Source of the DNA: a phage
Length of the DNA stretch: 64,000 bases
Direction: 5' to 3' (one strand)
Assembly (NCBI GenBank): GCA_017676145.1
Contig: GCA_017676145.1_3628.1
Numbering within the stretch: position 1 is the stretch's first letter; each line of letters opens with the position of its first letter. This document shows, piece after piece, positions 1-64,000 of the stretch. Below the pieces are notes generated by a model. It saw only the letters and a program-made list of their open reading frames with translations. It made no database searches and had not been told where the DNA came from. The position numbers were made by a program, and so were the translations under genes.

Positions 1-385
1 CGACCTTCGGATCAAGTGCCTGGAAGATCTTCTGAACAATGGCTGCAACGATCTGCAGGTAGCCAAGGAGAAGCTTACAAACATCCACAAGGAGGAGGTG
101 ATGAGCACCCTCAGTAAGAGGTCAGTGCACAAAAAGATGATGCTGAACTTTGCAATGGGTATCTACATGGATGGGTATAAGGGTGGGGATCCGATCCTCA
201 AGCTTCGCTGCCCAACACTGTGGGAAAGAGTGGTTGACAGTAAGGACGGTACTGCTCTTCTTGAGCTCCACACTTCGGGTTGGATATGGAAGTATGTGGA
301 CGGATACCCTCTGTGGGCATGTGGAGCTGGCGAGTTTGTTGACAGACCTAGCGCGGTGGTGGACTTGCTATTGCAGTTTGAATAA
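1..385 (+). CDS. hypothetical protein, 5'-truncated at window edge
   Basis: Frame starting at nt 2 is open from the window edge to the stop at 383-385; listed ORF 98..385 is its C-terminal part; no recognisable motif. Confidence 0.5.
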   Translation, partial: DLRIKCLEDLLNNGCNDLQVAKEKLTNIHKEEVMSTLSKRSVHKKMMLNFAMGIYMDGYKGGDPILKLRCPTLWERVVDSKDGTALLELHTSGWIWKYVDGYPLWACGAGEFVDRPSAVVDLLLQFE

Positions 386-441
386 AAGGTGAGTTATAAG
401 GCATTTATACACTTATCAACAATACAACAGGAGAGACTGAG

Positions 442-717
442 ATGACGAAAGAAGAGGCAGATGTATTAGACTTTGCATTAGAAGCTACGCAGGAGGCTTT
501 GGTGTTGGCTTGGAAAATGAACCAGCGTGCTGCAGAATGCAACCGCCGCATCAATGAGATTCTAGGCATGTCTATGTATGATTTCACTATGCATGCTGGA
601 GAGATTCCTGAATTAACTGCTGAGATGAATGATCTTGACAATAAAATTAATATCATTCTGAAGACAGCAGAAACAACTCACCAAACCGCCCGTAAATTTA
701 TCAACGAGAAGGTGTGA
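442..717 (+). CDS. hypothetical protein (91 aa)
   Basis: ORF with purine-rich RBS (caggagag) a few nt upstream of ATG; stop overlaps region of next start. Confidence 0.5.
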   Translation: MTKEEADVLDFALEATQEALVLAWKMNQRAAECNRRINEILGMSMYDFTMHAGEIPELTAEMNDLDNKINIILKTAETTHQTARKFINEKV

Positions 718-719
718 AT

Positions 720-1193
720 ATGGACTACAGCTACTGCGGAGAAGAAGTACCTTTTAACTACAGCAATCTCACCACGAGCAATCCATATGAGACTCGTCAC
801 GGCACACACATCATTGCTATTGACTTTGATGGAACGTTTAATGCGAGCCCTTTCATCTTCTCCCGCCTTATTAAGGACCTGAAGAAGGAAGGGTGGACAG
901 TCTATCTTGTGACTTTCCGATTCATAACTCAAGACAATGTGGACATCGAATACTGGCGCAAGGAGCTAGATGTTGGAGTGTTTTATACTGGAGGTGTTCA
1001 GAAGGCTGCTTATCTGGCTCAGTTTGATATCTACCCGGACATCTGGGTTGATGATTCTCCAGCTTGCATTCCAGCCAAGAATCAGCTAGAGTTTGCAATG
1101 AAGGAGATCAAGTATAAGTCTGACGCTAAACGTAACGGATGGCCCTTTATTATTGAAGATTACCCAGATCCTGAACCGGAGAAAGAGCCATGA
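720..1193 (+). CDS. HAD-superfamily phosphatase-like protein (possible nucleotidase or 3'-phosphatase)
   Basis: ATG at 720 preceded by gagaagg; N-terminal IIAIDFDGT matches HAD motif I (DxDG[TV]); later WVDDSP acidic motif; function inferred from motifs only. Confidence 0.5.
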   Translation: MDYSYCGEEVPFNYSNLTTSNPYETRHGTHIIAIDFDGTFNASPFIFSRLIKDLKKEGWTVYLVTFRFITQDNVDIEYWRKELDVGVFYTGGVQKAAYLAQFDIYPDIWVDDSPACIPAKNQLEFAMKEIKYKSDAKRNGWPFIIEDYPDPEPEKEP

Positions 1194-1360
1194 AACGAAG
1201 ATACCATTACTTGATGTGGAAGTTATATCAGGGTGCTGCTAAAACTTATCGCACCGTGTTTGGTAATGACAATCACTATATTGTGTTACACCTTGCCGCC
1301 ATTAAGCATCACAATGAGTGGATTCGTGCAATCGTAATAGGTGACAAAGACTTTAAGTAA
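1190..1360 (+). CDS. small hypothetical protein (56 aa), translationally coupled
   Basis: ATG at 1190 overlaps stop of upstream gene (ATGA); uninterrupted 56-codon frame ending TAA 1358-1360; below the ORF-track size cutoff. Confidence 0.3.
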   Translation: MKRRYHYLMWKLYQGAAKTYRTVFGNDNHYIVLHLAAIKHHNEWIRAIVIGDKDFK

Positions 1361-1411
1361 GGTATGCCTCAAAAACGTAATAGTGTGGATTTCTAAATGG
1401 AGACTGATTAA

Positions 1412-1792
1412 ATGTGCAAGTGTAAATCCTATAATTGGAAAGTGAAAGGTGCCAAGCATCAAAATGTTATCGTTGATGTGCCTAAAAAGCTCCGTGACGG
1501 CAAAAAACGTGTGTGCCTTGGTAAGTGCATGGCTAAACCTATCATGAGCTTGTGGGCAGCAGGATTGAAGACTCTAAACTGCTGCTGTGGTCATAACAAA
1601 GATGCTCCAAGCATCATTATCCCAGAGGATGCAGACCCTAAAGCTTATGCCAAAATACTGACTCGCTACCCCAGCACCTTTCTGATCGGAAAATGGTGTC
1701 ACGATGAACTTCAATGGTGGATAGCATACGGCAGCATAGGTACTGCTGTTGGCTTTCCAGCTTTGTCAGAGCGCTACGTCAAAGTGTCATAA
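1412..1792 (+). CDS. Cys-rich hypothetical protein (126 aa)
   Basis: ORF with GGAG RBS upstream; CxC...CxxxC...CCCGH cysteine pattern suggests metal binding; no family assigned. Confidence 0.5.
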   Translation: MCKCKSYNWKVKGAKHQNVIVDVPKKLRDGKKRVCLGKCMAKPIMSLWAAGLKTLNCCCGHNKDAPSIIIPEDADPKAYAKILTRYPSTFLIGKWCHDELQWWIAYGSIGTAVGFPALSERYVKVS

Positions 1793-1955
1793 TCGATTTT
1801 AAGGCCTCAAACGAGGCCTGTGCCTTCATAAACTTCCTACCTATGTGCGATTACCCTTCTGAATAAAATACCCTCTCAAATTGCTTAAAATTAAGCTTGA
1901 CACTAACACCAGATTTATATATGATTATCTCACCAACCCAACAGAGGAGATTGTC

Positions 1956-2363
1956 ATGGATAATCTTGCAAGTGTAAACGTAGAAATTGTTAAACTAAAG
2001 TTCTTGGGCTTTCGAGACCCTAATTCTCTAACAGCTATACTGATGGATACCCACTTCACACCGGGGAAAGAGTACACTGCCTTCCGTTATACTCACGGAG
2101 ATCACGAATCGGCCTATAGTGTGAATACAAACCTCGGTGAGGGATATTTCATCAGAGATATCACAGATCACTTGTGGGGTATGTGGGAATTGGTGGGAGA
2201 AGAGAATAAATCCCTTCCCAAAGAGATTTGGGTGCACACCTTCCACACAGGGAAGTTTGGTGGAACGGAGCATAAATCTATCCACTATGATGAAGGAAGT
2301 GCCATCAAGCAACAAGCTGTGCTTGGCGGATCTGTAGAAAAATTTGTTAAATGCGAGGACTGA
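1956..2363 (+). CDS. hypothetical protein (135 aa)
   Basis: Internal ATG at 1956 preceded by gaggag RBS preferred over the listed 1881 start; promoter-like TTGACA-17-TATGAT just upstream. Confidence 0.5.
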   Translation: MDNLASVNVEIVKLKFLGFRDPNSLTAILMDTHFTPGKEYTAFRYTHGDHESAYSVNTNLGEGYFIRDITDHLWGMWELVGEENKSLPKEIWVHTFHTGKFGGTEHKSIHYDEGSAIKQQAVLGGSVEKFVKCED

Positions 2364-2366
2364 GAA

Positions 2367-2567
2367 ATGGCTGATTTTTGTAAAGATTGCTCTGAAGAGT
2401 TGTTTGGCTTTGACTGCAAAGATTTGGAAGGTCTGATCACTGAGGATCAGTGGAAGGAAGGCTATGCAGCACCTGTTATTTGTGAAGGTTGTGGCTATAC
2501 CTATGTTGACCATAAAGGTAAGCGCGTCAAGCCGTCTGAAGATGGGGCATGTTGGGAGTATTACTAA
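2367..2567 (+). CDS. small zinc-ribbon-like protein (66 aa)
   Basis: Paired Cys motifs (CKDC ... CEGCG ... C); followed by a strong hairpin terminator. Confidence 0.5.
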   Translation: MADFCKDCSEELFGFDCKDLEGLITEDQWKEGYAAPVICEGCGYTYVDHKGKRVKPSEDGACWEYY

Positions 2568-2577
2568 CTATAAAAAG

Positions 2578-2603
2578 AAAGGGGCCGTTTGGCCCCTTTT
2601 TTA
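2578..2603. terminator. bidirectional rho-independent terminator
   Basis: GGGGCC-gttt-GGCCCC hairpin flanked by A-run upstream and T-run downstream, between convergent genes ending at 2567 (+) and 2616 (-). Confidence 0.7.
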
Positions 2604-2615
2604 TTTACCCCCTTG

Positions 2616-5600
2616 TTAACGAGAAAAGGTTGCGTAGGCTTCTAGACGATACTGCTGGTCACCAGGGAACATAACACCTATAGAGGCTGTCCCTAGAATC
2701 CTGCCTTCCTTTCCAGACTCCATTCTGAACCCTACCCATCCTGAACTCCTTGCAGCATCGATGTTGTCTCTATACCCGAAAGTGGCAAGATCGTCAACAC
2801 CAGCCCCAAACAGCAACTGAAGCTGACTTCTCGGAAGCCCTATAATTTCAGGAATATACGCACCAAAGTACACCATCTGCCCTACCTTAGGACCGCTGCC
2901 GTACTCCATCGGCTTGCTTGTAGAGAAAGTCTTCATACCAGAAGTCCCTGCCGGATTAGGATATGCCCCGTTTGTTGCTGTACCTATCCACATTCTCCAC
3001 TGTGGTGCCATCTGTTTGACAGTAAAAGATGTTGAAGACGTTTTGCGCCCTGCATCATCTGTAACTACAAACTTTATAGTGACATTCCCAGTAGCTTTAA
3101 ATGTTACCAGCCCTGTGGTAGCATCCACTGTTGCAATGTTGGTATTACTACTTTCCCAAGTCTTTCTGATTCCTGGCACATTGGAAGGGGTAATAGAAGG
3201 TTCCTGCATCTGCAGTTTACCACCTACAATCCCTATCCCGTTTCCTGGATTATACAACGCACCAACCTCGTCTACAATGTTACCTGCCTTGAGGCTGTAC
3301 TTTTTAGAGAAGTTGTAAGTGCCGTTATATGTGTGTGTCCCTGAGAAGGTTACATCTGCTTTTCCGTAAGAGATGCAAACCAAAGCATACTTCCTGTCAG
3401 GCAACGGTGCCCCAGTTTCTGGGTGAGTTTTACCCACCTGAAACACACTCGGGTCAGTGGAGTCTTGGCTATCACTAACGGAGTTTGGACCCCCCATCAG
3501 TTGTGACAGGCAATTCCTTACCCATGTCCAGTTATTATCGCTGGAGAAGTCCACAGTTAAATCAAACACAACCCACTCATTTGGCTTCCACACAGGTGTT
3601 GCAATGGACTTGCCTACACCGCCTCCTTGGAGTGTTGCCGACTGTTCAGTGATCAGGGCCGCGTAGGCCAGAGTTCCTAAACTCAGAGTTTGGCTTGCTG
3701 TCCTCACTACCTTAGAATCAGCATCTGTGAAGTTGTTGATGATCTGGAATGTGCCATAAGTGTTTTTACAGGTAATTCTGGCGTTCAGCGTGTCAATCTT
3801 CCTCACATCTGCCATAGCAGTGTTAGACACAGAGAAGTCAGAAGCTTTAGCTGAGTTTGCCGCAACAGCAGGATCAACGTTAAGAGTTGCGTTGAACTGA
3901 CAAGCTGGGGTAACCAGCAGCTTGTTATCACCTATTTGCTTCCATGAAACACTTTGAACAGGGAGATTCCATTTAATACCTGAGAAAACTTTAGCAACCC
4001 TTGGCCCCAGAGCTCCAGTCCTGGTGTCTTTACAGCACATGGACATGGTGATCGTTGACGGAGTGGCCTGACCAAACAATTGCTGTGCTTTTGCAGAGGA
4101 CATGGTGTAGAAATTGTCCTTAACAAACTCATCAGCCGCCAATGATCCGTCAGATCTCCACCATTGCACCTGGTACCCTGTCTTATCCCAGCCACCGACC
4201 TGCTTCAGGTCCTCCCAGGAGATTTCCAGATCCCCAGTGGTAGGGTTGATTGCAGCAGTTCCTGGTGTTCCAGAGGACCATAATGGGATATCGAACCATG
4301 CTGGTTTAACAGATTGTACTGCGTTCGGTCCTATTGCAGCAGCAAGTTGCTGACCCATCAACACACGAGAATCTTTTACCAAGCCCCATTCAATCATGGA
4401 CCCAGAGTAGCCTTCTTTCTTATAGGCCGAAGATCCGTTCAAATGGATAAGCCTGCTGCAGTCGAAACCATACGCCCCGCCACCGTTAGGATCTGCAAAG
4501 TTAGTTATGATTCTATCCCTTATATTTTTCCATGCCCTGCCTCCAATCTCGTAGTCATGGTCATAACATCTCTGCAGCGTTGTCCAGCAAATGATTGCCA
4601 TTCTTCTGCCACCAGTAAACCCGAAAGCGCCGTCATTCAACTCTTTCCACAGATAGCAGTTAGTTGCCCACATAGCTCTGTGGATATTGAACCAGTTTAT
4701 AGACTTAGCAGAATTGTCCCACTGAGTTCCCGGTAATTCAGGCCACACTGCATTAACCAACATGTCTTCTGTTCCTGCATCAACTAAGAACCCTCTCACC
4801 TTTTTACCCATACCTGCCCTGTCTTTAGCAATCCAATTGCCAAACAGTCTCAGTTTTGGACCATAAACGACATCCTCTGGGTGCTCAAAAGAAACATACT
4901 TTAAGTAGATTGTTGGGTCACCGTAGGTGCCATCACAAACACTTTTGTGCATGTTTTCGCCAAGATCTAGACGAAGCCCTGTCACCACTTTAGACGTGTC
5001 GGTGAATTTGTCTGTTAAATCAAATTCATACCACCACCATCCACCACCAAGCATAAATTTCTTGCATCGAGCATTGTCTGTATCAGATATTCTCTTATCC
5101 CCTGCAAAAGGTGAATCAGCAAACTGATAATGCAGAGCAGTCTCGAATAAATGTGTTGAGGTTCCGTTTTCTGCAAGAACTTGCTTACCTATTAAGTCGC
5201 ACTTAATGATCATCACAACACGTTTGTACCCGTTTGTTACTGGAACTTGCATAGACATGGATGTCCCATCCATGTTTGATCTCAGCACGGTCATGACGAT
5301 ATAAGGGTCAACGGCATTGCCCAGAGTTTCAGGACCAGGGATTATCTTGTACTTCTTAACCTGCCCCATAAACCTGTCACTGGCGTAAGTTGCAGCCTCG
5401 AAGCAAGATCCTCCATTAGGTAGTTCGCCAGGACCCCAGAAAAATGCGCCATAACAGTTATAAAACCACTTGTTAGGATCGTATTTGTTCTTGAAGGTCT
5501 GAACCTCGTTAGCCTGTTTTGTCAAGAAAACCTGAGTATCTGTGAAGATTGCAGGATTCACTCTTGCCTGTCGATCAGCATATCCAGGTTGGTTAAACCA

Positions 5601-8252
5601 CTGATTGCAAGAATAGTCCCGCATATAGTCATAATCAGAGTATTTGTTGTTTGCATCCTCGTTCCAACACATATTAAGGTTGGTGCCGCCCATGCACACA
5701 ATATATTCTTCAACATATTTATCACTTCTGGTGGGAATACCTGTGAACCATCTGTTAACAGGTTCGTTCCAAGCGGTACGCTCATCTTTAACGCAGATCG
5801 CAATCCAGTCATGTGTTCCTGTTTTCTTGCACACATCTCGCTTCATACCATAGTAGAATTCTTTAGTATTCGGCTCAGGTGCGCTTATCAGGTAGCTCCA
5901 CGCTTGGTCTGCATAGGTTCCGTCGGTGCGTGGGTCATGATCAAAAGCGTACATAATGATCCTTTCCCCGCCAAGATGTTCACCAAGAGTAACTTTGATG
6001 TTCACATCCCCGTAACCATTGCGAACAACATCCATATTGTCAATAGAGATGCCTCTGGGTGTGTAGGCAATTTTCAGCGAGTTATCCTCACTGGTGCCGC
6101 CAAGAGTAATCCCAATATTGTTTGTCGTCCCGTCGGCATATCTTACCGTGGCTTCCCAGCGTATTCCGAAATATCCTACGTCATGGCTGACAATTTTTAG
6201 TGTACGAGCACCTGGGTTCGGTTTCCCAGGATCAGGCCAAGGGTTTGGGTGTTCGTGAACAGTCAACGATGTCCCGTTTTGTTCGTTGACCTGCAACATT
6301 TTACCACCTCTGCCGTTTGGGTTGAACTCCCATAAGGCCTGTGTCTGCACCAAGTTATCATAGGTATTTCGTCGCTGATTATAAATCTCTTGGGTAACAT
6401 CAGAAGTTACTGATCCAGCATCCATTCTATGGAGTCTGATCATATACGATGTATCCCCTTCTACTGCAGGCTGAGCCGCATTCAGTCCAAAGTATACGGT
6501 GTCATTAACATGGAACTGTTTGTTTCTACCGGCAGTATGCCATTTACCATCAGACGGGTACGCTGGGACGATAGTGTTCCAGTTCAAATTCCTTGTTGTG
6601 TGGGTCCTGCCTGTGCCATGTTTGTCATGATAGGTTATTTTTACAGAGTACAGGCCACGTCTATTAACATTCCTGTTATACTGGGTAACAATAACTTCGT
6701 TGGCCCCACCGTGGTTCCAGTTGGTAGAGAATTGGTAATTTGCATCTGTAACAACCGTGCCTGCAGCATTTACCAGTTCAATCTTATCAATAATGAACGT
6801 GGCCCCTTCTGGTTGAGGCTTCAATTTCATCTTGACCGTATCACCAATGTAAATATTGCTAACACTGCTAACACCGTTAACGTCGAAAATATCTTCAACA
6901 CCCCAACTATCTACTGGGACATTTTTATACCAATTCTCAGGTACCTCCGTGAACCCTTGGCTATTAAGTCTGCCGCCAAACAGGTTATTAGAGCCTGCAA
7001 AACTTCCCCTTGGGATACCTGACCACCAAAGTTTACCATTAACAACAGTAAAGGTTCCTAAAAAACCCTCCCTGTGAATGCCTTGGAAATAAACACTCTC
7101 TGTCCAGCTAACTGGGAGGCGTTGCTCAACGTATTTGGCTGTGGCAAGAGCTTGGTAGTGGATAAAATTGGCCCTAGGGCTATTGTTTGCAGATTGTGCA
7201 CCAATATCATTACATAAGTTGCGAGAGAATCCACGATACTGCTTAGTGCCATTATTGAAGAAAATACCGCTTGTTCCGTACCCACGAGCCATTATTACTT
7301 CATGGGTGTAGGTAATATTTAAGGAACGCCATGTATCATCTCCCCAGACATTTTGCCCGTAGAATACGTTAACAAGCTGCTGGTCATCAGGTCTGTGCAT
7401 TCTTTGTGTTACAACCACTGCCCCGTTCGGACCGCACATGAACCCTTTCCACTCCTCATCTGCAGGAATACCTCTCAAATCGTCACGGGTAATCTGAGCA
7501 GGAGGCCAAACAAGGTCGTTTCTACTGTTGTTTCTCAGAAAATCGTACCCAGCAATCCAGAAACCTCTAGGACCACCGAAAATAACAGAGTTATCATGCA
7601 CCTCACAGTTGATGCTTGGGTTTTTCCAAGGACCTGTTTCAGGATTTTCCGATGTTTCACCAATCTTTACAGGGGTTGCATGCTGGTTTTTATCCACATG
7701 TAAAGATCCGTAGGTGTTGTTACCAGATCCGTACAGGTGTAAAATGCCAGTGCCTTCTGCCTCTGCAATAACCCAAACAGTGTTGTTAATACCGCCCATC
7801 ACCTCAACAAGACGCTCTGGGTGGGTGTCAAGGTGCAACCCTTTAACAATCTGTTCAGGAAGAGGTGTCCACTCGCTTACGTAAACATCATTACCACCTG
7901 CCGCAGTGGATCCGATAAGACCTGCAGTGCAGCCGATGTAGAAAAACTGGTTATCAAAAGTCCGAATCACAAACGCACGGTCTGCTCTCCACACATGATC
8001 AACATTCCAGGCTGTTTCGCTAGGGTAGTTTATAGGGTTACGATCCCCAGTGCGACACTCCCCGAACTTGTTATAGCCAGTGATATTAAGTTGACCGTCG
8101 TCAAAAAGTATAGCTAAGCTATTTACATAGGCTACTGCAGTGCTTGTACCGTCACTGTTGTCTATTGGGTATGACAGAACAGCAAGTTCCTTAACTCCAC
8201 CCCTCTTATCGAGGAAATGACGACCAAGTTTTAGCAAAGGGATTGGAAGCAT
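2616..8252 (-). CDS. giant virion-associated protein (1878 aa), putative tail fibre/tailspike with C-terminal Ig-like domain
   Basis: Single uninterrupted 5.6-kb ORF at the distal end of the structural operon; C-terminal segment resembles bacterial Ig-like (Big_2-type) folds; Gly/Asn/Thr/Trp-rich composition typical of fibre or depolymerase proteins. Confidence 0.55.
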   Translation of the reverse strand: MLPIPLLKLGRHFLDKRGGVKELAVLSYPIDNSDGTSTAVAYVNSLAILFDDGQLNITGYNKFGECRTGDRNPINYPSETAWNVDHVWRADRAFVIRTFDNQFFYIGCTAGLIGSTAAGGNDVYVSEWTPLPEQIVKGLHLDTHPERLVEVMGGINNTVWVIAEAEGTGILHLYGSGNNTYGSLHVDKNQHATPVKIGETSENPETGPWKNPSINCEVHDNSVIFGGPRGFWIAGYDFLRNNSRNDLVWPPAQITRDDLRGIPADEEWKGFMCGPNGAVVVTQRMHRPDDQQLVNVFYGQNVWGDDTWRSLNITYTHEVIMARGYGTSGIFFNNGTKQYRGFSRNLCNDIGAQSANNSPRANFIHYQALATAKYVEQRLPVSWTESVYFQGIHREGFLGTFTVVNGKLWWSGIPRGSFAGSNNLFGGRLNSQGFTEVPENWYKNVPVDSWGVEDIFDVNGVSSVSNIYIGDTVKMKLKPQPEGATFIIDKIELVNAAGTVVTDANYQFSTNWNHGGANEVIVTQYNRNVNRRGLYSVKITYHDKHGTGRTHTTRNLNWNTIVPAYPSDGKWHTAGRNKQFHVNDTVYFGLNAAQPAVEGDTSYMIRLHRMDAGSVTSDVTQEIYNQRRNTYDNLVQTQALWEFNPNGRGGKMLQVNEQNGTSLTVHEHPNPWPDPGKPNPGARTLKIVSHDVGYFGIRWEATVRYADGTTNNIGITLGGTSEDNSLKIAYTPRGISIDNMDVVRNGYGDVNIKVTLGEHLGGERIIMYAFDHDPRTDGTYADQAWSYLISAPEPNTKEFYYGMKRDVCKKTGTHDWIAICVKDERTAWNEPVNRWFTGIPTRSDKYVEEYIVCMGGTNLNMCWNEDANNKYSDYDYMRDYSCNQWFNQPGYADRQARVNPAIFTDTQVFLTKQANEVQTFKNKYDPNKWFYNCYGAFFWGPGELPNGGSCFEAATYASDRFMGQVKKYKIIPGPETLGNAVDPYIVMTVLRSNMDGTSMSMQVPVTNGYKRVVMIIKCDLIGKQVLAENGTSTHLFETALHYQFADSPFAGDKRISDTDNARCKKFMLGGGWWWYEFDLTDKFTDTSKVVTGLRLDLGENMHKSVCDGTYGDPTIYLKYVSFEHPEDVVYGPKLRLFGNWIAKDRAGMGKKVRGFLVDAGTEDMLVNAVWPELPGTQWDNSAKSINWFNIHRAMWATNCYLWKELNDGAFGFTGGRRMAIICWTTLQRCYDHDYEIGGRAWKNIRDRIITNFADPNGGGAYGFDCSRLIHLNGSSAYKKEGYSGSMIEWGLVKDSRVLMGQQLAAAIGPNAVQSVKPAWFDIPLWSSGTPGTAAINPTTGDLEISWEDLKQVGGWDKTGYQVQWWRSDGSLAADEFVKDNFYTMSSAKAQQLFGQATPSTITMSMCCKDTRTGALGPRVAKVFSGIKWNLPVQSVSWKQIGDNKLLVTPACQFNATLNVDPAVAANSAKASDFSVSNTAMADVRKIDTLNARITCKNTYGTFQIINNFTDADSKVVRTASQTLSLGTLAYAALITEQSATLQGGGVGKSIATPVWKPNEWVVFDLTVDFSSDNNWTWVRNCLSQLMGGPNSVSDSQDSTDPSVFQVGKTHPETGAPLPDRKYALVCISYGKADVTFSGTHTYNGTYNFSKKYSLKAGNIVDEVGALYNPGNGIGIVGGKLQMQEPSITPSNVPGIRKTWESSNTNIATVDATTGLVTFKATGNVTIKFVVTDDAGRKTSSTSFTVKQMAPQWRMWIGTATNGAYPNPAGTSGMKTFSTSKPMEYGSGPKVGQMVYFGAYIPEIIGLPRSQLQLLFGAGVDDLATFGYRDNIDAARSSGWVGFRMESGKEGRILGTASIGVMFPGDQQYRLEAYATFSR

Positions 8253-8300
8253 TGTGTTCTCCAGATAAGAAAACCGCCCCGTCAGGAGCGGTCAGATATA

Positions 8301-10046
8301 TTAACGTTGTGCAATAACCACATCCACAATATCACCAACACCACAATATGTCAATTGTAGCAAGGTAACGCTGTTGGCTTTGTTGTTAATGACAGGGGTA
8401 GCCGACAGTATGGCATATTTATCGTGCAAAGTCACGTTGTGGCCTACAGCATCTTGAATGACATAGATGATTGCAGTAAACGGGTAAGGTTTATCTTCAG
8501 CCGATGTTCCAGGCCATTGGCCTATTGTAAAATCCCCTTTCGCGTGGACAACATACATGCTGGCCTGCCCGTTAGGTGTCCATGTCCCACTAGATGCGTC
8601 AACCTCCTCTAAATCAAAATCTACCTTCCCTGCGTGGAAAGTAGGGGCAGTAATAGTTTTACCAGCCTCAATTTCTTGAGAGGTGGTTATCTTACCACTG
8701 GAGTTAATGCCGTTGCAGACAAAGTTAACATTAGAGAAGTCTGGCAGCCACCCAGTCACCGTGCCGGATATTTCAAGGTTGTGAAGATAAGTGGTTCCCG
8801 TACCTGCTGCGTTTAAACTAACATCTCCATTTACCTGCAAGTTGCGGGTAACGTTGCAGTTTTCAGAGTTTGCAGTTGTTGCAGTTAGAGTAGTGGTTGT
8901 CAGCTCGGTAATTGCACCTTTGTTGGCTGTAAGCCCTTCTCCTTCAAAAGTGGCACGCTCATTCACCCTCAGAGTATTTAAAGATATGTTCTGGACGGAT
9001 GCTGTGCCACGAATGACTATAGATCCGCCAACCTCTAAATCTCCATTGATCAGTGCATCTCCCGTGCTTTCAATATAGCTAGGGTAGATCATGGTGCCAT
9101 CTACAGAGTAGGTTATCCCTGTAACGGTACCTGTCACCTCAAGGTTCTTAACCCTGGTGGTCCCATCAACCTGCAATGTCGGTTCGGTTGCTGCCTTCAT
9201 GGCATTACCACGAATGTACACGTAGTCAAAAAAGTTATTACCTAGACCATCAAAATGCACATCGTTGTTATTAGCCACTGGTTTCCCAGAAGTTATAGTG
9301 TCAGCTATAACTCTGTGGGTGGCTACTTCATGAGGTTGCAGCTCTGTGCTTCTCCAGTCTGCATGCTTAGGATCGCTCCACGCAAAAGTCAGTGTAGAAG
9401 TATTTGCAGTAAGGATTAGGTTCCTGAAGCGTGCAGTAGAATCCGCTCCATTAACAGGCCCGTGTAAGGTAAGGGTGCCACCAACTATGGTGTTAGCAAG
9501 TTCTGTAAGACCTTTTACCACCAAAGACCCTACAGTAACTTTCATCCCCTCCATGGCTTTAAATATGCTATCCACATAGTCCACAACAAACTCTGTGTTT
9601 GCTATAGACTCGGACTTATCGTCCATTGGAGGTGTAGGTACTCGCGGGTCACCTTCGAATCTTGGGCTGTTAAGTTTTGCGTAGTATTTTGCCATTACTG
9701 CAGAATCGGTATATAATCTCCAGTTCGGAGATTGTGAAGGATCTGCTGGCATCCTAACCGGGTTAGATTTTGATGCTGCTGGGGCGTACCACCACTGAGG
9801 GCCTGTATCCCCTTTAAACTCATACAACTGGTTAAAAACTGTTGTGGATGCACCATACGCCCAAGGGATTGGTGGCGTTTTAAAATAAAGGGTGTCAAGC
9901 ATGGCTTTTCGTACCGTAGGGATGGTGGTCCCATCCTCTACGACAACTTCATCCACAGCGTTACCGTTGACAATCAGGTGCAAACGTTCAGAATCAACAA
10001 TTACTTGATCTACCGCCTGCTCAAAGCTTGTCATGTCTTGCGCCAT
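8301..10046 (-). CDS. tail fibre protein (581 aa)
   Basis: Position within fibre gene block; Gly/Thr/Asn-rich repetitive beta-type composition. Confidence 0.5.
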   Translation of the reverse strand: MAQDMTSFEQAVDQVIVDSERLHLIVNGNAVDEVVVEDGTTIPTVRKAMLDTLYFKTPPIPWAYGASTTVFNQLYEFKGDTGPQWWYAPAASKSNPVRMPADPSQSPNWRLYTDSAVMAKYYAKLNSPRFEGDPRVPTPPMDDKSESIANTEFVVDYVDSIFKAMEGMKVTVGSLVVKGLTELANTIVGGTLTLHGPVNGADSTARFRNLILTANTSTLTFAWSDPKHADWRSTELQPHEVATHRVIADTITSGKPVANNNDVHFDGLGNNFFDYVYIRGNAMKAATEPTLQVDGTTRVKNLEVTGTVTGITYSVDGTMIYPSYIESTGDALINGDLEVGGSIVIRGTASVQNISLNTLRVNERATFEGEGLTANKGAITELTTTTLTATTANSENCNVTRNLQVNGDVSLNAAGTGTTYLHNLEISGTVTGWLPDFSNVNFVCNGINSSGKITTSQEIEAGKTITAPTFHAGKVDFDLEEVDASSGTWTPNGQASMYVVHAKGDFTIGQWPGTSAEDKPYPFTAIIYVIQDAVGHNVTLHDKYAILSATPVINNKANSVTLLQLTYCGVGDIVDVVIAQR

Positions 10047-10055
10047 GATTTCTCC

Positions 10056-10322
10056 TTAAGCTTTTTGCTCTTCGTTTTTAACGTGGTCAGGGTGCTGGCA
10101 ACCCCACCGGAGCGAGATGAATTTGCTAATAAGCTGGGGGCAAGCTACTGAAGGTGCGTATATCCACGCATACCATTCAGGAAGCGTATCATTGTACCCC
10201 ATATGAATAAACACCCCAGTCATCACTGCCATGCCTATGTTTGACCATAGCTTAGATTGGGACACTTTTGTAGGGTCATCAGATGCTGCAACCAGTCCCC
10301 ATAAAAACTGAGTTAATTTCAT
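10056..10322 (-). CDS. small membrane protein (88 aa)
   Basis: Hydrophobic segments (LWGLVAA, IGMAVMTGVFI); lies immediately downstream of fibre paralogue A. Confidence 0.4.
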   Translation of the reverse strand: MKLTQFLWGLVAASDDPTKVSQSKLWSNIGMAVMTGVFIHMGYNDTLPEWYAWIYAPSVACPQLISKFISLRWGCQHPDHVKNEEQKA

Positions 10323-10331
10323 TTACCCTCT

Positions 10332-11378
10332 TTAAGCATAAGATATGGTGATCCATTGACCGTTTACAAATTTTTGAATGGCTCCAGTCCAATAGTCGCC
10401 CTGATACGGGTGTTTATATGCGTAATTGCCGGAGCACATTACATGCCCAGGGTATACTCTTGATTCTCTGTAGGTGGTTCTGAAACGGTTTGCTATCCTT
10501 ACATCTTCAACACCTCTACTAGGCATAGGAATAGTAAGGTTACCACTACTGTCTGCGCTACTACCATTTACCCTGCGGACCACGTTTCTTCCACCAACTG
10601 TTGCATATTGACCCCTGGCGGTTTTATCGTTACAATCTACTCTTCCACCTATTTGAGCGCTGCCGCAGGATTGTTGCCCATTAACAGTGGATCTAGGTAT
10701 CGTTACCGCATTAGCATTTGCAGAGGAGCTTTTTGCATCATTGCATTCAAGATTTCCTTGGATAGCCAGTCTTGCACGGTTGGCAGTTATAGCATTGAGC
10801 TTCATAGCCGAAAACACAGGCTGCCCACCAGAAGGTTGAAATCTCCAACGGAAACCGTCTATTTGGTGAGAGGGATCATCAAGGTCTGTGCCGTCAGCAC
10901 CACCGATGTTGTCCATAATCCAGAAATCCATCATCGTCTTGTCTGGAGTTATGGTGGTGTATATCGCCGCACTATCTGTTGACGCGGATGCAAACTCGAT
11001 TCTTTGAAGACCTAAAGTTTGAGTCTGGATCATTGTGTCTCCAGCCTTGTCAACATAAAGGTCATCCATTTCTTCAGGCGAGTATACATTGAGAACTTGA
11101 CGTGCAGCAGCTTTGTCTGGAACGTCTGCCAGATTATTAGTGACCCTTAAGAATCTATTATCCCATCCTGGGACAACATCTTCTGTTAAATGCTTTAGCC
11201 ACGCAGAGAGCATGTGGAGTTCAAAGTTAACAACTTCACATGCTATCCTTTGTGTCATATCCCAACCTTTCAATCTCTCTTCTTTGTTCGGTTGAGATTT
11301 GTTCAACTCTCCTGTATTTTCAAGCACAACATCCTGATTGGCCCAAATATCAAGAGGGATAACTGGTTTAGTCATCAC
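10332..11378 (-). CDS. tail fibre protein, paralogue A (348 aa)
   Basis: Clear paralogue of 12391..13431 (shared PLxIWA N-terminus, GDTM motif, LQRI(E/N)F, FRWRFQP, C-terminal NGQWIT(I/V)(S/N)YA); GDTM(T)G-type motif common in phage tail fibres. Confidence 0.55.
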   Translation of the reverse strand: MMTKPVIPLDIWANQDVVLENTGELNKSQPNKEERLKGWDMTQRIACEVVNFELHMLSAWLKHLTEDVVPGWDNRFLRVTNNLADVPDKAAARQVLNVYSPEEMDDLYVDKAGDTMIQTQTLGLQRIEFASASTDSAAIYTTITPDKTMMDFWIMDNIGGADGTDLDDPSHQIDGFRWRFQPSGGQPVFSAMKLNAITANRARLAIQGNLECNDAKSSSANANAVTIPRSTVNGQQSCGSAQIGGRVDCNDKTARGQYATVGGRNVVRRVNGSSADSSGNLTIPMPSRGVEDVRIANRFRTTYRESRVYPGHVMCSGNYAYKHPYQGDYWTGAIQKFVNGQWITISYA

Positions 11379-11465
11379 GTTCTCCTGAGAAAATTCCTTA
11401 AGGACTATTTTAACACTTTAGAGAACAAAATGCAAGAACGGCATCCTTGCCGTTCTGACCTTTGT

Positions 11466-11780
11466 TTACCTTTTACTATGCTCTACAAGCATGTGTAAAA
11501 TCTTTTGCACATCGGCTCTGATACCGGAGACATCTGTCCTGACATCTTGCTTAAGGTCGTTAATATCGGCCTCTAGCTTACTTAACCGGGTCTCAATAAT
11601 GGAATCAAGTCTATCTTTTGTAACCATGCTATTTTTCACTAAAATGAGGTCTTTCTCCAGCTCATCCAACCTCTTGGAAATGCCTTTCCATTTGGTGTGC
11701 CACTGGTTGAAAGCCCATACACAGATCGGGACAACGGTACCCATGCAGATACCGTACAATGCCGCCAAATCCAACTCCAC
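11466..11780 (-). CDS. membrane-anchored coiled-coil protein (104 aa)
   Basis: N-terminal hydrophobic helix (ALYGICMGTVVPICVWAF) followed by heptad-like charged region. Confidence 0.4.
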   Translation of the reverse strand: MELDLAALYGICMGTVVPICVWAFNQWHTKWKGISKRLDELEKDLILVKNSMVTKDRLDSIIETRLSKLEADINDLKQDVRTDVSGIRADVQKILHMLVEHSKR

Positions 11781-11791
11781 AACACCTCCTC

Positions 11792-12376
11792 TTAGAGGGT
11801 AGGTCGTTCCGGGAAGAAAATGTCAGGGGCTTTAGATGTATCTATTTCAAGAAGTTTTACCCTGTACATTTTCAAATCTCTGATGTTGCGTTTTTGGTCA
11901 TCAGTGAGATCGTATTCAAGGTCAATCATGTCTTGATAGGCACCAATTCTAGCAGTAGCCCAAGCAAGTTCTGTCTCTATGACACCCTCTGCCTGTTGAA
12001 CAAAGAATTCATTGTCTGTGACAAATTCATCACCAACTAAACGCAAAGCGTCGTGGTGGAGCATAATGTTTTCTGGTACCTCTTCTTTTTTGGCGATAAC
12101 CACACGAAGACCTGGAGCAGGCCACAAGGCATCAGGTTCTTCTGTAGATGTCTTAAGAATACCCTTCTCGTCAACAAGTAGGAAGATACAGCCTGGATTT
12201 TCTTGTCGTAGTGTTCGTGATTGCACATACCAATCGCCATCATCATTACGTAAAAAATATCCAGTGTATGCCGTATAATCCTCAACCTCCTGAGGAGTCA
12301 GCTCCTTGGTACCTTTGTTGGTGTGGTATTCGCCAGATCCCGGTTGGTAAAGCTTAAACTCTTGAAGTATTTTCAT
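11792..12376 (-). CDS. tail fibre assembly protein (lambda Tfa-like chaperone)
   Basis: 194 aa; C-terminal KMYRVKLLEIDTSKAPDIFFPERP closely parallels the lambda Tfa C-terminus ([21 protein letters not shown], recalled from memory); sits directly downstream of a fibre gene. Confidence 0.7.
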   Translation of the reverse strand: MKILQEFKLYQPGSGEYHTNKGTKELTPQEVEDYTAYTGYFLRNDDGDWYVQSRTLRQENPGCIFLLVDEKGILKTSTEEPDALWPAPGLRVVIAKKEEVPENIMLHHDALRLVGDEFVTDNEFFVQQAEGVIETELAWATARIGAYQDMIDLEYDLTDDQKRNIRDLKMYRVKLLEIDTSKAPDIFFPERPTL

Positions 12377-12390
12377 GCTAGTCCTCCGAT

Positions 12391-13431
12391 CTACGCATAA
12401 TTAACAGTGATCCATTGACCATTTACAAGTTTCTGTAAAGGCCCTGCCCAGTAGGTTGAACCACGCATCTCTTTTTTATCACCAAAATGCCAACCTGTGA
12501 CAACGTAGCCGTTGCGAACTGGAGATTCAGAAACACCATCAACAAGTCTTGCGCCGATTCTGATATCCTGTACACCTGTCTGCGGGATGGTGATCGTTAC
12601 ATCCCCGTTGCCGTTAGCCGTCACTCCATTCACAGAGCGCACCACATTTCTGTTACCGACAACACAATGCTGGCTTCTTACAACCATACTGTCACAACTT
12701 GCACCGCCATTGACATATACTGACCCAGCCGTCAACTGACTAGCTACATTGCAGTTGGTGAATGTTGCTGTGCTGCTAATGGTGAGGTTATTACATCGCA
12801 TGTTATCAACAACTTCAACATTGCCCACCACTTTCAACAACGCACGATTAGCCGTGATTGCGTTCAGATACATCAAAGTGAACTCTGGGTTAATGTCAGG
12901 CTGAGTTGGCTGAAATCTCCAACGGAACGCATCTACTGTAGAGGTGCCACCATCATCAAACGCCCCAATATTATCACTTAACCCAAAGTCGAGAGTTGTC
13001 TTATCTGGGCCAATAGTTGTCTCTATCCAAGCCTTATCTGTCTCGGCAGCTTTAAAGTTGATACGTTGCAAACCCAATGGGCCTGTCATTGTATCACCTG
13101 TAACTTTCACATACCTGGCGTCTGCCTCTTCCTTAGTAATAATACCAAGGTTTCTACGGGCAACAGGGATGTTCAAAAGATCACTCAAGTTATTATCACG
13201 TACCAGATAACGGCCTTCTTGAGCGGGGATCTGCTCGTCAGCAATGTATTTTGCCCAAGTCCCGAGCATATTGAAAATATAGTTAAGTTCTTCACAGGAT
13301 GGCTTTTGACCAAGATCCCAACCTTTTCTCCACAAATCATCAATCGGGCGTAGCCTGTTCTGTCTGTGGGTGTTAGGCAGAACCTGATCCTCCTCTGCCC
13401 AAATCTCTAATGGAAAACTAGGTTTTGACAT
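12391..13431 (-). CDS. tail fibre protein, paralogue B (346 aa)
   Basis: Paralogue of 10332..11378; contains VTGDTMTGPLGLQRINF fibre motif. Confidence 0.55.
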   Translation of the reverse strand: MSKPSFPLEIWAEEDQVLPNTHRQNRLRPIDDLWRKGWDLGQKPSCEELNYIFNMLGTWAKYIADEQIPAQEGRYLVRDNNLSDLLNIPVARRNLGIITKEEADARYVKVTGDTMTGPLGLQRINFKAAETDKAWIETTIGPDKTTLDFGLSDNIGAFDDGGTSTVDAFRWRFQPTQPDINPEFTLMYLNAITANRALLKVVGNVEVVDNMRCNNLTISSTATFTNCNVASQLTAGSVYVNGGASCDSMVVRSQHCVVGNRNVVRSVNGVTANGNGDVTITIPQTGVQDIRIGARLVDGVSESPVRNGYVVTGWHFGDKKEMRGSTYWAGPLQKLVNGQWITVNYA

Positions 13432-13443
13432 TTTATCTCCTGA

Positions 13444-15516
13444 TTATGAGAAGTCTGGCGGGACAACATCTTCTACATACCCTTTCAGAGCAACCTGCCC
13501 CATATGGAGCACGGTAGAATCCCTAGCGGTAACAGTGATGCTGTCAGACATTACTTGCGGGTATGCCCACACATACTGTTTTACCTCAGGGTATCTATAC
13601 TCTATGGTTGCCATGTTCCCGCAGATACATCTCCATAAAAATTCTTGGTAATTCCTGGTTGGGTCGTAGCCATATACCGGAGCAAGCTCTTTGCTAGGAA
13701 CGAACCCTGCAAGGTATTGTATTTCAGACGGTTGCCAACCTAACTTAACGATAGGTATGTTTACAGACTCTTTTGCCTTTTCAATACCACCCTGCATCAC
13801 CCAATCGTAGCACTCAGTGCAGAAGAAATCAAGAGCACCTGCTTCCTTTTTATATTGGTCAGCAAGGTTCAGCTTTTGCGTAAGCTCGGTTTCCATAATG
13901 GTCGGGAAAAACAGCAAAGCTGTCATCTGAGCCGATGCAGCGTGTGCTTTTATTGCCTTTGAAATAGCTGCAATACGAGCGCCAAGCTTACCACGACAAA
14001 ATGCTACATACTTGTCATAAACACCGCCAGTTTTAGGATCGTCAATAGTCCCAATGTCTAGTGCATATTCACCAGTCTCATCATAAAACGCCTGTTTTGT
14101 AGGGTAGTCATAAATACAAGGCTTACGAGTATCGGTATTGAACCACCACCACGGTTCACCAATCTGCATAATTACTGGCAGGTTGTTTCTCATAGCGGCT
14201 GATGCAAAATTCTTAAATACTGCAGTAAGGAAATTCATACCCTCTTCAATGGTTGGAGACAAGAGGTAACTACAAGGCGTATAGCCTGTTTTAGCATAGT
14301 TATCGTTCCAATCTCTCTGGGTCCATTCCAACGGACAGGCATCGCTATAAAGCTCAAAGCTTACAGACTGCATAACGTCGAAGTCATGTCGCTTGGCATT
14401 ATACATAAAGTCATCGTGCCATTTATAAGCTGCAGCGTTTAGAGCCCCTGTCCTGTTTATAGACCATTGGGTTCCGGACCATGTGTAATCATAATAATGG
14501 CTCATACCAACATAATGGTTTATGGTTCCGGTATAGCCCAGACGCTTGATATTGCTCACCACCCTTAAAGGAGATACGTTCCACATATCGTCATATGCTG
14601 TGCAGATCCCAACGTCGTGCTCTTTCACCTGGATATTGTTAAGTTGCATCATTTTCCAGCCTGTGTCTGGCTGAAGCAGATCTAGACGCAACTCACACTC
14701 TACATTTTCCGTTCTTGGGTCTGTACTATTACTTACCCAATCTTTAGGCATAAGTGGTATTAGAATCCTTCTCACCTGTCGAGGATCAACACCCATCATG
14801 TTGTTGTTCTGGTCCATCCCGACGCAGTCCTCGAAATCAATATGAATTTCTGCAACATTCTTATCCTCTGAGATGCTGACAGCATATTGAGCTAAAGGAA
14901 CATAGATGATTGTGCCATCAACAAGGTCTACAGTCATAATCATCTTTTCAGGGGTGGAGAAGTTGCTGGCATTGGTTATTGACATTCTGAACCAAAGCTT
15001 GGTGTTTCTCATCTCGTAGTGATCATCAAATCCAATGCCGAAATGGTCATACTTGTCAACTGTTTCCCAAATGCACCCAGCCATGCCTCCATATGTTCTT
15101 GACACTAAACGGTTAATACAGCAGTTATTATCTGCAACAATACAGGTGCTTTCAGTCTGCTGGGTAGTTGTAACCCAATATCTTGGGTGAAACATTCTCT
15201 CCTCAACAGTATCCCAAGATATTCTGTCAAGATTCTCATCTGAAACTATTGTGCATTTCGCTCTTTGTGTTCCAATCATAACCCCTTGAGAGTTTGATGA
15301 AAACTCCATAAAGAAGCTTCTTGGCAACCTGTTTGGCAATTTGTCAACAATTTCTACAGGGATCTCAATACTGGTTGCCCCAACCGGGATAGTTACATCG
15401 CCCTCAACATGATCATAATCTCTACCTGGAACTGCAGTATCCTGAACTGTGCGGTAATGAAACCGTGCAGCCATCGTAGAGTAATCACGGTAAGGTTTAA
15501 AAACAGCTGTTGCCAT
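13444..15516 (-). CDS. virion protein with Calx-beta-like N-terminal domain (690 aa), possible tailspike/enzyme
   Basis: N-terminus GRDYDHVEGDVTIPVGATSIEIPVEIVD resembles the Calx-beta motif; large Trp/Tyr-rich body. Confidence 0.45.
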   Translation of the reverse strand: MATAVFKPYRDYSTMAARFHYRTVQDTAVPGRDYDHVEGDVTIPVGATSIEIPVEIVDKLPNRLPRSFFMEFSSNSQGVMIGTQRAKCTIVSDENLDRISWDTVEERMFHPRYWVTTTQQTESTCIVADNNCCINRLVSRTYGGMAGCIWETVDKYDHFGIGFDDHYEMRNTKLWFRMSITNASNFSTPEKMIMTVDLVDGTIIYVPLAQYAVSISEDKNVAEIHIDFEDCVGMDQNNNMMGVDPRQVRRILIPLMPKDWVSNSTDPRTENVECELRLDLLQPDTGWKMMQLNNIQVKEHDVGICTAYDDMWNVSPLRVVSNIKRLGYTGTINHYVGMSHYYDYTWSGTQWSINRTGALNAAAYKWHDDFMYNAKRHDFDVMQSVSFELYSDACPLEWTQRDWNDNYAKTGYTPCSYLLSPTIEEGMNFLTAVFKNFASAAMRNNLPVIMQIGEPWWWFNTDTRKPCIYDYPTKQAFYDETGEYALDIGTIDDPKTGGVYDKYVAFCRGKLGARIAAISKAIKAHAASAQMTALLFFPTIMETELTQKLNLADQYKKEAGALDFFCTECYDWVMQGGIEKAKESVNIPIVKLGWQPSEIQYLAGFVPSKELAPVYGYDPTRNYQEFLWRCICGNMATIEYRYPEVKQYVWAYPQVMSDSITVTARDSTVLHMGQVALKGYVEDVVPPDFS

Positions 15517-16202
15517 TAACCCTCCTGTCTAGTTGCGTTTACTGTAATACTTTCACAATAAATAGTTGTGGTGTCCCAATCAGGTCTTACGTCAGGAACA
15601 TATAGCAAAGTAGCCAACCCACCAACTCCGAACTGGTTTTCTTCCCACACCGATCCGAAGCCGAGAGCTGTAGAATCGCCTTCAAAACCAAAAGCTTGTC
15701 CTTGCGATTCTGTAAGACGCAAATGACAAGGCAGTGGTAGCATATCTAAGATCTGATCTATGGACTGTAATATGTCAAAGCAAGTTTTTCTAATGTTTAT
15801 GTCAAATCTAAAGTTGTCACCTTTCCACGTATCGAAATTGTCTCTTCCGAACAATTGTCGCAAGGTTGAGATGACATCTTCACGAGTCCCGCCCCTCGAT
15901 GCTGCTGCCTGCTGAATAATCAGGGTAGCACGAAAATCAGCATCTGAAAGCCCATTCCGAAGAATACCGAGTTGATTACCAACTTCGTCAAGGTATCTTC
16001 CACTGGCATTGTTAAGCAATCTTCCTTCAGCCAAACCTACCAGCATCTTATCAACATTCTCCAACCTTTTAAGGTACACGGTTAAGAATGTGACTAAATT
16101 AACCTTCTCAGCCAGAAAATCTCCAGGCAGGTAGTCAAGACCCCCCTGAACAAAATCTGGCAGAGTGTGGATGTGGTTAACATCCGACTTAATCTCTGCC
16201 AT
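15516..16202 (-). CDS. baseplate protein (P2 gpI-like, tentative)
   Basis: 228 aa gene overlapping the next by 1 nt directly downstream of a baseplate-J-sized gene; assignment by position and size only. Confidence 0.3.
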   Translation of the reverse strand: MAEIKSDVNHIHTLPDFVQGGLDYLPGDFLAEKVNLVTFLTVYLKRLENVDKMLVGLAEGRLLNNASGRYLDEVGNQLGILRNGLSDADFRATLIIQQAAASRGGTREDVISTLRQLFGRDNFDTWKGDNFRFDINIRKTCFDILQSIDQILDMLPLPCHLRLTESQGQAFGFEGDSTALGFGSVWEENQFGVGGLATLLYVPDVRPDWDTTTIYCESITVNATRQEG

Positions 16203-16214
16203 ATCCCCGCCGCC

Positions 16215-17705
16215 TTAAATAGTTTGTTGGAAAGTTATATTGCTTTCATCGAGGTCAAACACCTCGGTCATGTTCGCAACAACATCGTTTGTAGTGTAAG
16301 CTTCGTCAGAGGCTCCTACAGGTTTAACTTGAATTACCAATCTGTTAAATCTGCCTATCGACACAGCAGCCGATGCAGCACCTACCAATTGGATATTATA
16401 CAACGTATCGGCAACATCTAAGCCGTTAACAACTTGCAAAAGAGCCTCTGTAATGGCATCTTTTTCGGTAGTAGAAAGCGCAGCACCTGAGTAGGTAATT
16501 CTCATATCCAGGCGGTAAGTGTTTGCCTTAGAATAATAAATCCTTTCAGTCTGACCGTCTGATGTGGTAATATCGTAGAAGATATTCCCATAAGTTCTAT
16601 TTGTGCAAGCTATGGTTTGATACAGCGCCTGACAGATATCCTCTGTTGCACCACCGAACACCACCACTTGAAACTTATAAGGTGGTATACCTTTCGCATC
16701 CGTTTTATCGGTGTTGTTAGAGAACACTCTTACTTTCTCAACACCCTTCACCTCGCTTACAGCGCTAAGGATTGCAGGACGGGTAGCTTTAGATGTTAAC
16801 TGTTTAGTGCTGGAAGCTCTTAAGCGATACTCTGAGTCCTTCTCAACATCCCTGCCCTCATTGAATCTTTCTCGGTTGGTAAGCTTGATAAATCCGCTGG
16901 GAGTAGGCGACATTGTTGTCACGGTTTCTGCCTCTCTTGACAGCTCACCAGCCTCGTTAGCTATAACATCTAAGGTGATAGTTCTTTCACCTACAATCGG
17001 GGATACTCTGAAATCTACTCTGCTATTAAGACCAACTTGATCAAGATTCGAATTGTATCCTATCCACAACGTTCCTGTCAACATATCGATCTGAATCAAA
17101 TCGTCGTTCAACAGGGTTGTATTATCTACAATGAATTGCTTAATCTCGCCGTAAAAGCTTGGTAAATCAGAAGAGTCCAGAGACTTATCGGTTAAAACCA
17201 GACTTTTTGTTTTGATACTTCCATCTGTCTGGTTGGTAATTTGAAAGTTGTATTTACCAATCCTTAGGTCTGGAGCATTTATTCTGTGAGCAATAAGATT
17301 CCCTGCTACTTGCACATCGTTGCTAAGAACAAAGTTGCCACTGTCCAGCGTATAAGTTTTGGAATCATAAATCATATTGTACGGCACAGTTGTGTTGATT
17401 GTCAACTGGCAAGTACCCGATGATTTAGAACGGCCTCTTCGGTAAATACCCTGTCTTCCAAGAAGCTCATCCAGGTAAATACCTTCTGCCCCATACAGCG
17501 TCTGTGATGCGTATACAGATGCTGCCATAAGAATAAGTTGATACTCTCGCTCGTTGAAGATAGTGGTCAGCTTATCTGCAACGGAGTTACTCTGTACGTT
17601 GAAGTTTTCGCCAAAAGCACGGATCAGGCTTTGCTTAGTTTCAACGATTAGGTCATTTAGGGTTGGTATAACGAAACCAGCCTCTGTCAATCCATACTTA
17701 GCCAC
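16215..17705 (-). CDS. baseplate wedge protein (gpJ/gp6-like, tentative)
   Basis: 496 aa; position between central fibre gene and gpI-sized gene; no decisive motif. Confidence 0.35.
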   Translation of the reverse strand: MAKYGLTEAGFVIPTLNDLIVETKQSLIRAFGENFNVQSNSVADKLTTIFNEREYQLILMAASVYASQTLYGAEGIYLDELLGRQGIYRRGRSKSSGTCQLTINTTVPYNMIYDSKTYTLDSGNFVLSNDVQVAGNLIAHRINAPDLRIGKYNFQITNQTDGSIKTKSLVLTDKSLDSSDLPSFYGEIKQFIVDNTTLLNDDLIQIDMLTGTLWIGYNSNLDQVGLNSRVDFRVSPIVGERTITLDVIANEAGELSREAETVTTMSPTPSGFIKLTNRERFNEGRDVEKDSEYRLRASSTKQLTSKATRPAILSAVSEVKGVEKVRVFSNNTDKTDAKGIPPYKFQVVVFGGATEDICQALYQTIACTNRTYGNIFYDITTSDGQTERIYYSKANTYRLDMRITYSGAALSTTEKDAITEALLQVVNGLDVADTLYNIQLVGAASAAVSIGRFNRLVIQVKPVGASDEAYTTNDVVANMTEVFDLDESNITFQQTI

Positions 17706-17772
17706 GTCACTCCTCCGGTATGAAAATCTCTACAAGGTATTTTACCAAATTTTGTAACAATAGTCAATCTGA

Positions 17773-17802
17773 GCATAAAAATAAACCCCGCCGAAGCGGG
17801 GC
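17773..17802 (-). terminator. rho-independent terminator
   Basis: On minus strand GCCCCGC-ttcg-GCGGGG hairpin followed by TTTATTTTTAT, immediately downstream of gene ending at 17811. Confidence 0.65.
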
Positions 17803-17810
17803 TTTAAAGG

Positions 17811-20800
17811 TTAGTCGTGAGACTCGTTCCAAGGTCCCTGGAAGCTTGAGTTAGAACGACTAACGATCACAGTGGGACAGGAGATTGTGACACCTGTCAC
17901 GCTAGACGTTGACCACGGTGTGTAAATCTCGATAACAATGTCTATAGTTTGTTCACCCAGACCTGTTATCCCTACCGCACACATGCCGTTGTTGTCGTTA
18001 AAATACTTCTTGCCAGCAAGGATCTGATGACCAGCTATCCATGCATTCAGTTGGGAGCTGGCAAGAGTACCATTCAGTTTAAAGAAGAATGTTACGTTCT
18101 TACCCTGACCTGAAACGTTATCTACGTATCTCCACCTCCAACGGCAAACCCTTTGCTGGGAGTTATATACTGGAGCACAATCCCCGTAAGTCCTGTGTGC
18201 AACAATTGCACCTTCGAACTGGTTAGCGCGGATAACAGAAGCTTCTACACGACCACGGAAGGTACCTCCGGTTGCATCTATGGTGCCTCTAAAGCTACCA
18301 TTATTGGCATAAACATCCCCACGGAAGGTACCACTGGTGGCGTTAACTGCCCCTGTGAAGTTACCTGCACTAGCGTTGATGTTACCTTTCACCCACACAT
18401 CCATAAACTGGGCGTGCCCGTTCTTGTTAATATACCAACCGTATTTGTGGTACCCGTTGCCATCGTAGTTGTTAGACGAAATTTCTTGTGCAATCTTGGC
18501 AGAAGAGATCGTCCCGTTCTCTATAAAGGCATCTTTCAAGAACGCTTGGTTGTTCTTAATTGCGAAAGCAAGGGTTGCTGTTCCATTCCCAGGGTTGTAT
18601 ACCGCAAAGTTGTTTGCACTAACCATGAAGTATGATTGAACTTGGCCTCCAGAACCTTCCATGCCCAATTGGATACCTGCCACATACTTATTCCCTGCGG
18701 AGTCTACCTGTATTTTTGTGCCCCATTGAGCATTTACTTTGCCCTCTAAGTCGGTCACAGCCTTAGATGTTGTAGCCACTGCAGCTCTTAGCTCTGATAC
18801 ATCCCCAACATCATCAATGATCTCCTGCTTAGCAACAGCAAGTTCTTGACGAATAGCTGACGCTGTGCCGTTAATAAGATCCACAGTTGCTTTGTTGGTA
18901 TCGGAGATTGTAGCGTCCAGTGCTGTTTTTGTGGAGGTCAGCTTACCATCCAAATCCGCAATCGCCTGTTTGTTGGTAGAAATCTCCCCACGTGCAGAAG
19001 TTATCTGCTCAGACAGTGCGGAGGTTTTCTGATTCAACAAATCTGTGGTGGCCTTGTTGGTATTGGCAATCAAGGTATTGAGATCAGTTTTTGCGGTAGT
19101 TATCTTACCATCAAGGGTGGCATAGTTCTTAGATACCGTCGCGTTTGTCTGACTGATCTTTTGATCCAGAGTTTCAGAGGTCCTGTTAAGAAGATCCACT
19201 GTCGCCTTATTGGTGCTCAAGATGCTTGCGTCAAGTTCTGTTCTCTGGGTATTGATCTTGCCATCCAGAGTTTTATCTCCGGCAAGGTATCCGCTCTCCA
19301 CTCCACCTATTTGTTCTACCAACTCCCCTTTGGCTGCAACCAATTTCTCGTCTAAAGCCTCTGTCTTTTTGTTCAGAAGATCAGTGGTTGCTTTATTGGT
19401 TGTCTCAATCAGGGATGCCAGTCTTCCACTTTCAGTGTTCAGATCGTTGGTGAACTTGTTCTGTGCAGCAACAAGTTTCTTATCCAGCGCTGTGATATTG
19501 CCATTGACATCCTCAAACTTCTGAGTTGTCTCTGTAACTACAGCACCTATCCTATCCCCAAGTTGTTGGAATGCCTCATCTACCCTTCCGTCCATGTACT
19601 TGTTAAGTTCTGTGACACGATTTTCAACCTCTTCAATAGAGGAATCTAAAGTGCTCATCAACTCTTTATAAGTTTCTGTCTTTTTAAATTCAGCATCTAT
19701 CTGAGGCATCAAATCTTCAATGGAGGTATAGCAGCGTGCAGCACACTCTACAAACTGAGAACTACCAAAAGCATTTGTGGTTCGAATATACCAATAATAA
19801 ATCTTATCGTTCTGCAGACCTTCAGATGTCCAAGTTGAACCAACACCCATGCGGGTGGCTTTTGAAGTAACGGTTGCATCACTTGTGTCCGGCAACCTTG
19901 TCATACCAGATGTCCAAAAGTCATACTGGGTGCTTACACTTGCCAAGTCCCTACTGTGTGGAATCAGGGTGATAGCAAAGTACCCCTGCTTAACTTCTAC
20001 AGAAACCGGAGCTTCAGGTGCCTGAATGTTAAACTCGCAGTACGCTTCTGGAGATACACCGCCTTTATAAGATGTTGCAACCACGGTTGCTGTGTATGAC
20101 CCTTTGGTCAATCCTTCTACGCGGACAAACTGCTCGACTGTTTGTGCTGTCCAAATAATCTCTCCGTTCTTTCTTACCTGCACAATATTTTGAGCGTAAG
20201 TCCCAACGTTGTCCCAAGCTAAAACACCGTGAGTTACTTCTCCAGCTTGGAGAACGGAATATCTGAAGTTTTGCGGTTGAGCTACACCAGATGGGGATAT
20301 CGGAATATCTACATCGCCAGAATCCGGAAGTTGCCCTGTGGCATCATTCCACTCTTTAGCATCTTGACGAAGTTTTACCTTGACACCGCCCTTTTTGGTG
20401 AACTCCCATTCAAGAACCCTCATTTCTTGGCCCACTATACCAATACTTGGGAGGTCCATTGTAACATAACGGCCAGGCTTAAATTTAAAACCTCGCATAT
20501 TGCAGGTGACTTCAATAATCCTGCCAGCTCTAGCACGTCTTAAGAAGATTGCAGAAACACGTTGAGCTTGATAAGGACTGGTAACAAAGCGATAGTCTAT
20601 ATCGATTATCTTTCTTTCTCCATCCTTCTCTATCCACTCTGGTACAAACACTGATGGGAAATCTGTTTCAGAATACCCTTTGGTCGGACTAGTGAATCTG
20701 CCAGTTATCGTGTTAGATCTTTTGTCAAATGAGGCTTCCGGATAGATCTTAACCTCACCACAGACACAGTCCTCACTCAATGTCATTGTTGCCGGACCAT

Positions 20801-21650
20801 AGTATGCACCAACCAGCAAACCATACTTACCAGCAACATAACTAAGGTCTGCACCGCAAGCTTTCAGCATTTCTGCCATAATACTTGCTGGGGCCTCATC
20901 CATGTCAAACTCACCGTTAATGGTGTAACGTCGCTCACTGGTGCCGTCAGCGTTTTTTACCGCCTCGTCGCATATGTTGGCAGCCTCCTTGAAGGACTCC
21001 CAGTTGATGGTTTCGTCAGGACATTTAAGGTACGTTCTTAAATAGTCTAGGATCACCAAGGCCGCGTTATTGGTATACACCTCTTTACTGGTGCGAGGAT
21101 CATAACATTTTTTACCAACCTTGATGAGTGTAACGTTTGGCAACCCAAAAGGAAACTTGTTAGGGTCAAACCTGAAGCTAACACGTAGCCAGCTGATCCC
21201 TCTACCTATCATGTCCGGTGACCACGATGGGCAGTGTGTGCCCATGAAAGGATCAGAGGTTTTTCTGTCGTTATGTAGCTCCCACGATACCAAATCTCCA
21301 TACGAAGAAATAGGATTACCGTCGATAAGTATATCTTCTATACCTTCTAGCGGGTGATTGGCAAGAACAATGGCACAATGGAGGGTTCTGTCTCTATCCT
21401 GCTCCAAAAACGCAAGCAATCCAGATGTGCGTGTCTTCCCATACACTACAGAGCAAGGTGCAGCAGAAGATCTGAGAAGCTTTTGTCTATCTTGCTGACT
21501 TCTGTAAGATTTGTTACCCTCGAAAATCTTATCCAGAGTTCTGGTGGTAACAGTGTTCAGACTGTCAGCCAGAGCTGCCTTGGATGCGTTCCAGTCATAG
21601 CTTGAAGATCTTGCAGAAGCAACGATGTTATCAATCATTGCAATTGGCAT
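17811..21650 (-). CDS. lambda gpJ-like host-specificity/central tail fibre protein (1279 aa)
   Basis: C-terminal half shares collinear blocks with lambda J recalled from memory (KYVAGIQLGMEG...NNFAVYNP vs HYVAGIGLSMED...NRIAFIDP; FN3-like GYFAITLIPH.../YYWYIRTTNAFGSS); central coiled-coil-like repeats. Confidence 0.7.
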   Translation of the reverse strand: MPIAMIDNIVASARSSSYDWNASKAALADSLNTVTTRTLDKIFEGNKSYRSQQDRQKLLRSSAAPCSVVYGKTRTSGLLAFLEQDRDRTLHCAIVLANHPLEGIEDILIDGNPISSYGDLVSWELHNDRKTSDPFMGTHCPSWSPDMIGRGISWLRVSFRFDPNKFPFGLPNVTLIKVGKKCYDPRTSKEVYTNNAALVILDYLRTYLKCPDETINWESFKEAANICDEAVKNADGTSERRYTINGEFDMDEAPASIMAEMLKACGADLSYVAGKYGLLVGAYYGPATMTLSEDCVCGEVKIYPEASFDKRSNTITGRFTSPTKGYSETDFPSVFVPEWIEKDGERKIIDIDYRFVTSPYQAQRVSAIFLRRARAGRIIEVTCNMRGFKFKPGRYVTMDLPSIGIVGQEMRVLEWEFTKKGGVKVKLRQDAKEWNDATGQLPDSGDVDIPISPSGVAQPQNFRYSVLQAGEVTHGVLAWDNVGTYAQNIVQVRKNGEIIWTAQTVEQFVRVEGLTKGSYTATVVATSYKGGVSPEAYCEFNIQAPEAPVSVEVKQGYFAITLIPHSRDLASVSTQYDFWTSGMTRLPDTSDATVTSKATRMGVGSTWTSEGLQNDKIYYWYIRTTNAFGSSQFVECAARCYTSIEDLMPQIDAEFKKTETYKELMSTLDSSIEEVENRVTELNKYMDGRVDEAFQQLGDRIGAVVTETTQKFEDVNGNITALDKKLVAAQNKFTNDLNTESGRLASLIETTNKATTDLLNKKTEALDEKLVAAKGELVEQIGGVESGYLAGDKTLDGKINTQRTELDASILSTNKATVDLLNRTSETLDQKISQTNATVSKNYATLDGKITTAKTDLNTLIANTNKATTDLLNQKTSALSEQITSARGEISTNKQAIADLDGKLTSTKTALDATISDTNKATVDLINGTASAIRQELAVAKQEIIDDVGDVSELRAAVATTSKAVTDLEGKVNAQWGTKIQVDSAGNKYVAGIQLGMEGSGGQVQSYFMVSANNFAVYNPGNGTATLAFAIKNNQAFLKDAFIENGTISSAKIAQEISSNNYDGNGYHKYGWYINKNGHAQFMDVWVKGNINASAGNFTGAVNATSGTFRGDVYANNGSFRGTIDATGGTFRGRVEASVIRANQFEGAIVAHRTYGDCAPVYNSQQRVCRWRWRYVDNVSGQGKNVTFFFKLNGTLASSQLNAWIAGHQILAGKKYFNDNNGMCAVGITGLGEQTIDIVIEIYTPWSTSSVTGVTISCPTVIVSRSNSSFQGPWNESHD

Positions 21651-22087
21651 TAATACCTCCAGACATCAACAACGATAGAATCTTTCATATCGAACGTAAA
21701 GATCCCTTTATCACCTTTCGCCCAAATCTGGTTGTTCCAGAACACACCAGCGGTGAGGCCGTTCAGACCTTCGAAAATAACAATATCGCCACGCTGAACC
21801 TGTTTAGGAGTATCCAGTCTAGTCAAAAAGAGATCAAAAATAGTAGGCAGGTGTGTGGTTTTGAAACGGAGCATGCACCATCTCTTGCTTTCCAACTCTG
21901 TTTTATACGTTCCTTCAAAGTTAGAAAGAAAATCTGTTCCGTATTGGGCATCAACACACTTAGCCGCAAAAGTGCAACAATCGTGGAATCCCCATTCAAA
22001 CGGGACGGTGGCTTCTTCGTCAAATACTTTCCACAATTTTTCTTGCCAGTCTACTAAACGAGGGTGTGTGCTCATTAAACCTCCCAA
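21650..22087 (-). CDS. tail-associated protein with Cys/His motif (145 aa), possible gpK-like peptidase-fold protein
   Basis: Immediately upstream of J-like gene with 1-nt overlap; HDCCTF motif; assignment tentative. Confidence 0.3.
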   Translation of the reverse strand: MGGLMSTHPRLVDWQEKLWKVFDEEATVPFEWGFHDCCTFAAKCVDAQYGTDFLSNFEGTYKTELESKRWCMLRFKTTHLPTIFDLFLTRLDTPKQVQRGDIVIFEGLNGLTAGVFWNNQIWAKGDKGIFTFDMKDSIVVDVWRY

Positions 22088-22641
22088 ATGATCGGGCGGC
22101 TCGCCACCTGATCCACATATTTAAAAAATCTGTCATTATCGTTTCTTGAGCTATGGCTTTCCTCTGTGTATCGGTAAGGAAAACCTCTTAACCAGCTGTT
22201 GAAGATGGAAGAGATGGATATGGACAAAGCACTATTCTCCCCTGTCTGAATAGCCATGTCCGTTATAAGGCCGTCAAACAAGCCATTAGTTGTAACAGGC
22301 AAACCATTCTCCATAGCGGTGATATACAACGTGGCACGGCAACCGGAATACTCAGTCTTCAGAAGATCACCTACATACTTGGGATCAAACCCGTTCAATG
22401 TTGCTACCACAGATCCGAAGTTGGTGGCATCTTTCTCAGACACAGCAGTCAATGTTGCTGATCCACCTATCCCTATAAAATGTTGCCCCTCAATAACCAC
22501 AACACCAGTTCCTGAGCACACCCTGACAGTCCCTGTTGGCAGCTCTAGCTTTGCAGCAATTAAGATCTCAACACCATCAAGCTCTAGCTTTTCAAGAAAT
22601 AAATTATCTAATGGCGCTCTTATCATCTTAGAAATCCTCAA
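22075..22641 (-). CDS. tail protein (188 aa), unassigned
   Basis: Overlapping, co-oriented ORF in tail tip gene block. Confidence 0.35.
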   Translation of the reverse strand: MRISKMIRAPLDNLFLEKLELDGVEILIAAKLELPTGTVRVCSGTGVVVIEGQHFIGIGGSATLTAVSEKDATNFGSVVATLNGFDPKYVGDLLKTEYSGCRATLYITAMENGLPVTTNGLFDGLITDMAIQTGENSALSISISSIFNSWLRGFPYRYTEESHSSRNDNDRFFKYVDQVASRPIIWEV

Positions 22642-23218
22642 AGAAGTTGATAACTATATTGTCACCTTTCTGCATAGCATCAACCTTTTGCTTAATTTTA
22701 TAAAGATCTCGGATATGAAATCTACCCTTCGGAGATTGAGTTATTATTTTCATGGTATCCCCTGCGGCAATGGGTTTCCTAAGTCTTGGGGATATGTTTA
22801 TAACAGCGGCCCCAACACCATCACTTCGTACTGAGGCTGTCACCACTTTCAACTCATCATTGACAGATATTTTATCTCCAGCTCTGGCTATATCCCTGTT
22901 AGGCTCCCAACCAACCGTCTTCAAAAAATCGTCGTTACCAGTCGGTCCTAGAGCGATTGGCTCATTGGAGGTCACTGAATGCCCATAAGCCTTGATAAGA
23001 AAAATGTTTCCATCTTTGTAAACCTGATCAACAAAACTTTTAAGCTCTAACAACTGAGACTCGCTGATATTGGAAACCGTCAAAGTGCCTTTCCAATTAG
23101 GTGTGGCATAGGTTACTTTTTGCGTTTTACCTGTAAACGGGCTTTTAAACGTAACAATATCTGCCAACAACTCCAATCTAATGTCTGGAAGGTATCTAGG
23201 CCTTTCCCATAAAAACAT
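22628..23218 (-). CDS. tail protein (196 aa), unassigned
   Basis: Overlapping, co-oriented ORF in tail tip gene block. Confidence 0.35.
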   Translation of the reverse strand: MFLWERPRYLPDIRLELLADIVTFKSPFTGKTQKVTYATPNWKGTLTVSNISESQLLELKSFVDQVYKDGNIFLIKAYGHSVTSNEPIALGPTGNDDFLKTVGWEPNRDIARAGDKISVNDELKVVTASVRSDGVGAAVINISPRLRKPIAAGDTMKIITQSPKGRFHIRDLYKIKQKVDAMQKGDNIVINFFEDF

Positions 23219-23281
23219 TGTGCCTCCAGGTTAAACAATCATGATAATTATTTTACCAGATTTTAAGTTAATACGCAATAT

Positions 23282-23310
23282 AAACAAAAAGCCCCCGCCG
23301 AAGCGAGGGC
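23282..23310 (-). terminator. rho-independent terminator
   Basis: On minus strand GCCCTCGC-ttcg-GCGGGGGC hairpin followed by TTTTTGTTT, directly after stop of 23318..27124 gene. Confidence 0.65.
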
Positions 23311-23317
23311 AAAACAG

Positions 23318-26300
23318 TTACTTCAATTTTCCTTGTAACTCGGTGACAACCTCTGTCAATTTTTTAACCTGTTCCTCAAGGGAGGTTATTCTATCATCTT
23401 GTTCTCTGCAAACCTGAACAAGCAATCCTGTTACAGCAGCATAGTCAACATTATAGAATCTTTCCTCGGTCATCAGAGGAATACCATCTTGAGTAGGACC
23501 AGGAACCTCTTTCCTTTTCACGAAAGAACCAACCGCTTCAGGTAATGCTTCCATAACCTCTTGAGCAATTACCCCCGCGTGAGGCATACCATTCTCTTTT
23601 AGAGTGTAGGTATAGCCTTTCATCTTACGGATAGCTTCCAGCGCGTTAGGAATAACCTCTATGTTATCCTTCAGGTCACGGTCAGAGCTCTGGCTGACAG
23701 CAGTGCACTCTACTACGCCGTTAACAGCAAGGTACCTTGACTTGGCCTCATCTGTCTTAGCACCACAATGCCATACCCAACTGGCAGATGTAGCGTTGTC
23801 GTTTATCTGGAACTCAAGCACGTTCTTCCTGTCTGCGCCATTACCCCAGTAGTACATTCTGCCTGTATTAGAAGGCATGTTGGAAGTGTTGGTAACATCA
23901 GTCCCACCACCTGTATGTATCATGAACTCCGGGTCAAGATTGGAGCCTGCGGTTTTAAGAGTAATTCCCTTACCACCAAGCTGCTGCCAAGGTCCCCATG
24001 TGAAAACACTACCTATTGTTGTTCCATAACGCAGGAATTTTTCCCCAAGATATGATATATACTCCTGTACGCAACTCTCTGGAACATTGGCGTAGTTCCT
24101 GTACACTATAAGCGTACCTGCTCGGGAGCATGGGTAGTTTCTATCAGGTGTGGCTTGAGCATTGGCCTCCTGATGATAAAAACCTTCCCTATCCCCTTTA
24201 TAGTCGTTAAGGTCATTAACCCCCAGACCTTGCCCTCTGTGTTGTATGACCTTGTTCCACGCTCTATGGTTACCACCCTCGATAGACCTGGTGTATAACT
24301 GATCAAGGCGACCAGCCATTTGGAAAGCATAGTTCCCAGAAAAAGCCACAGACAGTCCACCAACAACCATCGAACCTTCTGGTCCGTTGACGTTGCCAGC
24401 CATTATTTTGGACGGGTTATTAGGCCCAAACTGGTTGTTCCAGTCTGCACCAGTGTGGCATACAAAACCACCAGGAGCTGAGAAAGTGCCATCTTTGTTG
24501 AAGTTGTAGAATCTGTGAGCAGAACCTACAACATCACGAACAATAACTTGACCAGCCTCTGGAGTAGATCTGAACTCTGCCTGTCCTTGCAGTCTTGCGC
24601 CATTACCGCATTTAGAGGTAAAGGTATTGTTGATCAGATCCTCTGTTCCTTCCGATGCAGCTTGGAACCCTGCGTTAGAGAACAGTGCTTTTCTAGTGGT
24701 TTGGCTACCCGGGCAAATGTAGTTAAGACCGTTGTACCACATCTCTACAGGGGGCATTTCTGTCTTACTCATCAGAACCATTCGGTCAGGTGTGCCTATA
24801 TAGTGCCGATCTGTACTACCGCCTGTATAGAACCCAGGTGTTCCCTTGAACTCCGCAAGAGTCCTAGTGTTTGTTACATCATCACCTTTAATTGCAAGGC
24901 TTAAATTATCCGACGCAAGAGGGGCGCAAAACTTGACACCATCTTGGTTATTAGTAACATTTCCTACCTGCCAGTCATTTTCTCTGGTAAATACCTCAAG
25001 AACGTTTCTGCTTGTGTAGACACTGACAGGGAAAGCACGCGACTCAACATAGAATGCAACATACTCCTGCTTTCCTCTGGTTGGGGATACACATCCAAGA
25101 ATTGCTTTCTCGTTTTGGTAGAAATTAATAACCCCTTGGAAAGAATCCCCTCTGTCTGTCCACCCACCGGTTCTATAGTGACACTGTAAGGTCGCACAGT
25201 TCATAGGGTCACTGCCAGATGACGATCTGGTAACTATAGTAATATCAGTACCAGTTGTGGGCGCATAGTATGGATCTGTTCTAACGATGATTGGGTAGTA
25301 TTTCCCATCTTCCATTCCTGCAGTTCTTGGCAGTGTTAAGAAATCTTTTACGCCTGCCGCTACAGGAACTTTGAACAGATTCTGAGCATCTGCTAAAGTT
25401 GTAGCTCCAGTGCCACCTGCGGCCTGAGGTAAAGGTTCCCACTTGGCCTTCCGGTTGTTATAAACACCCCATTCCAGAGTACCATTACCGGACTCATCCA
25501 TCCCTCCATCCCAGACGACCATCTTGGCGGCTTTCTTGGAACCCCAGAATCCTCTTTCTGCCCCTGAACTACGAATCCATTCTCCAAGTCCCCAGTTTGT
25601 CAGCTGACCAGTGAGATCCCCGACCTGCATGTACTTAGGACAATCTAATACACCATCTTCACGGAATCCTAAATACCGATGAGTTTCAGATCCTTTTGCG
25701 CCTTTGTGCAGGTGGACTGTTAACCAAGTCTTATTGTCGTTTCTTACCTCGGAGTAGATCCTATACCCATGCTCAAGGACACCGTCAGCACTGTATTTGT
25801 CCCCGTTAACAATACCTGATGCCGACTTAACATCAGCAGAGCTTTGAGACAGGTAAAGGTGCCCGAAGGTAGGGGAATTTCTAGACCCAAGACCGATGTG
25901 CGATCTAAAAGTATCATCGTTACGAGGTCTGACCATTGGCTGCCATGCAGTCCACTGGTTTGTGTTGGCCTGATAGGTTCTTAAATACCAAACATCTACG
26001 TTAGAGAATGGATAGTATTCCTGACGACAGCCAGTGCCACCGTTAGCATTGTTCTGCCAAACAATCAAGTGACCAGCACCAGAACCTGCAGGATAACCAT
26101 TTGCCTCAGTTGCATTAGCTGTCATCGGCTGGTAGTATATGCCGTCCTGATTACCAGTCAAGTTATTGATATTGAAATTTGCCTCAAGGGCTGCACGTTG
26201 CTTATAGAAAGCACCGATATTGATACGGACTCCAGCGGCATCTCTGGCTCCTGTACCGCCTTGCTCTATAGCAAGAGGTTGCCACGAGGCTGTTTGCTGG

Positions 26301-27124
26301 TTCCACATACCCCAACGGCCTGTTGCATCAAGCTGCAAGTACCCTGCCGTGTTTAAATCATCTCCAGCACGGATAACTGTTCTTGTTGGGTTGTTTGCCT
26401 CCAGGCGTTTAAATTCATCACGAAGTGCTATTCTTTTTGTTGTTGCTACACCGTTGGTTACTGCAATGGTATACATGGCTCCAGAGGTAGCGCCACGGAA
26501 AATACCATCAACAGTCGTAGTATCACGACGAGATACCACACCGTTCAAAAATTTTTCACCAGCTGCTTCAGAGGGGTAGTTAGTAGTTCTTCCCTCTTCA
26601 ATAACTGCAGGACCAACAAAGTTGACAAGGTGAATAACATCGCCTACAGTATGCACTGTACCAAAATCTACCCGCTGTGCAAGTGCTTTAGCATCGTTGG
26701 CTGTCTGAACCGTAACATCCATTACATCCTGGACAGACTGCCCTTCGGCTGTCATGATCATAGATGCGCCAATGGTAGACTCCAACTCCTCCCTTAAGGA
26801 CGGGTCTGTATATACCATCCATGCAGCATCAGTAATCCCACCATCAGAGTACGGTGAAGACAGTGCAGGCACAGTGTGTGGAAATTCGCCTTTCCAACGC
26901 AGGTAGAGGTCTTCCTCTTCGAAGTAGGCAAAATCCATTGGGCCGTTTAACTTACCACCTTCCTTAAAGGAGATTACATGAGAAACAGTCCCATCCACAT
27001 GGACAACATCGCCAATTTTTACACGACGGGTCAGGTCTGGTTGTTGAACAACCAGGTAATCATCCTCTGTCACTGCGGTAGTGGCAGGAAGAGATTCAAT
27101 TCTGACAACTTTAATATCAGCCAT
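23318..27124 (-). CDS. tail fibre/tailspike protein (1268 aa)
   Basis: Large ORF; N-terminal domain homologous to N-terminus of 29759..30427 product (DD[YF]LVV.Q.D.TR..KI.DVV...EGG.L...DFAY); coiled-coil terminus. Confidence 0.5.
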   Translation of the reverse strand: MADIKVVRIESLPATTAVTEDDYLVVQQPDLTRRVKIGDVVHVDGTVSHVISFKEGGKLNGPMDFAYFEEEDLYLRWKGEFPHTVPALSSPYSDGGITDAAWMVYTDPSLREELESTIGASMIMTAEGQSVQDVMDVTVQTANDAKALAQRVDFGTVHTVGDVIHLVNFVGPAVIEEGRTTNYPSEAAGEKFLNGVVSRRDTTTVDGIFRGATSGAMYTIAVTNGVATTKRIALRDEFKRLEANNPTRTVIRAGDDLNTAGYLQLDATGRWGMWNQQTASWQPLAIEQGGTGARDAAGVRINIGAFYKQRAALEANFNINNLTGNQDGIYYQPMTANATEANGYPAGSGAGHLIVWQNNANGGTGCRQEYYPFSNVDVWYLRTYQANTNQWTAWQPMVRPRNDDTFRSHIGLGSRNSPTFGHLYLSQSSADVKSASGIVNGDKYSADGVLEHGYRIYSEVRNDNKTWLTVHLHKGAKGSETHRYLGFREDGVLDCPKYMQVGDLTGQLTNWGLGEWIRSSGAERGFWGSKKAAKMVVWDGGMDESGNGTLEWGVYNNRKAKWEPLPQAAGGTGATTLADAQNLFKVPVAAGVKDFLTLPRTAGMEDGKYYPIIVRTDPYYAPTTGTDITIVTRSSSGSDPMNCATLQCHYRTGGWTDRGDSFQGVINFYQNEKAILGCVSPTRGKQEYVAFYVESRAFPVSVYTSRNVLEVFTRENDWQVGNVTNNQDGVKFCAPLASDNLSLAIKGDDVTNTRTLAEFKGTPGFYTGGSTDRHYIGTPDRMVLMSKTEMPPVEMWYNGLNYICPGSQTTRKALFSNAGFQAASEGTEDLINNTFTSKCGNGARLQGQAEFRSTPEAGQVIVRDVVGSAHRFYNFNKDGTFSAPGGFVCHTGADWNNQFGPNNPSKIMAGNVNGPEGSMVVGGLSVAFSGNYAFQMAGRLDQLYTRSIEGGNHRAWNKVIQHRGQGLGVNDLNDYKGDREGFYHQEANAQATPDRNYPCSRAGTLIVYRNYANVPESCVQEYISYLGEKFLRYGTTIGSVFTWGPWQQLGGKGITLKTAGSNLDPEFMIHTGGGTDVTNTSNMPSNTGRMYYWGNGADRKNVLEFQINDNATSASWVWHCGAKTDEAKSRYLAVNGVVECTAVSQSSDRDLKDNIEVIPNALEAIRKMKGYTYTLKENGMPHAGVIAQEVMEALPEAVGSFVKRKEVPGPTQDGIPLMTEERFYNVDYAAVTGLLVQVCREQDDRITSLEEQVKKLTEVVTELQGKLK

Positions 27125-27159
27125 TCTTTCTCCTGAAAGGGGGCAAACAGCCCCCTATG

Positions 27160-29757
27160 TTAAAGGTACAATCCACGGTATTGAGCATAAAGTCCCAGAC
27201 CGCGAAGGATTTCGCCAGAGTGATAGCCTACCGGATCAGAAACTGCCCAGCAGCCGTTTAAAACATTATCCCCGTTAATGAAGTGGTGCTTTTGCAGTAA
27301 CTTCACACAGGCTTCTACAACAATATCTATTTGAGGTATTGTCTCTGAATACCCGCAAAGACCTAGCCAGCAGCAACCTGCAAGCCATTCACCTACCACC
27401 CACATCCTGTCACCTCTGTCTTGATAAGAATATCCTCCTGAGGTGTTAAAGTCTGTAGGGAGATTTCCGGAATGAGATGACTGGAATCTGTTGAGGAACC
27501 ATGCCCATTTCTGGCAGAACAGGAACAGTCTTTCGTCAACAGGTTCTTTATGTTTCTTAAGCTCATATAGTGTGCGGCACGCAGCAACAAAGGCTCTTGA
27601 TTGGAGTTTAGAGTTATCTACCATCTCCCACCAACCAGTCAACCCTTCATTACCCCTCTGCCATACGTAGCGGGATGCAACTGGTCCTTCTGTTTTAAAT
27701 GTGTTATTATACCAAACTTGGGAGTCGTACATAAATCCAATTGTATTTGCCAATCTTTGACGATCTATGTTTTCCGCACCCATACAGTAGACTACCGGAT
27801 ATTGCATTCCGGGATAGGGCCAATTTGGCCTTTCCTCTAGAAGATAATTTTCCTTATCTATCACCTTTCCGGCAGGGAACACACCTGGAGTGTGTCTGTA
27901 TGCGCCTTGCTTGTAGTTTCTGACATAGCAATCACCAACCTTGGCGGTTGATTCTGTCTTGCTTGCCATCCATACACTAAACCAGATCAGATAAGCATCC
28001 CTATCTGCAACATAAAATTGCGGCAGCGTGTTGACGCAATACAGATCGAACAAGCCATTACCTATCTGCCTGTCGCTCAGACTGAAATCTACAGAGGTAA
28101 TTCCTTTAGGGTTGGCAAAGAAAGGTTTAATCTCATCTTCTGTGTGATGAGGTTGTGTTGGATCTAGTTTAAAATCACCTAGGGTAAGAGTTTCTGTTAT
28201 CCATTGTCCGTTAGTGGCATATAGATCAGCATACCATAACCAACGGTCTTTGTCAAGAAATTTGACCCTTACCATCTCATCATCTGATCGATAAGTTACT
28301 GAATTTAAAGAAATCTCTCTTCCAAAATTGAAAGTTACTTTGCCTCTTACTATGTTGCAACGGGTGAAGTTGTCGGAGTGGTTGTAAATGTCGGTATCAT
28401 ACTGCATACTAACACTAGCGCCACCGCTTACGGCAATGTTTTCCTCTTTTGGCAAGAGATACGGGTTACCGTCTTTACCAACCACCTCTACGAAATCAGT
28501 AACTTTGGCAACTGTCTCTGTTACTTCTGACCCTCCAAAAGGGACCCCTATCCTATACTGTTTTTTGTTATTGTTGCCATCATTAAGGATGAAATGTGGC
28601 TGGAACAGAACCCCCTCTCCTCCGAAATTCATAACAATTTCAGCATCTCTGCCTATCTTGTATGTAGTCCCTTTTTGGATTATTTCGCAAGGCTGGCGTG
28701 CGTTCATTCTAAAATTGATATACCCGTCGCTGTCCCTACTCATGACAGGAACTGTTCCTGCAACGAGACAAGTACCATCTGTGAACGGTGCCTTAATCAA
28801 CGTGGTCTTTCTAAACAACTTGTCGTAGGCATTTATATCACTGAAATTAAGCAACTTGTTGTAAGACTGTTTAAACGCGGTGTAATACTTTTCCTCGCCT
28901 GTCAAAGTGTAGAGTTGATAACAAGCGTCACACCACATTTCTTCCCCGTCCAACTCTGGGGCTTGATTGTCTGCAACCACATTTATAGGGTTTACAATTA
29001 CAGGGGATCCAGCAGGTATCACCGATCCACCCTGCTCTTGTGGCAATCTCACACAGTAGGTTACCTTGTGGCTGCCTGTAACACCCTTATCCTGCAGTTG
29101 GATTGTGCCGAACTCTGCAGACGTATGACCACTGTCGGCTATGCTACCGTTGGCCCAATAGCGGTTACCATCCCATGCTATATACCACTCAACCCACCAA
29201 CTTAATCCAGATGTTGTCCAATTTGGGTTAGCATCCGTGCCGCCGTAAACATCAGAGTCTACAGTGTTTCTTCCTAGCACACCGTTATACGCTTGAAATG
29301 CCTTGTCTAGGTATTCACCCCATGTCGGAGATCCAGCTGGGATTTTTCCTCTACCATTGGTAAAAGACACCACTACATCTTTAAACCCACCATGTGATGG
29401 GACCCCGTCTGTAGATAATGGGTAGTGGGACAATCTTTGCATTTTACTTTCTACTGCATATGCACCCAGAAGATGACTGTTGTAGGCTTCCCAGGCTTCT
29501 TTGGCCCTATCTAGATAAAAATCGCTTTTCGATGCCCTGTATGCTTCAATGTATCCCAGAATCAACACAGCCTGAGCTTCATGCATTGCCCAATCATTAT
29601 TTATCTTACTCCCTGACCAACCTGACGCTATAAGTCCATCCTGGTTTACCAGCTTGTTCTGCGTGGAGAGATTGGTAATGCCTGTGTTATTATCGAGGCA
29701 CTTCCTGTGCCCCTCAATCATCTGAAATACGTTATCAATGTTGTGTTGAATACGCAT
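27160..29757 (-). CDS. tailspike-like virion protein (865 aa)
   Basis: Large Trp/Tyr/Asn-rich ORF in fibre block; possible glycosidase-type tailspike, unverified. Confidence 0.4.
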   Translation of the reverse strand: MRIQHNIDNVFQMIEGHRKCLDNNTGITNLSTQNKLVNQDGLIASGWSGSKINNDWAMHEAQAVLILGYIEAYRASKSDFYLDRAKEAWEAYNSHLLGAYAVESKMQRLSHYPLSTDGVPSHGGFKDVVVSFTNGRGKIPAGSPTWGEYLDKAFQAYNGVLGRNTVDSDVYGGTDANPNWTTSGLSWWVEWYIAWDGNRYWANGSIADSGHTSAEFGTIQLQDKGVTGSHKVTYCVRLPQEQGGSVIPAGSPVIVNPINVVADNQAPELDGEEMWCDACYQLYTLTGEEKYYTAFKQSYNKLLNFSDINAYDKLFRKTTLIKAPFTDGTCLVAGTVPVMSRDSDGYINFRMNARQPCEIIQKGTTYKIGRDAEIVMNFGGEGVLFQPHFILNDGNNNKKQYRIGVPFGGSEVTETVAKVTDFVEVVGKDGNPYLLPKEENIAVSGGASVSMQYDTDIYNHSDNFTRCNIVRGKVTFNFGREISLNSVTYRSDDEMVRVKFLDKDRWLWYADLYATNGQWITETLTLGDFKLDPTQPHHTEDEIKPFFANPKGITSVDFSLSDRQIGNGLFDLYCVNTLPQFYVADRDAYLIWFSVWMASKTESTAKVGDCYVRNYKQGAYRHTPGVFPAGKVIDKENYLLEERPNWPYPGMQYPVVYCMGAENIDRQRLANTIGFMYDSQVWYNNTFKTEGPVASRYVWQRGNEGLTGWWEMVDNSKLQSRAFVAACRTLYELKKHKEPVDERLFLFCQKWAWFLNRFQSSHSGNLPTDFNTSGGYSYQDRGDRMWVVGEWLAGCCWLGLCGYSETIPQIDIVVEACVKLLQKHHFINGDNVLNGCWAVSDPVGYHSGEILRGLGLYAQYRGLYL

Positions 29758-29758
29758 C

Positions 29759-30427
29759 TTAGATAGCTCCTGCTATAATCAGTGCCCCGTACCAAGTTAA
29801 CCCGTTGTCGTAGGTTTCTAACTTGAAAATATCTGTTGCACCAGCTGTAAATGTTAGGATAGGATCTCTTCCGTATGCCCATTTAACATTATCAGGCCAA
29901 TAGACTTTGTTACCGCCAGAGGTCTGAGTAATGCATACGGTTATAGTTCTCGCTACCCCTTCAAGACCTTCTGTCTGATTTTCAAAAGAGATTGTGGTAT
30001 TTGAAGTTAGTCGAACTTTAAAAGTGTCCGCAACTTCAAGATCCATATCAAGCTGACCACCAATAGATCCGTAATCAACTATTCTGCCAGAAGAAGTTGC
30101 AGCAAGCTCCCCAAAAACAGACCAGGCTTTTGCAGACACACCCCCAGCACCCTCTACAGTAGAGTCTGGGAGGATTATTTTAGGATAATCCCCGTTCCAC
30201 GTGTAGTAGCGCTTAGTTTCTGGATCATAAGCAAAGTCCTTCTTGCTCTTAAGATAACCACCCTCTGTGAAATAGACTATCTTAGTAATGCTAAGATCGT
30301 TGACAACATCGTCAATCTTAGCCTTTCTTGTCCCATCAGTCTGGTTGACAACCAAGAAGTCATCACTCAGGACTGTTTCTGCATCTTCAAGATCTGGAAT
30401 TGGTATTGTAGGATAAGCTACAGCCAT
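29759..30427 (-). CDS. fibre-anchor domain protein (222 aa)
   Basis: N-terminus shares the conserved attachment-like domain with the 1268-aa fibre. Confidence 0.4.
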   Translation of the reverse strand: MAVAYPTIPIPDLEDAETVLSDDFLVVNQTDGTRKAKIDDVVNDLSITKIVYFTEGGYLKSKKDFAYDPETKRYYTWNGDYPKIILPDSTVEGAGGVSAKAWSVFGELAATSSGRIVDYGSIGGQLDMDLEVADTFKVRLTSNTTISFENQTEGLEGVARTITVCITQTSGGNKVYWPDNVKWAYGRDPILTFTAGATDIFKLETYDNGLTWYGALIIAGAI

Positions 30428-30436
30428 GATTTCTCC

Positions 30437-31153
30437 TTAGTTAACATCAATAGCACGACCAGACTGGTTGGCAATAGCCTCATCATTAGAGGTAGCAATA
30501 ACACCAGAGTATTCGCGCTCATCTGGAGCAAGCGTCCAGGTATTGCGGTTAATGGTTTGTTCTGCCTCGGTCATCAGTAGATCTTTATCCTGAGTCAACA
30601 GAGAGCCTACAGGGATTGGGTTTTCCATCTCAGGACCAGCATACTGGTTCCACCATGTGGCATCCCCGGTTCTAGGCAACCTGAAGTTGATCAGGTAGTA
30701 CAGCTTATTAGCCCACTTAATCCAGCCTTCATCATCACAGAGAGAAGTTGTCCCAGCATCAGGTTGTGGATAGGTAAACTGATCAAGACCTACGAAAGCA
30801 AGTCTTACAATCTCGTTCTCCTTGGTAACAACCTCGAAGAACGCTTGATATGTTCTCGATCTTCGATCCATGGTAGATTGGAAGTTTATGATGTTTAGCA
30901 CATCCGGCTCTTGTCTTGCCACTTCCATAATCTTGTTATCAAGAACAGTCTTCATGACCTTCTTGCTAAGAAAGTCCATATAAGGGAAGCCAAACAATTC
31001 GTCAAAGTACCAGCTCCCTTTCCAGGTATTAAACCTCATCCACAGGCGCTGGCGCAGACTTACCTGGTTTGAGTCTATCAACTCAAGACCTTTGTCTATC
31101 GCCAAATCGCCTGTCTGTGGGTCCATCAATATATCACTATAAAGCGTAGCCAT
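30437..31153 (-). CDS. baseplate protein (238 aa), unassigned
   Basis: Position immediately after spike gene. Confidence 0.35.
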   Translation of the reverse strand: MATLYSDILMDPQTGDLAIDKGLELIDSNQVSLRQRLWMRFNTWKGSWYFDELFGFPYMDFLSKKVMKTVLDNKIMEVARQEPDVLNIINFQSTMDRRSRTYQAFFEVVTKENEIVRLAFVGLDQFTYPQPDAGTTSLCDDEGWIKWANKLYYLINFRLPRTGDATWWNQYAGPEMENPIPVGSLLTQDKDLLMTEAEQTINRNTWTLAPDEREYSGVIATSNDEAIANQSGRAIDVN

Positions 31154-31165
31154 GCAAGCCCTCTA

Positions 31166-31843
31166 TTAGTGCGGTCCACTTGTCTCACCATCAGGGCAAG
31201 AGTGGGTATGACCTTTATATTCTGCATAGAATGAGTCCAAATCCACACCAGCAGCAGTTATGATTCTACCCGATGGGTCTATTGTGGCACCATTCATTCT
31301 AATATTTCCATCCACAGCAGCTCGTAAATTGGCAGCTCCGTTGGTGAAAGAAAACTCCCCGCTACTGTCGCACCGTAATGTCCCACCAGGTGTTTGAAGC
31401 TCAAAATCACCAGAAGGTGTCAGCTTAAAATAAACCCTATCATTCCATAACTCTACATTATCAGGATCGATCTGCAGAGCATTAGAGTCTGAATGAACAG
31501 AGGTTATTGCCCACCCCGGAAACAGGCCGTGAGTTTGTTGATCATCGTTATTGTTTTCATTTCTCTCTGAAAACTGCAACCCTACAACATCTCCAGCCTT
31601 AATAGGGAGTGTTAACCTTGCCTTCCCACTGTTTGCAGACATCACCTGGATTGGCACATCATAGATAAGAGGGTATCTCTCAACATCTCCGTCATCAAAC
31701 GTGGTTTCAGCTATTGGCTGCACGGCTGCGGAAGGGATACTGTAATCTACGCTGACAACTCTAGCCCTGATACTGGTGTGGTAGTCCCTCATTATTTTTT
31801 CTATAAAGGATCTTACGGCAGCATCTTTCCTATTTATTGCCAT
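31166..31843 (-). CDS. baseplate central spike protein (P2 gpV / Mu gp45-like)
   Basis: 225 aa; OB-fold-like N-terminus and C-terminal YKGHTHSCPDGETSGP apex motif (HxH) typical of gpV-type spikes. Confidence 0.55.
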   Translation of the reverse strand: MAINRKDAAVRSFIEKIMRDYHTSIRARVVSVDYSIPSAAVQPIAETTFDDGDVERYPLIYDVPIQVMSANSGKARLTLPIKAGDVVGLQFSERNENNNDDQQTHGLFPGWAITSVHSDSNALQIDPDNVELWNDRVYFKLTPSGDFELQTPGGTLRCDSSGEFSFTNGAANLRAAVDGNIRMNGATIDPSGRIITAAGVDLDSFYAEYKGHTHSCPDGETSGPH

Positions 31844-32841
31844 TATACCTCCTCAGTTTTGTCAACAACTCCACCTATTGTTTCCCCAAGGCCAAGCTCT
31901 GTAGTGTAATCACCGCCCTCTATGGTGCCCTTATGGTGCACCGTGATCACCTTATAGAAGCCTGTGTATTGCCTGCTTTTAAGATAAATGGTGGACTCTG
32001 GGAGGATAGCTCCGTTAAGGCATGTTGTTACAGTAAGACCAACATCCTCTCTCGGGTTTTTCTTTTTCTTACTTGTGCCACCCTTCGCAGCAGCTTTAGC
32101 TTTTCGTTTTTTAGCAGGTTCTGGGTTTTTAGGGGTAGGTGATCCGTGCATCCCAGACTCTGCACTTATTTCAAACACAGAGTCCTTGAACCTTTTTCCA
32201 ACCTTGGTCCAATACAAAGCCCCATCCTGAACGCTAAACGTCGAGTTGGTCAGCCTTGCAAACCTGCGGAGGTTCTCTGCAGTGTTTCCAGAGAAAGCCA
32301 TGGAGTATTGCAGAGTCTGGTTTCCAAAACCAACAACCCTACCTTTTGGCAAGTTCATATCCTTCAGCAGGTCATTAAGCACAGAGTTCAGAGGTGTGCC
32401 TTTCTGATAAGATCTTGTGCTTTGGCACTTAATGATGTTCTCAGTGCCATCACCAAAGATGAACTTAGTTTTTCTGGTCGGGCCTTCCCATCTGTCCTCA
32501 ACAAACTCTACAGTTCCGGAGAATATCAACTGGTTCTCATTATCATAGCCAGCCTCAAACATAACTGCAAGAGCATCAGCTTGATGCATATCTAGATAGT
32601 TGACTGTATCGTCAGACAGATTGTAAACTGTCACATAGCCTTTGTTTGGCTCTTTAGTATTGTCCTTTTGTATGTCAAACTCTATATTGGCAGCACCAGT
32701 GTCCGAGCTAATCTCATAAACTCCGGAATCACTCTCTCCTTTCTTTTCAACAGATTTTGGGATATTGGTTTTTGATTTACCGCCATGCTCTACAGGGCGA
32801 CCAAACAACAGTCGCCATGTTCTACGTCTGTACTCTGCCAT
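31843..32841 (-). CDS. baseplate hub/assembly protein (332 aa, tentative)
   Basis: Position between tape measure-proximal genes and spike; Lys-rich C-terminal tail. Confidence 0.35.
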   Translation of the reverse strand: MAEYRRRTWRLLFGRPVEHGGKSKTNIPKSVEKKGESDSGVYEISSDTGAANIEFDIQKDNTKEPNKGYVTVYNLSDDTVNYLDMHQADALAVMFEAGYDNENQLIFSGTVEFVEDRWEGPTRKTKFIFGDGTENIIKCQSTRSYQKGTPLNSVLNDLLKDMNLPKGRVVGFGNQTLQYSMAFSGNTAENLRRFARLTNSTFSVQDGALYWTKVGKRFKDSVFEISAESGMHGSPTPKNPEPAKKRKAKAAAKGGTSKKKKNPREDVGLTVTTCLNGAILPESTIYLKSRQYTGFYKVITVHHKGTIEGGDYTTELGLGETIGGVVDKTEEV

Positions 32842-33221
32842 TATTCTAACCCTTGCTGTTCCTTGTAAAGATCAACTGGGGTACCGTATACAAGTTGCAG
32901 CTCAGATCTTGCTCCAAGGTTGTATCTTCCAACCCGTCCCCAATATTGATCGTCTTTAAACGACAGCACCATCAATCTACCTTTCGGTAAGTCGTCTCTG
33001 TAATGCAGTCCGTCTAGAATATCTTGACAAGCTGTTACTTTTCTGGTTACTAAAGGGCTGTCACCTACCGGACCAAGAGATAACCACCAGGACTCATCCC
33101 TCTCATTCCATTGCATACGCATTTCATACGTCTCATTGTCTAAAACAACACGCATGGTTTGATCAGGAAAGCCGTCAATGTCCCACACAAAGGTGATTAT
33201 GCACCAATCTTTAAGCTCCAT
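32841..33221 (-). CDS. tail/baseplate protein (126 aa), unassigned
   Basis: Overlapping co-oriented ORF. Confidence 0.35.
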   Translation of the reverse strand: MELKDWCIITFVWDIDGFPDQTMRVVLDNETYEMRMQWNERDESWWLSLGPVGDSPLVTRKVTACQDILDGLHYRDDLPKGRLMVLSFKDDQYWGRVGRYNLGARSELQLVYGTPVDLYKEQQGLE

Positions 33222-33233
33222 TACACGCTCCCC

Positions 33234-34145
33234 TTATTTTCCGTTAACTTTGTTGTAGTTTCCCTGTTCAGATGGGACTATGGTAGAAGGTCTTCCATAT
33301 TCCTGATAATACCAATCCGCAGCAGATTGGGTAACACCGTTTTCATCCGTCCACATCATAGATTTGTATGGCTGCCACTCTTCTGCAGCATTTGTGGATG
33401 CAGTGTCTGCAAATGCCCCTGTGTCCCTCTTGTTACCTACGTTACTGCCATTCTTACAATCGTTGACAGCACCTTTTTGCTGGGTCTTGCCTACTTTCTT
33501 AGGGTTGCTGTATACAGTTGCATTAACAACCTTGTTCAAGTAGAATGTGCGGAACTCTGTGAGTTCTACATCAAACACCATCGCAGCGCCTTCACCAACA
33601 GACTTGTTGGCAGAAAGACTGGTTATGATGTAGTTCTCAAGGAGTCTCTCCTCGGTAACCAAAGAAACCAATTGGCGCTTATTAATGATCTCAGTCAAAG
33701 CCTCCAGTGCAGCGCCCGGTCGCATAGATGCTGCAGGGTTTTTAGAGTCAGTATTCCTGTCAATGTAGTTTTGCTCATAGATTATATGTGGTGATGTATT
33801 TACCCTACCAGTAAAAGAAAATACACCATCTTTAATTACAGCGTGGTCTGACAGGGTAGATTTATCTTCCACCGCAAAATCAGTCTTATCAACAGAATGT
33901 TTGAAAGAGTAATTCTCAACCTGATCGAAGATAATGGCAAGATCGTTAGTAAAGTTTTTACCCTTCATCTCCGTATTGCGACCACCATAGTTAAGACCGC
34001 TGACAAACATAGTGTATTTTACATCACTTTCAGTTTGCTGCTCTGCCTTTTCAGCCTTTGGAGATTTAACCTCTTGAGGCTTGTACAGGTCTTTTTCATC
34101 AACTATATTGCTTGGCATAACCTCTCCAGGACACTCCGATACCAT
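33234..34145 (-). CDS. tail protein (303 aa), unassigned
   Basis: First gene downstream of tape measure; co-oriented. Confidence 0.35.
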   Translation of the reverse strand: MVSECPGEVMPSNIVDEKDLYKPQEVKSPKAEKAEQQTESDVKYTMFVSGLNYGGRNTEMKGKNFTNDLAIIFDQVENYSFKHSVDKTDFAVEDKSTLSDHAVIKDGVFSFTGRVNTSPHIIYEQNYIDRNTDSKNPAASMRPGAALEALTEIINKRQLVSLVTEERLLENYIITSLSANKSVGEGAAMVFDVELTEFRTFYLNKVVNATVYSNPKKVGKTQQKGAVNDCKNGSNVGNKRDTGAFADTASTNAAEEWQPYKSMMWTDENGVTQSAADWYYQEYGRPSTIVPSEQGNYNKVNGK

Positions 34146-34184
34146 CTAAATATTGTATCATAAAATAGCCGTTTTTACAACACC

Positions 34185-34211
34185 GATAAAATAAAGGGGG
34201 CCGGAGCCCCC
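34185..34211 (-). terminator. rho-independent terminator
   Basis: On minus strand GGGGGCTCCGGCCCCC hairpin followed by TTTATTTTATC, just downstream of tape measure gene. Confidence 0.6.
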
Positions 34212-34216
34212 GTTTA

Positions 34217-36556
34217 TTACCAAAGGTCGGTAGACATGAAGTTGATATCTTTATTGTTCTCCCACTCAAGTTTTGCATCAAACATTTTGTTAAACTCACC
34301 CTCATCTATTGAAATCGTGATTTTCCCATCACTGATCTCTAAAGGTAGCATTTCCATAGTTCTTAATTGAGAAGCAAAACCAGGGCCACCTGGCAACGGA
34401 AGAGTACCGCCCGGTAAGGTATCCAAAGGATCAACAAACCCGTTACCTCCCGATATGATATCTTTGCGAATCATATCGCTGATAGTATCCAGTTGCTGAT
34501 TTCTCTCACTCAGTGGGTTGAAACGGTCATTAAATAACTCCCCGGCACTTAATATTGTACCGATAATACCAAGCTTACCAAGCAGGCCAACTTTACCACC
34601 AGGTGTCTTGAGGCCACCTCCTCCTTTTCCTGCTGCACCCCCACCAGAACCTTCTGTGGTAGCTGCACCCGCTGCTGCTGCTCCAGCTGCACCTCTTATA
34701 GAGCTAAGGAATTTGAAGGTTTTTACAAGCATAGATGCCATGACAAAACCTTTTGTCAGGGCGTTGACTACCAGCATGATGGCAGCAGCAAACCCTGCCC
34801 ATCTAGCATAGCTAAAGGTGTCATGAAGCTCTTCAGAGTATTCCTTCGTCTTAGCTGTTATGAATCCCCATTTAATCCCCCATTCAAGGAAAAACATGCG
34901 GATCTTGACTATAGTGTTGTTTAGTTCACCAACTACCCAGTTAAGGCCTCTCACAAACCCGCTAACAAAATCACCAGAGGCATCCCACACAAATTGCAGA
35001 GTCTCACCAGTGCGGATTAGTGTATAATAGAACTCTGTTAGTTCGTCAGACCAACGGGTGAATAGTTTCTGACGAGTCAGTTCGATGAAGGTTTTCAGTC
35101 TGTTTTCTGCCAGCACGTTAGACTTCTGCATTCTTTCATAACCAGCTGCAGATGCCTCGTTCATGTACTTAGCCACATACTTCATGATCTTGGCTGTTTT
35201 AACCTCACCTTTCTTCATCATATCCATGAACTGATCCATGGAGAGTTCAGAAAGACCAAAAGCCTCTTTGGTGGCCTTGATAAAAGGTTCGTATGCACCA
35301 GGCAATGCTTCAGCAAGTTGTTGCTTCAGTTCTTCGGACATTACTTGTCCTTTACCGAGCATCTGTTGGATTGCCATGATACCACGCTGGTATTTTACCT
35401 CATCGGCACCATAAGCAGCAGCATACTGGGAGTATGCAGAAAACAGCTCATGCACTTCCTGATTTGTCATCTGGTTTTTGGCGTTTACCGACATCTGGGC
35501 GTAACCTTGAAGACCAGATTTGAGATCAAAACCAAGACGCATAGCCTCTTGCTGGACAAACGCAACCTCACTGTTGGCTTTGTTTGGATCTCCAGTAACA
35601 GCAGTAAGAGCAGCACTTGCCCCCTCCATCATGTGACCGGATCTGTTAACCGCAGCAAATCCAGAAAAAGCTGTATACGCAGCTGTTGCATTAATAACAG
35701 ATCTACGTAAGTCTCTCATGGCATCGCCTAGTGTAAGCGTTTGGCTGGTGGCGCTTTTAAACCCGGACTGCAGCGCTGACAGGTGGGCGTTAAAGGTTGA
35801 CTTCTTCATCTCCCCGCGAGCAAACCTGGACTCTAACTCTGAGTATCCTGGCAAGCTTCCACGGAATCCGGCCCCATACTTGGCAGAAAGTCTTATCGCG
35901 GAGTTGTAGAGGTGGGTTCTCCTTGCCTCACGATCCGACATAAGCTTATTATCCATACCAGCTTTACTGTCTCTTCTTAGCTGTCTATGATAACGATTCA
36001 TAGCGGCTGTCTGAGCTTTCACAAGGTTAGGGTCGGAAGCCACACCACCCATATTAGGGTTACCTGGGATATACTTGAAAGATTTAGCATTAGCCAAAAC
36101 TCTTGCCTTGGGTGCCTTATAGCCGCCGTAAGACACTGGTGCAGATTTGGCAGCCTTTTTGGCCTCTTTAGCTTGCTGCTGGTAGAACTTACGCATCCTG
36201 GCCATTTCTGGATTTTTAGCGGTAAGATTACCTACAGCCTGTTTACGTCTTGCGTTCTCCCTACGTTCTATTGCAGCCCTTACTGCAGCCTCTTTCTTGG
36301 CTTGTGCTACGCTCTCCCTGTGAAGTTTAGCATTTGCCTGAGATTGCTGTCTGGCAACCCGCTGCATTGTTTGCTGAGTTTTAACAGCCACTGCTTGCCA
36401 TCTACTCATTGGGTTGGCTGAGTTAAAATCCTCGCCCAGTTTCCTGAACTCCCTCCCAATACTGCGAATTTTCTCTACAGCTTTTTTGTAGGAGGAGTTC
36501 TCTATCTCAAAGCCAATCTTGTTGACTGTTGTGGCAACTATTTTGTTTGTAGCCAT
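34217..36556 (-). CDS. tail tape measure protein (779 aa)
   Basis: Long Ala/Gln/Lys-rich alpha-helical N-terminal part, Gly-rich middle (GAAGAAAAGAATTEGSGGGAAGKGGGGLK), preceded by chaperone pair with frameshift. Confidence 0.7.
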   Translation of the reverse strand: MATNKIVATTVNKIGFEIENSSYKKAVEKIRSIGREFRKLGEDFNSANPMSRWQAVAVKTQQTMQRVARQQSQANAKLHRESVAQAKKEAAVRAAIERRENARRKQAVGNLTAKNPEMARMRKFYQQQAKEAKKAAKSAPVSYGGYKAPKARVLANAKSFKYIPGNPNMGGVASDPNLVKAQTAAMNRYHRQLRRDSKAGMDNKLMSDREARRTHLYNSAIRLSAKYGAGFRGSLPGYSELESRFARGEMKKSTFNAHLSALQSGFKSATSQTLTLGDAMRDLRRSVINATAAYTAFSGFAAVNRSGHMMEGASAALTAVTGDPNKANSEVAFVQQEAMRLGFDLKSGLQGYAQMSVNAKNQMTNQEVHELFSAYSQYAAAYGADEVKYQRGIMAIQQMLGKGQVMSEELKQQLAEALPGAYEPFIKATKEAFGLSELSMDQFMDMMKKGEVKTAKIMKYVAKYMNEASAAGYERMQKSNVLAENRLKTFIELTRQKLFTRWSDELTEFYYTLIRTGETLQFVWDASGDFVSGFVRGLNWVVGELNNTIVKIRMFFLEWGIKWGFITAKTKEYSEELHDTFSYARWAGFAAAIMLVVNALTKGFVMASMLVKTFKFLSSIRGAAGAAAAGAATTEGSGGGAAGKGGGGLKTPGGKVGLLGKLGIIGTILSAGELFNDRFNPLSERNQQLDTISDMIRKDIISGGNGFVDPLDTLPGGTLPLPGGPGFASQLRTMEMLPLEISDGKITISIDEGEFNKMFDAKLEWENNKDINFMSTDLW

Positions 36557-36611
36557 GCTTTCCTCATAATAAAAAAGGGCCAGATCCCAGAAAAGGAATC
36601 CGGCCCTTAGA

Positions 36612-36860
36612 TTATCCTCTCCTGCGCTTAGCTTTCGCAGCAGCTGCGGCAGCCTTCTGCTCCCGCTCCATTTCTCTGTTTTGGACGGTATCTAGGAATT
36701 CTTCGATATCAAGATACTCACAGAGCTTCAGGAAATACGCCATATCTGCAAGATTTAGCGATTCAAAATTTTCCCCTTTGAAATTCTTGAGCACCCTGCA
36801 CCAAAGAAAGTCGAACCAGTTAAGTGAACTGTTCTTGGCTGCCCACTCACTGGCCCTCAC
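36612..36860 (-). CDS. tail assembly chaperone, -1 frameshift extension (GT-like C-terminal part)
   Basis: ORF in -1 frame relative to 36872..37345; its frame is open upstream through the end of the upstream ORF and past a UUUUUUC slippery heptamer. Confidence 0.55.
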   Translation of the reverse strand: MRASEWAAKNSSLNWFDFLWCRVLKNFKGENFESLNLADMAYFLKLCEYLDIEEFLDTVQNREMEREQKAAAAAAKAKRRRG

Positions 36861-36871
36861 AACAACCTTGC

Positions 36872-37345
36872 TTATTCCTGCTCTTCCGGAGTCTGATCCA
36901 GATTGTTCACCTGCTGGATCATACCCATCTGCTGTAACATCTCCAGAAGGCTTCCTAAACCGTCTTGTGTGAAAAAACAGCCGTAGTTAACCTCCAGAAC
37001 CTTACCTGCCAGCTTAATCATCTCCAGCAGATGCCCTGCAAACACAACATCAGGGTTAAGCTTATCCACACCATCCACGGTAATATCTTCGAACAAGATT
37101 TTAAATAACTCTTCGATAGAGTTATCATCAAGTTCTTGGAACAGGTAAGCCAGGGCTGTAGGAAGGACCTCTGCCATATTCTGACCGCCTGAGAGAATAG
37201 ATCCACCGATAGCACCTAGCGGGACAGCTACAATCTTACCGATTTTAGGCATGTTTTTCATTGCTTTCATCGGTCCCCAGTGGGTGATCACAAAGTTGTG
37301 CCCTGCTAAATCAATCTCTGTTGTAGGTCTAAAGTTTATAGCCAT
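36872..37345 (-). CDS. tail assembly chaperone (G-like)
   Basis: 157 aa acidic protein immediately upstream of tape measure; classic chaperone position. Confidence 0.55.
   Translation of the reverse strand: MAINFRPTTEIDLAGHNFVITHWGPMKAMKNMPKIGKIVAVPLGAIGGSILSGGQNMAEVLPTALAYLFQELDDNSIEELFKILFEDITVDGVDKLNPDVVFAGHLLEMIKLAGKVLEVNYGCFFTQDGLGSLLEMLQQMGMIQQVNNLDQTPEEQE
36971..36977 (-). other. candidate -1 programmed ribosomal frameshift site (U UUU UUC)
   Basis: Heptamer TTTTTTC in the X XXY YYZ register of the chaperone frame (codons tgt ttt ttc), ~30 codons before its stop; -1 frame open from here into 36612..36860. Confidence 0.45.
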
Positions 37346-37388
37346 TTTATAGCATCCTTATTAGTCATGTTGTGCACCATATTTGTGT

Positions 37389-37417
37389 ATTTTACCATGA
37401 TTATGGTGCATTGTCAA
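37389..37417 (-). promoter_or_regulatory. sigma70-like promoter (TTGACA-17-TAAAAT) with flanking inverted repeat
   Basis: On minus strand TTGACAatgcaccataatcatggTAAAAT; inverted repeat TGCACCATA / TATGGTGCA brackets the -10; located upstream of chaperone/tape measure genes. Confidence 0.5.
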
Positions 37418-37454
37418 TTTAACCTTTCAAGCAATTCAAGAACGTGTGTCAAAA

Positions 37455-37489
37455 CCATAAAAGCAAAAAGCCCCACCCGAAGGTGAGGC
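37455..37489 (-). terminator. rho-independent terminator
   Basis: On minus strand GCCTCACC-ttcg-GGTGGGGC hairpin followed by TTTTTGCTTTTATGG, downstream of 157-aa tube-like gene. Confidence 0.65.
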
Positions 37490-37507
37490 CTATGCTAAAG
37501 TGTGCCC

Positions 37508-37981
37508 TTAGATAATACCTGCAAGACCTGCGAGGCCAGTGAGAGCACCAGTGATGTTGTCACGGTTGAGCCATGCATCCAGAATACCGATATCCCAGTC
37601 CAGTTGACCTACTTCGGTTCCGTAAGTCAGGTCAGGCTGCTTCTGAATCCAACCGATTGTGGAAATACCAGGACCCTGGCTGCCCTCCAGCAGAACTGGG
37701 AAGAATACCAGACCAGTAATCGATGCCTGTTTCTGCCAGTCAGAGAGGTAAGCGTTCCATACAGAAGTGTTCTGCAAAGACACAGTCATAACACCTGATT
37801 GGTTACGAGACAGTGCCGCAGACATTTCGCCATCCACACCAACATGAGGGTAGATGTTGTCTTCGTTTCTTGAAACAACGATCTTGGTGTCAGCAGCGAA
37901 GCCAGTGACACGCTGCTGCATCAGATACAGTTTGACCTTTTTAGGGTCATACGCATAAGGAGTTAAAATTTGAGTTTCCAT
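37508..37981 (-). CDS. tail tube protein (tentative)
   Basis: 157-aa gene immediately downstream of a 458-aa sheath-sized gene and followed by a terminator; pattern typical of contractile tails. Confidence 0.45.
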   Translation of the reverse strand: METQILTPYAYDPKKVKLYLMQQRVTGFAADTKIVVSRNEDNIYPHVGVDGEMSAALSRNQSGVMTVSLQNTSVWNAYLSDWQKQASITGLVFFPVLLEGSQGPGISTIGWIQKQPDLTYGTEVGQLDWDIGILDAWLNRDNITGALTGLAGLAGII

Positions 37982-37991
37982 CTAGGCTTCC

Positions 37992-39368
37992 TTATTCAGT
38001 CATTGCAACAGCATTGGTGGATTTAGAACCAACTTTGTCCAGAAGGACGTTGATCCGGATACGAACGAAGTGCAGGGCGTTGTTATACACCAGTTCTACT
38101 TTCACACCTTCCAGAACACGAGCAGCCAACTGATTGGTTGGGATCTCTGCACGTTTAGGAACTGTGATGATCGGGTCGTAGAACACATTGTTGTCTTCGT
38201 CAAAACCTGTCAGGATCGCGCCATTCTTAATGCCAGTATTGATCGGGTTGTTCATCAGAACAGACTTGATAACCGGAAGATCATCATCAGACATCTTCAT
38301 GCTTAAACCCATATTGGAGCGGCGATGCATGTACCCGAACATGGATTCTTCAGATCTGAACTTGATCCAGTGTGCAAAACGAATAGCGTCTGCATACTGA
38401 CCTGAAGCACACTTACCTTCCCAGAAAGCGCCAACACCGTTAATCATTCTATAGAAGTTAACGTGGTTTTCCCAAATCGCCATGCGCTGAGTTAAAGTCA
38501 GAGATGGTGCAATCACACCCGGCATCTGTTTTAAGTGCAAGCTGTCACCGTAAGACGGATCGTTGGATGCCATAGCGCCTACGATACCACCCTCTGGAAA
38601 ATCTTTATCAGCACGAGGATCGTACATGCCGACACTGTCATACTGTGCAGCCATCAGTTTGGTGGCGATGTTATTATCTTTGCCAGTCACATCTTCTGCA
38701 GTAGAGTAGACATGCAGCTTGTAGTTAGCCTGAGCCCACTTGGCACATGCTTCAATGTCGGTGTGGTCTTCATGGCACAGGAAGTACCAATTGTCACGCT
38801 CAGCATTGATCTTATCAACTACTGTAGAAGGTTTTTCAGCATTGGCGATATTTTTGATTGTGTAGTTACCAGTATGATAACCAACAGTGCAGTTACCAGT
38901 GATGGTGAGAACACCTTCAGCAGCCTCTACAGTGATATCGTTCAAGCTATCATCTGCTTCAATTTTAGTCTTCATTGACTCTGCAATCTGAGTTGCACCT
39001 GTTCCACCAGAGATAGGCACTATCAAAGAAGTATTGTAGCTACCTTTTGCAATAGTCATTACAACATCGGTATCAGCTGCGGCAGCAATACCTTTAAAAT
39101 CTACAGTGGTCTTTTCTTTGGCCTGTCTGCCGATCATAACGTATTGTGGAGGGAATACACCACCAAAAGCTTTTGCTGCAAACTCATACGCTGCAGAGCC
39201 TTGTGCGAAACCATCTTCCACCATCTGATCCAGCTCTGCATATACGCGAGCTCGCTCAGTAAAGTTGTTGTGGATAGCGATGAACAGGGGAGTTTCGAAA
39301 CCTACAGTGTCAATAGGCTGGGTTCCGAGGTTAACTGTAACATCTACCACTTTATCTAAATATGGCAT
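37992..39368 (-). CDS. tail sheath protein (tentative; alternatively a large major tail protein)
   Basis: 458 aa, first gene of tail block with its own promoter-like region; assignment by size, order and downstream tube-like gene. Confidence 0.45.
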   Translation of the reverse strand: MPYLDKVVDVTVNLGTQPIDTVGFETPLFIAIHNNFTERARVYAELDQMVEDGFAQGSAAYEFAAKAFGGVFPPQYVMIGRQAKEKTTVDFKGIAAAADTDVVMTIAKGSYNTSLIVPISGGTGATQIAESMKTKIEADDSLNDITVEAAEGVLTITGNCTVGYHTGNYTIKNIANAEKPSTVVDKINAERDNWYFLCHEDHTDIEACAKWAQANYKLHVYSTAEDVTGKDNNIATKLMAAQYDSVGMYDPRADKDFPEGGIVGAMASNDPSYGDSLHLKQMPGVIAPSLTLTQRMAIWENHVNFYRMINGVGAFWEGKCASGQYADAIRFAHWIKFRSEESMFGYMHRRSNMGLSMKMSDDDLPVIKSVLMNNPINTGIKNGAILTGFDEDNNVFYDPIITVPKRAEIPTNQLAARVLEGVKVELVYNNALHFVRIRINVLLDKVGSKSTNAVAMTE

Positions 39369-39440
39369 TTGTTTCCTCTTAATATCTGTGCACGGATATC
39401 AAACACGCAGTGTAATCATTACACTACACAATTATAACGA

Positions 39441-39992
39441 TTACTGACCACTGTCTGTAACCGCTTTACCAGAATTGGGTGAAGGGAAGTGTGTGGTTAT
39501 TTCAGCCTTAATTCCCTGAAGATCCTCAAAAGCCCCAATGTCTGTCTCAACAAACCTTACGTTAAATGTCAGCATCACAGTGGCTCTATTTTCATACGTC
39601 TGCTTATTCAACGGCACTCTTTGAGGTGAGATTGTTGAATTGTTAGAGTAGGCAAAGCACGATCCCAGAGGGAAATACTTGTCATAAAACATTGGAAGAT
39701 TTATTGCTTGCAATACTCTGCTAAGTGCAGCATATGCCCTGCCACGATAAGCTGTTAGCAGATAGGTAACAGTATAGCTGTGGGTGACGTAAGCATTACC
39801 CTCCGCATCTTGAAACTCATTATCTTCCCAAGTGGTAGGATTGATCGCCAAGGTTTGTAAAAGTACAAACTCACCTTCCGGCTTCGGTATGGTAGAGCTT
39901 TCTGCCAGAACTACAGTTCTTCCTGTGGCAACCTTGACAAGCTTAGCAATGGTTGTTTCAAGATCAGAAAAAACTTTTTCGAAAGCTTCCAT
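39441..39992 (-). CDS. head-tail joining/tail completion protein (183 aa), unassigned
   Basis: Position between head and tail modules. Confidence 0.35.
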   Translation of the reverse strand: MEAFEKVFSDLETTIAKLVKVATGRTVVLAESSTIPKPEGEFVLLQTLAINPTTWEDNEFQDAEGNAYVTHSYTVTYLLTAYRGRAYAALSRVLQAINLPMFYDKYFPLGSCFAYSNNSTISPQRVPLNKQTYENRATVMLTFNVRFVETDIGAFEDLQGIKAEITTHFPSPNSGKAVTDSGQ

Positions 39993-40417
39993 TAGTTTTC
40001 TCCTTCAGGCTCTTCTACCACAAAAAATCTATATCTCCCACCACCAGAGGTAACATATGCATCGCATTTTAAAACGGTAAACCATTTCAAGTCACCACGG
40101 ATGTCAGGAAGTTGAATTTGATCAGCCATTGCGTATGTTCCTTCATCCGGACTATACAACTTGGTTGAGGAGTAAACTGTAAAAGCCTCGTACTGTCTGT
40201 CACCTTCAGGGTTTATTTGAGAGGAATAATCTTTAGCCGCCCTTCCTGTCAACGGCTGCACAACACACTCTAAGACATCAAACTCTTCATACTCAAGTTC
40301 TAACCCCTCGTTGGCAAAAGGGCCACCAACTGTTTTGTTATACACTCTGTGGCGACCTTTGAATGTTTTACGAGGTATTAGTCTGTTCTTTCCTATCAGC
40401 TTATAACCTGCTGCCAC
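39992..40417 (-). CDS. head-tail joining protein (141 aa), unassigned
   Basis: Position; 1-nt overlap with downstream gene. Confidence 0.35.
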   Translation of the reverse strand: MAAGYKLIGKNRLIPRKTFKGRHRVYNKTVGGPFANEGLELEYEEFDVLECVVQPLTGRAAKDYSSQINPEGDRQYEAFTVYSSTKLYSPDEGTYAMADQIQLPDIRGDLKWFTVLKCDAYVTSGGGRYRFFVVEEPEGEN

Positions 40418-40432
40418 TCAACCCCCTTATTT

Positions 40433-40903
40433 TTACTGTCCGATTTTAAAGGTTGCAGATTCAAGCAGCACATCGTAATGCCGCATAGCCTCGTTGAAGC
40501 CTTTCTCTTGTGCCCACTGCTCGCTAACAGTAGGATTACTAAACTGCCCAGCCTCAATAACAAACTGGATAGCTTTGGCCCCTGTGTCCCCCATCTGCTT
40601 AAGAATAGCCTCTGCACTTGATCCTCTAGCCATAGCTCTCAACAATTTTTCTGTCAAGGTCTGTAGTTGAGTGCTGTGAAATGCAAAGGCTGTCTCCATG
40701 AAATTGCGAACAGGCAGCCCGTTCCAACCGAAGTTGTGAATGGCTGCCAATGTTGCCATATTTAAGCCTGACGGGTGAGGTTCGTCATAAAAGCCGTAGG
40801 TTATTGTTTTACTTTCAAGTCTCACAAGTTCTTTGTAGAAGCGATCTAAACGCTTTAGGTTGAACCTTGTTTGACATTTAACCTTTAGCATTATATCCCT
40901 CAC
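40433..40903 (-). CDS. head completion/neck protein (156 aa), unassigned
   Basis: Position between capsid and tail genes. Confidence 0.35.
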   Translation of the reverse strand: MRDIMLKVKCQTRFNLKRLDRFYKELVRLESKTITYGFYDEPHPSGLNMATLAAIHNFGWNGLPVRNFMETAFAFHSTQLQTLTEKLLRAMARGSSAEAILKQMGDTGAKAIQFVIEAGQFSNPTVSEQWAQEKGFNEAMRHYDVLLESATFKIGQ

Positions 40904-40944
40904 TAATGTATTTTACCACAAAGATACATCAAAAGCAACAATTT

Positions 40945-41565
40945 TTAAAAACTGCGTTTGCGTCTTGGGTGGCGAGGAGGTTGGTTATTTAGACCACTGA
41001 TAGGTGTAATCCCCTGGACATCGAACGGTCCGTTGCTGTTTTCATTAAATTTAACCCGAATTCCTTCGTCTACACGAACACCACCAATGATAATCATTCT
41101 GCTGTAAGCATCTAACTCAGAATCTACATAGTCTGGGTGTGCCAGCAGCCAATCAAGGAAATCTTTCCATTGGGCGTAGGAAGATCCACCACGAATCTCT
41201 ATGGTCTCATCACCTATTTTTTCCAGACGGGAAGTTATACTTGCATTACCGCTGGACACTTCCTGCATCATCAGCCACCGCACAAGCTGCACAAGCACAT
41301 TGTACTTAAGCAGAGGCAGCTTATCAGGATCTGCCGGATAATTTAGTTTCAACTTCTCCATGTCAAGGAATGTTTTAATTACCTCGTCAGGGAGGGTTTC
41401 CTCATCAACATTGCCAAGCAACAACCTCATAATATTAATAAGAGGTTGGTCTGGATCAGGTTCCGGAGGTACAGGATCTTCTTTTGGTGGTTCTTCTGGG
41501 GTATCTACTGCACCATCATGGTTAGGCGGGGACGGGATAATCTCTTCATCTTCATACCATGCCAT
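40945..41565 (-). CDS. head-associated protein (206 aa), acidic Pro-rich N-terminus
   Basis: Position; N-terminal acidic/Pro-rich segment. Confidence 0.35.
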   Translation of the reverse strand: MAWYEDEEIIPSPPNHDGAVDTPEEPPKEDPVPPEPDPDQPLINIMRLLLGNVDEETLPDEVIKTFLDMEKLKLNYPADPDKLPLLKYNVLVQLVRWLMMQEVSSGNASITSRLEKIGDETIEIRGGSSYAQWKDFLDWLLAHPDYVDSELDAYSRMIIIGGVRVDEGIRVKFNENSNGPFDVQGITPISGLNNQPPRHPRRKRSF

Positions 41566-41624
41566 TTGAAAATACCTCGTAAAAATAAAGCCCCATTCCT
41601 AATTTGGAAGGGGCCTTAACAAAA

Positions 41625-42467
41625 TTATGCCAGTGCAGCCTCAAAATCTTTCATCATATTTTGGAAAGTTTTTGCCTTACTTAAGGTAACACCGTGCTCT
41701 TTGGCGAAGGTTTGGAGTGCATCTTTTGAACCACTTTTGTCATCTTCGTTGTTAAGAGCTGCGGCCTGCTGTAGTAGGGCATCAACATCACTGCGAGAAG
41801 ATCTTGATTCTTGTGCCTGTTCAGGATCCTGCTCAGTGCCTCCCTCCGGTACAGTCGGACCTTGGGATTCTTCACCACCAGGTTCAGTAGGACCTACAGG
41901 CGGCTCCGGCTCTGGTTGAGGCGGTGGAGCTATCGTAGAGACCAGCCCAAGATTTACAACCTGAGAACGTTTCTTAGGCCACTCAATGGTGAAAGTTTGG
42001 GTATCTTCTTCATAAACAACGTTGCATTGCTCATCGTTTATGGTCACCTTTTTAGGCATCCCTACAGGGTCCCATAGATGGCCCTCTGCCACTGAAACTT
42101 GGAAAGCCGCATCTACCTCTTTAAACACTGACGGGGTGAGTGTGATATTGACATCCCCACTTTGCAGTGTTAAAGTGCTTTCATCAAGGTTCTCTGTGAA
42201 GAACAGAAGAATAACACCCATACGGATAGTTGAAATACCAGTATCAATTGGCAGGCCTGTGTGTTTTGCAATCTTCTGGAAGAAGTCTACAATCGTTCTG
42301 CATGGATAGTGCACACTGCCAATAACGAATTCTGTTGGCGGCAGCAGGGCTGATAAACCAACATTGATTTCTGGGTTATATTGTGCTAAAAATTGATAAA
42401 AACTTAACTGATTGTTGAAAACTCTTAATAGAGGATCATACTCGACTGGGTAGACGGTTCGCTTCAC
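41625..42467 (-). CDS. head-associated protein with Pro-rich linker (280 aa)
   Basis: First gene after capsid terminator; internal PPPQPEPEPPVGPTEPGGEE linker. Confidence 0.35.
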   Translation of the reverse strand: MKRTVYPVEYDPLLRVFNNQLSFYQFLAQYNPEINVGLSALLPPTEFVIGSVHYPCRTIVDFFQKIAKHTGLPIDTGISTIRMGVILLFFTENLDESTLTLQSGDVNITLTPSVFKEVDAAFQVSVAEGHLWDPVGMPKKVTINDEQCNVVYEEDTQTFTIEWPKKRSQVVNLGLVSTIAPPPQPEPEPPVGPTEPGGEESQGPTVPEGGTEQDPEQAQESRSSRSDVDALLQQAAALNNEDDKSGSKDALQTFAKEHGVTLSKAKTFQNMMKDFEAALA

Positions 42468-42490
42468 GGGACACTCCTGTTAAACCCTAA

Positions 42491-42524
42491 TAAATAAAAA
42501 GGGGAGGGGGAGAACCCCCTCCCC
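42491..42524 (-). terminator. strong rho-independent terminator
   Basis: On minus strand GGGGAGGGGG-ttct-CCCCCTCCCC 10-bp GC hairpin followed by TTTTTTATTTATT, directly after the capsid gene. Confidence 0.75.
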
Positions 42525-42548
42525 ATATGGGATGAATCACATCAGTGA

Positions 42549-43559
42549 TTAGCCACCGTTTTTCAGAGTTACTTTAACAACCAGCTCTGGACGGGTGTTA
42601 ACTGCCAGCATGGAAGTTTCAGATTCAATCTTCTCTTCACGCAGGTATGCAGAGTGTTTATACCACATGTACAGTTCCTGGGCTGGGGTATTTGCTTCGT
42701 TAACATCATCTGCTGGAGCAAAGTGCAGCTGGAACATCTGATCAATACCCATAGGCAGAATGCGAGCTTCTTTCTTCGGAATATTGCCAGAGATATCTTC
42801 GATAAAGGTGATACCTTTATGCTCAAACACACGGTATACGCTGTCTTGACCGCCAGCACCCAGACGGCGACGCAGAGGTTCCTGAGCAGAGCCGTAATAT
42901 GTGTATGCCAGTTCTACCAGAGGGTGATGGGTAATAGCACTGAAGAACTCTGGTGAGCACAGGGCTACGATGCGATAGCCAGCTGCATTATCGCCAGCTT
43001 GCAGTGCGATGTGCAGACGAGCTTCTTCCAGAACCTCCATAGGATCCTGATCTGCTTTTGCAGGGTCGATCTCAACAGATTTCTGAGACACACCCCACAG
43101 AGTGTAGTAATCATACTGGCAGGTAGCGTCACCAGGTGCATAGGATTTACCCAGAATAGCCTGGAACAGAGCTTTCTCACGCAGTGCTTCATGAGAAACA
43201 CGGATACGACGAACAACGCGGGTTACTACGTCCTGAACAGTTTTCGGAGCATCAGGAGTGAAGTAACGACGGAAGTTCTGAACATCTGCGGCAGTGATGC
43301 CTTTGTCCAGAGGGAAGAACGGGATGTTCAGGTTTTTAACCTGAGCACGTTCACTACCAACATAGTTACGTTCACCACCACGACGGCGTGCCGGAATGTC
43401 GGTTACAACTTCATCAACACGCTCGATCTGAGCAATTGTTGAGGTGCCGAGACGGGTTTCGAACAGATCCATACCGGTGATCAGTCGGAATTGGCGCGGA
43501 ACAAGGTCCAGAGTAGCACCTAAATCGACAATGCCAAATTCATCTTTACGAGTAATCAT
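42549..43559 (-). CDS. major capsid protein (putative)
   Basis: 336 aa gene following scaffold and a small decoration-like gene and followed by the strongest terminator in the window. Confidence 0.55.
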   Translation of the reverse strand: MITRKDEFGIVDLGATLDLVPRQFRLITGMDLFETRLGTSTIAQIERVDEVVTDIPARRRGGERNYVGSERAQVKNLNIPFFPLDKGITAADVQNFRRYFTPDAPKTVQDVVTRVVRRIRVSHEALREKALFQAILGKSYAPGDATCQYDYYTLWGVSQKSVEIDPAKADQDPMEVLEEARLHIALQAGDNAAGYRIVALCSPEFFSAITHHPLVELAYTYYGSAQEPLRRRLGAGGQDSVYRVFEHKGITFIEDISGNIPKKEARILPMGIDQMFQLHFAPADDVNEANTPAQELYMWYKHSAYLREEKIESETSMLAVNTRPELVVKVTLKNGG

Positions 43560-43610
43560 TTATTTCTCCAAAGTAAAACTTAAATATTTTCCCGAACAAT
43601 TTAGGGCTTA

Positions 43611-43997
43611 TTATTCACCAAGAGTCTGGACGTGAACTTTGTTACCTAAAGCTTCCAACTTATCCAGAATTCTTTGGTCTGCTTTAGCTCCATCTGCACC
43701 TAACAGCATATCTTTTGCAAAGGTAACACCATGGACGGCAACAACCAGGTTATAGGATTGACCTACTTCTAAAGGTTTTGCAAGATGAACCGTACCAGCA
43801 TCTTTGACAAGAGCACGGTCAACAATAACGCCGTACACATCAGAACCGTCTGCGTTAGCGATGGTACCTGTTTTTGTTACAACAGTACCAGCGTGGTGAT
43901 GCTCTGTCAGTGTTACCTTAATCTCTTTAAAATTGTAGCCAGCATCGCTAGAATCAACTTTGCCGAGCACGATATCAGAATATTGAGCGGTAATCAT
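43611..43997 (-). CDS. head decoration-like protein (128 aa, tentative)
   Basis: Small beta-rich protein between scaffold and capsid genes. Confidence 0.35.
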   Translation of the reverse strand: MITAQYSDIVLGKVDSSDAGYNFKEIKVTLTEHHHAGTVVTKTGTIANADGSDVYGVIVDRALVKDAGTVHLAKPLEVGQSYNLVVAVHGVTFAKDMLLGADGAKADQRILDKLEALGNKVHVQTLGE

Positions 43998-44017
43998 TTA
44001 TTTCCCCCGTTAATGTC

Positions 44018-44995
44018 TTATTTGTTAGATTCTGCACGTGCACGAGCAAGTGCTTTTGCAACGTTTTCAGCAAGAATTTCTTCTGCGGATTTTGCAATAT
44101 CATCCACAACAGGTTCGCCATCATTACCATGTTCAGTGGTGGCAAACTCTTCTTTAGTTTTATGCACCTCTGCTTCCAGCTCTTCAATTTTTGCTTGAGC
44201 TTTCTCCAGCATAGCTACGATAGGTTCGTTAGCTTTCTCCAGCATGAAGTCAACCAGGGTTGCGTGATCTTCTTCACCAACAAAGCTTAAAGCTTGAGCC
44301 TTAGTCAGCATTTTAGCTTTTTCAACTTCAACCTGGGCCTTGATGATTTCTTCAGCTTTACTCTGGGTTGCTTTCAGCTCTTCTACTTGCTTCAGCAGAT
44401 CCAGATACTCTTTAGTTTTGGTTACGTCCACCGGATTCTCCTCGGTATTTGCGGATTTTGCAACATCATCCACCTCGGTAGTTTTATCCACCTCAGTAGG
44501 TTCCTGTACCGCCTTGATCAGGTTCCCTTCTTTATCGAAGAGATCAGCGGTTACTTGTTCAAAAATCTGTTGTGTTTTTAGCAGGCTGTACTGATCTACC
44601 ACACTAAGCTGCTTGCCTTCTTTTGCAGCTTTATGAATGGTCACGTTATCACAACGCTCTTCCAGCCATGAAATACAAGACTCTGCGTCAGCTTGCGCCC
44701 ATTCCCAATCAGGATGCTCTTTAGCCCAAGCTTCCTCTTCAATCTCAAAACCAAGCATGTGTGCAAGTGCTTTGGCATCATCATACCACATATCGAAGAA
44801 ACGACGCAGGTATTCTTCAAAACTAAGCTCCACAGTAACTTGGCGAAGTGCCTTAACAATATCTTCTGTTAACTGCTCAGGCTGAAGATCACTCTTCATC
44901 AAAAGAGATACAGGTCTGTTGTTAGCGCTATAGCCTTGAGCCTTATGGCACAGGGCAATCCCCTTCTCTTTAATAGTAATCGTTTTTTCAGACAT
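44018..44995 (-). CDS. scaffolding protein (putative)
   Basis: 325 aa, highly acidic, Glu/Lys/Ala-rich coiled-coil composition; position after portal. Confidence 0.55.
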   Translation of the reverse strand: MSEKTITIKEKGIALCHKAQGYSANNRPVSLLMKSDLQPEQLTEDIVKALRQVTVELSFEEYLRRFFDMWYDDAKALAHMLGFEIEEEAWAKEHPDWEWAQADAESCISWLEERCDNVTIHKAAKEGKQLSVVDQYSLLKTQQIFEQVTADLFDKEGNLIKAVQEPTEVDKTTEVDDVAKSANTEENPVDVTKTKEYLDLLKQVEELKATQSKAEEIIKAQVEVEKAKMLTKAQALSFVGEEDHATLVDFMLEKANEPIVAMLEKAQAKIEELEAEVHKTKEEFATTEHGNDGEPVVDDIAKSAEEILAENVAKALARARAESNK

Positions 44996-45426
44996 TATTC
45001 ATTGCCCTCTTCTACAACACTGATCCCGAAGTTTACGTTGGTAATTTCACCAGTCTCTTCATCAACATTACCTGTTGCCTGAATGCTTAGGCCACCAACA
45101 ATGCCAGCCTTCTTAGCTTCCCATAATTCAGGATTATTGTATTTAACTTTAGCAACCCAAGAGCCAGCCTTGATGACCTGCTCAGTGCCAATCACTACAA
45201 CATCAAACTCTTCTTGAATCCACGTCTTTTCAATGGTGAAAGCATCTGTAGAGGTCAAGTGAAAAAGGTTTTCAGAAACTAGGCCTGCGGCGTATGCTGC
45301 GTCCCAGTTATCTTTAGCCTTTTTGATGGTGTCTTTACTCATCCACTCGCCGTGAGCATCTTTAGTGTCAGGTTCGTAGATGATTTCGTAGGAAATCATT
45401 TCTTCCTGTGGCATCTTATTCCCCAT
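44995..45426 (-). CDS. head maturation protein / possible prohead protease (start uncertain)
   Basis: ORF overlapping the portal 3' end; internal start near MGNKMPQ preferred over the listed 45570. Confidence 0.3.
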   Translation of the reverse strand: MGNKMPQEEMISYEIIYEPDTKDAHGEWMSKDTIKKAKDNWDAAYAAGLVSENLFHLTSTDAFTIEKTWIQEEFDVVVIGTEQVIKAGSWVAKVKYNNPELWEAKKAGIVGGLSIQATGNVDEETGEITNVNFGISVVEEGNE

Positions 45427-45481
45427 GTGGATTATTTTATCACGCCAAAGGAGGTTTTGCAACCCCCTGTGTTGATAATTT

Positions 45482-47038
45482 TTAATTTTCCATGTTAGAT
45501 ATGGAGTTATCTCTGGTTGATGACATCTTAGAAGTGCCGTTGCCAGTGGATCCTGCAGCCATTCCATCACCAGCTCTACTGATGTCCTGGCCCAAGAGCT
45601 TCATTAGCTCTTCCTGATCCATGTCCTCGTCAAATCTTTCATCAAACCCGCCTACTTCAAGAATCTTATTAATTACTGCAGGAGTTTTTGGCAAGTAACC
45701 TACAGCACCGATCCTCTGGACAAACTTGGAGAAGCTCTCCATGTCCACTTCTTCAATCAGACCAGGTTTCAGTTTAGGCATATCATCATCTTCAAGGATG
45801 ATACCATTCAATGCCAGAAGCTGTGGAATAAGATCTTTATTGAAGGCCTCAGTGATAATATCTATATCACGCTGAACAAAATGACCATGGATAGATTGTT
45901 TTGACTCAGACAGCGAGAAAGATCCAACGTTATCGTTACCGAGGTTAATAAAGCCAGCACCGAAACGGTCAAGAATCGCCTTCTTACGGGCATCAATCAA
46001 ATCTTTAGTGGAATACTGCTTACCCATGCCGTCAACCCCCTTCAGGGTCATGGAGTAAAGCTCTTTACCAGACTTATCTCTATCAGACGGAAGTATAAAG
46101 AAACTTTGCTCCCCGCTATGGGCATTTGCTGCGTCAAGCATAAGATCTGCAACCATTCTCCCTTCCATTGAATTCGGGTCAATGCTGGCCTTGTTCAGAA
46201 TATTGGAAGGAATTTTCAGCTCAAGCACACCACCAAGGTCTTTGGAGCAGCCAACAACCTCAAGGTTTTCAATCAGAACTTTCTCACGGAAAGATCTGTA
46301 GCAACCTATCATTGGTGACACACCTGCAGGGTTAGATTCTGTTCCTGACAGGGTCATAAGCATAAGCTTTTTAGCAGGGATGAAAATTTCAGGCTCATTA
46401 AAGCCTTTTGAAGGCATTGCAGCAAGAGGTCCAGCCCAGCGTGCATTCTGCGTGTTTAGAAATGCATTAGGTGATTGATAAATACCTGTCAGTGTTCTAC
46501 TATTCTTGTCAAAGACAAACGGCTCTGATCTTGACAAACTGGCCTGAGGTCGAAATGCAATTTTATCAATAAGAAGCATCCCGGCGTATTTACCTTCTTT
46601 CTCTCTGCGGTATACTTTCTCAAACAGTGAAAAACCATACTCGTTAAAGGTAGCTGCGCTTCTTGCAATATCTCGAAGAGTTTGTTGGTTTGCCAAATTA
46701 CGTAAAGAATACTCTATAAGCTCGGCAGCTTTCTTAGAGTCTTCACTTTTAACATTATAAAGGATCTTAAAATCATTGAATGCTTTCGTGATGAAAACAT
46801 ATTTTGTATCTAAGGCAGTAGCAACTGTGGAATCACATTTCATAGTCTCCACTGTAGCAATCAGCTGAGGCCAACGCAATTCCTCAACCATCATAGATTG
46901 TGATTCTGCCATAATTTGGGAAAGTGCGCCAGAACCGATCTCACTCATACGAACATTATGAGTTGGTGCGCCTGCGTTCCCAGATTTATTCACAGTTTTG
47001 GCTGTGGCGTTGTGTTTCCTGCGGTTCTTTTTGGACAC
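45482..47038 (-). CDS. portal protein (putative)
   Basis: 518 aa gene immediately downstream of terminase large subunit. Confidence 0.55.
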   Translation of the reverse strand: MSKKNRRKHNATAKTVNKSGNAGAPTHNVRMSEIGSGALSQIMAESQSMMVEELRWPQLIATVETMKCDSTVATALDTKYVFITKAFNDFKILYNVKSEDSKKAAELIEYSLRNLANQQTLRDIARSAATFNEYGFSLFEKVYRREKEGKYAGMLLIDKIAFRPQASLSRSEPFVFDKNSRTLTGIYQSPNAFLNTQNARWAGPLAAMPSKGFNEPEIFIPAKKLMLMTLSGTESNPAGVSPMIGCYRSFREKVLIENLEVVGCSKDLGGVLELKIPSNILNKASIDPNSMEGRMVADLMLDAANAHSGEQSFFILPSDRDKSGKELYSMTLKGVDGMGKQYSTKDLIDARKKAILDRFGAGFINLGNDNVGSFSLSESKQSIHGHFVQRDIDIITEAFNKDLIPQLLALNGIILEDDDMPKLKPGLIEEVDMESFSKFVQRIGAVGYLPKTPAVINKILEVGGFDERFDEDMDQEELMKLLGQDISRAGDGMAAGSTGNGTSKMSSTRDNSISNMEN

Positions 47039-47140
47039 AAGCTTTACCCCTCAAAACAGTATAACAAAATAGCCCTCGTGTTAGAGGGCTAGTATCTCCG
47101 ATTACTCTATTCTACCACATCTAATTAAGATTGGCAACAC

Positions 47141-47920
47141 TTAGATAAAACGCTTGAACATAGAAGGTGATGAGATTGATGGAATCACACAAGGAAGTGC
47201 TACCTCCTCTTTCTCCAGGAAATTAATCGCAGAAGCCACACAGTCGGCCCAGTCGTCTTTTCTGTTAAATGTTGATCTTTCCCCGTTGAATTTTTCAAGT
47301 TCAGTCAGAAATGCTTCCAGAGTATCAGGATGGAAACTGGATTTTACAATCCTCACCATTCCTTGTTGGGCAAGATTGGCAAAAGGTGAGAACCTTGTTA
47401 GTTTAGATTTGTTGGAAGGCATTGGATCTTCTTCAACCCTAAACCCTTCGGCGAGTAAGGATCTGGAGGAGGTTAAGAACTCACTCTTACCTGCCTGACC
47501 TGGGTCCACAGAGAATACGATTATACAATCATCACCATCAAACTGCGCCTGTTTCCTGATGATCACATCTCGTTCACCAGCCTTTTTACAGAACTTACCT
47601 TCCAGACCTGTGGAATATCTCCCGTCATCCACGTTCTCAGGACAATAATCACCGGACAGGTAATAAAAGCCGTCGCTATCTTTACTTACCTTAACACTGG
47701 CGGTAAAGTCAGGAAATTTATTACCGGAAGTTCTCTCGGTTCCTGCCTTATCCCATGCCCTACAAGATACTGATCCAAGGGGTACTCTATCGGCATCACG
47801 AAGGAAAGATCTTTGAAAATAGTTTGCACCCTCAGGCTTTGCAAACCAGTTACCATGAAGAAGCTGAGCTTTTTCCAGTTCCGGCAGACCTTCAAGGAAA
47901 GCAAGGTATTCGGGGTTGTC
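47141..47920 (-). CDS. terminase large subunit, exon 3 (nuclease domain); 5' boundary approximate (+/-30 nt)
   Basis: Frame is open upstream of the listed 47632 start back to a stop at 47948-47950, reading ...DNPEYLAFLEGLPELEKAQLLHGNWF...RAWDKAG...; continues terminase after intron 2. Confidence 0.65.
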   Translation of the reverse strand, partial: DNPEYLAFLEGLPELEKAQLLHGNWFAKPEGANYFQRSFLRDADRVPLGSVSCRAWDKAGTERTSGNKFPDFTASVKVSKDSDGFYYLSGDYCPENVDDGRYSTGLEGKFCKKAGERDVIIRKQAQFDGDDCIIVFSVDPGQAGKSEFLTSSRSLLAEGFRVEEDPMPSNKSKLTRFSPFANLAQQGMVRIVKSSFHPDTLEAFLTELEKFNGERSTFNRKDDWADCVASAINFLEKEEVALPCVIPSISSPSMFKRFI

Positions 47921-48923
47921 TCTTAAGCAGACAGGATTATCGAATCCTTATATTCAAAGGTGGTCGCAACACCACCTTCCGCACCTTTACGTGCTGCTGC
48001 ATGTTACCATGCAGAGTAGACTATATCACCACCCATCTCAGGGTGCTTCGCTTTTCGAGCGCCATAAGCTTGCGCCCTACTCCCTCTCGGGATAGTCGTT
48101 GAACTACATTACCAATCGTAATTGTTTGAAATATAGGTGTAAGTCTTACGATCTTTTATTCCTTTAACAACACTAAAACTTACTCCCCACTTCTTAGCTA
48201 TTTTATTTACACACAAAACCCTGTCGCTAAGATCCTCGCAGATACCTATTATCTTGTGCTCACTTATCCTATTAGAGGTTGGCACTTTTCTAAAGTTAAA
48301 CTCTTTAGAAATATCTGGGTATACTGAGCCATTCTTTATACCACTTACAAGTGGTTGATTGACACCAAACATTTCACAAATGTCTTTTACCCTTGCACCT
48401 TGCTCTAACAGCCTACATATTTCAAGAGCAGTGGCATCATCTAGGGACCTGTATCTATTGATATAGTCCTTTTTAAGTCCCATTTCATGAGCGTGATGTG
48501 TGTTTTCCTCAGGCGTTGTCCACTCAAGGTTCCATGCGGCGTTATTCAACTTATTACCATCCAGGTGGTTTACTTGAGTTTTCACGCTGGGATTATCATT
48601 ATCAACAAAAGTCATAGCAATCACTCTGTGGACTAGCACTTGGAACTTTTTACCGCCCTCGCACAAAGTTACCATAGCATAGCCAGTCTTTTTCTGCACA
48701 TTAGGATGGAGGAATTTATTAGAATACAGACTGTAAATTCTTCCATCGTATGTAGCACAATAATGATTGTAACCTAAAAAGCCTAAATTTTTCATTTCAA
48801 ACATCTCCCTACTACAGGTTCGGAAGGGTAATTATAGCTGCTGATTGTCCGTTTAGCAATCGGATTTTCCAGCAATTAACGAAGTTATTCGACGTGCATT
48901 TCTGCACGAAGCCACTATCATTT
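47921..48923 (-). mobile_element. group I intron 2 in terminase large subunit gene, carrying an HNH homing endonuclease ORF; ends approximate
   Basis: Minus-strand core elements P AATTGCTGGAAAA (48866-48878), Q AATCAGCAGC (48837-48846), R GTTCAACGACTA (48083-48094), S GATATAGTC (48019-48027) in canonical order; in-frame stop right after the exon; ORF between Q and R. Confidence 0.75.
48109..48804 (-). CDS. intron-encoded HNH homing endonuclease (231 aa)
   Basis: NHLDGNKLNNAAWNLEWTTPEEN HNH motif; located inside intron 2 between Q and R elements. Confidence 0.8.
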   Translation of the reverse strand: MFEMKNLGFLGYNHYCATYDGRIYSLYSNKFLHPNVQKKTGYAMVTLCEGGKKFQVLVHRVIAMTFVDNDNPSVKTQVNHLDGNKLNNAAWNLEWTTPEENTHHAHEMGLKKDYINRYRSLDDATALEICRLLEQGARVKDICEMFGVNQPLVSGIKNGSVYPDISKEFNFRKVPTSNRISEHKIIGICEDLSDRVLCVNKIAKKWGVSFSVVKGIKDRKTYTYISNNYDW

Positions 48924-49241
48924 AATGGTTGCGCCTATAAACGAGAATGACAACGGTCTTGGCTTAATCTCCACACCTAGTCCGTTAACCGTGGTGTATT
49001 TCTCTATTAACTCCTCTTTAGAGTCTCCCCAGATAAATTCACCGTCGCGCCGGATAAAATATCTTTTCTTACCACATTTCTCCGGATCTGGATACCCTTC
49101 ATCGTCCAACCACCACCTAACCAGTTTGGCAAGCATGTGTTCTGAGTCGGGGTTACAGCTGATAACCATTCTTGATGGATACTTTGACTGAGATCGCAGA
49201 CGAGACATTAGATAGTCTATCTGCTCCCATTCGAATTGCGT
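48924..49241 (-). CDS. terminase large subunit, exon 2; boundaries approximate
   Basis: In-frame segment ...(T)QFEWEQIDYLMSRLRSQ...VISCNPDSEHMLAKL...; bounded upstream by intron 1 and downstream by a stop at the start of intron 2. Confidence 0.6.
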
Positions 49242-49560
49242 CGTTTATGTTCAGGCAAGGTCGCTAGTCTTGCCCCGCCATTTTCAGGCAGCTGCATGTC
49301 TCCATGCAGACCAGACTATATCTTATAAGCTATAACAACAGCTTACCCTCCCGTTTCGAATCGCTTGATTCTACGTCTTTCGACTAGTCGTTGAACGTTC
49401 ATCCTCTCGGATGCTTCGCTGCGGATTATCTAAATCAACACTCTGTTACCATACCTTCGATCTCTCTTCGAAGCCTCTATTATGTTACCATAACAGGTTG
49501 GTGGTGTTAATAATAAAGATTTCCCCGCAATTAGGGAGGTTTTACGAGAGCTACAAATTA
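49242..49560 (-). mobile_element. group I intron 1 in terminase large subunit gene (no ORF)
   Basis: Minus-strand P AATTGCGGGGAA (49521-49532), Q AATCCGCAGC (49418-49427), R GTTCAACGACTA (49385-49396), S GATATAGTC (49316-49324); exon ends GGT followed by TAA, as in T4 td-type introns. Confidence 0.75.
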
Positions 49561-49986
49561 ACCCTCATCGAAGCAAACCATGGTGTACTCAAGCCCTTGA
49601 TGGTTAAGCTTATCTTGGACATACTCCATGTGGCAGTATTTTACAACGGCCCCTTTTTTGCTCCTGTCCCACTTGCCAGTGCTCGGATCAAACCGTGGAA
49701 AAATAAACTTATGATCCTTCTCTCTGAACTTTGGTTTAATGTTTTCAGGCAGATCACTGTAAATAGCTACTGCTTTAGGCCATAGACCTCCTTCACCCTC
49801 CAGCTGCGGGGTTGTTCTTCGGAACATAACCACAGAGCTGTGTGGGTCATCAATAATTTTAAGTGGCATTAGCTGCAAGAGGAACGACTTGCCAGAACCG
49901 GCTGCACCTCCGATCACCAAAATATCTGCATCGTTCTCAAGGATCATCTTCTGCTTTTCAGAACACGGTCCGTAAATCTTAGACAT
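49561..49986 (-). CDS. terminase large subunit, exon 1 (ATPase domain)
   Basis: Walker A GGAAGSGKS and Walker B MVCFDEG; start ATG overlaps the o-spanin stop (TAATG). Confidence 0.75.
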
Positions 49987-50273
49987 TAACCTCTCTCCTT
50001 TGGAAACAGTGTTCTTATATAGTCTTGCAAAATGATCAATTTAGCTCTATCATTACTACAAGACAGGTTATTATCCCTCATAATGCCAGAATTCACCGCA
50101 TCTGGCGCACCTTTCTTCAAAGGGATAGCTTTAGCAGGTGGTTTCATAGCACCCTCGGGAGGTTTAACAATCAACCTTCCTACATCCGGAGGGTCAATCT
50201 TATATTCTTTTTCGACACTTGTCGCACATCCGCACAGCAGTAAGCAAGCAACTAACAATACGGTGGCTCTCAT
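49986..50273 (-). CDS. o-spanin (Rz1-like outer-membrane lipoprotein)
   Basis: Signal peptide with lipobox-like LLLCGC, Pro-rich mature region, 95 aa; 4-nt overlap with upstream i-spanin gene. Confidence 0.6.
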   Translation of the reverse strand: MRATVLLVACLLLCGCATSVEKEYKIDPPDVGRLIVKPPEGAMKPPAKAIPLKKGAPDAVNSGIMRDNNLSCSNDRAKLIILQDYIRTLFPKERG

Positions 50274-50668
50274 CTACCCTCCTGATTAATGCTCTCGTTA
50301 TAGATATCTATAAGCTGGTCAGGTAGTGTTGACTTCTTACCTTCAGGTGATTGGAGGTAGATAATCTGCTTTTCTTTACCTGCCTTCTCAGCCATATTTA
50401 ATTTATCCTGTAAGTCAGAAAGAGATTTTTCAAGGTTTTTAACCTCCTCTGCGTGGCCCATTTTAATTTTGTCGGCCTGCTTTTGTTGTTGGTCAAGGAT
50501 CCGTTCCCACTTTAACTCTGTTGCTGACACACCTTCCTGATAAGCATCATTGAGCTTAGAGTTAAACCAATACACGGCCCCAAGATAAGTCATGCCTATA
50601 GCCGCTGCAAAAACTAAACCTTTTATGATCCCTCTGTATTTACTCATCAATGTTAAAACTGAAATCAT
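50270..50668 (-). CDS. i-spanin (Rz-like)
   Basis: N-terminal transmembrane helix (GLVFAAAIGMTYLGAVYWF) then coiled-coil charged region; followed by the lipoprotein gene. Confidence 0.6.
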   Translation of the reverse strand: MISVLTLMSKYRGIIKGLVFAAAIGMTYLGAVYWFNSKLNDAYQEGVSATELKWERILDQQQKQADKIKMGHAEEVKNLEKSLSDLQDKLNMAEKAGKEKQIIYLQSPEGKKSTLPDQLIDIYNESINQEGR

Positions 50669-50685
50669 TTTAAGGCTCCAGAAAC

Positions 50686-50717
50686 GAAAAAACCCCGCAG
50701 CTATGCAGCTAACGGGG
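50686..50717 (-). terminator. rho-independent terminator
   Basis: On minus strand CCCCG...CGGGG hairpin followed by TTTTTTCGTTT, between the 89-aa gene and the spanin gene. Confidence 0.55.
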
Positions 50718-50773
50718 CGGGTTAAAATTGAGTAACCTAAATAGATCGAAACTAACTAAAAGGAGACTAATAC

Positions 50774-51043
50774 TTATCGAGGCACTCGGTGGATGATTCT
50801 GACAGTAACTGCATTCTCATTCATCAAGTATGCATCCACATCTCTGTAAATATAAAACTTCTGCTCGCTATCAACAACACAAGCCACTGCCCCTTCAGAG
50901 TTGTCTTCAAAGAAGACCACAACTGCATCGCAGCTTAGTTCATGATACGACTCTCGAAGATTTACAGCAAGAGGGTTGAAATCGTCACGAAAATCTACAG
51001 TATGGGTTGGATTTACACGTTCTACAATTTTAAGTGTATACAT
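50774..51043 (-). CDS. hypothetical protein (89 aa)
   Basis: ORF downstream of tRNA array with AAGGAA RBS. Confidence 0.45.
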   Translation of the reverse strand: MYTLKIVERVNPTHTVDFRDDFNPLAVNLRESYHELSCDAVVVFFEDNSEGAVACVVDSEQKFYIYRDVDAYLMNENAVTVRIIHRVPR

Positions 51044-51089
51044 TTTAAAGGTTCCTTTTGTGTGTATATATTTAAAGTATAACTAAAGG

Positions 51090-51166
51090 TGGTCTCCACG
51101 GAGTGATTCGAACACTCGACCTCCTGATCCCAAATCAGGCGCTCTACCAAGCTGAGCTACGCGGAG
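51090..51166 (-). tRNA. tRNA-Pro (anticodon UGG)
   Basis: Manual cloverleaf: acceptor CTCCGCG/CGTGGAG (C1-G72), D-arm GCTC/GAGC, anticodon loop TTTGGGA, T-arm GAGTG-TTCGAAT-CACTC, encoded CCA. Confidence 0.8.
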
Positions 51167-51177
51167 TATTTATAATT

Positions 51178-51252
51178 TGGTGGCCCTGGGTGGAATTGAA
51201 CCACCGTCTGGCGATTATGAGTCGCTTGCTTGAACCTTCCAGCTACAGGGCC
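51178..51252 (-). tRNA. tRNA-Met (anticodon CAU; elongator Met or Ile2 type cannot be distinguished)
   Basis: Manual fold: acceptor GGCCCTG/CAGGGCC, anticodon loop CTCATAA, T-arm GGTGG-TTCAATT-CCACC, encoded CCA. Confidence 0.75.
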
Positions 51253-51253
51253 A

Positions 51254-51329
51254 TGGTGCTGATGGCAGGACTTGAACCTGCAACCTATTGATTACAAATC
51301 AATTGCACTACCGATTGTGCTACATCAGC
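51254..51329 (-). tRNA. tRNA-Thr (anticodon UGU)
   Basis: Manual fold: acceptor GCTGATG/CATCAGC, D-arm GCAC/GTGC, anticodon stem ATTGA/TCAAT with loop TTTGTAA, T-arm GCAGG-TTCAAGT-CCTGC, encoded CCA. Confidence 0.8.
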
Positions 51330-51335
51330 AAAAAG

Positions 51336-51440
51336 GTGCTAGGTGATGGAATCGAACCACCTATGTATTCAACGACTACCTCGTCTATTTTCAGGATTAA
51401 AAATCCTCGCCCTTGCCAAAGGGCTTACCTAGCGCAATAT
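51336..51440 (-). ncRNA. tRNA-like element, non-canonical (pseudo-tRNA or small stable RNA)
   Basis: Has 7-bp acceptor-like stem GCTAGGT/ACCTAGC, D-like arm GCCC/GGGC and T-arm GGTGG-TTCGATT-CCATC, but no 7-nt anticodon loop and ~30 nt extra between anticodon-like and T arms; CCA not fully encoded. Confidence 0.35.
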
Positions 51441-51531
51441 GTTGACCATGTGGCTAGTCGGCGATGACGACTGTAACATTTGATAATCCGGTTCTGCTTC
51501 CGGCTTTCGCTTAATTACAAGGTCAACAATG

Positions 51532-51622
51532 TGGCGGAGAGTAATGGAATCGAACCATCATCGAGTCATCCTCAACGGGACGGTTTTCAAGACCGCTTGA
51601 GCACCATTGCTCCCTACCCTCC
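51532..51622 (-). tRNA. tRNA-Ser (anticodon UGA), type II with long variable arm
   Basis: Acceptor GGAGGGT/ACTCTCC, anticodon arm GCGGT-CTTGAAA-ACCGT nearly identical to E. coli tRNA-Ser(UGA) as recalled, ~20-nt variable arm, discriminator G, encoded CCA. Confidence 0.75.
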
Positions 51623-51736
51623 TTTATAAATTACACTGATAATGACACTGATTTTCGAGCAGTTAGTGACTAGTATAAACGACGATAAATATCAATGCCA
51701 TTATCTGTATGATTTATGCATTTAAAAATATAAATT

Positions 51737-51824
51737 TGGTGGTGAGTGATGGAGTCGAACCACCCGAATCGCAATGATAACAGATTTACAGTCTGCCCCG
51801 CTACCCCTACGGAATTAACTCACC
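51737..51824 (-). tRNA. tRNA-Tyr (anticodon GUA), type II
   Basis: Acceptor GGTGAGT/ACTCACC, anticodon stem CAGA/TCTG with loop CTGTAAA, long variable arm, T-arm GGTGG-TTCGACT-CCATC, encoded CCA. Confidence 0.75.
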
Positions 51825-51954
51825 TAAATACTAATATTTAAATTCTTTTTAAAATAGCTAGTGTTCTCACCACTAACTATGAGGTATCGGTAAAGTGGTT
51901 ACCGCCACTTGCCGAAGATTTACTCTGCTAAAGTAAGCTACATTAAAAAGAACT

Positions 51955-52029
51955 TGGCACCCCGTACTGGACTCGAACCAGTGTCAACGGCTTAGAAGGC
52001 CGCTGCTTTATCCACTAAGCTAACAGGGC
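51955..52029 (-). tRNA. tRNA-Arg (anticodon UCU)
   Basis: Acceptor GCCCTGT/ACGGGGT (two G-U pairs), D-arm GCTT/AAGC, anticodon stem GCGGC/GCCGT with loop CTTCTAA, T-arm ACTGG-TTCGAGT-CCAGT, encoded CCA. Confidence 0.7.
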
Positions 52030-52087
52030 ACTGGGTGGCTTTCTTTTACACCTGAGCCGCCAGAAAAGGTGGGAGACCATGTTTACA

Positions 52088-52116
52088 ATATTACACTGTT
52101 AAGCAAAGTTTGTCAA
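52088..52116 (-). promoter_or_regulatory. sigma70-like promoter for the tRNA array (TTGACA-17-TAATAT)
   Basis: On minus strand TTGACAaactttgcttaacagtgTAATAT, ~55 nt upstream of the first tRNA 5' end. Confidence 0.55.
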
Positions 52117-52125
52117 GAAAATATT

Positions 52126-52464
52126 TTAACTATTGCCAACAGGCTGTATCTCTGTGGTAAATGGCATAAAAGGTGCTGGTTTTTCAGCCTCTTCTACTAC
52201 CACCTCTTCCTCTTCACCAAACATCTCATCATATTCTTCCTGCATTCGGTCTGCCTTATCAAGGACATACTCTGCAATGCTTTGACGAATATTTTGCTTG
52301 GTTTTCGGATCCAACATCAGCTCTCTTAAAACTTTGTGAGCTTCTGGAACCATCGCTATAAAAGATTCCTTCATATCAAGAATGTTCTTCTCTAGCTGAA
52401 TGGCGTTGGACTCCTCTTTCAGAGGTCTGCCTCTACGGCGACGCTTTTTAGTTGTATCCGCCAT
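52126..52464 (-). CDS. basic/acidic bipartite protein with AT-hook-like KKRRRRGRP motif (112 aa)
   Basis: ATG at 52464 with GGAGG RBS preferred over the listed 52584 start; highly acidic C-terminus; directly upstream of the tRNA array. Confidence 0.5.
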   Translation of the reverse strand: MADTTKKRRRRGRPLKEESNAIQLEKNILDMKESFIAMVPEAHKVLRELMLDPKTKQNIRQSIAEYVLDKADRMQEEYDEMFGEEEEVVVEEAEKPAPFMPFTTEIQPVGNS

Positions 52465-52492
52465 GTTTCCTCCATTATCACGTGATAGGTGG

Positions 52493-52521
52493 ATTTTATC
52501 ACGGCAAATACTGATTGTCAA
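52493..52521 (-). promoter_or_regulatory. sigma70-like promoter (TTGACA-17-TAAAAT) with downstream 12-bp perfect palindrome
   Basis: On minus strand TTGACAatcagtatttgccgtgaTAAAAT; palindrome TATCACGTGATA (52476-52487) lies between the -10 and the RBS. Confidence 0.55.
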
Positions 52522-52809
52522 GTTCGCCGCAGGGTGGTATTCCCTGCGACTTGCCCAGCGTCCTGGACCAGAAAGACCCAACAAGTGGGTTACCAGAGAC
52601 CCATTACCGCGCTTTGGCTCGACCTTATTACAGGTTGGCTGGGGTCACATCGTCATGTGCTGGCTGCCCCTACCATTTTAAGTGTGGTGCACTATCAAGC
52701 CCTCTAAGGGGAACTCAGCATTCTCCGAACCCTGTTTCAAAGCATCCGGAGATAAAGCCATCAAACTCATCTTTAAATTGGATATTCATCATGATACACG
52801 AAAACAACC

Positions 52810-53052
52810 TCATTGTAAAGCACAAATAAATAAAACATACTTAATTTGTTTGTTATCGGGCTCAGGGTAGAAGTAGAAGATCTTGCTATCACCAATCTGA
52901 ACACCACCATCCCAACAACATAAACCATAACCCGTATTCATACAAGCTAAGTCGTTGGCAAAATCTATTGCATCATCTAGTGCACGAAATTCACCTTCAT
53001 CTTCTAAATAATCCTCATTCATGGAACGGAAAACGAGCTTAACCTTAAACAT
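52810..53052 (-). CDS. hypothetical protein (80 aa)
   Basis: Co-oriented small ORF. Confidence 0.4.
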   Translation of the reverse strand: MFKVKLVFRSMNEDYLEDEGEFRALDDAIDFANDLACMNTGYGLCCWDGGVQIGDSKIFYFYPEPDNKQIKYVLFICALQ

Positions 53053-53128
53053 AGCATTACCTGTAGACCTCGTAAGTTAAAATTGTATCACATCATATTG
53101 CAGATCTTATCAGGTAACATTATTTTTG

Positions 53129-53317
53129 TCAACAGATTCCGGCCTTATCCCTCCTGTCTGCGTATTCTTTAATCGCAACCTCACCTGCATTGGTAACCAG
53201 ATCTTCAAAGTAATTCTCAAGCTCCTCGTCAATGTCCGGTGACCAGCTCTTTTTCCTGTCAGTGTGAATTGCAGACTTGTTGAACTTATTACAGTTCTTT
53301 GCTACCGGATTGTTCAT
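53129..53317 (-). CDS. hypothetical protein (62 aa)
   Basis: Co-oriented small ORF, acidic. Confidence 0.35.
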   Translation of the reverse strand: MNNPVAKNCNKFNKSAIHTDRKKSWSPDIDEELENYFEDLVTNAGEVAIKEYADRRDKAGIC

Positions 53318-53327
53318 TAAGCTCTCC

Positions 53328-53906
53328 TCAACGTTCGTAGTAAATCTTATTCAACATTACCTCATCGTTTGCAGAAAGGATATCAAGATATGCATCACCA
53401 AATCTGCCTGCAACAACCTCTGCATGATACATCACTTCGTCAACATCGTCAAGAGTGATAACCGGATGACCATATCTTTCTGAATATTGCCTCAGGGTGC
53501 GATGTAACGAGTCGTCATCATATGCAGACTTTTTAATATCACAAACACGACGAATGGCCTTGATGTCGAAAAAACCTGTGCGATACCACCCAAGAAAAAA
53601 GTTCCGTGTGGTGTCAACATCTACATCAATACCATCAAGAACTTTATCTACAAGATAGCTGTCATCCTTTGGACCAGCGTCCTTAGTGCGAATGTAGTTG
53701 CCATCTTTTCCAGGCGATAGCTCCTTCTCATCACCAACCTGCATGCCATCATTTGGCGGTGTTAGCCACTTATCCGGATGCTTACGATCACGAGCGTTAG
53801 AATGATTACGCTGGAAACCTGGCTTCCACTTGAAAGTTTTCTCCATCTGTTCTTCATTCTGATAACGTTTTGCAATCTTTTCGCGGTCATCTTTGCGTGA
53901 ACTCAT
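53328..53906 (-). CDS. hypothetical protein (192 aa)
   Basis: ORF with strong RBS (gaagaggagg) immediately upstream of the ATG; charged, no recognised motif. Confidence 0.5.
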   Translation of the reverse strand: MSSRKDDREKIAKRYQNEEQMEKTFKWKPGFQRNHSNARDRKHPDKWLTPPNDGMQVGDEKELSPGKDGNYIRTKDAGPKDDSYLVDKVLDGIDVDVDTTRNFFLGWYRTGFFDIKAIRRVCDIKKSAYDDDSLHRTLRQYSERYGHPVITLDDVDEVMYHAEVVAGRFGDAYLDILSANDEVMLNKIYYER

Positions 53907-54410
53907 AACTGCCTCCTCTTCAAGTTATAGAAAAACTCACTGTATCGCTTTGTAACGAGCTTTTCTATCAAACTGGTGCGATTGCCTTACTTGGTATAGT
54001 TTACGCAGCTGTGTGGCGATTTAGGGGCCTTCCTGTCCGTTTCCACACATAAACTTTAACTAAACTCGCGCGGGAGGCTCTCAACCGACTCCTTACGGCG
54101 CTGGCAAGCTTTCGTCGGTGGTCCACATTAGTGCTCGGCCTTTGGCCTGCGCTATCGCTTCGCTCCCACACATGTTAACAGTCCTGCATGTATGCACTCC
54201 TGTCATTGTGTGCACTATGGAGGCCCGGCATCTCGCCCCTCGTAGGCGAGTGCCAATGAAGGGCCGACACTACCAATAGTAAGTAATAAATTTAAAACAT
54301 GGTACTTAGGATCTAGTATATTCTACATAAGTTAAGTATATGTACTTTAGTACCATAAGTACTAGATCTTTTATTTTTTATTATTTAGTTATTTTAGTTA
54401 TATTCTTTAT

Positions 54411-54496
54411 GTGTCCGTATTGCGGACAGTTAGTGTCCGTATTACGGGCAGATGTGTCCGCGTGACGGACAGTAGTGTCCGTATCACGGACAGTTA
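54411..54496. repeat. array of four tandem ~21-22 bp repeats, each an imperfect palindrome TGTCCG-N5-CGGACA (iteron/operator-like)
   Basis: GTGTCCGTATTGCGGACAGTTA / GTGTCCGTATTACGGGCAGAT / GTGTCCGCGTGACGGACAGTA / GTGTCCGTATCACGGACAGTTA; roughly two-helical-turn spacing; adjacent to a ~120-bp AT-rich tract (54290-54410). Confidence 0.7.
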
Positions 54497-54567
54497 CTAC
54501 CCTCTGCTCTTGGATGGACATAAAACATACGAATCCTTATAGTGCAGATATTTAAGTTTTCACTGGT

Positions 54568-54918
54568 CTAACCAGTTGTTGACATTCGAATAACCTCTTC
54601 TGGTGGCAAAACTTTGGAAAATGTGCATCTTTTACCTCTCCCTTGTGTGGATATTTCAACCACTCCTGCACATTCTAAAGTTTTAACGCACGCTGCTGCT
54701 TTTGTTTTCTTTATCCCAACATCTGCTGCAATTTTCCTTGTGCTGGGTGTGAAGCGTGAATTTCCTCCAAGCTTATACCAGTTGTGCAGGTAGCAGTATA
54801 CGATCTTGTCATACAAGTCAAGAACAACAACCTCCCCGGTTGTGTCATTCAAAACTTTTGACATAGACAGTATTTCAAGGGGGACTTTAAGATATAGCAG
54901 CTTATCCCCATCTTTCAT
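54568..54918 (-). CDS. small putative DNA-binding protein (HTH-like, 116 aa; assigned from sequence appearance only)
   Basis: Segment STRKIAADVGIKKTKAAACVKTLECAGVV reads as a helix-turn-helix recognition region; gene ends ~70 bp from the repeat array. Confidence 0.45.
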   Translation of the reverse strand: MKDGDKLLYLKVPLEILSMSKVLNDTTGEVVVLDLYDKIVYCYLHNWYKLGGNSRFTPSTRKIAADVGIKKTKAAACVKTLECAGVVEISTQGRGKRCTFSKVLPPEEVIRMSTTG

Positions 54919-54965
54919 ATCTCCTGATTCTCCTTGTGTGGCAATTTTCTTTAAAATAGCAGGGA

Positions 54966-55520
54966 TTACTCCCCGCTGTCAATAGCAAGACTCATTGCAA
55001 TACGGTATGCCTCTTCTAATGGTAAGAGTCTCCCCCACACATCCCAACCGACATCAAACTGCCTGCCAAACAACTGTTGCGTGGTTCCGTGAGCATGACC
55101 GAACAGTTGGACTGATCCGTGATGCTTTCTGTTCCACGTTGCAAACTGGTAATGACTCATACAGATCAAATTCTTGTTGTGGCGAAACTCGTAATAATCT
55201 ACAACCTCATGATAGAACTCTTTCATAATTCTGACAGTCGTCCTTGTGTCATGGTTGCCACGAACAAGAATAATATGTCCGTTCAACATATTTAGAATAT
55301 CTGGAAGTAAGTTGTTGATATTCTTATCATTAGTGCACGCAATATCCCCCAAGTGGAACACAGTGTCTGCAGGTGACACAACAGAGTTCCACTCGGTGAT
55401 GATTCCAGCATTCATACTGTCAAGATTGTGATCATACTGAGATCTGTGTTTTTGACACGAGTCAAACTCCATGACCCGCTGGTGGAGAAAGTGTGTGTCA
55501 CTTGTTACAAAGTATTTCAT
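54966..55520 (-). CDS. calcineurin-like metallophosphoesterase (phosphatase)
   Basis: Internal start MKYFVTSDTHF preferred over the listed 55625; motifs D-x-H (SDTHF), GD (LGDIA), GNHD, GHAH typical of the metallophosphoesterase fold. Confidence 0.65.
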   Translation of the reverse strand: MKYFVTSDTHFLHQRVMEFDSCQKHRSQYDHNLDSMNAGIITEWNSVVSPADTVFHLGDIACTNDKNINNLLPDILNMLNGHIILVRGNHDTRTTVRIMKEFYHEVVDYYEFRHNKNLICMSHYQFATWNRKHHGSVQLFGHAHGTTQQLFGRQFDVGWDVWGRLLPLEEAYRIAMSLAIDSGE

Positions 55521-55527
55521 ACATTCC

Positions 55528-55938
55528 TCATTTAAGTTTAATGCAGTTTTTAAGCTGGCGTTCCATACGATCCACGACCATGTCTGGAACATCATGAATG
55601 CTTTTATTACCGTGGCGGTTTTCAACCACGATTACGGTATAACTATACCCATGACTGATTGCCATGTCAACATATTCTTGCACATGTTTTTCTTTTGTAA
55701 ACGTATTACTTACCACGATACGGTCGTATCCCATACGCATCATATCTTCTACGTTATCTTTGCACCATTTTGCTGCAAGTGTTACTTTACTTGCATCCCA
55801 GTTGTAATTGCCGTCATCGTCGTACCAGAACATGTCGTTCTCAAAATGTGGATACAGACCTTCTAAAGATAGCGCATTTGCCAGTGTTGATTTGCCAGAC
55901 CCTGGTAGACCACGCACGATATATAGCATTTTAGACAT
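55528..55938 (-). CDS. P-loop polynucleotide 5'-kinase-like protein (T4 Pnk kinase-domain-like)
   Basis: ATG at 55938 with GGAGG RBS preferred over the listed 56094; LPGSGKST Walker A, ENDMF Asp, VVSNTF and VPDMVVDRMERQ blocks parallel T4 Pnk kinase motifs recalled from memory. Confidence 0.6.
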   Translation of the reverse strand: MSKMLYIVRGLPGSGKSTLANALSLEGLYPHFENDMFWYDDDGNYNWDASKVTLAAKWCKDNVEDMMRMGYDRIVVSNTFTKEKHVQEYVDMAISHGYSYTVIVVENRHGNKSIHDVPDMVVDRMERQLKNCIKLK

Positions 55939-55966
55939 AGCGGCCCTCCGTTTTAATTTTAATGAT

Positions 55967-55995
55967 AGTATAGCGTGCTCTTTTGAACATTTCAA
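55967..55995 (-). promoter_or_regulatory. candidate promoter (TTGAAA-17-TATACT) in divergent control region
   Basis: On minus strand TTGAAAtgttcaaaagagcacgcTATACT upstream of the kinase gene; a plus-strand TTGACA (55998-56003) faces the RNA ligase gene. Confidence 0.4.
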
Positions 55996-56038
55996 GTGTT
56001 GACATGATGCTGTTTGTGTGGGAAGATTGTGGAACAAA

Positions 56039-56974
56039 ATGACAAATGAGGAACGTATGATGAAGTATTTTAATGCAGACGACCTAGTTGACAAAGGTCT
56101 TGTAACCAGCAGATATTACCCAGATCTTGGATTAAAGATCTATAAATATGCCAGAAAAGTATTTTACAACAATTTATGGCATTTGTCTCCTCGTTTGCTG
56201 GAGTGCCGGGGAATTGTTGTCGGTAATGAAGGAAATGTTGTGGCATGGCCCTTCACAAAAGTGTTTAACTTGGGAGAAAACTCCACCAACCTGCCTGACA
56301 ATAAGCTTGTGACGGCGGTAGAGAAAAAGAACGGATTCCTTGGTGTGGTATCATCTCATAAAGGTGAACTATTGTTCTCAACAACCGGATCTCTTGATTC
56401 TCCATATTGTAACCTCGCAAAGGAAACCATCCAGGAGCAATGTGGTAATTTAGATCTTATCAAGAAGGTTATGGGCAAAGAAAACATGACATTCATGTTT
56501 GAAATTTGTCACCCTTCAGATCCGCATATTGTTCAGGAAGATCATGGCGCATATTTGATAGGCTGCAGATATAATGATTCTGGAATAATGCTACCAGAAG
56601 CAGCTTTAGATGGGATTGCCAAACACCTTGGTGCAAAACGTCCTCACACTGTGCGTGAAATTCCGTTCAGCTATGCAAAAGAATTAGCTGCAGAAACAAG
56701 AGGTGAAGGGTATATGATTCGTAAGCCTTACTACCCTTATGACCTGCAGCTGAAGATCAAGTCTCCATACTATCTGGCACGGAAGGCCGTAATGAGGGGT
56801 AAGGCTTGGAAGATTTGGGATGATGATATCTTTAAACGTATTGACGAAGAGTTTTACGGCATGGTAAACTTCATTCGTAGCAATTACACAGAGGATGTGT
56901 GGAACTGCCTCCTGGAGCAGGAACGCCGTGAGATACTTGATTGCTATTTCCACAACGAGGACTATATGCAATGA
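56039..56974 (+). CDS. RNA ligase, T4 RnlA (Rnl1)-like
   Basis: Blocks LECRGIVV, KVFNLGENS, motif I VEKKNGF (K-x-N-G), motif IV EGYMIRK, motif V LKIKSPYY align with T4 Rnl1 as recalled; start may be the ATG at 56039 or 56057. Confidence 0.7.
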   Translation: MTNEERMMKYFNADDLVDKGLVTSRYYPDLGLKIYKYARKVFYNNLWHLSPRLLECRGIVVGNEGNVVAWPFTKVFNLGENSTNLPDNKLVTAVEKKNGFLGVVSSHKGELLFSTTGSLDSPYCNLAKETIQEQCGNLDLIKKVMGKENMTFMFEICHPSDPHIVQEDHGAYLIGCRYNDSGIMLPEAALDGIAKHLGAKRPHTVREIPFSYAKELAAETRGEGYMIRKPYYPYDLQLKIKSPYYLARKAVMRGKAWKIWDDDIFKRIDEEFYGMVNFIRSNYTEDVWNCLLEQERREILDCYFHNEDYMQ

Positions 56975-57321
56975 AGAAGTTGATTGTGTGGCTTGATGAT
57001 TTTAGAGATCCGTCAGATTATGGACTCCCAGACGCTCTGTGGCTAAAGAATTCTTCTGAGTTTATGGATTTCATCGATGACAAGGGAAAGCTATATAGAC
57101 GCGTTTCTGAGTGGCATTTTGACAGCGACTTGGGAGAAATTTTTGAAGGATACGATTGCTTCTGCATACTAGAGGAAAAATTTGTATTTGGTAAGCCTCC
57201 TGTAGTTGACAACGTGAAGATTTTCGTGCATACTTCTAACCCATCAGCGGCTCGTAAATTCATGCTTGCTGCTGACTCGTTTAAAAAGTTTGGAATAGAG
57301 ATTAAACAAAACATCTACTGA
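56971..57321 (+). CDS. hypothetical protein (116 aa)
   Basis: ATG at 56971 overlaps the ligase stop (ATGA); no motif recognised. Confidence 0.5.
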   Translation: MKKLIVWLDDFRDPSDYGLPDALWLKNSSEFMDFIDDKGKLYRRVSEWHFDSDLGEIFEGYDCFCILEEKFVFGKPPVVDNVKIFVHTSNPSAARKFMLAADSFKKFGIEIKQNIY

Positions 57322-57329
57322 GGACACTT

Positions 57330-58091
57330 ATGCGACGACTGATCATTATCTCCGGCGCTGGTTTGAGCGCTGAATCTGGTATCCCAACTTTCCGATCTGG
57401 TTGCACTGCAATGTGGGAGAATTTCAGCATCGATGAGGTGTGTAACATCCACACCTTTGCCAAGAACTACTATAAGGTGCATGACTTTTACAATGCACGG
57501 CGTGTAGCTCTGGGCAGTGTTGATCCTAACATTGCACATCTCCGGATCGCTGAGTGGTATTCCCGCTGGTCTGGTCGTGTGATCAACCTGACCACCAATG
57601 TAGATGATTTGCTGGAGCGTGCTGGTGTAAAACATGAAGATATTTTACATGTCCACGGATATTTGCCAGAAATAGTCTATGAGGATGATGAAGGGAGTGA
57701 CGTCATTAAAGACATTGGATACTCTGAGGTAGATGCAAGCGAGTATACTTGGGTCAAGCCTAATGTGGTGTTCTTCGGAGAAGTAGCTCCGAAGTATACA
57801 GACATGTATGACCTGTTGACTTCTCTTACGAGTAATGATATGGTTATCCTTGTAGGGTGTTCCAACACAGTTATCAATTTTAACTGGGAGCTATTCCCTG
57901 CCTGCAATAAGGGAACCAAACTGCTGATCGTTAACAAATACGACTCACAGCAGCTAGGGGAGAATGGTATTTCACGTAGTGATATTTACCAATATGAGGA
58001 TCGCGGCATCCCAGTTTGGTTTAACGGGGCGGTTGATGCTTTCTCTGATAAAACATTCATTGAGACCGTAGAAAACTTTATGGAACTTTAA
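57330..58091 (+). CDS. Sir2 (sirtuin)-like NAD-binding protein lacking the zinc ribbon
   Basis: ISGAGLSAESGIPTFRS (GAGxSxxSGIPxFR), TTNVDDLLERAG (TQNIDxL-type), HVHG catalytic-His context, VVFFGE and GCS blocks; no CxxC pairs between them. Confidence 0.7.
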   Translation: MRRLIIISGAGLSAESGIPTFRSGCTAMWENFSIDEVCNIHTFAKNYYKVHDFYNARRVALGSVDPNIAHLRIAEWYSRWSGRVINLTTNVDDLLERAGVKHEDILHVHGYLPEIVYEDDEGSDVIKDIGYSEVDASEYTWVKPNVVFFGEVAPKYTDMYDLLTSLTSNDMVILVGCSNTVINFNWELFPACNKGTKLLIVNKYDSQQLGENGISRSDIYQYEDRGIPVWFNGAVDAFSDKTFIETVENFMEL

Positions 58092-58104
58092 AAGGAGACC
58101 TTTA

Positions 58105-58818
58105 ATGCTGAATACCAAATTAATTGACAACCTGGAAAAACTGTCCCAACCTGAAAACTACCTTTGGTCTGCCAACTGGGTGGAAAACTGGAACCGTGTG
58201 GCAGCTAAAGTGAAAAAATCATACACACCATTCGAATTACAGCTTAGCTTCATTGAGGAAGAGTTCAATGAAGTTTTGGAAGAGCTGGAGAAAGGTGATG
58301 GCGGAGATCACCTGCTAAAAGAGGCCTGCGATCTTCACGTTGTCACAAGTTATGCCGCTTATCTTGTTAATGATAATCACGAAAAGTGGTCAAACCTGTT
58401 TGATAATCCACAGGGTCTTAAGTTCAAGATCGGTGAGTTCTATGATACACTGATCGCTGCGAAAAACACCTCTAAGCAAAAAGCGTCCGCTTACCGCTTA
58501 GCAGAGTTGTCAACAGCTTTGCTGTTCCAGCTTCGCGGCGATGTGTGCGGGATGATGCGTAAGGTTCTCAAATCGAATGACAGCAAGTTTGCACGAGTCA
58601 ACCATCTACGGTATTCACACGGTGCCAGTGCAGATATGCCTGCTGAACAACTCATCGAGTTGGAGATTAAAGATCTTGAGCGACGCTTTGATGGTCGATA
58701 TGAAGGTTTTGTTGCTAAGGAAGAATTCTACAACGGAAATAAAGTTATCATATTCCTCGACAGTAAAGGTAAGATTATGAAGCCTTCAAGCTTCAAGGAT
58801 GTAACAGAATATATTTAA
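58105..58818 (+). CDS. hypothetical protein, possibly MazG-like nucleotide pyrophosphohydrolase
   Basis: Acidic helical EEEFNEVLEELEKGD...LLKEACDL segment resembles MazG EExxE/D motifs; weak. Confidence 0.35.
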   Translation: MLNTKLIDNLEKLSQPENYLWSANWVENWNRVAAKVKKSYTPFELQLSFIEEEFNEVLEELEKGDGGDHLLKEACDLHVVTSYAAYLVNDNHEKWSNLFDNPQGLKFKIGEFYDTLIAAKNTSKQKASAYRLAELSTALLFQLRGDVCGMMRKVLKSNDSKFARVNHLRYSHGASADMPAEQLIELEIKDLERRFDGRYEGFVAKEEFYNGNKVIIFLDSKGKIMKPSSFKDVTEYI

Positions 58819-58824
58819 CAACAT

Positions 58825-58855
58825 AGCCGGGGCGATCCCGGCTTTACTTGTTTCG
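58825..58855 (+). terminator. rho-independent terminator
   Basis: AGCCGGG-gcgatc-CCGGCT hairpin followed by TTACTTGTTTC after stop of 58105..58818. Confidence 0.5.
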
Positions 58856-58882
58856 GAAAGTATGCAAGTGAGGTAGAAAGTT

Positions 58883-59191
58883 ATGTACAAGCACTCCAGA
58901 GACCTTGAAAACGATGCTGTGTTTGGAGATCAGATGAAAGAATTGGTTAAACTTATAGGTAGGATAGAGGATAAGTTTGACACTAAGATCTACATCGACA
59001 GCAAAGTATTCAACCACAAAATATGGACAAATCTGTGTGTTGGACTACATGGAGATAAGGATGTGGTAAATTTAGTTGTAATTAAGTTCATAGTGTGGCA
59101 GAATAGAACCATAAGTTATTACGATCCGCACCTACTTGTTTACCCGATAAAAGATCTATTAGAGAAGGAGGACTGCAATGCCGTTATTTAA
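58883..59191 (+). CDS. hypothetical protein (102 aa)
   Basis: ORF with upstream AGGTAGAAAG RBS-like sequence. Confidence 0.45.
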   Translation: MYKHSRDLENDAVFGDQMKELVKLIGRIEDKFDTKIYIDSKVFNHKIWTNLCVGLHGDKDVVNLVVIKFIVWQNRTISYYDPHLLVYPIKDLLEKEDCNAVI

Positions 59192-59447
59192 TCTTGCTAA
59201 ACCTGTAGAAGCACACCAGTTTGATGGAAGCTCTTCATCAGTATCTGATCTGCAACGGTGGATTGATACAGGTGTGTTTACATCGTCACCTGTTCGAACC
59301 AGAGATATTCTTCGCATGTGTGAGCTTGTCGAGCCGTTTGGTAACCTTGTCTTGTACCAAGGGGATTGGTTAGTTGACTTTATGGGAGACTGGTTGGTAA
59401 TGAGCAAAGAAGAGATGTTTAAAATTTTTAAGGAAGAGGCTGAGTAA
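59178..59447 (+). CDS. hypothetical protein (89 aa)
   Basis: Overlapping co-oriented ORF; stop overlaps ligase start (TAATG). Confidence 0.45.
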   Translation: MPLFNLAKPVEAHQFDGSSSSVSDLQRWIDTGVFTSSPVRTRDILRMCELVEPFGNLVLYQGDWLVDFMGDWLVMSKEEMFKIFKEEAE

Positions 59448-60730
59448 TGCATCAGATCAAAACAACACTGTACGCACTGAACAAAGATGGCAGCTACCAA
59501 CAGTGGAAAGTATTCACGGATGGTGATAAGGTTATCGTAGAGTTTGGCAAGCTTGATGGTAAACTGCAATACAAAGAGACGATCTGCACACCTAAGAACG
59601 TTGGTCGTGCCAATGAAACTACAGCTGAGCAACAGGCTGAGCTGGAAGCGATCAGTAAGTGGGAAAAACAAGTCCGTCTGGGGTATGTTGAAAATATGGA
59701 AGATTGCGAGCAGGGTGTTGACCTTTTACCCATGCTGGTGCATGACTACCTGAAGCGTGGAAAGGCACTTAAATTACCTTGCTGGATCTTGCGTAAGTTA
59801 GATGGCCTTCGTCTACTTGTTGTTTTCCAAAATGGTGAGCCTAAATTTATTTCCCGTGGTAATAAGTCCTACCCTATTCAAGGAAAGCTTCTGGAGCAAC
59901 TTCGTTCTTTCCACTTCACCACCGGGATTAAACAGCTCGACGGAGAGATCTATATTCATGGCCTGCCTCTGCAGAAAATAGTGTCTCTTGCTAAACGGTG
60001 GCGCACACAGGAAGAGATTCAGGCCGAGATCGATAAAGACTACGAGGCAGATAAAAAACGCCGTCATGCCGCAATTAAGGCAGGCTTATCAACATACAAA
60101 AACTTCAACAAGGTAGATATTCCTGTTGATGTTGAGCCTGTTCGTGATGATTTGCGTTACGGTGGGTACTGTAGCTACGATCTAGAGTATCACATTTTTG
60201 ATATTCCTAGTGACAAGGTGTGGTGGGATCCAGAAACAGAATCTGGACGCTGCAAGGATCTTATGGATGTAGAAGATACCATTACCACTCTGATGCTTGA
60301 CCATATCAAGGTTGTTGACGCAGAGCTTGCGTACACAGTTGATCATTGCGAAGAATCTGTCGGTGTATTCATGTCCGAAGGGTATGAAGGTACTATCATG
60401 CGTAACTTCTGTGGTAAATACGAATACGGTCAGCGAACATCTGAAGCATTGAAATGGAAAAAGTTCAACGATGCTGAGGTGAAAGTTATTGACGTTGAGA
60501 AAGATAAGAATGATGAAGGTGTTCTTATCTGTGTTGACAAGGAAGGTATTGTTGTTAAAATGAAGATGAAAGGTACGCACGAGGAGCGTAGCTATGACAG
60601 GATGCAGGAAATGATCGGCAAGTTTGTCACCTTCAAATATCAAGCAAGGACAGAAGACAACAACTACCAATTCCCTGTCGGTATCTGCGTCCGAAATGTT
60701 AACCCAGACACTTGGGAGGTGCTGGAATAA
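59447..60730 (+). CDS. ATP-dependent DNA ligase
   Basis: Nucleotidyltransferase motif I KLDGLR, motif III LDGEIYI, motif IV EGTIMR, motif V LKWKK; 427 aa. Confidence 0.75.
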   Translation: MHQIKTTLYALNKDGSYQQWKVFTDGDKVIVEFGKLDGKLQYKETICTPKNVGRANETTAEQQAELEAISKWEKQVRLGYVENMEDCEQGVDLLPMLVHDYLKRGKALKLPCWILRKLDGLRLLVVFQNGEPKFISRGNKSYPIQGKLLEQLRSFHFTTGIKQLDGEIYIHGLPLQKIVSLAKRWRTQEEIQAEIDKDYEADKKRRHAAIKAGLSTYKNFNKVDIPVDVEPVRDDLRYGGYCSYDLEYHIFDIPSDKVWWDPETESGRCKDLMDVEDTITTLMLDHIKVVDAELAYTVDHCEESVGVFMSEGYEGTIMRNFCGKYEYGQRTSEALKWKKFNDAEVKVIDVEKDKNDEGVLICVDKEGIVVKMKMKGTHEERSYDRMQEMIGKFVTFKYQARTEDNNYQFPVGICVRNVNPDTWEVLE

Positions 60731-60871
60731 TTTAGGTATGTTTAGTAGATAACGGTAGCCAATTGAATGAGTGTTTTCAATTGGCACCTACATATGCCCT
60801 GATGTATGCACTGTGCAACCTAGCCACGTGCTGATCAGGGCTCGTTATGAGTGAACTGGAGAGTATGAAAA

Positions 60872-61342
60872 ATGAAACTTGATAAAAATGTTCAACGAAA
60901 AGCTTTCTTGGATATGATCGCATATTCAGAAGGTACAGATAATGGTAGACAACCTACCAAGGATCGGGGCTACGATGTCATAGTCGGGGGCAAGCTGTTT
61001 AGCGATTACAGTAAGCATCCAGGTGTTTACGTTAAACTAAATGCTAAACTTACCTCCTCTGCTGCTGGGCGTTACCAGATTCTGGAGAAGTTTGCTAAAC
61101 ACTATATGAAACAGTTAGGATTACCAGATTTTGGCCCTACCAGTCAGGACAAGATTGCGTTGCAACTGATCCGTGAGTGTAAGGCGCTCGATGATATTGA
61201 TGAAGGTCGTATTCACCAGGCCATCCATCTTTGCAGATCCCGATGGGCAAGCCTTCCAGGTGCAGGGTACGGTCAGCACGAACAGAAGATCGAAAAGTTG
61301 ATCGAGGTGTTTAAAAAGTCAGGCGGCGTTGTCCTGGATTAA
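60872..61342 (+). CDS. endolysin, lambda R-type lysozyme (lytic transglycosylase)
   Basis: QRKAFLDMIAYSEGTDNGRQ...GYDVIVGG...AGRYQ...WASLPGAGYGQ is near-collinear with lambda R as recalled. Confidence 0.85.
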   Translation: MKLDKNVQRKAFLDMIAYSEGTDNGRQPTKDRGYDVIVGGKLFSDYSKHPGVYVKLNAKLTSSAAGRYQILEKFAKHYMKQLGLPDFGPTSQDKIALQLIRECKALDDIDEGRIHQAIHLCRSRWASLPGAGYGQHEQKIEKLIEVFKKSGGVVLD

Positions 61343-61405
61343 TCATTGACATAACCATACGGATGTGGTATTGTTGCCTCATAGAATGTTCAGGAGGGTT
61401 TAACC

Positions 61406-61612
61406 ATGAAAGATTTTCTGTTGGCAATTTTGTTCATGGCAGCATGCCTTGTCTGTGGTGTCGTGTTTGCAGGTGAGACAGCGTACCTTGTAGATGTATA
61501 TCGGGACAATGGTAAACGTATTTGCCTTTATGAGACAAGCCAAGGTGAGCTATATGAGCTTGTGAAACAAGGTGAGGCAGGTTCCTGCCCTCGCACCCAT
61601 TTCTTTGAATGA
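61406..61612 (+). CDS. small secreted/membrane protein (68 aa), possible lipoprotein or lysis accessory protein
   Basis: N-terminal hydrophobic segment LLAILFMAACLVCGVVFAG with a possible lipobox-like Cys; directly downstream of the endolysin gene. Confidence 0.4.
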   Translation: MKDFLLAILFMAACLVCGVVFAGETAYLVDVYRDNGKRICLYETSQGELYELVKQGEAGSCPRTHFFE

Positions 61613-61621
61613 GGAGGATAC

Positions 61622-62086
61622 GTGGAAGACGGACGTTTAATGAAGTCTGAACGCAGGCTTATTGTGCAACTGATCCCAGAAACAGCTTGGTATAATAACC
61701 TCCGAAACGCTGTGAAGAAGAGTGAGTGGGATAAGATCCGTAAGAAGTGCTACAGAGAAGCCAACTACACTTGCGAGGTGTGTGGTGGCAAAGGTAGCAA
61801 ACACCCTGTGGAGTGTCATGAACTTTACACCTTCGAAGAGGGGGTGATCCGGCTTGTCGGACTGATAGCCCTGTGCCCAGATTGTCACACATCGGTGCAT
61901 CCTGGGTTAGCAAATATCCGTGGGAAATATGCTCAGGCAGTTAATCAGTTGGCTAAGGTAAATAAGATCACTAAGGGCATGGCTGAAGCTTATTACCGAG
62001 ACTGCTTTGCAGAGTGGCGGGAGCTTAGTAAAGTTCCGGAATGGAAGACCGACTTTTCGTGGATAGAGGGTTACCTTGATGGCTAA
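61622..62086 (+). CDS. HNH-type zinc-finger nuclease-like protein (free-standing)
   Basis: CEVCGG...HPVECHELY...LCPDCH arrangement (CxxC...H...CxxCH) resembles HNH nucleases; GTG start with GAGGAGGA RBS. Confidence 0.45.
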   Translation: MEDGRLMKSERRLIVQLIPETAWYNNLRNAVKKSEWDKIRKKCYREANYTCEVCGGKGSKHPVECHELYTFEEGVIRLVGLIALCPDCHTSVHPGLANIRGKYAQAVNQLAKVNKITKGMAEAYYRDCFAEWRELSKVPEWKTDFSWIEGYLDG

Positions 62087-62369
62087 GAAACCTGTAAAAG
62101 AAAAATTTGATAAGACAGCTTTTGTATTCGATACACCTCTGGACGACATTATTAGAGGTATGCAATCATTGTACCGGAAGGCTGAATCTGATCAGTTGTC
62201 TGAATCAGAACTTTACTGGCTTGGTTGGTGGGAGCTAAACCTTCCTAAAGCTGAAAGTTCTTGTCTGAGAACTGTTAAAACGTGCGCCCAAGAAAACGCT
62301 GCACTTGGAATCTACCACAAAAGGAAAAGATCAACAAAAAGCTCTCCAAGGAAGACTAAAAAGTCTTGA
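62076..62369 (+). CDS. hypothetical protein (97 aa), basic C-terminus
   Basis: Overlapping co-oriented ORF. Confidence 0.4.
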   Translation: MMAKKPVKEKFDKTAFVFDTPLDDIIRGMQSLYRKAESDQLSESELYWLGWWELNLPKAESSCLRTVKTCAQENAALGIYHKRKRSTKSSPRKTKKS

Positions 62370-62395
62370 CAAAAGTGTTATTAATCTGATATTAT
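62366..62395 (+). promoter_or_regulatory. near-consensus sigma70 promoter (TTGACA-18-TATTAT)
   Basis: TTGACAaaagtgttattaatctgaTATTAT about 35 nt upstream of the ATG at 62429 with AGGAG RBS. Confidence 0.6.
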
Positions 62396-62428
62396 CATTC
62401 AGATATTTATAAACCAGGAGAACTAGAT

Positions 62429-62737
62429 ATGCTTAAAATTTTTATTGTTGAAGATAAAGATATTGTCCAGTTGTATGCAAACGAGAATCATAAAGGTATG
62501 ATCCTGAAGAAGGCAAGCAACCTTCATGAAAACACCATTCAACCTGGCGATGTAATTAAGATCTGTGGCTATCTGATACCAGACTCCTTGATGAAAATAA
62601 CCCACCACTGGGGGTCTAATCCGTTCCTTTTTGAAAAATATTGGGATGTTGAGTCGCTTATTGCAGAGAGTGATGATGCATTCCATTACAGCATCCAACC
62701 ATCTTGCAGAGTAACTAACAGGAGGGTCTTTGAGTAG
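62429..62737 (+). CDS. hypothetical protein (102 aa)
   Basis: ORF with CCAGGAGAA RBS downstream of the consensus promoter. Confidence 0.5.
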   Translation: MLKIFIVEDKDIVQLYANENHKGMILKKASNLHENTIQPGDVIKICGYLIPDSLMKITHHWGSNPFLFEKYWDVESLIAESDDAFHYSIQPSCRVTNRRVFE

Positions 62738-63869
62738 AGAATATCCACTTATTGAGTCCATAGATTGTCTAGCTAATCTTCTTGAACCTGACGCTATAGT
62801 TTATTATGACTTCGATCAGGTTGCATATCAAGCTGCAGCAAGTTGCGAAAAAAGGACAATTGAGGTAACACACAAAGCCTCCGGACGTAAGAAGATGTTT
62901 AAAACACGAACAGAGTTCTGGGGGCGGCAGAAGAACACAGTTGGTGGTTGGTTAAAAGCTGAGAATACCAACCGTGAAGCTGCATGTAAAAAGGCTGGCA
63001 AGGAGTTTATTCCGTGGACACGAGAAGATTTCGATGTCTTGGATATCCAAACCCCTGATCCTGTAGAGAACTGCTTGCACACAATTAAGTGTAAAGCTAA
63101 TGCAGTCCTTAATTATCTCGGTATTCCGGAAGATCGGTGCGTGGGGGTACTTGGAGGCACAGGTAATTTCAGACTAGATCTTCCCATGCCGGAAAGATAT
63201 AAAGCCAACCGTAACAACACTCTTCGACCACTGCTGCTTGGAGATGCAAGACAGTATCTCCAAAAGCAGTATAATGCTCAAGTGATCAACGGTATCGAGG
63301 CTGACGACTGGTTAGCTATCCAGCAATTTGAAGGTTGGAACCACTACCAAAAAACAGGTAAGTTCAACAAGTTTATTATCTCTATTGATAAGGACCAAAG
63401 AACACTACCGGGGCTTGTGTTCGATCCCATGCGAAACGATAAGGGAGATTTTGTAAGGGAAACCCCTATGCTGATCGATAACGGTATGGGGAACATCTTC
63501 ATGAAGCCTAATGGAGAGGTTGGTGGTTACGGGATGCTGTTCTTCGGATACCAAATGCTGTGTGGTGACTCTGCTGACAATATCAAGCCGTATCAAGGAC
63601 TTATCGGTAAGGGTAAGTTCGGGGATGCCTCAGCATTCTACCTACTGTCTCAGTGCAGCACTCCAAAGGAGATGTGGGTGGCTATTATTGATCAGTACAA
63701 GAAGTGGTTCCCGAAAGGTGTTGTTAAGTATACTGACTTCAATGGTATTGATCGCAGAATTTCCGTAGGTCAATGGATGAGTATAATTTTTGACTGTTTG
63801 TATATGAAGCGAACATTCAATGATCAAACAAAACTTGTTAACGTTCTTAGAAATGTTGGAGCAATTTGA
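62730..63869 (+). CDS. 5'-3' exonuclease / flap endonuclease (FEN-family)
   Basis: GIEADDWLA (G[IV]EADD motif) and CGDSADNIKP (GDxSDNIPG-like) signature blocks of 5'-nuclease family. Confidence 0.7.
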   Translation: MSREYPLIESIDCLANLLEPDAIVYYDFDQVAYQAAASCEKRTIEVTHKASGRKKMFKTRTEFWGRQKNTVGGWLKAENTNREAACKKAGKEFIPWTREDFDVLDIQTPDPVENCLHTIKCKANAVLNYLGIPEDRCVGVLGGTGNFRLDLPMPERYKANRNNTLRPLLLGDARQYLQKQYNAQVINGIEADDWLAIQQFEGWNHYQKTGKFNKFIISIDKDQRTLPGLVFDPMRNDKGDFVRETPMLIDNGMGNIFMKPNGEVGGYGMLFFGYQMLCGDSADNIKPYQGLIGKGKFGDASAFYLLSQCSTPKEMWVAIIDQYKKWFPKGVVKYTDFNGIDRRISVGQWMSIIFDCLYMKRTFNDQTKLVNVLRNVGAI

Positions 63870-64000
63870 TGACTAAAAATGCTGTAGATAACGCAATTAT
63901 GGAAGCTGTTTTTGAGGATGATCATACAACAGGGACACTTAAAACAAAAAACACATTCGTTGTTGCCACAGGTGTGTGGCGGTTGTATGAAGATGACACC
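63869..64000 (+). CDS. hypothetical protein, 3'-truncated at window edge
   Basis: ATG overlapping upstream stop (ATGA); frame open to the end of the window. Confidence 0.4.
   Translation, partial: MTKNAVDNAIMEAVFEDDHTTGTLKTKNTFVVATGVWRLYEDDT

Follow-up and report, generated by a model that had tools for sequence, protein, structure and literature searches.

Comparative analysis of a 56-codon ortholog of rV5 gene 22 located downstream of a putative HAD-type phosphatase gene in a Vequintavirus coliphage

The closest described counterpart of the small open reading frame analysed here is gene 22 of phage rV5, which was reported to encode a protein of 56 amino acids (6.9 kDa, pI 8.6) and for which neither a homolog nor a function was listed (PMC3606486 Table S3). 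Genes 11-26 of rV5 were proposed to form one transcription unit, distinct from the late structural genes 27-66, and the sigma-70-type promoters P020 (before gene 20) and P025 (before gene 25) as well as a bidirectional terminator after gene 26 were assigned to this unit (PMC3606486). The product of gene 22 was not among the proteins flagged with mass spectrometry evidence in the virion (PMC3606486).

The window, that is, the whole 64,000-nucleotide stretch of phage DNA that was analysed (GenBank assembly GCA_017676145.1), belonged to a Vequintavirus (rV5-like) coliphage, and the region of interest was 91-97% identical to more than 100 Vequintavirus genomes. The best DNA match over positions 400-2400 was phage YP-6 (96.6%), and the window was not FV3 itself. 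The 56-codon frame, referred to as ORF56, occupied the slot after rV5 gene 21 and before gene 24, and the layout was identical in FV3, rV5, FFH2, WM, and 16 further loci. The tblastn analysis revealed the protein at full length and intact in 116 phage records with 77-100% identity. It was 100% identical to FV3_00021 (YP_007006192.1), its exact sequence was present as UniRef100_H6W7U2 ("Uncharacterized protein"), and rV5 gp22 (gene 22, ABI79093.1) had an equal length of 56 aa with 77% identity. Further annotated orthologs included FFH2 ORF21 and bas56_0044, and all of them were labelled "hypothetical protein". The match to phrog_12006, a PHROG of unknown function, had an E value of 4.3e-40, with residues 1-56 aligned on profile positions 1-56 of 56. 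Nothing substantive differs between ORF56 and rV5 gp22, FV3_00021 or phrog_12006, which represent the same gene. ORF56 is an already annotated gene that has been carried as a "hypothetical protein" in public phage genomes since 2006, and it is not a discovery. The preliminary description of this DNA had called the frame unlisted; this holds for the size-filtered ORF track from which it was absent, but not for GenBank/RefSeq, where it is an annotated CDS (FV3_00021, rV5 ORF 22). The frame was left unannotated in a few records (PDX, phiWec193), and the Pr121LW record contained a shorter version called from Met9. As a separate observation, 15 "Campylobacter phage" GenBank records (MG0656xx, host C. 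jejuni) were more than 91% identical to rV5-like coliphages in this region, which suggests mislabelled hosts or coliphage carry-over in the isolates.

The features of the region, in the coordinates of the window, were as follows.

442-717, plus strand: 91-aa gene (g91), rV5 gene 20, the first of the conserved triad g91 / HAD-like gene / ORF56
720-1193, plus strand: upstream partner gene, rV5 gene 21, 157 aa, putative HAD-type phosphatase
1178-1181, plus strand: GGAG, Shine-Dalgarno (SD)-like, 8 nt 5' of the ORF56 ATG and within the final codons of the upstream gene
1190-1193, plus strand: ATGA start/stop overlap shared by ORF56 and the upstream gene
1190-1360, plus strand: ORF56, 56-codon CDS running from ATG to TAA
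1361-1411, plus strand: spacer between ORF56 and the 126-aa gene, indel-variable in relatives, ORF56 itself being free of indels
1412-1792, plus strand: 126-aa gene (g126), the next gene 3' of ORF56
1897-1925, plus strand: sigma-70 promoter TTGACA-17-TATGAT, 11/12 consensus, equivalent of rV5 P025 (PMC3606486 Table S4)
2578-2599, no strand assigned: bidirectional rho-independent terminator hairpin, rV5 t026/t027, closing the gene 11-26 unit (PMC3606486)

The start codon of ORF56 (ATG, 1190-1192) overlaps the stop codon (TGA, 1191-1193) of the upstream ORF at 720-1193, and the frame is closed by TAA at 1358-1360. The encoded protein, MKRRYHYLMWKLYQGAAKTYRTVFGNDNHYIVLHLAAIKHHNEWIRAIVIGDKDFK, includes the peptides TVFGNDNHYIVLHLAAIK, HHNEWIR, and AIVIGDK. 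The preliminary description had reported a 56-codon frame opened by an ATG overlapping the upstream stop and lying under the size limit of the ORF track; this was exact in the sequence (1190-1360), the 56 codons being below the 60-aa cut-off. The same description took the frame as the explanation of a gap, and a conserved gene could indeed be placed over the greater part of the 218 nt that separate the upstream stop (1193) from the following ATG (1412), with a 51-nt spacer remaining before the next gene. The conservation of the N-terminal residues (Y5 invariant; residues 2-4 basic) supports ATG 1190, rather than Met9, as the true start in the sequences compared. No paralogs of ORF56 were found in the window.

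The coding status of ORF56 was evaluated within the genus using 20 loci fetched across the identity range together with the window. In all 21 Vequintavirus copies (21/21), the ATG, frame, length, and stop of ORF56 were kept. Selection statistics were obtained from 17 distinct DNA copies by the Nei-Gojobori dN/dS method with a codon bootstrap of 2000 replicates. The 58 variable sites were distributed as 17, 12, and 29 at codon positions 1, 2, and 3, respectively, representing a third-position excess (binomial P=0.006). The dN/dS of ORF56 was 0.17 (95% CI 0.09-0.32), with 0 of the 2000 bootstrap replicates reaching 1, and the other two frames of the same DNA gave values of 0.85 and 0.77. Stops and indels were absent from the 17 distinct copies, and the neutral probability of the frame staying stop-free was approximately 0.02 (at least 65 substitutions). 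In contrast to the indel-free ORF56, the adjacent 51-nt spacer showed several indels (deletions and replacements) among relatives. The omega values of the neighbours within Vequintavirus were 0.036 for g91, 0.038 for the HAD-like gene, and 0.083 for g126, so that the constraint on ORF56 within the genus was 2-5 times weaker than that on the neighbouring genes.

Two other frames in the same interval were considered and rejected. The rV5 "ORF 23" and JES2013 "Ec2_0022" are annotated CDSs that overlap gene 22 in frame +1 relative to ORF56 (1544-1693 in both locus L005 and locus L013). The corresponding frame in the window (1233-1337, plus strand) is shortened to 34 aa; its omega was approximately 0.85 and its stops were variable, and the annotation is probably spurious. 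An antisense 58-aa ORF (1286-1462) changed in length and sequence from genome to genome.

Distant relatives of ORF56 were identified from metagenomic sequences. When 1.84 billion representative proteins were searched exhaustively with an HMMER profile, three representatives were recovered, and a word-indexed profile search of a 5.8-billion-protein database revealed 14 clusters. All of these belonged to the ORF56 family, and the IMG/VR search gave one locus. Three subfamilies could be distinguished, with proteins of 56 aa (the Vequintavirus type), 60-62 aa, and 53 aa. Members of the 60-62-aa subfamily (P0009, P0014, P0015, and P0017) were 46-53% identical to ORF56 by BLASTP. Members of the 53-aa subfamily (P0016, P0018, and the proteins in loci L022 and L023) were 32-38% identical depending on the alignment method, and their N-terminal half was clearly homologous to ORF56 while the C-terminal half had diverged. 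The overall identity range of the two divergent metagenomic subfamilies was 32-54%, and neither type was found in the cultured-phage collection. Both could be matched to phrog_12006 (P0009, E=2e-17; the 53-aa protein of L022, E=2e-7). The P0009 cluster consisted of 151 member sequences on contigs of up to approximately 147 kb. The alignment of P0009 with ORF56 was ungapped, with 47% identity and 76% similarity, and the flanking genes of its contig were 46% (g91) and 60% (HAD-like gene) identical to those of the window; therefore, at this larger divergence ORF56 and its neighbours are conserved to a similar degree. Omega was 0.17 in the 60-62-aa subfamily and 0.14 in the 53-aa subfamily, and the off-frame values ranged from 0.86 to 1.64. 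The omega values obtained for g91 among the 60-62-aa loci and for the HAD-like gene among the 53-aa loci were left out as unreliable, since the lengths differ and the comparison was ungapped.

The gene order of a 90-92-aa gene, a 157-163-aa HAD-like gene, and the small ORF was present in nine out of nine divergent loci (L021-L029), and the HAD-like gene was always immediately upstream of the ORF56 homologs. Downstream, the small ORF was followed by the 126-aa gene in the 53-aa subfamily, whereas the 60-62-aa subfamily had a promoter with tRNAs, together with YadA-anchor and other genes. In locus L021 of the latter, a consensus promoter (TTGACA-17-TATAAT) replaced the 126-aa gene after the small ORF, and two apparent tRNA genes could be recognised by reading of the sequence in the same interval (4190-4440); a YadA-anchor gene and an IS605 OrfB/Cas12f-like (TnpB) gene were located further downstream.

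The preliminary description had named conservation in related genomes as a check on the frame. ORF56 was found to be conserved, with purifying selection in all three subfamilies (omega 0.14-0.17). A chance ORF in a non-coding spacer or leader, with no functional product, would agree with a frame that is short and has no known domain, and with the outcome of the literature search, in which no Vequintavirus transcriptome, Ribo-seq data set or proteome of infected cells that includes ORF56 came to light. The treatment of the frame in PDX and phiWec193 (unannotated) and in Pr121LW (started at Met9) points in the same direction. However, a chance ORF would hardly show such low omega in three independent subfamilies against approximately 0.8-1.6 off-frame, nor the identity and similarity retained by P0009 where the flanking genes are themselves only 46-60% identical, nor freedom from indels beside an indel-rich spacer, nor a conserved ATG with an upstream SD-like stretch. 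An RNA element was rejected as an explanation of the region, which matched no Rfam family and had no excess structure at the junction; the sole match of the Rfam search was a sub-threshold chance match on the opposite strand, in the spacer. The comparative data effectively refute the chance-ORF reading, which is now barely credible. As judged from these sequence comparisons, ORF56 is very probably a real protein-coding gene, one that databases already list; it is orthologous to rV5 gene 22 and FV3_00021 and belongs to phrog_12006.

The ATGA stop/start overlap is a general mechanism of translational coupling in bacterial and phage operons. The ORF56 junction resembles the textbook arrangement in its 4-nt overlap and in an SD inside the upstream CDS at canonical spacing. 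It differs in that the overlap varies among members of the genus and is missing from some relatives, and in that no SD-sequestering structure was found; folding of the junction RNA against shuffled controls revealed no unusual structure and no SD masking beyond chance (z=+0.54). The GGAG was invariant in 21/21 Vequintavirus copies. The ATGA overlap (-4 nt) was present in nine of these copies, including the window and FV3, and in the other 12, including rV5, a single A-to-T change from GAG AAA to GAG TAA placed the upstream stop 5 nt before the ATG. The junction table comprised ten junctions, namely the L021-L029 loci with the window and rV5 included. Among them, the 60-62-aa subfamily had an 11-nt overlap, whereas the 53-aa subfamily was mixed: the ATGA (-4 nt) junction occurred also in L022 and L029, and L023 and L028 had a 49-52-nt spacer in which the SD-like element was a G-run followed by TAA. 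The divergent loci carried their own purine-rich SD-like stretch (GAGGAG, GGAGAGG or a G-run), and an ATG with such a stretch upstream was seen in every case examined. With junctions of four kinds (-4, +5, -11, and about +50 nt) in the loci compared, coupling is possible yet not conserved. Termination-reinitiation coupling is plausible in this genome, where ribosomes ending the upstream gene could re-initiate at the ATGA, and ORF56 would be translated without depending on the overlap. Judged from the junctions, coupling is not conserved and is probably not necessary. The earlier wording "translationally coupled" thus stands as far as the ATGA overlap present here is concerned, but does not extend to the majority of the 21 copies or to all relatives.

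On its downstream side, the sub-operon of genes 20-24, which holds ORF56, is bounded by the promoter at 1897-1925. Because ORF56 lies in the gene 11-26 unit and gene 22 was unflagged in the virion analysis, it is presumably a non-structural gene expressed from host-type promoters. Its protein would be made inside the infected cell and would not be a virion component, and an "early" timing is suggested by the promoter type and the gene layout in the rV5 paper. Several further observations were made around this unit. A hairpin without a T-run (AGGCCTC-AAAC-GAGGCCT, approximately 1801-1818, plus strand) directly follows the stop of the 126-aa gene and precedes the promoter at 1897-1925; it may be a processing site or a weak terminator between two sub-operons. 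Downstream of the 126-aa gene, FV3 (L001 2025-3168) carries different genes annotated as similar to those of phages Phi1 and RB49, where the window (1900-2570) has the rV5-type 135-aa and 66-aa genes, demonstrating local mosaicism. The 126-aa gene is split into two CDSs in SYGMH1 (L006 1723-2104), and V18 (L011 1031-1500) has no annotated HAD-like CDS and an ungapped identity falling to 35%; ORF56 is intact in both. These flanking-gene defects are likely frameshifts, due either to sequencing errors or to genuine pseudogenisation.

Elsewhere in the window, a group I catalytic intron was detected at 49292-49570 on the minus strand (Rfam RF00028, 85 bits, E=3e-20). In rV5, this region is reported to carry a large-terminase gene that is spliced and has an HNH homing endonuclease (PMC3606486 Table S3). 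A tRNA cluster was located at 51090-52029 on the minus strand, with solid calls for Pro, Met, Thr, and Arg. It contained an odd tRNA-like element of 97-99 nt (51335-51433), for which ARAGORN gave a 4-base anticodon "atcc" and Rfam tRNA scored 35.5 bits against a gathering threshold of 29. Each tool also made a call that the other lacked: ARAGORN a tRNA-Ser at 51532-51622, which was absent from the Rfam gathering list, and Rfam a tRNA at 51740-51824, which ARAGORN did not list.

The upstream gene (720-1193) had been described as HAD-like in the preliminary description. The motifs D35-F-D37-x-T39, T65, K95, and D111-D112 were present in the HAD order and did not vary among 10 homologs with identities as low as 56%. 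Homologs of the gene were found in 337 phage records, a few of which were annotated as "phosphatase", "HAD-like domain protein" or "polynucleotide kinase". The searches against Pfam (nothing at E<=1) and NCBIfam gave no match, and those against the PDB (phmmer and profile hmmsearch) gave chance hits only. The AlphaFold2 model was poor (pLDDT 53), with a beta-alpha-beta order in the core, and the best Foldseek matches of this low-confidence model included the HAD-fold entries 3ewi, 2voy_I, 2zos, and 8hvq, all at E>=0.06. The invariant motifs and the annotations of distant homologs speak for the label, but no Pfam, NCBIfam or PDB sequence match and no confident fold match accompany them; "HAD-like" appears reasonable but is not established.

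The AlphaFold2 model of ORF56, which was built on a shallow alignment of 8 close sequences, revealed a two-helix hairpin with helices at residues 2-24 and 27-49 (mean pLDDT 80, pTM 0.57). The residues conserved in all subfamilies (Y5, M9, W10, K11, Y13, Y20, G25, D27, L33, W44, and I45) were largely at i/i+3-4 spacing, consistent with a hairpin core and an FG-x-D turn. The 56-aa and 60-62-aa subfamilies also shared an HH-x-E motif and a C-terminal G-D-(K/R)-D-F tail, which had lower model confidence and could be a short binding motif. The family proteins were hydrophilic (GRAVY -0.2 to -0.9) and aromatic-rich, with no Cys and a pI of 8.1-10.0, and the negative GRAVY argues against a transmembrane segment in ORF56. 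The predicted product would be a soluble, mostly basic protein of 6.9 kDa with two antiparallel helices, an FG-x-D turn, and an aromatic core seam. No match to ORF56 was found in Pfam or NCBIfam, and neither ORF56 nor P0009 matched PADLOC-DB (defence/anti-defence). The PHROGs search gave only phrog_12006, and Foldseek of the hairpin against the PDB and BFVD returned its own BFVD entry, all other matches having E>1. A PDB profile match to 7uek "OT3" was artefactual, as it was made up of two weak stretches that repeat (per-domain E 16-17).

Many small, lineage-restricted phage accessory proteins modulate a target by direct contact. ORF56 may likewise be a small binding protein that acts on its own and modulates a protein of the host or the phage through direct contact; this is the most likely role, held tentatively at somewhat less than even confidence, because the protein is small, forms a predicted helical hairpin, is confined to one phage lineage, evolves faster than the flanking enzymes, and is encoded among small ORFans within a non-structural unit. 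Functional analogies are offered by lambda CIII, lambda Kil, T7 Gp0.4, and ColE1 Rop, which are small helical phage or plasmid regulators and share with ORF56 a length of approximately 50-65 aa, a helical (in ORF56, predicted) and non-structural nature, and, as proposed for ORF56, direct binding to a macromolecular target. However, ORF56 has no sequence or fold match to them, and membership is not claimed. The helical hairpin fold class includes Rop-type RNA binders, and a small basic nucleic-acid-binding protein, whose hairpin would dimerise to a four-helix bundle and regulate phage or host transcripts or DNA, would agree with the predicted hairpin and with the pI of 8.1-10.0 and basic N-terminus (MKRRY...) in all subfamilies. 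This role is improbable: Foldseek against the PDB gave nothing significant and no Rop-like match, the conserved residues form mostly an aromatic/hydrophobic core and not a basic surface, and the net charge is only about +1 in several members.

The main rival to the stand-alone binding protein would make ORF56 a dedicated partner of the neighbouring HAD-type phosphatase, acting as a regulatory or specificity subunit, a chaperone or an inhibitor, where the close adjacency or overlap would keep both proteins made together. ORF56 directly follows the HAD-like gene in every locus of the three subfamilies while the downstream neighbours change, although such synteny among closely related phages may simply be inherited. 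Its start lies at most 11 nt from the upstream stop in most lineages, and ORF56 is basic where the C-terminal tail of the HAD-like protein is acidic and proline-rich; however, ORF56 evolves faster than the enzyme, and it is not obligatory for it because the enzyme is present in 337 phage records and ORF56 in about 116, all Vequintavirus. The sister genera bear on this reading from both sides. In Seunavirus, Avunavirus, and Mydovirus, the HAD-like gene is followed, either directly or 1-2 genes later, by an ORF of 49-52 aa that has an "FGN" turn. These ORFs (GAP31_041, Av05_0023, KpS8 gp119, and KE23 CDS0068) resemble ORF56 in size and in their position downstream of a HAD-like homolog; their first segment is aromatic, and an invariant F-G-N turn leads to a second segment that contains W/Y. 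They nevertheless belong to another PHROG (11776), and KpS8 and KE23, two of the four phages, have other genes between the HAD-like gene and the small ORF. Homology between ORF56 and these ORFs was rejected statistically (HMMER E 0.12-0.92 against a database of 5 sequences; hhalign probability 0.45%, with 5 columns aligned), and the PHROG search of ORF56 gave no match to phrog_11776. A partnership with the phosphatase is on balance considered unlikely. Its widest form, a conserved two-gene module of a small hairpin protein and a HAD-type phosphatase across Vequintavirinae in which a fast-evolving partner regulates or retargets the enzyme, is a decidedly more doubtful proposal. If true, the phosphatase might be retargeted, for example, towards a host nucleotide or defence signalling molecule, and phrog_12006 and the positionally equivalent phrog_11776 would have diverged beyond recognition or been recruited convergently.

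To what was known of rV5 gp22, this analysis adds selection statistics, two metagenomic subfamilies, a hairpin fold prediction, and the finding that the junction varies. ORF56 represents a genuine gene of less than 60 aa that was missed by a size cut-off, and small-ORF cut-offs lose real phage genes of this kind; beyond annotation quality, the result matters little. The ORFan family rV5 gp22 / phrog_12006 is under selection, includes two metagenomic subfamilies that had not been linked before, and shows tight linkage with a putative HAD phosphatase. This linkage provides a testable starting point for the function of a small gene in therapeutic rV5-like phages.

What the first reader, a model, noticed from the sequence alone, without database searches (positions are those of the whole stretch)
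2616..8252. 1878-aa terminal ORF of the structural operon: candidate giant fibre/depolymerase
This single uninterrupted ORF is the largest gene in the window. It ends in an Ig-like domain, has a Trp/Tyr/Gly-rich central region of the kind seen in carbohydrate-active tailspikes, and is closed by a bidirectional terminator. Its specificity is probably a major host-range determinant.
Basis: inference. Interest (0 to 1): 0.4.

Follow-up and report, generated by a model that had tools for sequence, protein, structure and literature searches.

The report
Giant Ig-rich accessory tail protein
This 1878-residue gene is the already-catalogued rV5 gp27 orthologue of an E. coli Vequintavirus, best read as a low-copy adhesin-like tail appendage (RCC1-like propeller, Ig-like and sugar-binding-like modules, an orphan core) with no detectable depolymerase domain.

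Summary
The ORF is real: 2616-8252, minus strand, 1878 aa, the largest gene in the window. It is closed by a bidirectional hairpin terminator. The window is an rV5-like Vequintavirus, and the gene is the orthologue of rV5 gp27, conserved at 88-99% aa identity in more than 100 phage genomes. BASEL already annotates it as 'lateral tail fiber protein with intimin domain'.

New here:
- The first ~440 aa are an RCC1-like beta-propeller. It is shared with much smaller (564-890 aa) syntenic 'tail proteins' of Seunavirus and Phapecoctavirus.
- The rest is a string of Ig-like beta-sandwiches, one CBM-like jelly-roll, one above-threshold Big_2 domain and a variable C-terminal domain.
- The central 500 aa have no relatives outside the family among 1.84 billion representative proteins.

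No glycoside-hydrolase, lyase, beta-helix or fibre-chaperone signature was found, but about 300 aa of the conserved core could not be modelled. Virion evidence is weak (3 poor peptides in rV5).

The fibre/host-range idea is plausible. The depolymerase idea is unsupported. Ordinary, already-known gene; modest interest.

The parts
2616..8252 (-). Complete ORF, 1878 aa plus stop (orthologue of rV5 gp27; phrog_15684)
6933..8252 (-). aa 1-440: RCC1-like beta-propeller. It is the most conserved module and the putative virion-docking anchor. Blade number not verified.
   Evidence: The five-genus family profile hits UVR8 at 1e-12, HERC1 RLD at 6e-10, then RPGR/HERC2/RCC2. PF25390 is sub-threshold here. 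The RCC1 repeat is above cutoff in syntenic orthologues at the aligned 'YGSGxNxxGxLG' blade. The AF2 model is poor and the internal-repeat HMM is weak.
5715..6905 (-). aa ~450-846: three to four tandem Ig-like beta-sandwich domains. This part is replaced by a different sequence in homologue P0015.
   Evidence: AF2 pLDDT 55-83. Foldseek matches NCAM, Sap S-layer, nectins and AgI/II adhesins.
5358..5714 (-). aa 847-965: Cys/Trp/Tyr-rich conserved segment. Fold unknown (pLDDT about 25).
4878..5357 (-). aa 966-1125: beta-jelly-roll, probably the part that resembles carbohydrate-binding modules. aa 951-1000 is an allelic hot spot.
4260..4877 (-). aa 1126-1331: conserved alpha-helical orphan core. 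Invariant motifs are E1162-D-M-L-V, N1186-W-F-N-x-H-R-A-M-W, C1222-W, R1228-C-Y, E1235-I-G-G and E1280-G-Y..S-M-I-E1288-W-G. This is the only candidate for an unrecognised catalytic domain.
   Evidence: No Pfam hit, no PDB hit, no relatives in 1.84e9 proteins.
3969..4259 (-). aa 1332-1428: beta-sandwich (Ig/FN3-like) domain
   Evidence: AF2 pLDDT 59-80
3669..3968 (-). aa 1429-1528: poorly modelled, poorly conserved linker/domain. This is where distant homologues diverge.
2973..3668 (-). aa 1529-1760: Ig-like array including Pfam Big_2 (aa 1686-1733 = nt 3054-3197). The Big_2 module is shared with the small syntenic homologues.
2619..2972 (-). aa 1761-1878: C-terminal beta domain. It is the most variable part among cultured orthologues, is specific to the giant family, and is the putative distal ligand-binding tip.
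   Evidence: Two allele classes, about 96% and about 79% identity. Lowest pairwise identity, 0.66, at aa 1751-1800. Not shared with the small homologues.
2578..2599 (.). Bidirectional rho-independent terminator between the convergent genes (= rV5 t026/t027)
8272..8293 (-). Hairpin plus T-run between the gp28-like fibre gene and this ORF (= rV5 t028). Likely a partial terminator that lowers expression of the giant ORF (inferred).
   Evidence: Annotated as a terminator in phage Alma.
8259..8262 (-). GGAG ribosome-binding site, 6 nt before the ATG
11406..11415 (-). Nearest upstream rV5-type late-promoter motif (TGTTAAAATA = rV5 P030). It is the probable start of the gp30-gp29-gp28-gp27 transcription unit.

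Best explanation
The ORF encodes a low-copy, accessory, adhesin-like appendage of the tail-fibre apparatus of an rV5-like myovirus.

Shown:
- It is the orthologue of rV5 gp27.
- It is the last cistron of the tail-fibre block.
- Its first ~440 aa are an RCC1-like beta-propeller, homologous and syntenic with the N-terminus of 564-890-aa 'tail proteins' of Seunavirus and Phapecoctavirus.
- Downstream lie autonomous Ig-like sandwiches, a CBM-like jelly-roll, a Big_2 domain and a variable C-terminal domain.

Inferred:
- The conserved propeller docks the protein on the virion, most plausibly on or next to the always-adjacent gp28-type fibre or the baseplate periphery.
- The protein is a monomeric beads-on-a-string arm, not a trimeric fibre.
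- The CBM-like, Ig-like and C-terminal modules make weak, reversible contacts with surface polysaccharides. These would raise adsorption or extend host range without being the essential receptor-binding step.
- The hairpin in front of the gene keeps the copy number low.
- The conserved orphan core (aa ~850-1330) has an unknown role.
For: Identity and conservation:
- 97% nt identity to Vequintavirus genomes, with 108 records covering at least 80% of the gene.
- Full-length match to phrog_15684.

Synteny:
- The order 'gp28-like fibre, this gene, bidirectional terminator' holds in SYGMH1, a metagenomic relative, ukendt, PVP-SE1 and FENT2.

Propeller:
- The five-genus profile hits solved RCC1-like propellers, UVR8 at 1e-12 and HERC1 at 6e-10.
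- Orthologues score above Pfam's RCC1 cutoff at the aligned blade.
- The N-terminus is the most conserved part.
- Stand-alone RCC1-annotated proteins are genuine virion components in the related phage W70, at 141-233 spectra (PMC11370258).

Adhesin-like modules:
- Big_2 is above threshold.

Distal variability:
-.

No trimeric-fibre features:
- No Caudo_TAP chaperone gene after it and no S74 domain, although both occur on neighbouring fibre genes.

Virion presence:
- rV5 gp27 is listed in the virion MS table.

Expression:
- Hairpin at 8272-8293, and no late-promoter motif between it and 11406.
Against: - Virion evidence is weak. The three rV5 peptides are semi-tryptic, with 9 spectra, 3.1% coverage and poor ranks, and the main text of that paper does not list gp27.
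- The small PVP-SE1 homologue is not among that phage's MS-detected proteins.
- No structure places the protein on any virion.
- The propeller could not be confirmed by structure prediction (pLDDT about 25-30). The protein alone is below Pfam thresholds, and the blade count is unverified.
- About 300 conserved residues (aa 847-965 and 1126-1331) are unmodelled and could hold an activity that changes the picture.
- The monomeric state and the docking partner are inferences only.
Confidence: 0.45

Rival explanations
1. It is a depolymerase or glycanase. On this reading the conserved orphan core (aa ~850-1330: an alpha-helical segment with invariant Glu/Asp/His, flanking a CBM-like jelly-roll) is a new, unrecognised carbohydrate-active catalytic domain carried on a fibre.
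For: - The core is strongly conserved, with invariant acidic and His residues: E1162, D1163, H1191, E1235, E1280, E1288.
- It is aromatic- and Cys-rich.
- It lies next to a CBM-like module.
- Vequintavirinae fibres are known to carry several glycan-active domains (PMC8594841).
- The region could not be modelled, so a catalytic fold is not excluded.
Against: - No catalytic family in Pfam, NCBIfam or PHROGs, even at E<=10.
- No PDB sequence match to the profile at E<=10.
- No homologue outside the family among 1.84e9 representatives, so no link to any enzyme family.
- BASEL assigns the glycosidase domain to the neighbouring gp28 orthologue and the deacetylase to another protein, not to this one.
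Confidence: 0.2
2. It is a virion decoration that is not part of the receptor-recognition fibres. It might sit on the capsid, neck or sheath, and its Ig-like modules would mediate non-specific adherence (to mucus, debris or cell surfaces) in the manner of T4 Hoc, not host-range determination.
For: - The C-terminal 290 aa match phrog_215, 'structural protein with Ig domain', filed under head and packaging, at 1.8e-46.
- Split alleles exist in viable isolates, including an in-frame stop (ECP26) and a 10-nt deletion (EPFV3).
Against: - The gene sits inside the tail-fibre block, immediately after a fibre gene, in three genera.
- The N-terminal family is filed as 'tail protein' (phrog_11922).
- No head fibres are described for rV5.
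- The split-allele rate is not clearly above that of an essential control gene. Frameshift-type splits are 5/60 here and 3/60 in the control, about equal per unit length.
Confidence: 0.15
3. It is not a stable virion component. It could be a late-expressed protein acting in the infected cell or released at lysis, for example a free glycan-binding or biofilm-active protein.
For: - Virion MS support is marginal and is absent for the PVP-SE1 homologue.
- The terminator-like hairpin upstream sets the gene apart from the fibre genes.
Against: - There is no signal peptide or transmembrane segment in the sequence (by inspection).
- The gene is co-oriented with and contiguous to the fibre genes, with no promoter motif of its own.
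- The modular 'conserved N-terminus, variable C-terminus' pattern is typical of virion-attached binding proteins.
Confidence: 0.1

Closest known systems
rV5 gp27 (ABI79098; phrog_15684) and its Vequintavirus orthologues, annotated 'Ig-like domain-containing protein' or, in BASEL, 'lateral tail fiber protein with intimin domain'
   Same: Same gene: 94% aa identity to rV5, same length, same neighbours and same flanking terminators.
   Different: Nothing substantive differs. Its function has never been tested. The existing annotations rest on the Big_2 hit and the gene's position only.
Syntenic 'tail proteins' of Seunavirus (PVP-SE1 gene 40, 604 aa; FENT2, 564 aa) and Phapecoctavirus (ukendt gp231 / phAPEC8, 890 aa); phrog_11922
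   Same: Same locus (last gene after the gp28-type fibre, before a bidirectional terminator). Homologous RCC1-like N-terminal propeller (25-40% identity, colinear over about 440 aa). A shared Big_2 module.
   Different: The giant protein carries about 1000-1300 additional residues (extra Ig-like domains, the CBM-like jelly-roll, the orphan helical core) and a different C-terminal domain.
Stand-alone RCC1-annotated virion proteins of Septuagintavirus W70 (W70_237-239, about 40 kDa, phrog_4219)
   Same: RCC1-like proteins in the same phage subfamily, experimentally detected in virions (PMC11370258).
   Different: A different PHROG, encoded elsewhere in the genome, with no Ig-like extension. No direct homology to this protein was tested here.
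Phage N4 gp65 non-contractile tail sheath protein (PDB 9lc0)
   Different: N4 gp65 has a TIM-barrel deacetylase-like domain and no propeller. In this window a separate protein (13444-15516) is the true gp65 homologue.
Dispensable accessory fibres and Ig-like decorations (lambda Stf, T5 L-shaped fibre pb1, T4 Hoc; Ig-like domains on phages, Fraser et al. 2006). This comparison is from general knowledge.
   Same: This is the proposed way of working: reversible glycan contacts that speed adsorption or adherence but are not essential.
   Different: Stf and pb1 are trimeric fibres with chaperones, and Hoc is a small capsid protein. None has an RCC1-like propeller or the orphan core. Dispensability of this protein is not established.

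Membership tests
rV5 gp27 orthologue group (phrog_15684) | Full-length sequence match | tested here: met
   phrog_15684 matches 1-1878/1878 at E=0. 88-99% aa identity to 108 phage records.
rV5 gp27 orthologue group (phrog_15684) | Conserved locus: after the gp28-type fibre gene, before the bidirectional terminator and the convergent small genes | tested here: met
RCC1-like domain (Pfam PF25390 / PF00415; seven-bladed propeller) | Profile match above the curated threshold in this protein | tested here: not met
   PF25390 scores 24 bits against a cutoff of 150. RCC1_2 scores 13.4 against 22.
RCC1-like domain (Pfam PF25390 / PF00415; seven-bladed propeller) | Homology at family level to solved RCC1-like propellers and to orthologues that pass the threshold | tested here: met
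   The A5 profile hits UVR8 at 1.2e-12, HERC1 at 5.9e-10 and RPGR at 5e-6. PVP-SE1 and FENT2 orthologues score 36 bits on the RCC1 repeat against a cutoff of 21.7, at the aligned blade.
RCC1-like domain (Pfam PF25390 / PF00415; seven-bladed propeller) | Seven blades of about 50-60 aa forming a closed propeller | tested here: inconclusive
   AF2 gives only short beta-hairpins at pLDDT 20-35. The internal-repeat HMM finds one strong and one or two weak blades. Seven Gly-motif positions were seen by eye only.
Tailspike / fibre depolymerase (trimeric beta-helix or other carbohydrate-active catalytic domain) | Recognisable glycoside-hydrolase, lyase, esterase or beta-helix domain | tested here: not met
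Tailspike / fibre depolymerase (trimeric beta-helix or other carbohydrate-active catalytic domain) | Known tailspike N-terminal particle-binding domain | tested here: not met
   PF18668 Tail_spike_N is found on the neighbour at 23318-27124, not on this protein.
Tailspike / fibre depolymerase (trimeric beta-helix or other carbohydrate-active catalytic domain) | Polysaccharide-degrading activity (plaque halo, product release) | not testable with these tools
   Requires wet-lab assays.
Classical trimeric tail fibre (T4 gp12/gp37, Mu S, lambda Stf type) | Dedicated assembly chaperone gene downstream, or a C-terminal intramolecular chaperone (Peptidase_S74) | tested here: not met
   The downstream neighbour is a convergent 66-aa ORF of unknown function. 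A Caudo_TAP-type chaperone gene (phrog_136, 11792-12376) follows the short-fibre gene at 12391-13431, and an S74 domain lies on the 23318-27124 protein, but neither accompanies this gene.
Classical trimeric tail fibre (T4 gp12/gp37, Mu S, lambda Stf type) | Fibrous trimeric fold (coiled coil, triple beta-helix) | tested here: inconclusive
   The confident domains are autonomous globular beta-sandwiches. Oligomeric state was not predicted.
Phage structural proteins bearing Big_2 Ig-like domains | Big_2 domain above the Pfam threshold | tested here: met
   PF02368 scores 31.7-35 bits against 22.8 at aa 1686-1733. PDB intimin and Sap hits.
Phage structural proteins bearing Big_2 Ig-like domains | Presence in the virion | tested here: inconclusive
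   rV5 MS gave 3 semi-tryptic peptides, 9 spectra and 3.1% coverage. The protein is listed as an rV5-only virion protein in PMC11370258 Table S6.

The most novel reading that the evidence does not exclude
Two new things may be hidden in an already-catalogued gene.

(i) The conserved orphan core (aa ~850-1330) has no sequence relative in 1.84 billion representative proteins and no PDB match. It could be a new fold with a new activity on enterobacterial surface glycans.

(ii) The RCC1-like beta-propeller could be a previously undescribed class of virion-docking or ligand-binding module, used across Vequintavirinae and Stephanstirmvirinae tail appendages and possibly in jumbo coliphages.
Probability: 0.15. 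Interest if true: 0.6.

Novelty: already known. Interest (0 to 1): 0.3.

Why it matters
Vequintaviruses are among the most frequently isolated broad-host-range coliphages and are used in therapeutic and biocontrol cocktails. It is still unclear which gene builds which of their several fibres (PMC8594841).

This 208-kDa protein takes up about 4% of the genome and is conserved in every member, yet its function has never been tested. Knowing that it is propeller-anchored and adhesin-like, and not a recognisable depolymerase, has three practical consequences:
- It tells engineers not to expect capsule-degrading activity from it.
- It points to the C-terminal ~130 aa as the likely swappable specificity element.
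- It marks the orphan core and the RCC1-like anchor as worthwhile targets for structural work.

As a discovery it is modest. The gene and its presumed fibre role are already in the literature.

Tried and rejected
- AF2 of aa 1-760 (pLDDT 47) and aa 731-1878 (pLDDT 56) left the propeller, aa 847-965, aa 1126-1331 and aa 1429-1528 unmodelled. No structural statement is made for those parts.
- Word-indexed homology searches with the N-terminal 450 aa alone and with the five-genus profile returned only close relatives or Seunavirus-type proteins, with no new architectures.
- The exhaustive HMMER scan with the central profile returned only the family itself. The PDB profile search returned nothing.
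- The sigma70-like promoter at 8326-8354 is rejected as evidence. The scan found 12 sites against 11.2 expected by chance, and this site lies inside the gp28 coding sequence.
- Dispensability from split alleles: 7 of 60 records are split (frameshifts in YP-6, Alma, EPFV3, naswa and ime; ECP26 has a verified in-frame stop; phita32 is annotated as two ORFs and was not examined). An essential control gene of 1279 aa shows 3 of 60 frameshift-type splits, about the same rate per unit length. Only the ECP26 stop codon and the EPFV3 10-nt deletion are hard to ascribe to sequencing error, so this is left as suggestive.
- The internal-repeat HMM used to count blades gave one strong and one or two weak repeats, so the count stays open.
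- The hypothesis 'giant = small homologue plus an insertion' is only partly borne out. The propeller and Big_2 are shared, but the extreme C-terminal domain is not.
- Pfam PF26918 is precomputed on close homologues but absent from the local Pfam copy, so its identity is unresolved.
- The PVP-SE1 proteomics paper is not held. The phiTE and phi92 cryo-EM papers do not mention a homologue.
- A literature search for RCC1-like propellers in phage tails found nothing relevant.
Full report
**Observation.** The window holds an uninterrupted ORF at 2616-8252 on the minus strand. It has an ATG start, 1878 codons and a TAA-type stop at 2616-2618. It is the largest ORF in the window; the next are 1279 and 1268 aa. 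An open frame of this length is not a chance event (about 7e-48 at this composition). A GGAG ribosome-binding site lies 6 nt before the ATG.

The downstream hairpin at 2578-2599 (AAAGGGGCC-GTTT-GGCCCCTTT) has T-runs on both strands. It lies between this ORF and a convergent 66-aa ORF, and it folds well on both strands, so the 'bidirectional terminator' is confirmed.

Pfam Big_2 is above threshold at aa 1686-1733, but a further ~120-145 aa domain follows, so the protein does not literally end in the Ig-like domain. The central region is modestly enriched in Trp, Tyr, Gly and Cys relative to the other structural proteins of the window: 3.6/5.2/9.8/2.4% against 1.7/3.9/8.0/1.0%.

It sits between the stop of the preceding tail-fibre gene (8301) and this ATG.

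**What the window is.** The gene is 97% identical in DNA to Escherichia phages SYGMH1 and YP-6, and 91-93% identical to FV3 and other rV5-like phages. 121 phage records match and 108 cover most of the gene. The window is therefore a Vequintavirus (rV5-like myovirus).

The gene is the orthologue of rV5 ORF27, which is 1878 aa, 208 kDa, 94% aa identical to this protein and annotated 'hypothetical protein; cell wall surface anchor'. The rV5 paper's own table already lists all three hairpins as t026/t027 and t028. [quoted passage not shown] The object and its presumed fibre role are therefore already known, but no function has been tested.

**Transcription context.** rV5-type late-promoter motifs (TGGTAAAATA) are enriched in the window, with 22 matches at one mismatch or fewer against 5.8 expected. 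The nearest one upstream of the giant ORF is at 11406-11415, the counterpart of rV5 P030.

The likely unit is short tail fibre (10332-11378), a small membrane protein (10056-10322), the gp28-type fibre (8301-10046), the hairpin, the giant ORF, and then the bidirectional terminator. Read-through of the hairpin would give fewer transcripts for the giant ORF than for the fibre genes. That step is an inference. The sigma70-like site at 8326-8354 is not above chance.

**Module 1, aa 1-440: RCC1-like propeller.** tblastn shows that only the first ~200 aa are shared, at 30-40% identity, with 'tail proteins' of Phapecoctavirus, Seunavirus and Cronobacter/Enterobacter phages. These proteins occupy the same locus: last gene after the gp28-type fibre, followed by a bidirectional terminator. 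They are much smaller: ukendt gp231 is 890 aa, PVP-SE1 gene 40 is 604 aa and FENT2 is 564 aa.

The smaller proteins carry RCC1 signatures. The PF00415 repeat scores 36 bits against a cutoff of 21.7, and PF25390 reaches 1e-8 to 1e-10, each followed by Big_2. A five-genus alignment is colinear over the whole ~440 aa. The RCC1 repeat falls on the invariant Y174-G-S-G-x-N-x-x-G-x-L motif of this protein.

The profile of that alignment hits solved RCC1-like seven-bladed propellers: UVR8 at 1.2e-12, HERC1 RLD at 5.9e-10, RPGR at 5e-6, then HERC2 and RCC2. The protein alone is below Pfam thresholds, AF2 failed on this region, and an internal-repeat HMM could not count the blades. The fold assignment therefore rests on family-level homology.

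This is the most conserved part of the protein, both among distant homologues and among cultured orthologues.

**Module 2, aa ~450-846: tandem Ig-like domains.** These are three to four Ig-like sandwiches with moderate pLDDT. Foldseek matches NCAM, the Sap S-layer protein, nectins and streptococcal adhesins. One metagenomic homologue (P0015) has replaced this stretch with a different sequence.

**Module 3, aa ~847-1331: the conserved core.** It comprises three parts:
- a Cys/aromatic-rich segment (unmodelled);
- a well-modelled ~160-aa beta-jelly-roll, aa 966-1125;
- a ~200-aa alpha-helical segment with invariant motifs EDMLV, NWFNxHRAMW, CW, RCY, EIGG and EGY..SMIEWG (unmodelled).

A profile of aa 840-1340 found nothing in the PDB at E<=10. 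It also found nothing outside its own family among 1.84 billion representative proteins. Among deposited phages the central module occurs only in Vequintavirus. It is an orphan.

**Module 5, aa ~1761-1878: variable C-terminal domain.** This beta domain is specific to the giant family. It is the most variable part among cultured orthologues, with pairwise identity 0.66 at aa 1751-1800 and two allele classes at about 96% and about 79% identity.

**Is it a depolymerase?** Nothing supports this:
- no catalytic family in Pfam, NCBIfam or PHROGs, even at permissive thresholds and on isolated segments;
- no tailspike N-terminal domain, no S74 chaperone and no downstream assembly chaperone, all of which do occur on neighbouring fibre genes.

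BASEL places the glycosidase domain on the neighbouring gp28 orthologue and the ECA/NGR-related deacetylase on another protein. In this window that other protein is the N4 gp65-like TIM-barrel protein at 13444-15516.

The caveat is that about 300 conserved residues of the core could not be modelled, and they carry invariant acidic and His residues. A novel catalytic domain cannot be excluded, and I give that rival 0.2.

**Is it in the virion?** The rV5 MudPIT table lists protein 27 with 3 peptides, 9 spectra and 3.1% coverage. The peptides are semi-tryptic with mediocre scores, and two other proteins at the bottom of the same table look like noise. The paper's text does not name gp27.

A later comparative table lists gp27 as an rV5-only virion protein and does not list the PVP-SE1 homologue. 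Indirect support comes from the related phage W70, where three stand-alone RCC1-annotated proteins are robust virion components at 141-233 spectra. Virion association is likely but not established.

**Is it dispensable?** Several deposited genomes carry split alleles:
- YP-6: +1 T in a T-run at aa 396;
- Alma: -1 nt at aa 208;
- ECP26: TCT to TAG at codon 617;
- EPFV3: a 10-nt deletion at aa 1275;
- naswa, ime and phita32 were seen only as split annotations.

In the four alleles examined, the rest of the frame stays open. A control with the essential 1279-aa J-like protein shows frameshift-type splits in 3 of 60 records, against 5 of 60 here. That is about the same rate per unit length. Most of the signal may therefore be sequencing error. 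The stop codon and the 10-nt deletion remain suggestive only.

**Mechanism proposed.** The conserved N-terminal propeller anchors the protein to the tail-fibre/baseplate network. The gp28-type fibre, which is its invariable neighbour in three genera, is the obvious candidate partner (inferred). The remainder forms a long, probably monomeric, beads-on-a-string arm. Its CBM-like, Ig-like and variable C-terminal modules make reversible contacts with surface glycans (inferred from fold resemblance and the variation pattern).

The upstream hairpin limits copy number (inferred). This resembles how accessory side fibres and Ig-like decorations work, and, structurally, N4 gp65. The protein is not a member of any of those families. 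Confidence 0.45.

**Novelty and interest.** The gene is an already-catalogued, highly conserved Vequintavirus gene, and its putative fibre role is in the literature. The additions here are:
- the RCC1-like propeller and its orthology to small syntenic tail proteins;
- the demonstration that the core is an orphan;
- the negative result on depolymerase signatures.

Interest is modest (0.3). The most novel reading not excluded is a new glycan-active fold in the core, or a new class of propeller docking module. I give it about 0.15.

Noticed in passing
window 8272-8293 (- strand): A strong hairpin plus T-run (-17.1 kcal/mol, z -4.1) lies directly upstream of the giant ORF, between it and the gp28-type fibre gene. 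It equals rV5 t028 and is annotated as a terminator in phage Alma. It probably attenuates read-through into the giant gene.
   Followed up: partly
GenBank MG0656xx records (hits H7-H12, H22, H34, H37 and others): About 15-20 records named 'Campylobacter phage' with host Campylobacter jejuni carry this gene at 91-96% aa identity, and the J-like gene at about 98%, to E. coli Vequintaviruses. They are unannotated and look like mislabelled or contaminant coliphage genomes.
   Followed up: no
window 13444-15516 (- strand): A 690-aa protein with Pfam NCTSP_N and TIM-barrel_NCTSP domains (E 2e-79), homologous to the phage N4 gp65 non-contractile sheath protein. This is the protein recent work links to ECA/NGR recognition in Vequintavirus.
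   Followed up: partly
window 10056-10322 (- strand): An 88-aa membrane-protein gene (phrog_1322, filed as a moron) sits inside the tail-fibre transcription unit, between the short fibre gene and the gp28-type fibre. The same arrangement, with annotated transmembrane segments, occurs in PVP-SE1 and FENT2. Its role in a fibre operon is unexplained.
   Followed up: no
window 10332-11378 and 12391-13431 (- strand), with 11792-12376: Two paralogous short-tail-fibre genes (both phrog_4465), with a Caudo_TAP-type assembly chaperone gene between them. This is the duplicated gpS/gpU-like locus described for Vequintavirinae.
   Followed up: no
window 17738-17747, 23249-23258, 37388-37397, 40909-40918 (- strand): Exact copies of the rV5 late-promoter core TGGTAAAATA lie just upstream of structural genes. 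The motif is enriched, with 22 matches at one mismatch or fewer against 5.8 expected, and nearly all are on the minus strand.
   Followed up: partly
Loci L011-L014 (YP-6, Alma, ECP26, EPFV3-03/2025); also naswa, ime, phita32: The gene is split in several deposited genomes by independent lesions: +1 T, -1 nt, TCT to TAG at codon 617, and a 10-nt deletion. The rest of the frame stays intact in each. A control gene shows a similar frameshift rate per unit length, so only the stop codon and the 10-nt deletion are persuasive.
   Followed up: yes
Hits H131, H132, H149 (Escherichia phages ph0011, BF17, TH47; 348-383 kb): Weak matches (24-27% identity, E about 1e-6) to the propeller domain occur in jumbo coliphages. 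This hints that the RCC1-like module is used more widely in large myoviruses.
   Followed up: no
P0018: A 318-aa partial protein attributed by NCBI to Eggerthella lenta is 100% identical to part of this phage protein's N-terminus, on a 955-bp contig. This is probably coliphage contamination of a bacterial assembly.
   Followed up: no
P0001, P0022-P0024, P0027: Pfam family PF26918 is precomputed on the giant protein's close homologue and on several small Seunavirus-type homologues. It is absent from the local Pfam copy, so which segment it covers and what it is called remain unknown.
   Followed up: partly
window about 56000: GC skew changes sign from about -0.1 to +0.13, and the coding strand switches from minus to plus. 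This marks the boundary between the structural/late block and a divergently transcribed block.
   Followed up: no

What the first reader, a model, noticed from the sequence alone, without database searches (positions are those of the whole stretch)
10056..13431. Duplicated tail-fibre cassette with Tfa chaperone and interleaved small membrane proteins
Two paralogous ~347-aa fibre genes share N- and C-terminal blocks but diverge in the middle. One is followed by a lambda Tfa-like chaperone and a membrane/coiled-coil protein, the other by an 88-aa membrane protein. The arrangement suggests alternative receptor-binding fibres, with the small membrane proteins as possible co-evolving exclusion factors.
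Basis: partly seen in the sequence, partly recalled or inferred. Interest (0 to 1): 0.45.

Follow-up and report, generated by a model that had tools for sequence, protein, structure and literature searches.

The report
Duplicated short tail fibres, likely holin
This is the already-described pair of short tail-fibre genes of an rV5-like E. coli phage; the small membrane genes among them are conserved neighbours that look like the phage's missing lysis (holin-type) genes, not exclusion factors.

Summary
The window is a Vequintavirus (rV5/FV3-like) genome: 99% identical to phage EPFV3-03/2025 and 98.4% to FV3. The five ORFs are rV5 gp33 to gp29. The two fibres are real paralogues (43% identity, E 5e-95). 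This was published in 2013 (Kropinski) and 2021 (Maffei, BASEL), with one Tfa chaperone and homology to Mu S/U.

New detail:
- The duplication is confined to the genus Vequintavirus.
- Fibre A (gp33) keeps the ancestral N-terminus and a Mu-S-like tip. Fibre B (gp30) is the derived copy.
- Fibre B has its own late-promoter motif. It sits where relatives carry a ~157-aa polytopic membrane gene.

The small membrane genes are not fibre-linked exclusion factors. Relatives with a single fibre carry them as a contiguous trio. They are under strong purifying selection. Their homologues were not detected in CB7 virions.

The 88-aa protein belongs to a family (hhalign 99.3%) that lies between endolysin and Rz/Rz1 spanin genes in Mu-like phages. 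This phage has a soluble lambda-R-type endolysin, has spanins, and has no identified holin. So gp29 is a plausible holin, as in T4 (37-38-t). The role of the 104-aa protein (N-terminal TMD plus helical hairpin) is less certain. Verdict: a known feature with a modest new functional lead.

The parts
12391..13431 (-). Short tail fibre A (rV5 gp33 homologue, 346 aa). This is the ancestral-type copy.
   Evidence: phrog_4465 E 2e-171. The N-terminal residues 1-108 match the solved phiTE short tail fibre 9cuy, E 1.8e-19. The tip residues 286-343 match Mu tail fibre protein S (5yvq/9ki1) residues 440-501, E 4e-6. It is closer than B to the single-copy orthologues in every region. dN/dS is 0.019.
11792..12376 (-). 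Tail fibre assembly chaperone (rV5 gp32 homologue, 194 aa). It is the only one in the locus.
   Evidence: Pfam PF02413 Caudo_TAP E 1.1e-11 over residues 122-192. phrog_136 E 2e-36. There is no direct PDB sequence hit.
11466..11780 (-). 104-aa membrane-anchored helical-hairpin protein (rV5 gp31 homologue). GTG start with AGGAGG upstream.
   Evidence: TMD at residues 5-23 with K/R on the C-terminal flank, which predicts N-out/C-in. The AF2 model has pLDDT 88 with helices 5-50 and 55-103. phrog_5345, function unknown. It lies directly after the Tfa gene in Vequintavirinae, phi92 and Aeromonas phages. hhalign to membrane/coiled-coil proteins of Mu-like lysis cassettes gives 90.7% probability. There is no DUF2730 hit.
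11435..11456 (-). Terminator-like hairpin that closes the fibre A-Tfa-gp31 unit.
   Evidence: 9-bp stem with 5 G-C pairs, followed by a T-rich tail. The intergenic fold is -26.6 kcal/mol, z -3.9.
11406..11415 (-). Late-promoter-like motif TGTTAAAATA upstream of fibre B.
   Evidence: TGKTAAAATA occurs 5 times in the window, always on the minus strand, against 0.5 expected. The sequence is the same as P030 in Kropinski 2013 Table S4.
10332..11375 (-). Short tail fibre B (rV5 gp30 homologue, 347 aa from the ATG). This is the derived paralogue.
   Evidence: phrog_4465 E 1e-162. The N-terminus matches 9cuy only at E 2.4e-8, and there is no Mu S match even at E 10. dN/dS is 0.058. A second copy exists only in Vequintavirus genomes. 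It occupies the position of the ~157-aa polytopic gene of relatives, a gene found in no Vequintavirus record.
10056..10322 (-). 88-aa two-helix membrane protein (rV5 gp29 homologue). It is a candidate holin-type lysis protein.
   Evidence: phrog_1322 E 3e-32. The family has 68 representatives among 1.84 billion proteins. hhalign to lysis-cassette members gives 99.3% probability, E 4e-20. BLASTP against the Pseudomonas phage Bise protein gives E 4e-10. The homologues' neighbours are endolysins and spanins. The gene is tightly packed between fibre B and the next fibre gene.
60872..61342 (+). Endolysin (rV5 gp89 homologue). This is context: a soluble lambda-R-type enzyme that would need a holin.
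   Evidence: phmmer against lambda lysozyme 1AM7 gives E 2.2e-56, aligned from residue 4. There is no N-terminal hydrophobic extension.
49986..50668 (-). i-spanin (50270-50668) and o-spanin (49986-50273) next to terL. This is context: the spanin role is already filled.
   Evidence: One ORF has an N-terminal TMD. The other has the lipobox LLCGC. The same assignment is made for rV5, PVP-SE1 and CB7 in PMC7344957.

Best explanation
The locus is the short-tail-fibre module of an rV5-like myophage.

**Fibres (shown or inferred as marked).** Fibre A (gp33) is the orthologue of the single Mu-S-type short fibre of related phages (phi92 gp147, fibre III). It is folded with the help of the adjacent Tfa chaperone (gp32). 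In the Vequintavirus lineage the fibre gene was duplicated. The copy, fibre B (gp30), acquired its own late promoter. It sits where relatives carry a ~157-aa polytopic membrane gene. It has diverged mainly in its baseplate-attachment N-terminus and in two distal patches, including the tip. It keeps the extreme C-terminal NGQWIT motif. I infer from that motif that one chaperone serves both fibres, and that the virion carries two short-fibre species with different LPS-core specificities.

**Small membrane genes.** These are not fibre accessories or exclusion factors. They are an older, conserved, non-virion set embedded in the late fibre operon.
- gp29 (88 aa) belongs to a two-helix membrane protein family that occupies the holin position of lysis cassettes in Mu-like phages. 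It most likely acts as the holin, or a holin-type lysis timer, that releases this phage's soluble lambda-R-type endolysin. The arrangement matches T4, where holin gene t follows fibre genes 37-38.
- gp31 (104 aa) is predicted to have an N-out/C-in TMD and a cytoplasmic helical hairpin. It may be a lysis-control partner.

**Sub-confidences:** fibre part 0.85; gp29 as a lysis protein about 0.55-0.6; gp31 as a lysis partner about 0.35.
For: **Identity and prior description**
- The region is 99% identical to phage EPFV3-03/2025 and 98.4% to FV3; annotations are.
- Prior descriptions: Kropinski 2013; Maffei 2021; phi92 gp147 as fibre III.

**Fibres**
- Paralogy.
- Two copies per genome occur only in Vequintavirus.
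- A is closer than B to the orthologues: 50% against 41% to KE22 overall, and 55-57% against 35-42% in the tip. A and B are closest to each other in residues 106-204, at 59%.
- Promoter and hairpin.
- The polytopic gene is absent from Vequintavirus.

**Small genes are conserved, syntenic and non-virion**
- Conservation and synteny.
- In CB7 virion mass spectrometry, the flanking CB7_30, 31, 36 and 37 were detected. CB7_32 to 35 were not.

**gp29 family in lysis cassettes**
- Bise: Mor, M15 endolysin, family member, spanin-like gene.
- Ralstonia YO098_1: family member followed by Rz with an embedded Rz1.
- In IMG/VR loci, at least 28 of 61 upstream neighbours carry peptidoglycan-hydrolase domains of about 7 families.
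- Of 40 downstream ORFs, 31 have an N-terminal TMD and 27 have an overlapping lipobox ORF.
- Homology: hhalign 99.3%.
- UniRef names one relative 'Holin'.

**The phage needs a holin**
- The endolysin is soluble and the spanins are elsewhere.
- The literature reports no confirmed holin.
- T4 precedent, genes 37-38-t.

**gp31**
- Structure model.
- hhalign 90.7% to cassette proteins, of which 2 of 12 hit DUF2730.
- Architectural analogy to LysF1a/LysF1b.
Against: - No experiment bears on gp29 or gp31.
- gp29's second helix is only weakly hydrophobic, its AF2 model is poor (pLDDT 60), and Kropinski's TMHMM/Phobius scan did not flag it.
- gp29 is 50 kb from the endolysin in this genome.
- It hits no Pfam holin family; only 2 of 44 relatives hit DUF2644 weakly.
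- Other holin candidates have been proposed: rV5 gp129 and CB7_82.
- In one phage (Stenotrophomonas Marzo) a family member sits among replication genes.
- The gp31 link rests on a coiled-coil-prone profile match. hhalign to Mu gp25 gives 1% and Foldseek found nothing.
- Presence of both fibres in virions is not firmly documented. The rV5 MS table as held lists 19 proteins, none with the masses of gp29 to gp33, although the main text names gp30, gp32 and gp33.
- Distinct receptor specificity for A and B is an inference.
Confidence: 0.6

Rival explanations
1. First reader's model. The 104-aa and 88-aa proteins are superinfection-exclusion factors, each co-evolving with its neighbouring fibre and blocking the receptor or DNA entry for that fibre type. 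Models are Cor, Llp, and T4 Imm/Sp.
For: Exclusion genes often sit beside receptor-binding genes, as with T5 llp and T1/phi80 cor (my own knowledge). Both proteins are small membrane proteins. PHROGs files phrog_1322 under 'moron'.
Against: Both genes are present and adjacent in relatives with a single and very different fibre. They show almost no amino-acid change while the fibres differ. There is no lipobox and no PADLOC hit. The 88-aa gene lies behind a late promoter motif inside a fibre operon, which is late for exclusion. Family members sit in lysis cassettes.
Confidence: 0.08
2. The small membrane proteins are morphogenetic helpers. They would act as membrane-tethered factors that assist fibre or baseplate assembly or fibre attachment. 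gp31 would be a coiled-coil co-chaperone, by analogy with T4 gp57A.
For: gp31 homologues always directly follow the Tfa gene, even in phi92-like phages where the gp29 homologue lies elsewhere. Expression would be late and operonic. A helical coiled-coil fold is predicted. The proteins were not detected in CB7 virions, as expected for chaperones.
Against: There is no homology to any known chaperone. A membrane anchor is unusual for fibre chaperones. The gp29 family occurs in small Mu-like phages next to endolysins and far from fibre genes.
Confidence: 0.17
3. The two fibres are not alternative receptor binders. Either they co-assemble as heterotrimers, or fibre B is a redundant or structural copy with no distinct specificity.
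For: The central block (residues 106-204) is 59% identical and the C-terminal motif is shared. There is only one chaperone. Maffei 2021 notes little allelic variation in either copy and a single LPS-core dependence (waaC and waaG mutants not infected) for all tested Vequintavirinae.
Against: B is under purifying selection (dN/dS 0.058) and is 94.8% identical or more in the Vequintavirus records listed, so it is not decaying. Its N-terminus and tip are the most diverged parts, which fits a different docking site and ligand. The two genes lie in separate transcription units.
Confidence: 0.12

Closest known systems
rV5 gp33-gp32-gp31-gp30-gp29 (Kropinski 2013) and the 'two paralogous short tail fibres plus chaperone' locus of Vequintavirinae (Maffei 2021, BASEL)
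   Same: These are the same genes. Gene order, lengths and about 95-99% DNA identity all match. The paralogy (42-43%) and the Tfa are already reported, and the P030 late promoter is already listed.
   Different: Nothing differs in the fibres. The literature leaves gp29 unannotated and calls gp31 only 'membrane protein, 1 TMD'. The link to lysis cassettes, and the replacement of the polytopic gene by fibre B, do not appear in the papers I read.
Mu tail fibre S with chaperone U (PDB 5YVQ/9KI1), and the single short fibres of phi92 (gp147, fibre III) and phiTE (gp236, PDB 9CUY)
   Same: Fibre A shares the N-terminal attachment domain with phiTE gp236 and the distal tip with Mu S. A Caudo_TAP chaperone follows the fibre gene.
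   Different: There are two tandem, co-directional copies, not Mu's invertible S/U and S'/U' segment. No inverted repeats or invertase were found. Fibre B has lost detectable similarity to the Mu S tip. There is only one chaperone.
T4 late fibre operon 37-38-t, in which the holin gene follows the fibre and its assembly factor
   Same: A lysis-timing membrane protein gene is placed at the end of a late tail-fibre gene string.
   Different: T4 T is a 218-aa class III holin with a large periplasmic domain and is unrelated in sequence. A role for gp29 is only inferred.
Lysis cassettes of Mu-like phages: endolysin, small two-helix protein, Rz/Rz1, DUF2730-type protein. Includes Mu releasin gp25, PMC9239132.
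   Same: The 88-aa protein is homologous (hhalign 99.3%) to the two-helix protein of these cassettes. The 104-aa protein shares size, predicted N-out/C-in topology and a cytoplasmic helical domain with the DUF2730-type proteins.
   Different: In this phage the genes are 50 kb from the endolysin and sit in a fibre operon. The endolysin is soluble, not a SAR type. The 104-aa protein does not hit DUF2730.
Mycobacteriophage LysF1a/LysF1b holin-like pair (PMC13056207)
   Same: The architectures match: an 88-aa protein with two TMDs, plus a protein with a single N-terminal TMD predicted to be N-out/C-in.
   Different: There is no sequence relationship. The host has a Gram-positive-type envelope. Those genes lie in a classical lysis cassette.

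Membership tests
Mu S/U-type short tail fibre plus Tfa module | N-terminal baseplate-attachment domain homologous to a solved short tail fibre | tested here: met
   phmmer against 9cuy (phiTE short tail fibre): fibre A E 1.8e-19 over residues 1-108; fibre B E 2.4e-8 over residues 1-83.
Mu S/U-type short tail fibre plus Tfa module | C-terminal receptor-binding tip homologous to Mu S | tested here: inconclusive
   Fibre A matches 5yvq residues 440-501 at E 4e-6 (E 3e-4 with the tip alone). Fibre B has no match at E up to 10, although it keeps the terminal QKxVNGQWIT motif.
Mu S/U-type short tail fibre plus Tfa module | Caudo_TAP chaperone gene directly downstream of the fibre gene | tested here: met
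   PF02413 E 1.1e-11 for 11792-12376, which follows fibre A. Fibre B has no chaperone gene of its own.
Mu S/U-type short tail fibre plus Tfa module | Alternative fibre sets switched by an invertible segment (Mu G, P1 C) | tested here: not met
   Both copies are on the same strand. There are no flanking inverted repeats and only short direct similarities at 73-86% identity.
Holin (class II-like) | Small protein with membrane helices and a hydrophilic, charged C-terminus | tested here: met
   88 aa. Hydrophobic helices lie at about residues 25-43 and 51-66, the second one weak. The loop NDTLPE is acidic, K/R residues flank the helices, and the C-terminus is polar.
Holin (class II-like) | Gene clustered with endolysin and spanin genes | tested here: not met
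   In this genome the endolysin is at 60.9 kb and the spanins at 50 kb. The feature is met for homologues: at least 28 of 61 upstream neighbours are peptidoglycan hydrolases, and 27 of 40 downstream neighbours form Rz/Rz1-like pairs.
Holin (class II-like) | Late expression | tested here: inconclusive
   A late-promoter-like motif lies upstream of fibre B, and the genes are tightly packed. There are no transcript data.
Holin (class II-like) | Timed lethal membrane permeabilisation that releases endolysin, triggerable by energy poisons | not testable with these tools
   This needs expression and complementation experiments.
DUF2730 releasin (Mu gp25) | Match to Pfam PF10805, or homology to Mu gp25 | tested here: not met
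   There is no DUF2730 hit for the 104-aa protein or its homologues. hhalign against Mu gp25 plus a relative gives 1% probability. The only link is indirect: 90.7% to cassette proteins, of which 2 of 12 hit DUF2730.
DUF2730 releasin (Mu gp25) | About 100 aa, with an N-terminal TMD (N-out/C-in) and a cytoplasmic helical domain | tested here: met
   TMD at residues 5-23, an acidic N-terminus, a KWK..KR flank after the TMD, and helices 5-50 and 55-103. The topology is predicted only.
DUF2730 releasin (Mu gp25) | [quoted passage not shown] | tested here: not met
   The endolysin is 50 kb away and is a soluble lambda-R type.
Two-component spanin (Rz/Rz1) | i-spanin with N-in TMD and a periplasmic coiled coil, paired with a lipoprotein o-spanin | tested here: not met
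   The spanin pair is at 49986-50668. The 104-aa protein has the opposite predicted topology and no lipoprotein partner.
Receptor-linked superinfection exclusion proteins (Cor, Llp, T4 Imm/Sp) | Lipoprotein signal or similarity to a known exclusion or defence protein, with a patchy distribution that tracks the receptor-binding protein | tested here: not met
   There is no lipobox and no PADLOC, Pfam or NCBIfam hit. The genes are conserved across genera with different fibres and are nearly invariant within the genus. Direct comparison with Imm and Sp sequences was not done.

The most novel reading that the evidence does not exclude
The late tail-fibre operon of rV5-like phages (Vequintavirinae, phi92-like and Aeromonas relatives) hides their long-unidentified holin system. 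gp29 (88 aa, phrog_1322/DUF2644-like) would be the holin for the soluble lambda-R-type endolysin. gp31 (104 aa) would be a membrane-tethered cytoplasmic partner distantly related to the DUF2730 releasin-type proteins that accompany the same holin family in Mu-like lysis cassettes. Lysis timing would then be transcriptionally tied to the last step of virion assembly. In Vequintavirus the duplication of the short fibre was inserted into this lysis module, displacing its polytopic third member.
Probability: 0.45. Interest if true: 0.45.

Novelty: already known. Interest (0 to 1): 0.28.

Why it matters
rV5-like phages are widely used as candidates for therapy and biocontrol. Knowing which of their two short fibres binds which LPS-core structure bears on host-range prediction and engineering, but that question has been posed in the literature since 2013.

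The added value here is a testable candidate for the holin that several papers on this subfamily say they could not find. If it holds, a few hundred 'hypothetical/membrane protein' annotations could be corrected, and lysis timing in these phages could be manipulated.

The analysis also shows that the small genes should not be read as exclusion factors.

Tried and rejected
- **Profile libraries.** Pfam, NCBIfam and PADLOC scans of the 88-aa, 104-aa and ~157-aa proteins gave nothing above noise.
- **i-spanin idea for the 104-aa protein.** Rejected. The spanins are next to terL, and the predicted topology is the opposite.
- **Direct releasin membership.** Rejected. There is no DUF2730 hit, and hhalign to Mu gp25 gives 1%. 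jackhmmer with Mu gp25 and hmmsearch with the 104-aa family over all fetched loci found no bridging sequences.
- **Fold search.** Foldseek of the 104-aa model against BFVD gave no hit at E <= 0.001. The 88-aa AF2 model was too poor (pLDDT 60) to search.
- **Locus search.** The search for related loci with the broad alignment A2 failed because no conserved stretch was found. It worked with the narrower A3.
- **Invertible-segment or recent gene-conversion idea.** Rejected. There are no inverted repeats, and only short DNA similarities at 73-86%.
- **Virion proteomics for gp29 to gp33 in rV5.** Inconclusive. Table S5 lists 19 proteins and none with these masses, although the main text names gp30, gp32 and gp33.
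- **phi92 paper.** The 2012 paper (PMC3457257) is not held.
- **Not attempted.** I did not predict trimeric fibre structures, because a monomer AF2 model of an intertwined trimer would not be informative.

Full report
**What the window is.** The region 10056-13431 is 99.0% identical to Escherichia phage EPFV3-03/2025 and 98.4% to FV3. It is 90% identical or more to 117 Vequintavirus (rV5-like) records. The ORFs map one-to-one onto rV5 genes:
- gp33: fibre A, 12391-13431
- gp32: Tfa, 11792-12376
- gp31: 104 aa, 11466-11780
- gp30: fibre B, 10332-11375
- gp29: 88 aa, 10056-10322

All are on the minus strand. They lie between the baseplate and lateral-fibre genes gp36-gp34 and the large fibres gp28 and gp27.

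**The observation.**
- The paralogy is real: 43% identity over the full length, E 5e-95. Both fibres match phrog_4465 end to end.
- The chaperone is a Caudo_TAP protein (PF02413, E 1e-11).
The best-conserved block is central: residues 106-204 are 59% identical. The N-terminal 105 residues are 38% identical. The segment 205-245 is 21% identical. The distal 291-346 is 44% identical, with the last 14 residues matching at 11 of 14.
- The small ORFs are genuine genes. Against phage DrSchubert the 104-aa gene shows 13 synonymous and 1 non-synonymous differences. The 88-aa gene shows 7 and 0.

**It is already described.**
- Kropinski et al. 2013 (PMC3606486) reported gp30 and gp33 as similar fibres (42.3% identity) and suggested that two LPS chemotypes may be recognised. 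They also reported gp32 as the assembly protein, gp31 as a 1-TMD membrane protein, and a late promoter P030 in front of gp30.
- Maffei et al. 2021 (PMC8594841) state that Vequintavirinae sensu stricto encode two paralogous short tail fibres and a chaperone. These are homologous to the single locus of phi92-like phages and to Mu GpS/GpU. They note little allelic variation.
- A 2026 cryo-EM study assigns the phi92 orthologue gp147 to fibre III, the downward-pointing fibre proposed to mediate irreversible binding.

**What the tools add on the fibres.**
- A second copy is present only in Vequintavirus genomes. All other relatives have one copy.
- Fibre A is closer than fibre B to the single-copy orthologues in every region: 50% against 41% to Seunavirus KE22 overall, and 55-57% against 35-42% in the tip. 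A and B are closest to each other in the central block. This points to a duplication within this lineage, followed by faster change in B. dN/dS is 0.058 for B and 0.019 for A.
- Fibre A's N-terminus matches the solved phiTE short tail fibre (9cuy, E 1.8e-19). Its tip matches the last ~60 residues of Mu S (5yvq, E 4e-6).
- Fibre B matches the N-terminal domain only weakly (E 2.4e-8) and does not match the Mu S tip at all.
- Both fibres keep the terminal QKxVNGQWIT motif, which is also seen in phiTE, KE22 and phi92-type fibres. I take this, as inference, to be compatible with one chaperone serving both.
- There is no Mu-like inversion switch. Both copies are co-directional, there are no flanking inverted repeats, and DNA similarity is limited to short stretches at 73-86% identity.
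- The two fibres lie in different late units. A terminator-like hairpin (11435-11456) follows gp31. The late motif TGTTAAAATA (11406-11415) precedes fibre B. The motif TGKTAAAATA occurs five times in the window, always on the minus strand, against 0.5 expected.

**The small membrane genes are older than the duplication.** In phiTE, CB7, Seunavirus KE22, Mydovirus KpS8 and Aeromonas 2L372D the order is:

wedge, baseplate, single fibre, Tfa, ~104-aa protein, ~157-aa polytopic protein, ~88-aa protein, next fibre.

- In Vequintavirus, fibre B with its promoter stands exactly where the polytopic gene is. That gene is found in 110 phage records, none of them a Vequintavirus.
- In phi92-like phages the 88-aa homologue (gene 144) lies upstream of the wedge gene, and the 104-aa homologue (gene 149) still follows the Tfa gene.
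- So the genes are not 'interleaved' partners of individual fibres.
- In CB7 virion mass spectrometry the flanking CB7_30, 31, 36 and 37 were detected. CB7_32 (Tfa) and CB7_33 to 35 (the three membrane proteins) were not.

**What the 88-aa protein is likely to be.**
- It has no Pfam, NCBIfam or PADLOC match.
- A profile search of 1.84 billion representatives found a small family of 68 clusters with the motif SHTKLWSNIG. All 44 aligned members fall in phrog_1322.
- Distant members occur in Mu-like phages:
  - In Pseudomonas phage Bise the order is Mor, M15 peptidase endolysin, family member, spanin-like ORF, 92-aa TMD/coiled-coil protein, small terminase.
  - In Ralstonia phage YO098_1 the family member is followed by an Rz gene with an embedded lipobox Rz1.
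- A scan of IMG/VR returned 80 loci. Of 61 non-redundant upstream neighbours, at least 28 carry peptidoglycan-hydrolase domains: VanY/Peptidase_M15_4 in 15, Amidase_2 in 5, Peptidase_M15_3 in 4, and GH108, Amidase_3, GH19 and CHAP in one each.
- Of 40 downstream ORFs of 120 aa or more, 31 have an N-terminal TMD. Of these 40, 27 have an overlapping, proline-rich lipoprotein ORF in another frame.
- That is the classical holin position, combined mosaically with many endolysin types.
- Homology to the rV5-type protein is solid: hhalign 99.3%, E 4e-20; BLASTP E 4e-10.
- UniRef labels one relative 'Holin'. No source labels rV5 gp29 so.

**The phage needs a holin.**
- Its endolysin (60872-61342) is a full-length lambda-R homologue with no N-terminal signal-anchor (1AM7, E 2e-56).
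- Its spanins lie next to terL.
- Four papers on this subfamily say the holin is unidentified or offer only guesses.
- A holin at the end of a late fibre gene string has a textbook precedent in T4 (37, 38, t).

**Caveats on the holin reading.**
- The second helix is weakly hydrophobic.
- The AF2 model is poor.
- There is no clustering with the endolysin in this genome.
- One family member sits among replication genes.
- There are no experiments.

**The 104-aa protein.**
- It has one N-terminal TMD, with basic residues on the C-terminal side. This predicts an N-out/C-in topology.
- AF2 gives a confident helical hairpin (pLDDT 88; helices 5-50 and 55-103).
- It is not a spanin.
- It is not a detectable DUF2730 member.
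- In the same Mu-like cassettes that carry the 88-aa family, proteins of the same size and architecture lie one or two genes after the spanins.
- Their profile matches the 104-aa family at 90.7% probability (E 1e-6, 63 columns). Two of twelve hit DUF2730, the family of the Mu releasin (PMC9239132).
- Coiled-coil composition can inflate such scores, so I treat this as a lead.
- The pair also mirrors, in architecture only, the mycobacteriophage LysF1a/LysF1b holin-like pair.
- A role as a fibre-assembly helper remains a fair rival, because the gene is glued to the Tfa gene across families.

**Verdict.** The exclusion-factor idea is not supported. The most useful new point is a testable candidate for the missing holin system of rV5-like phages, together with the finding that fibre B replaced one member of that conserved membrane-gene trio. 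Interest is low to moderate.

Noticed in passing
window 10056-13431 against GenBank records such as MG065655 (Campylobacter phage C2): Sixteen records named 'Campylobacter phage', with host C. jejuni, are about 95% identical to this E. coli Vequintavirus region. The host labels look doubtful.
   Followed up: no
window 11466-11780 (-); FV3 locus L001 10411-10689: RefSeq FV3 annotates the gp31 homologue as 92 aa, which removes most of the N-terminal TMD. A GTG start with AGGAGG 4 nt upstream gives 104 aa and matches the homologues in other genera.
   Followed up: partly
window 13444-15516 (-): The gp34 homologue combines a Calx-beta domain with NCTSP_N and the 'non-contractile tail sheath protein' TIM barrel (PF23845, E 2e-79). 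This domain set is named after siphophage-type tails, yet here it sits in a myovirus baseplate operon.
   Followed up: no
window 11406, 17738, 23249, 37388, 40909 (all minus strand): Five copies of the late-promoter-like motif TGKTAAAATA occur, against 0.5 expected. Those at 11406 and 17738 lie upstream of late gene blocks; the sequence at 11406 is Kropinski's P030 and his list also has a P036.
   Followed up: partly
window 49558-50668 (-): A 142-aa terminase large-subunit fragment abuts the o-spanin and i-spanin genes. Kropinski 2013 reports terL split into three segments with a homing endonuclease.
   Followed up: no
Kropinski 2013 Table S5 (rV5 virion MS): The main text lists gp30, gp32 and gp33 among the detected proteins. 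The supplementary table as held contains 19 proteins, none with their masses.
   Followed up: partly
L010 (Ralstonia phage YO098_1) 2062-2544, and similar ~160-aa ORFs upstream of the holin-like gene: A 160-aa ORF with an NNPGNIRW motif occupies the endolysin slot but has no Pfam match at E <= 0.01. It may be an undescribed endolysin family.
   Followed up: no
L008 (Stenotrophomonas phage Marzo) 3908-4219: A member of the 88-aa family stands alone, on the opposite strand, between the DNA polymerase and dUTPase genes of a T4-like replication module. This context fits neither fibres nor a lysis cassette.
   Followed up: no
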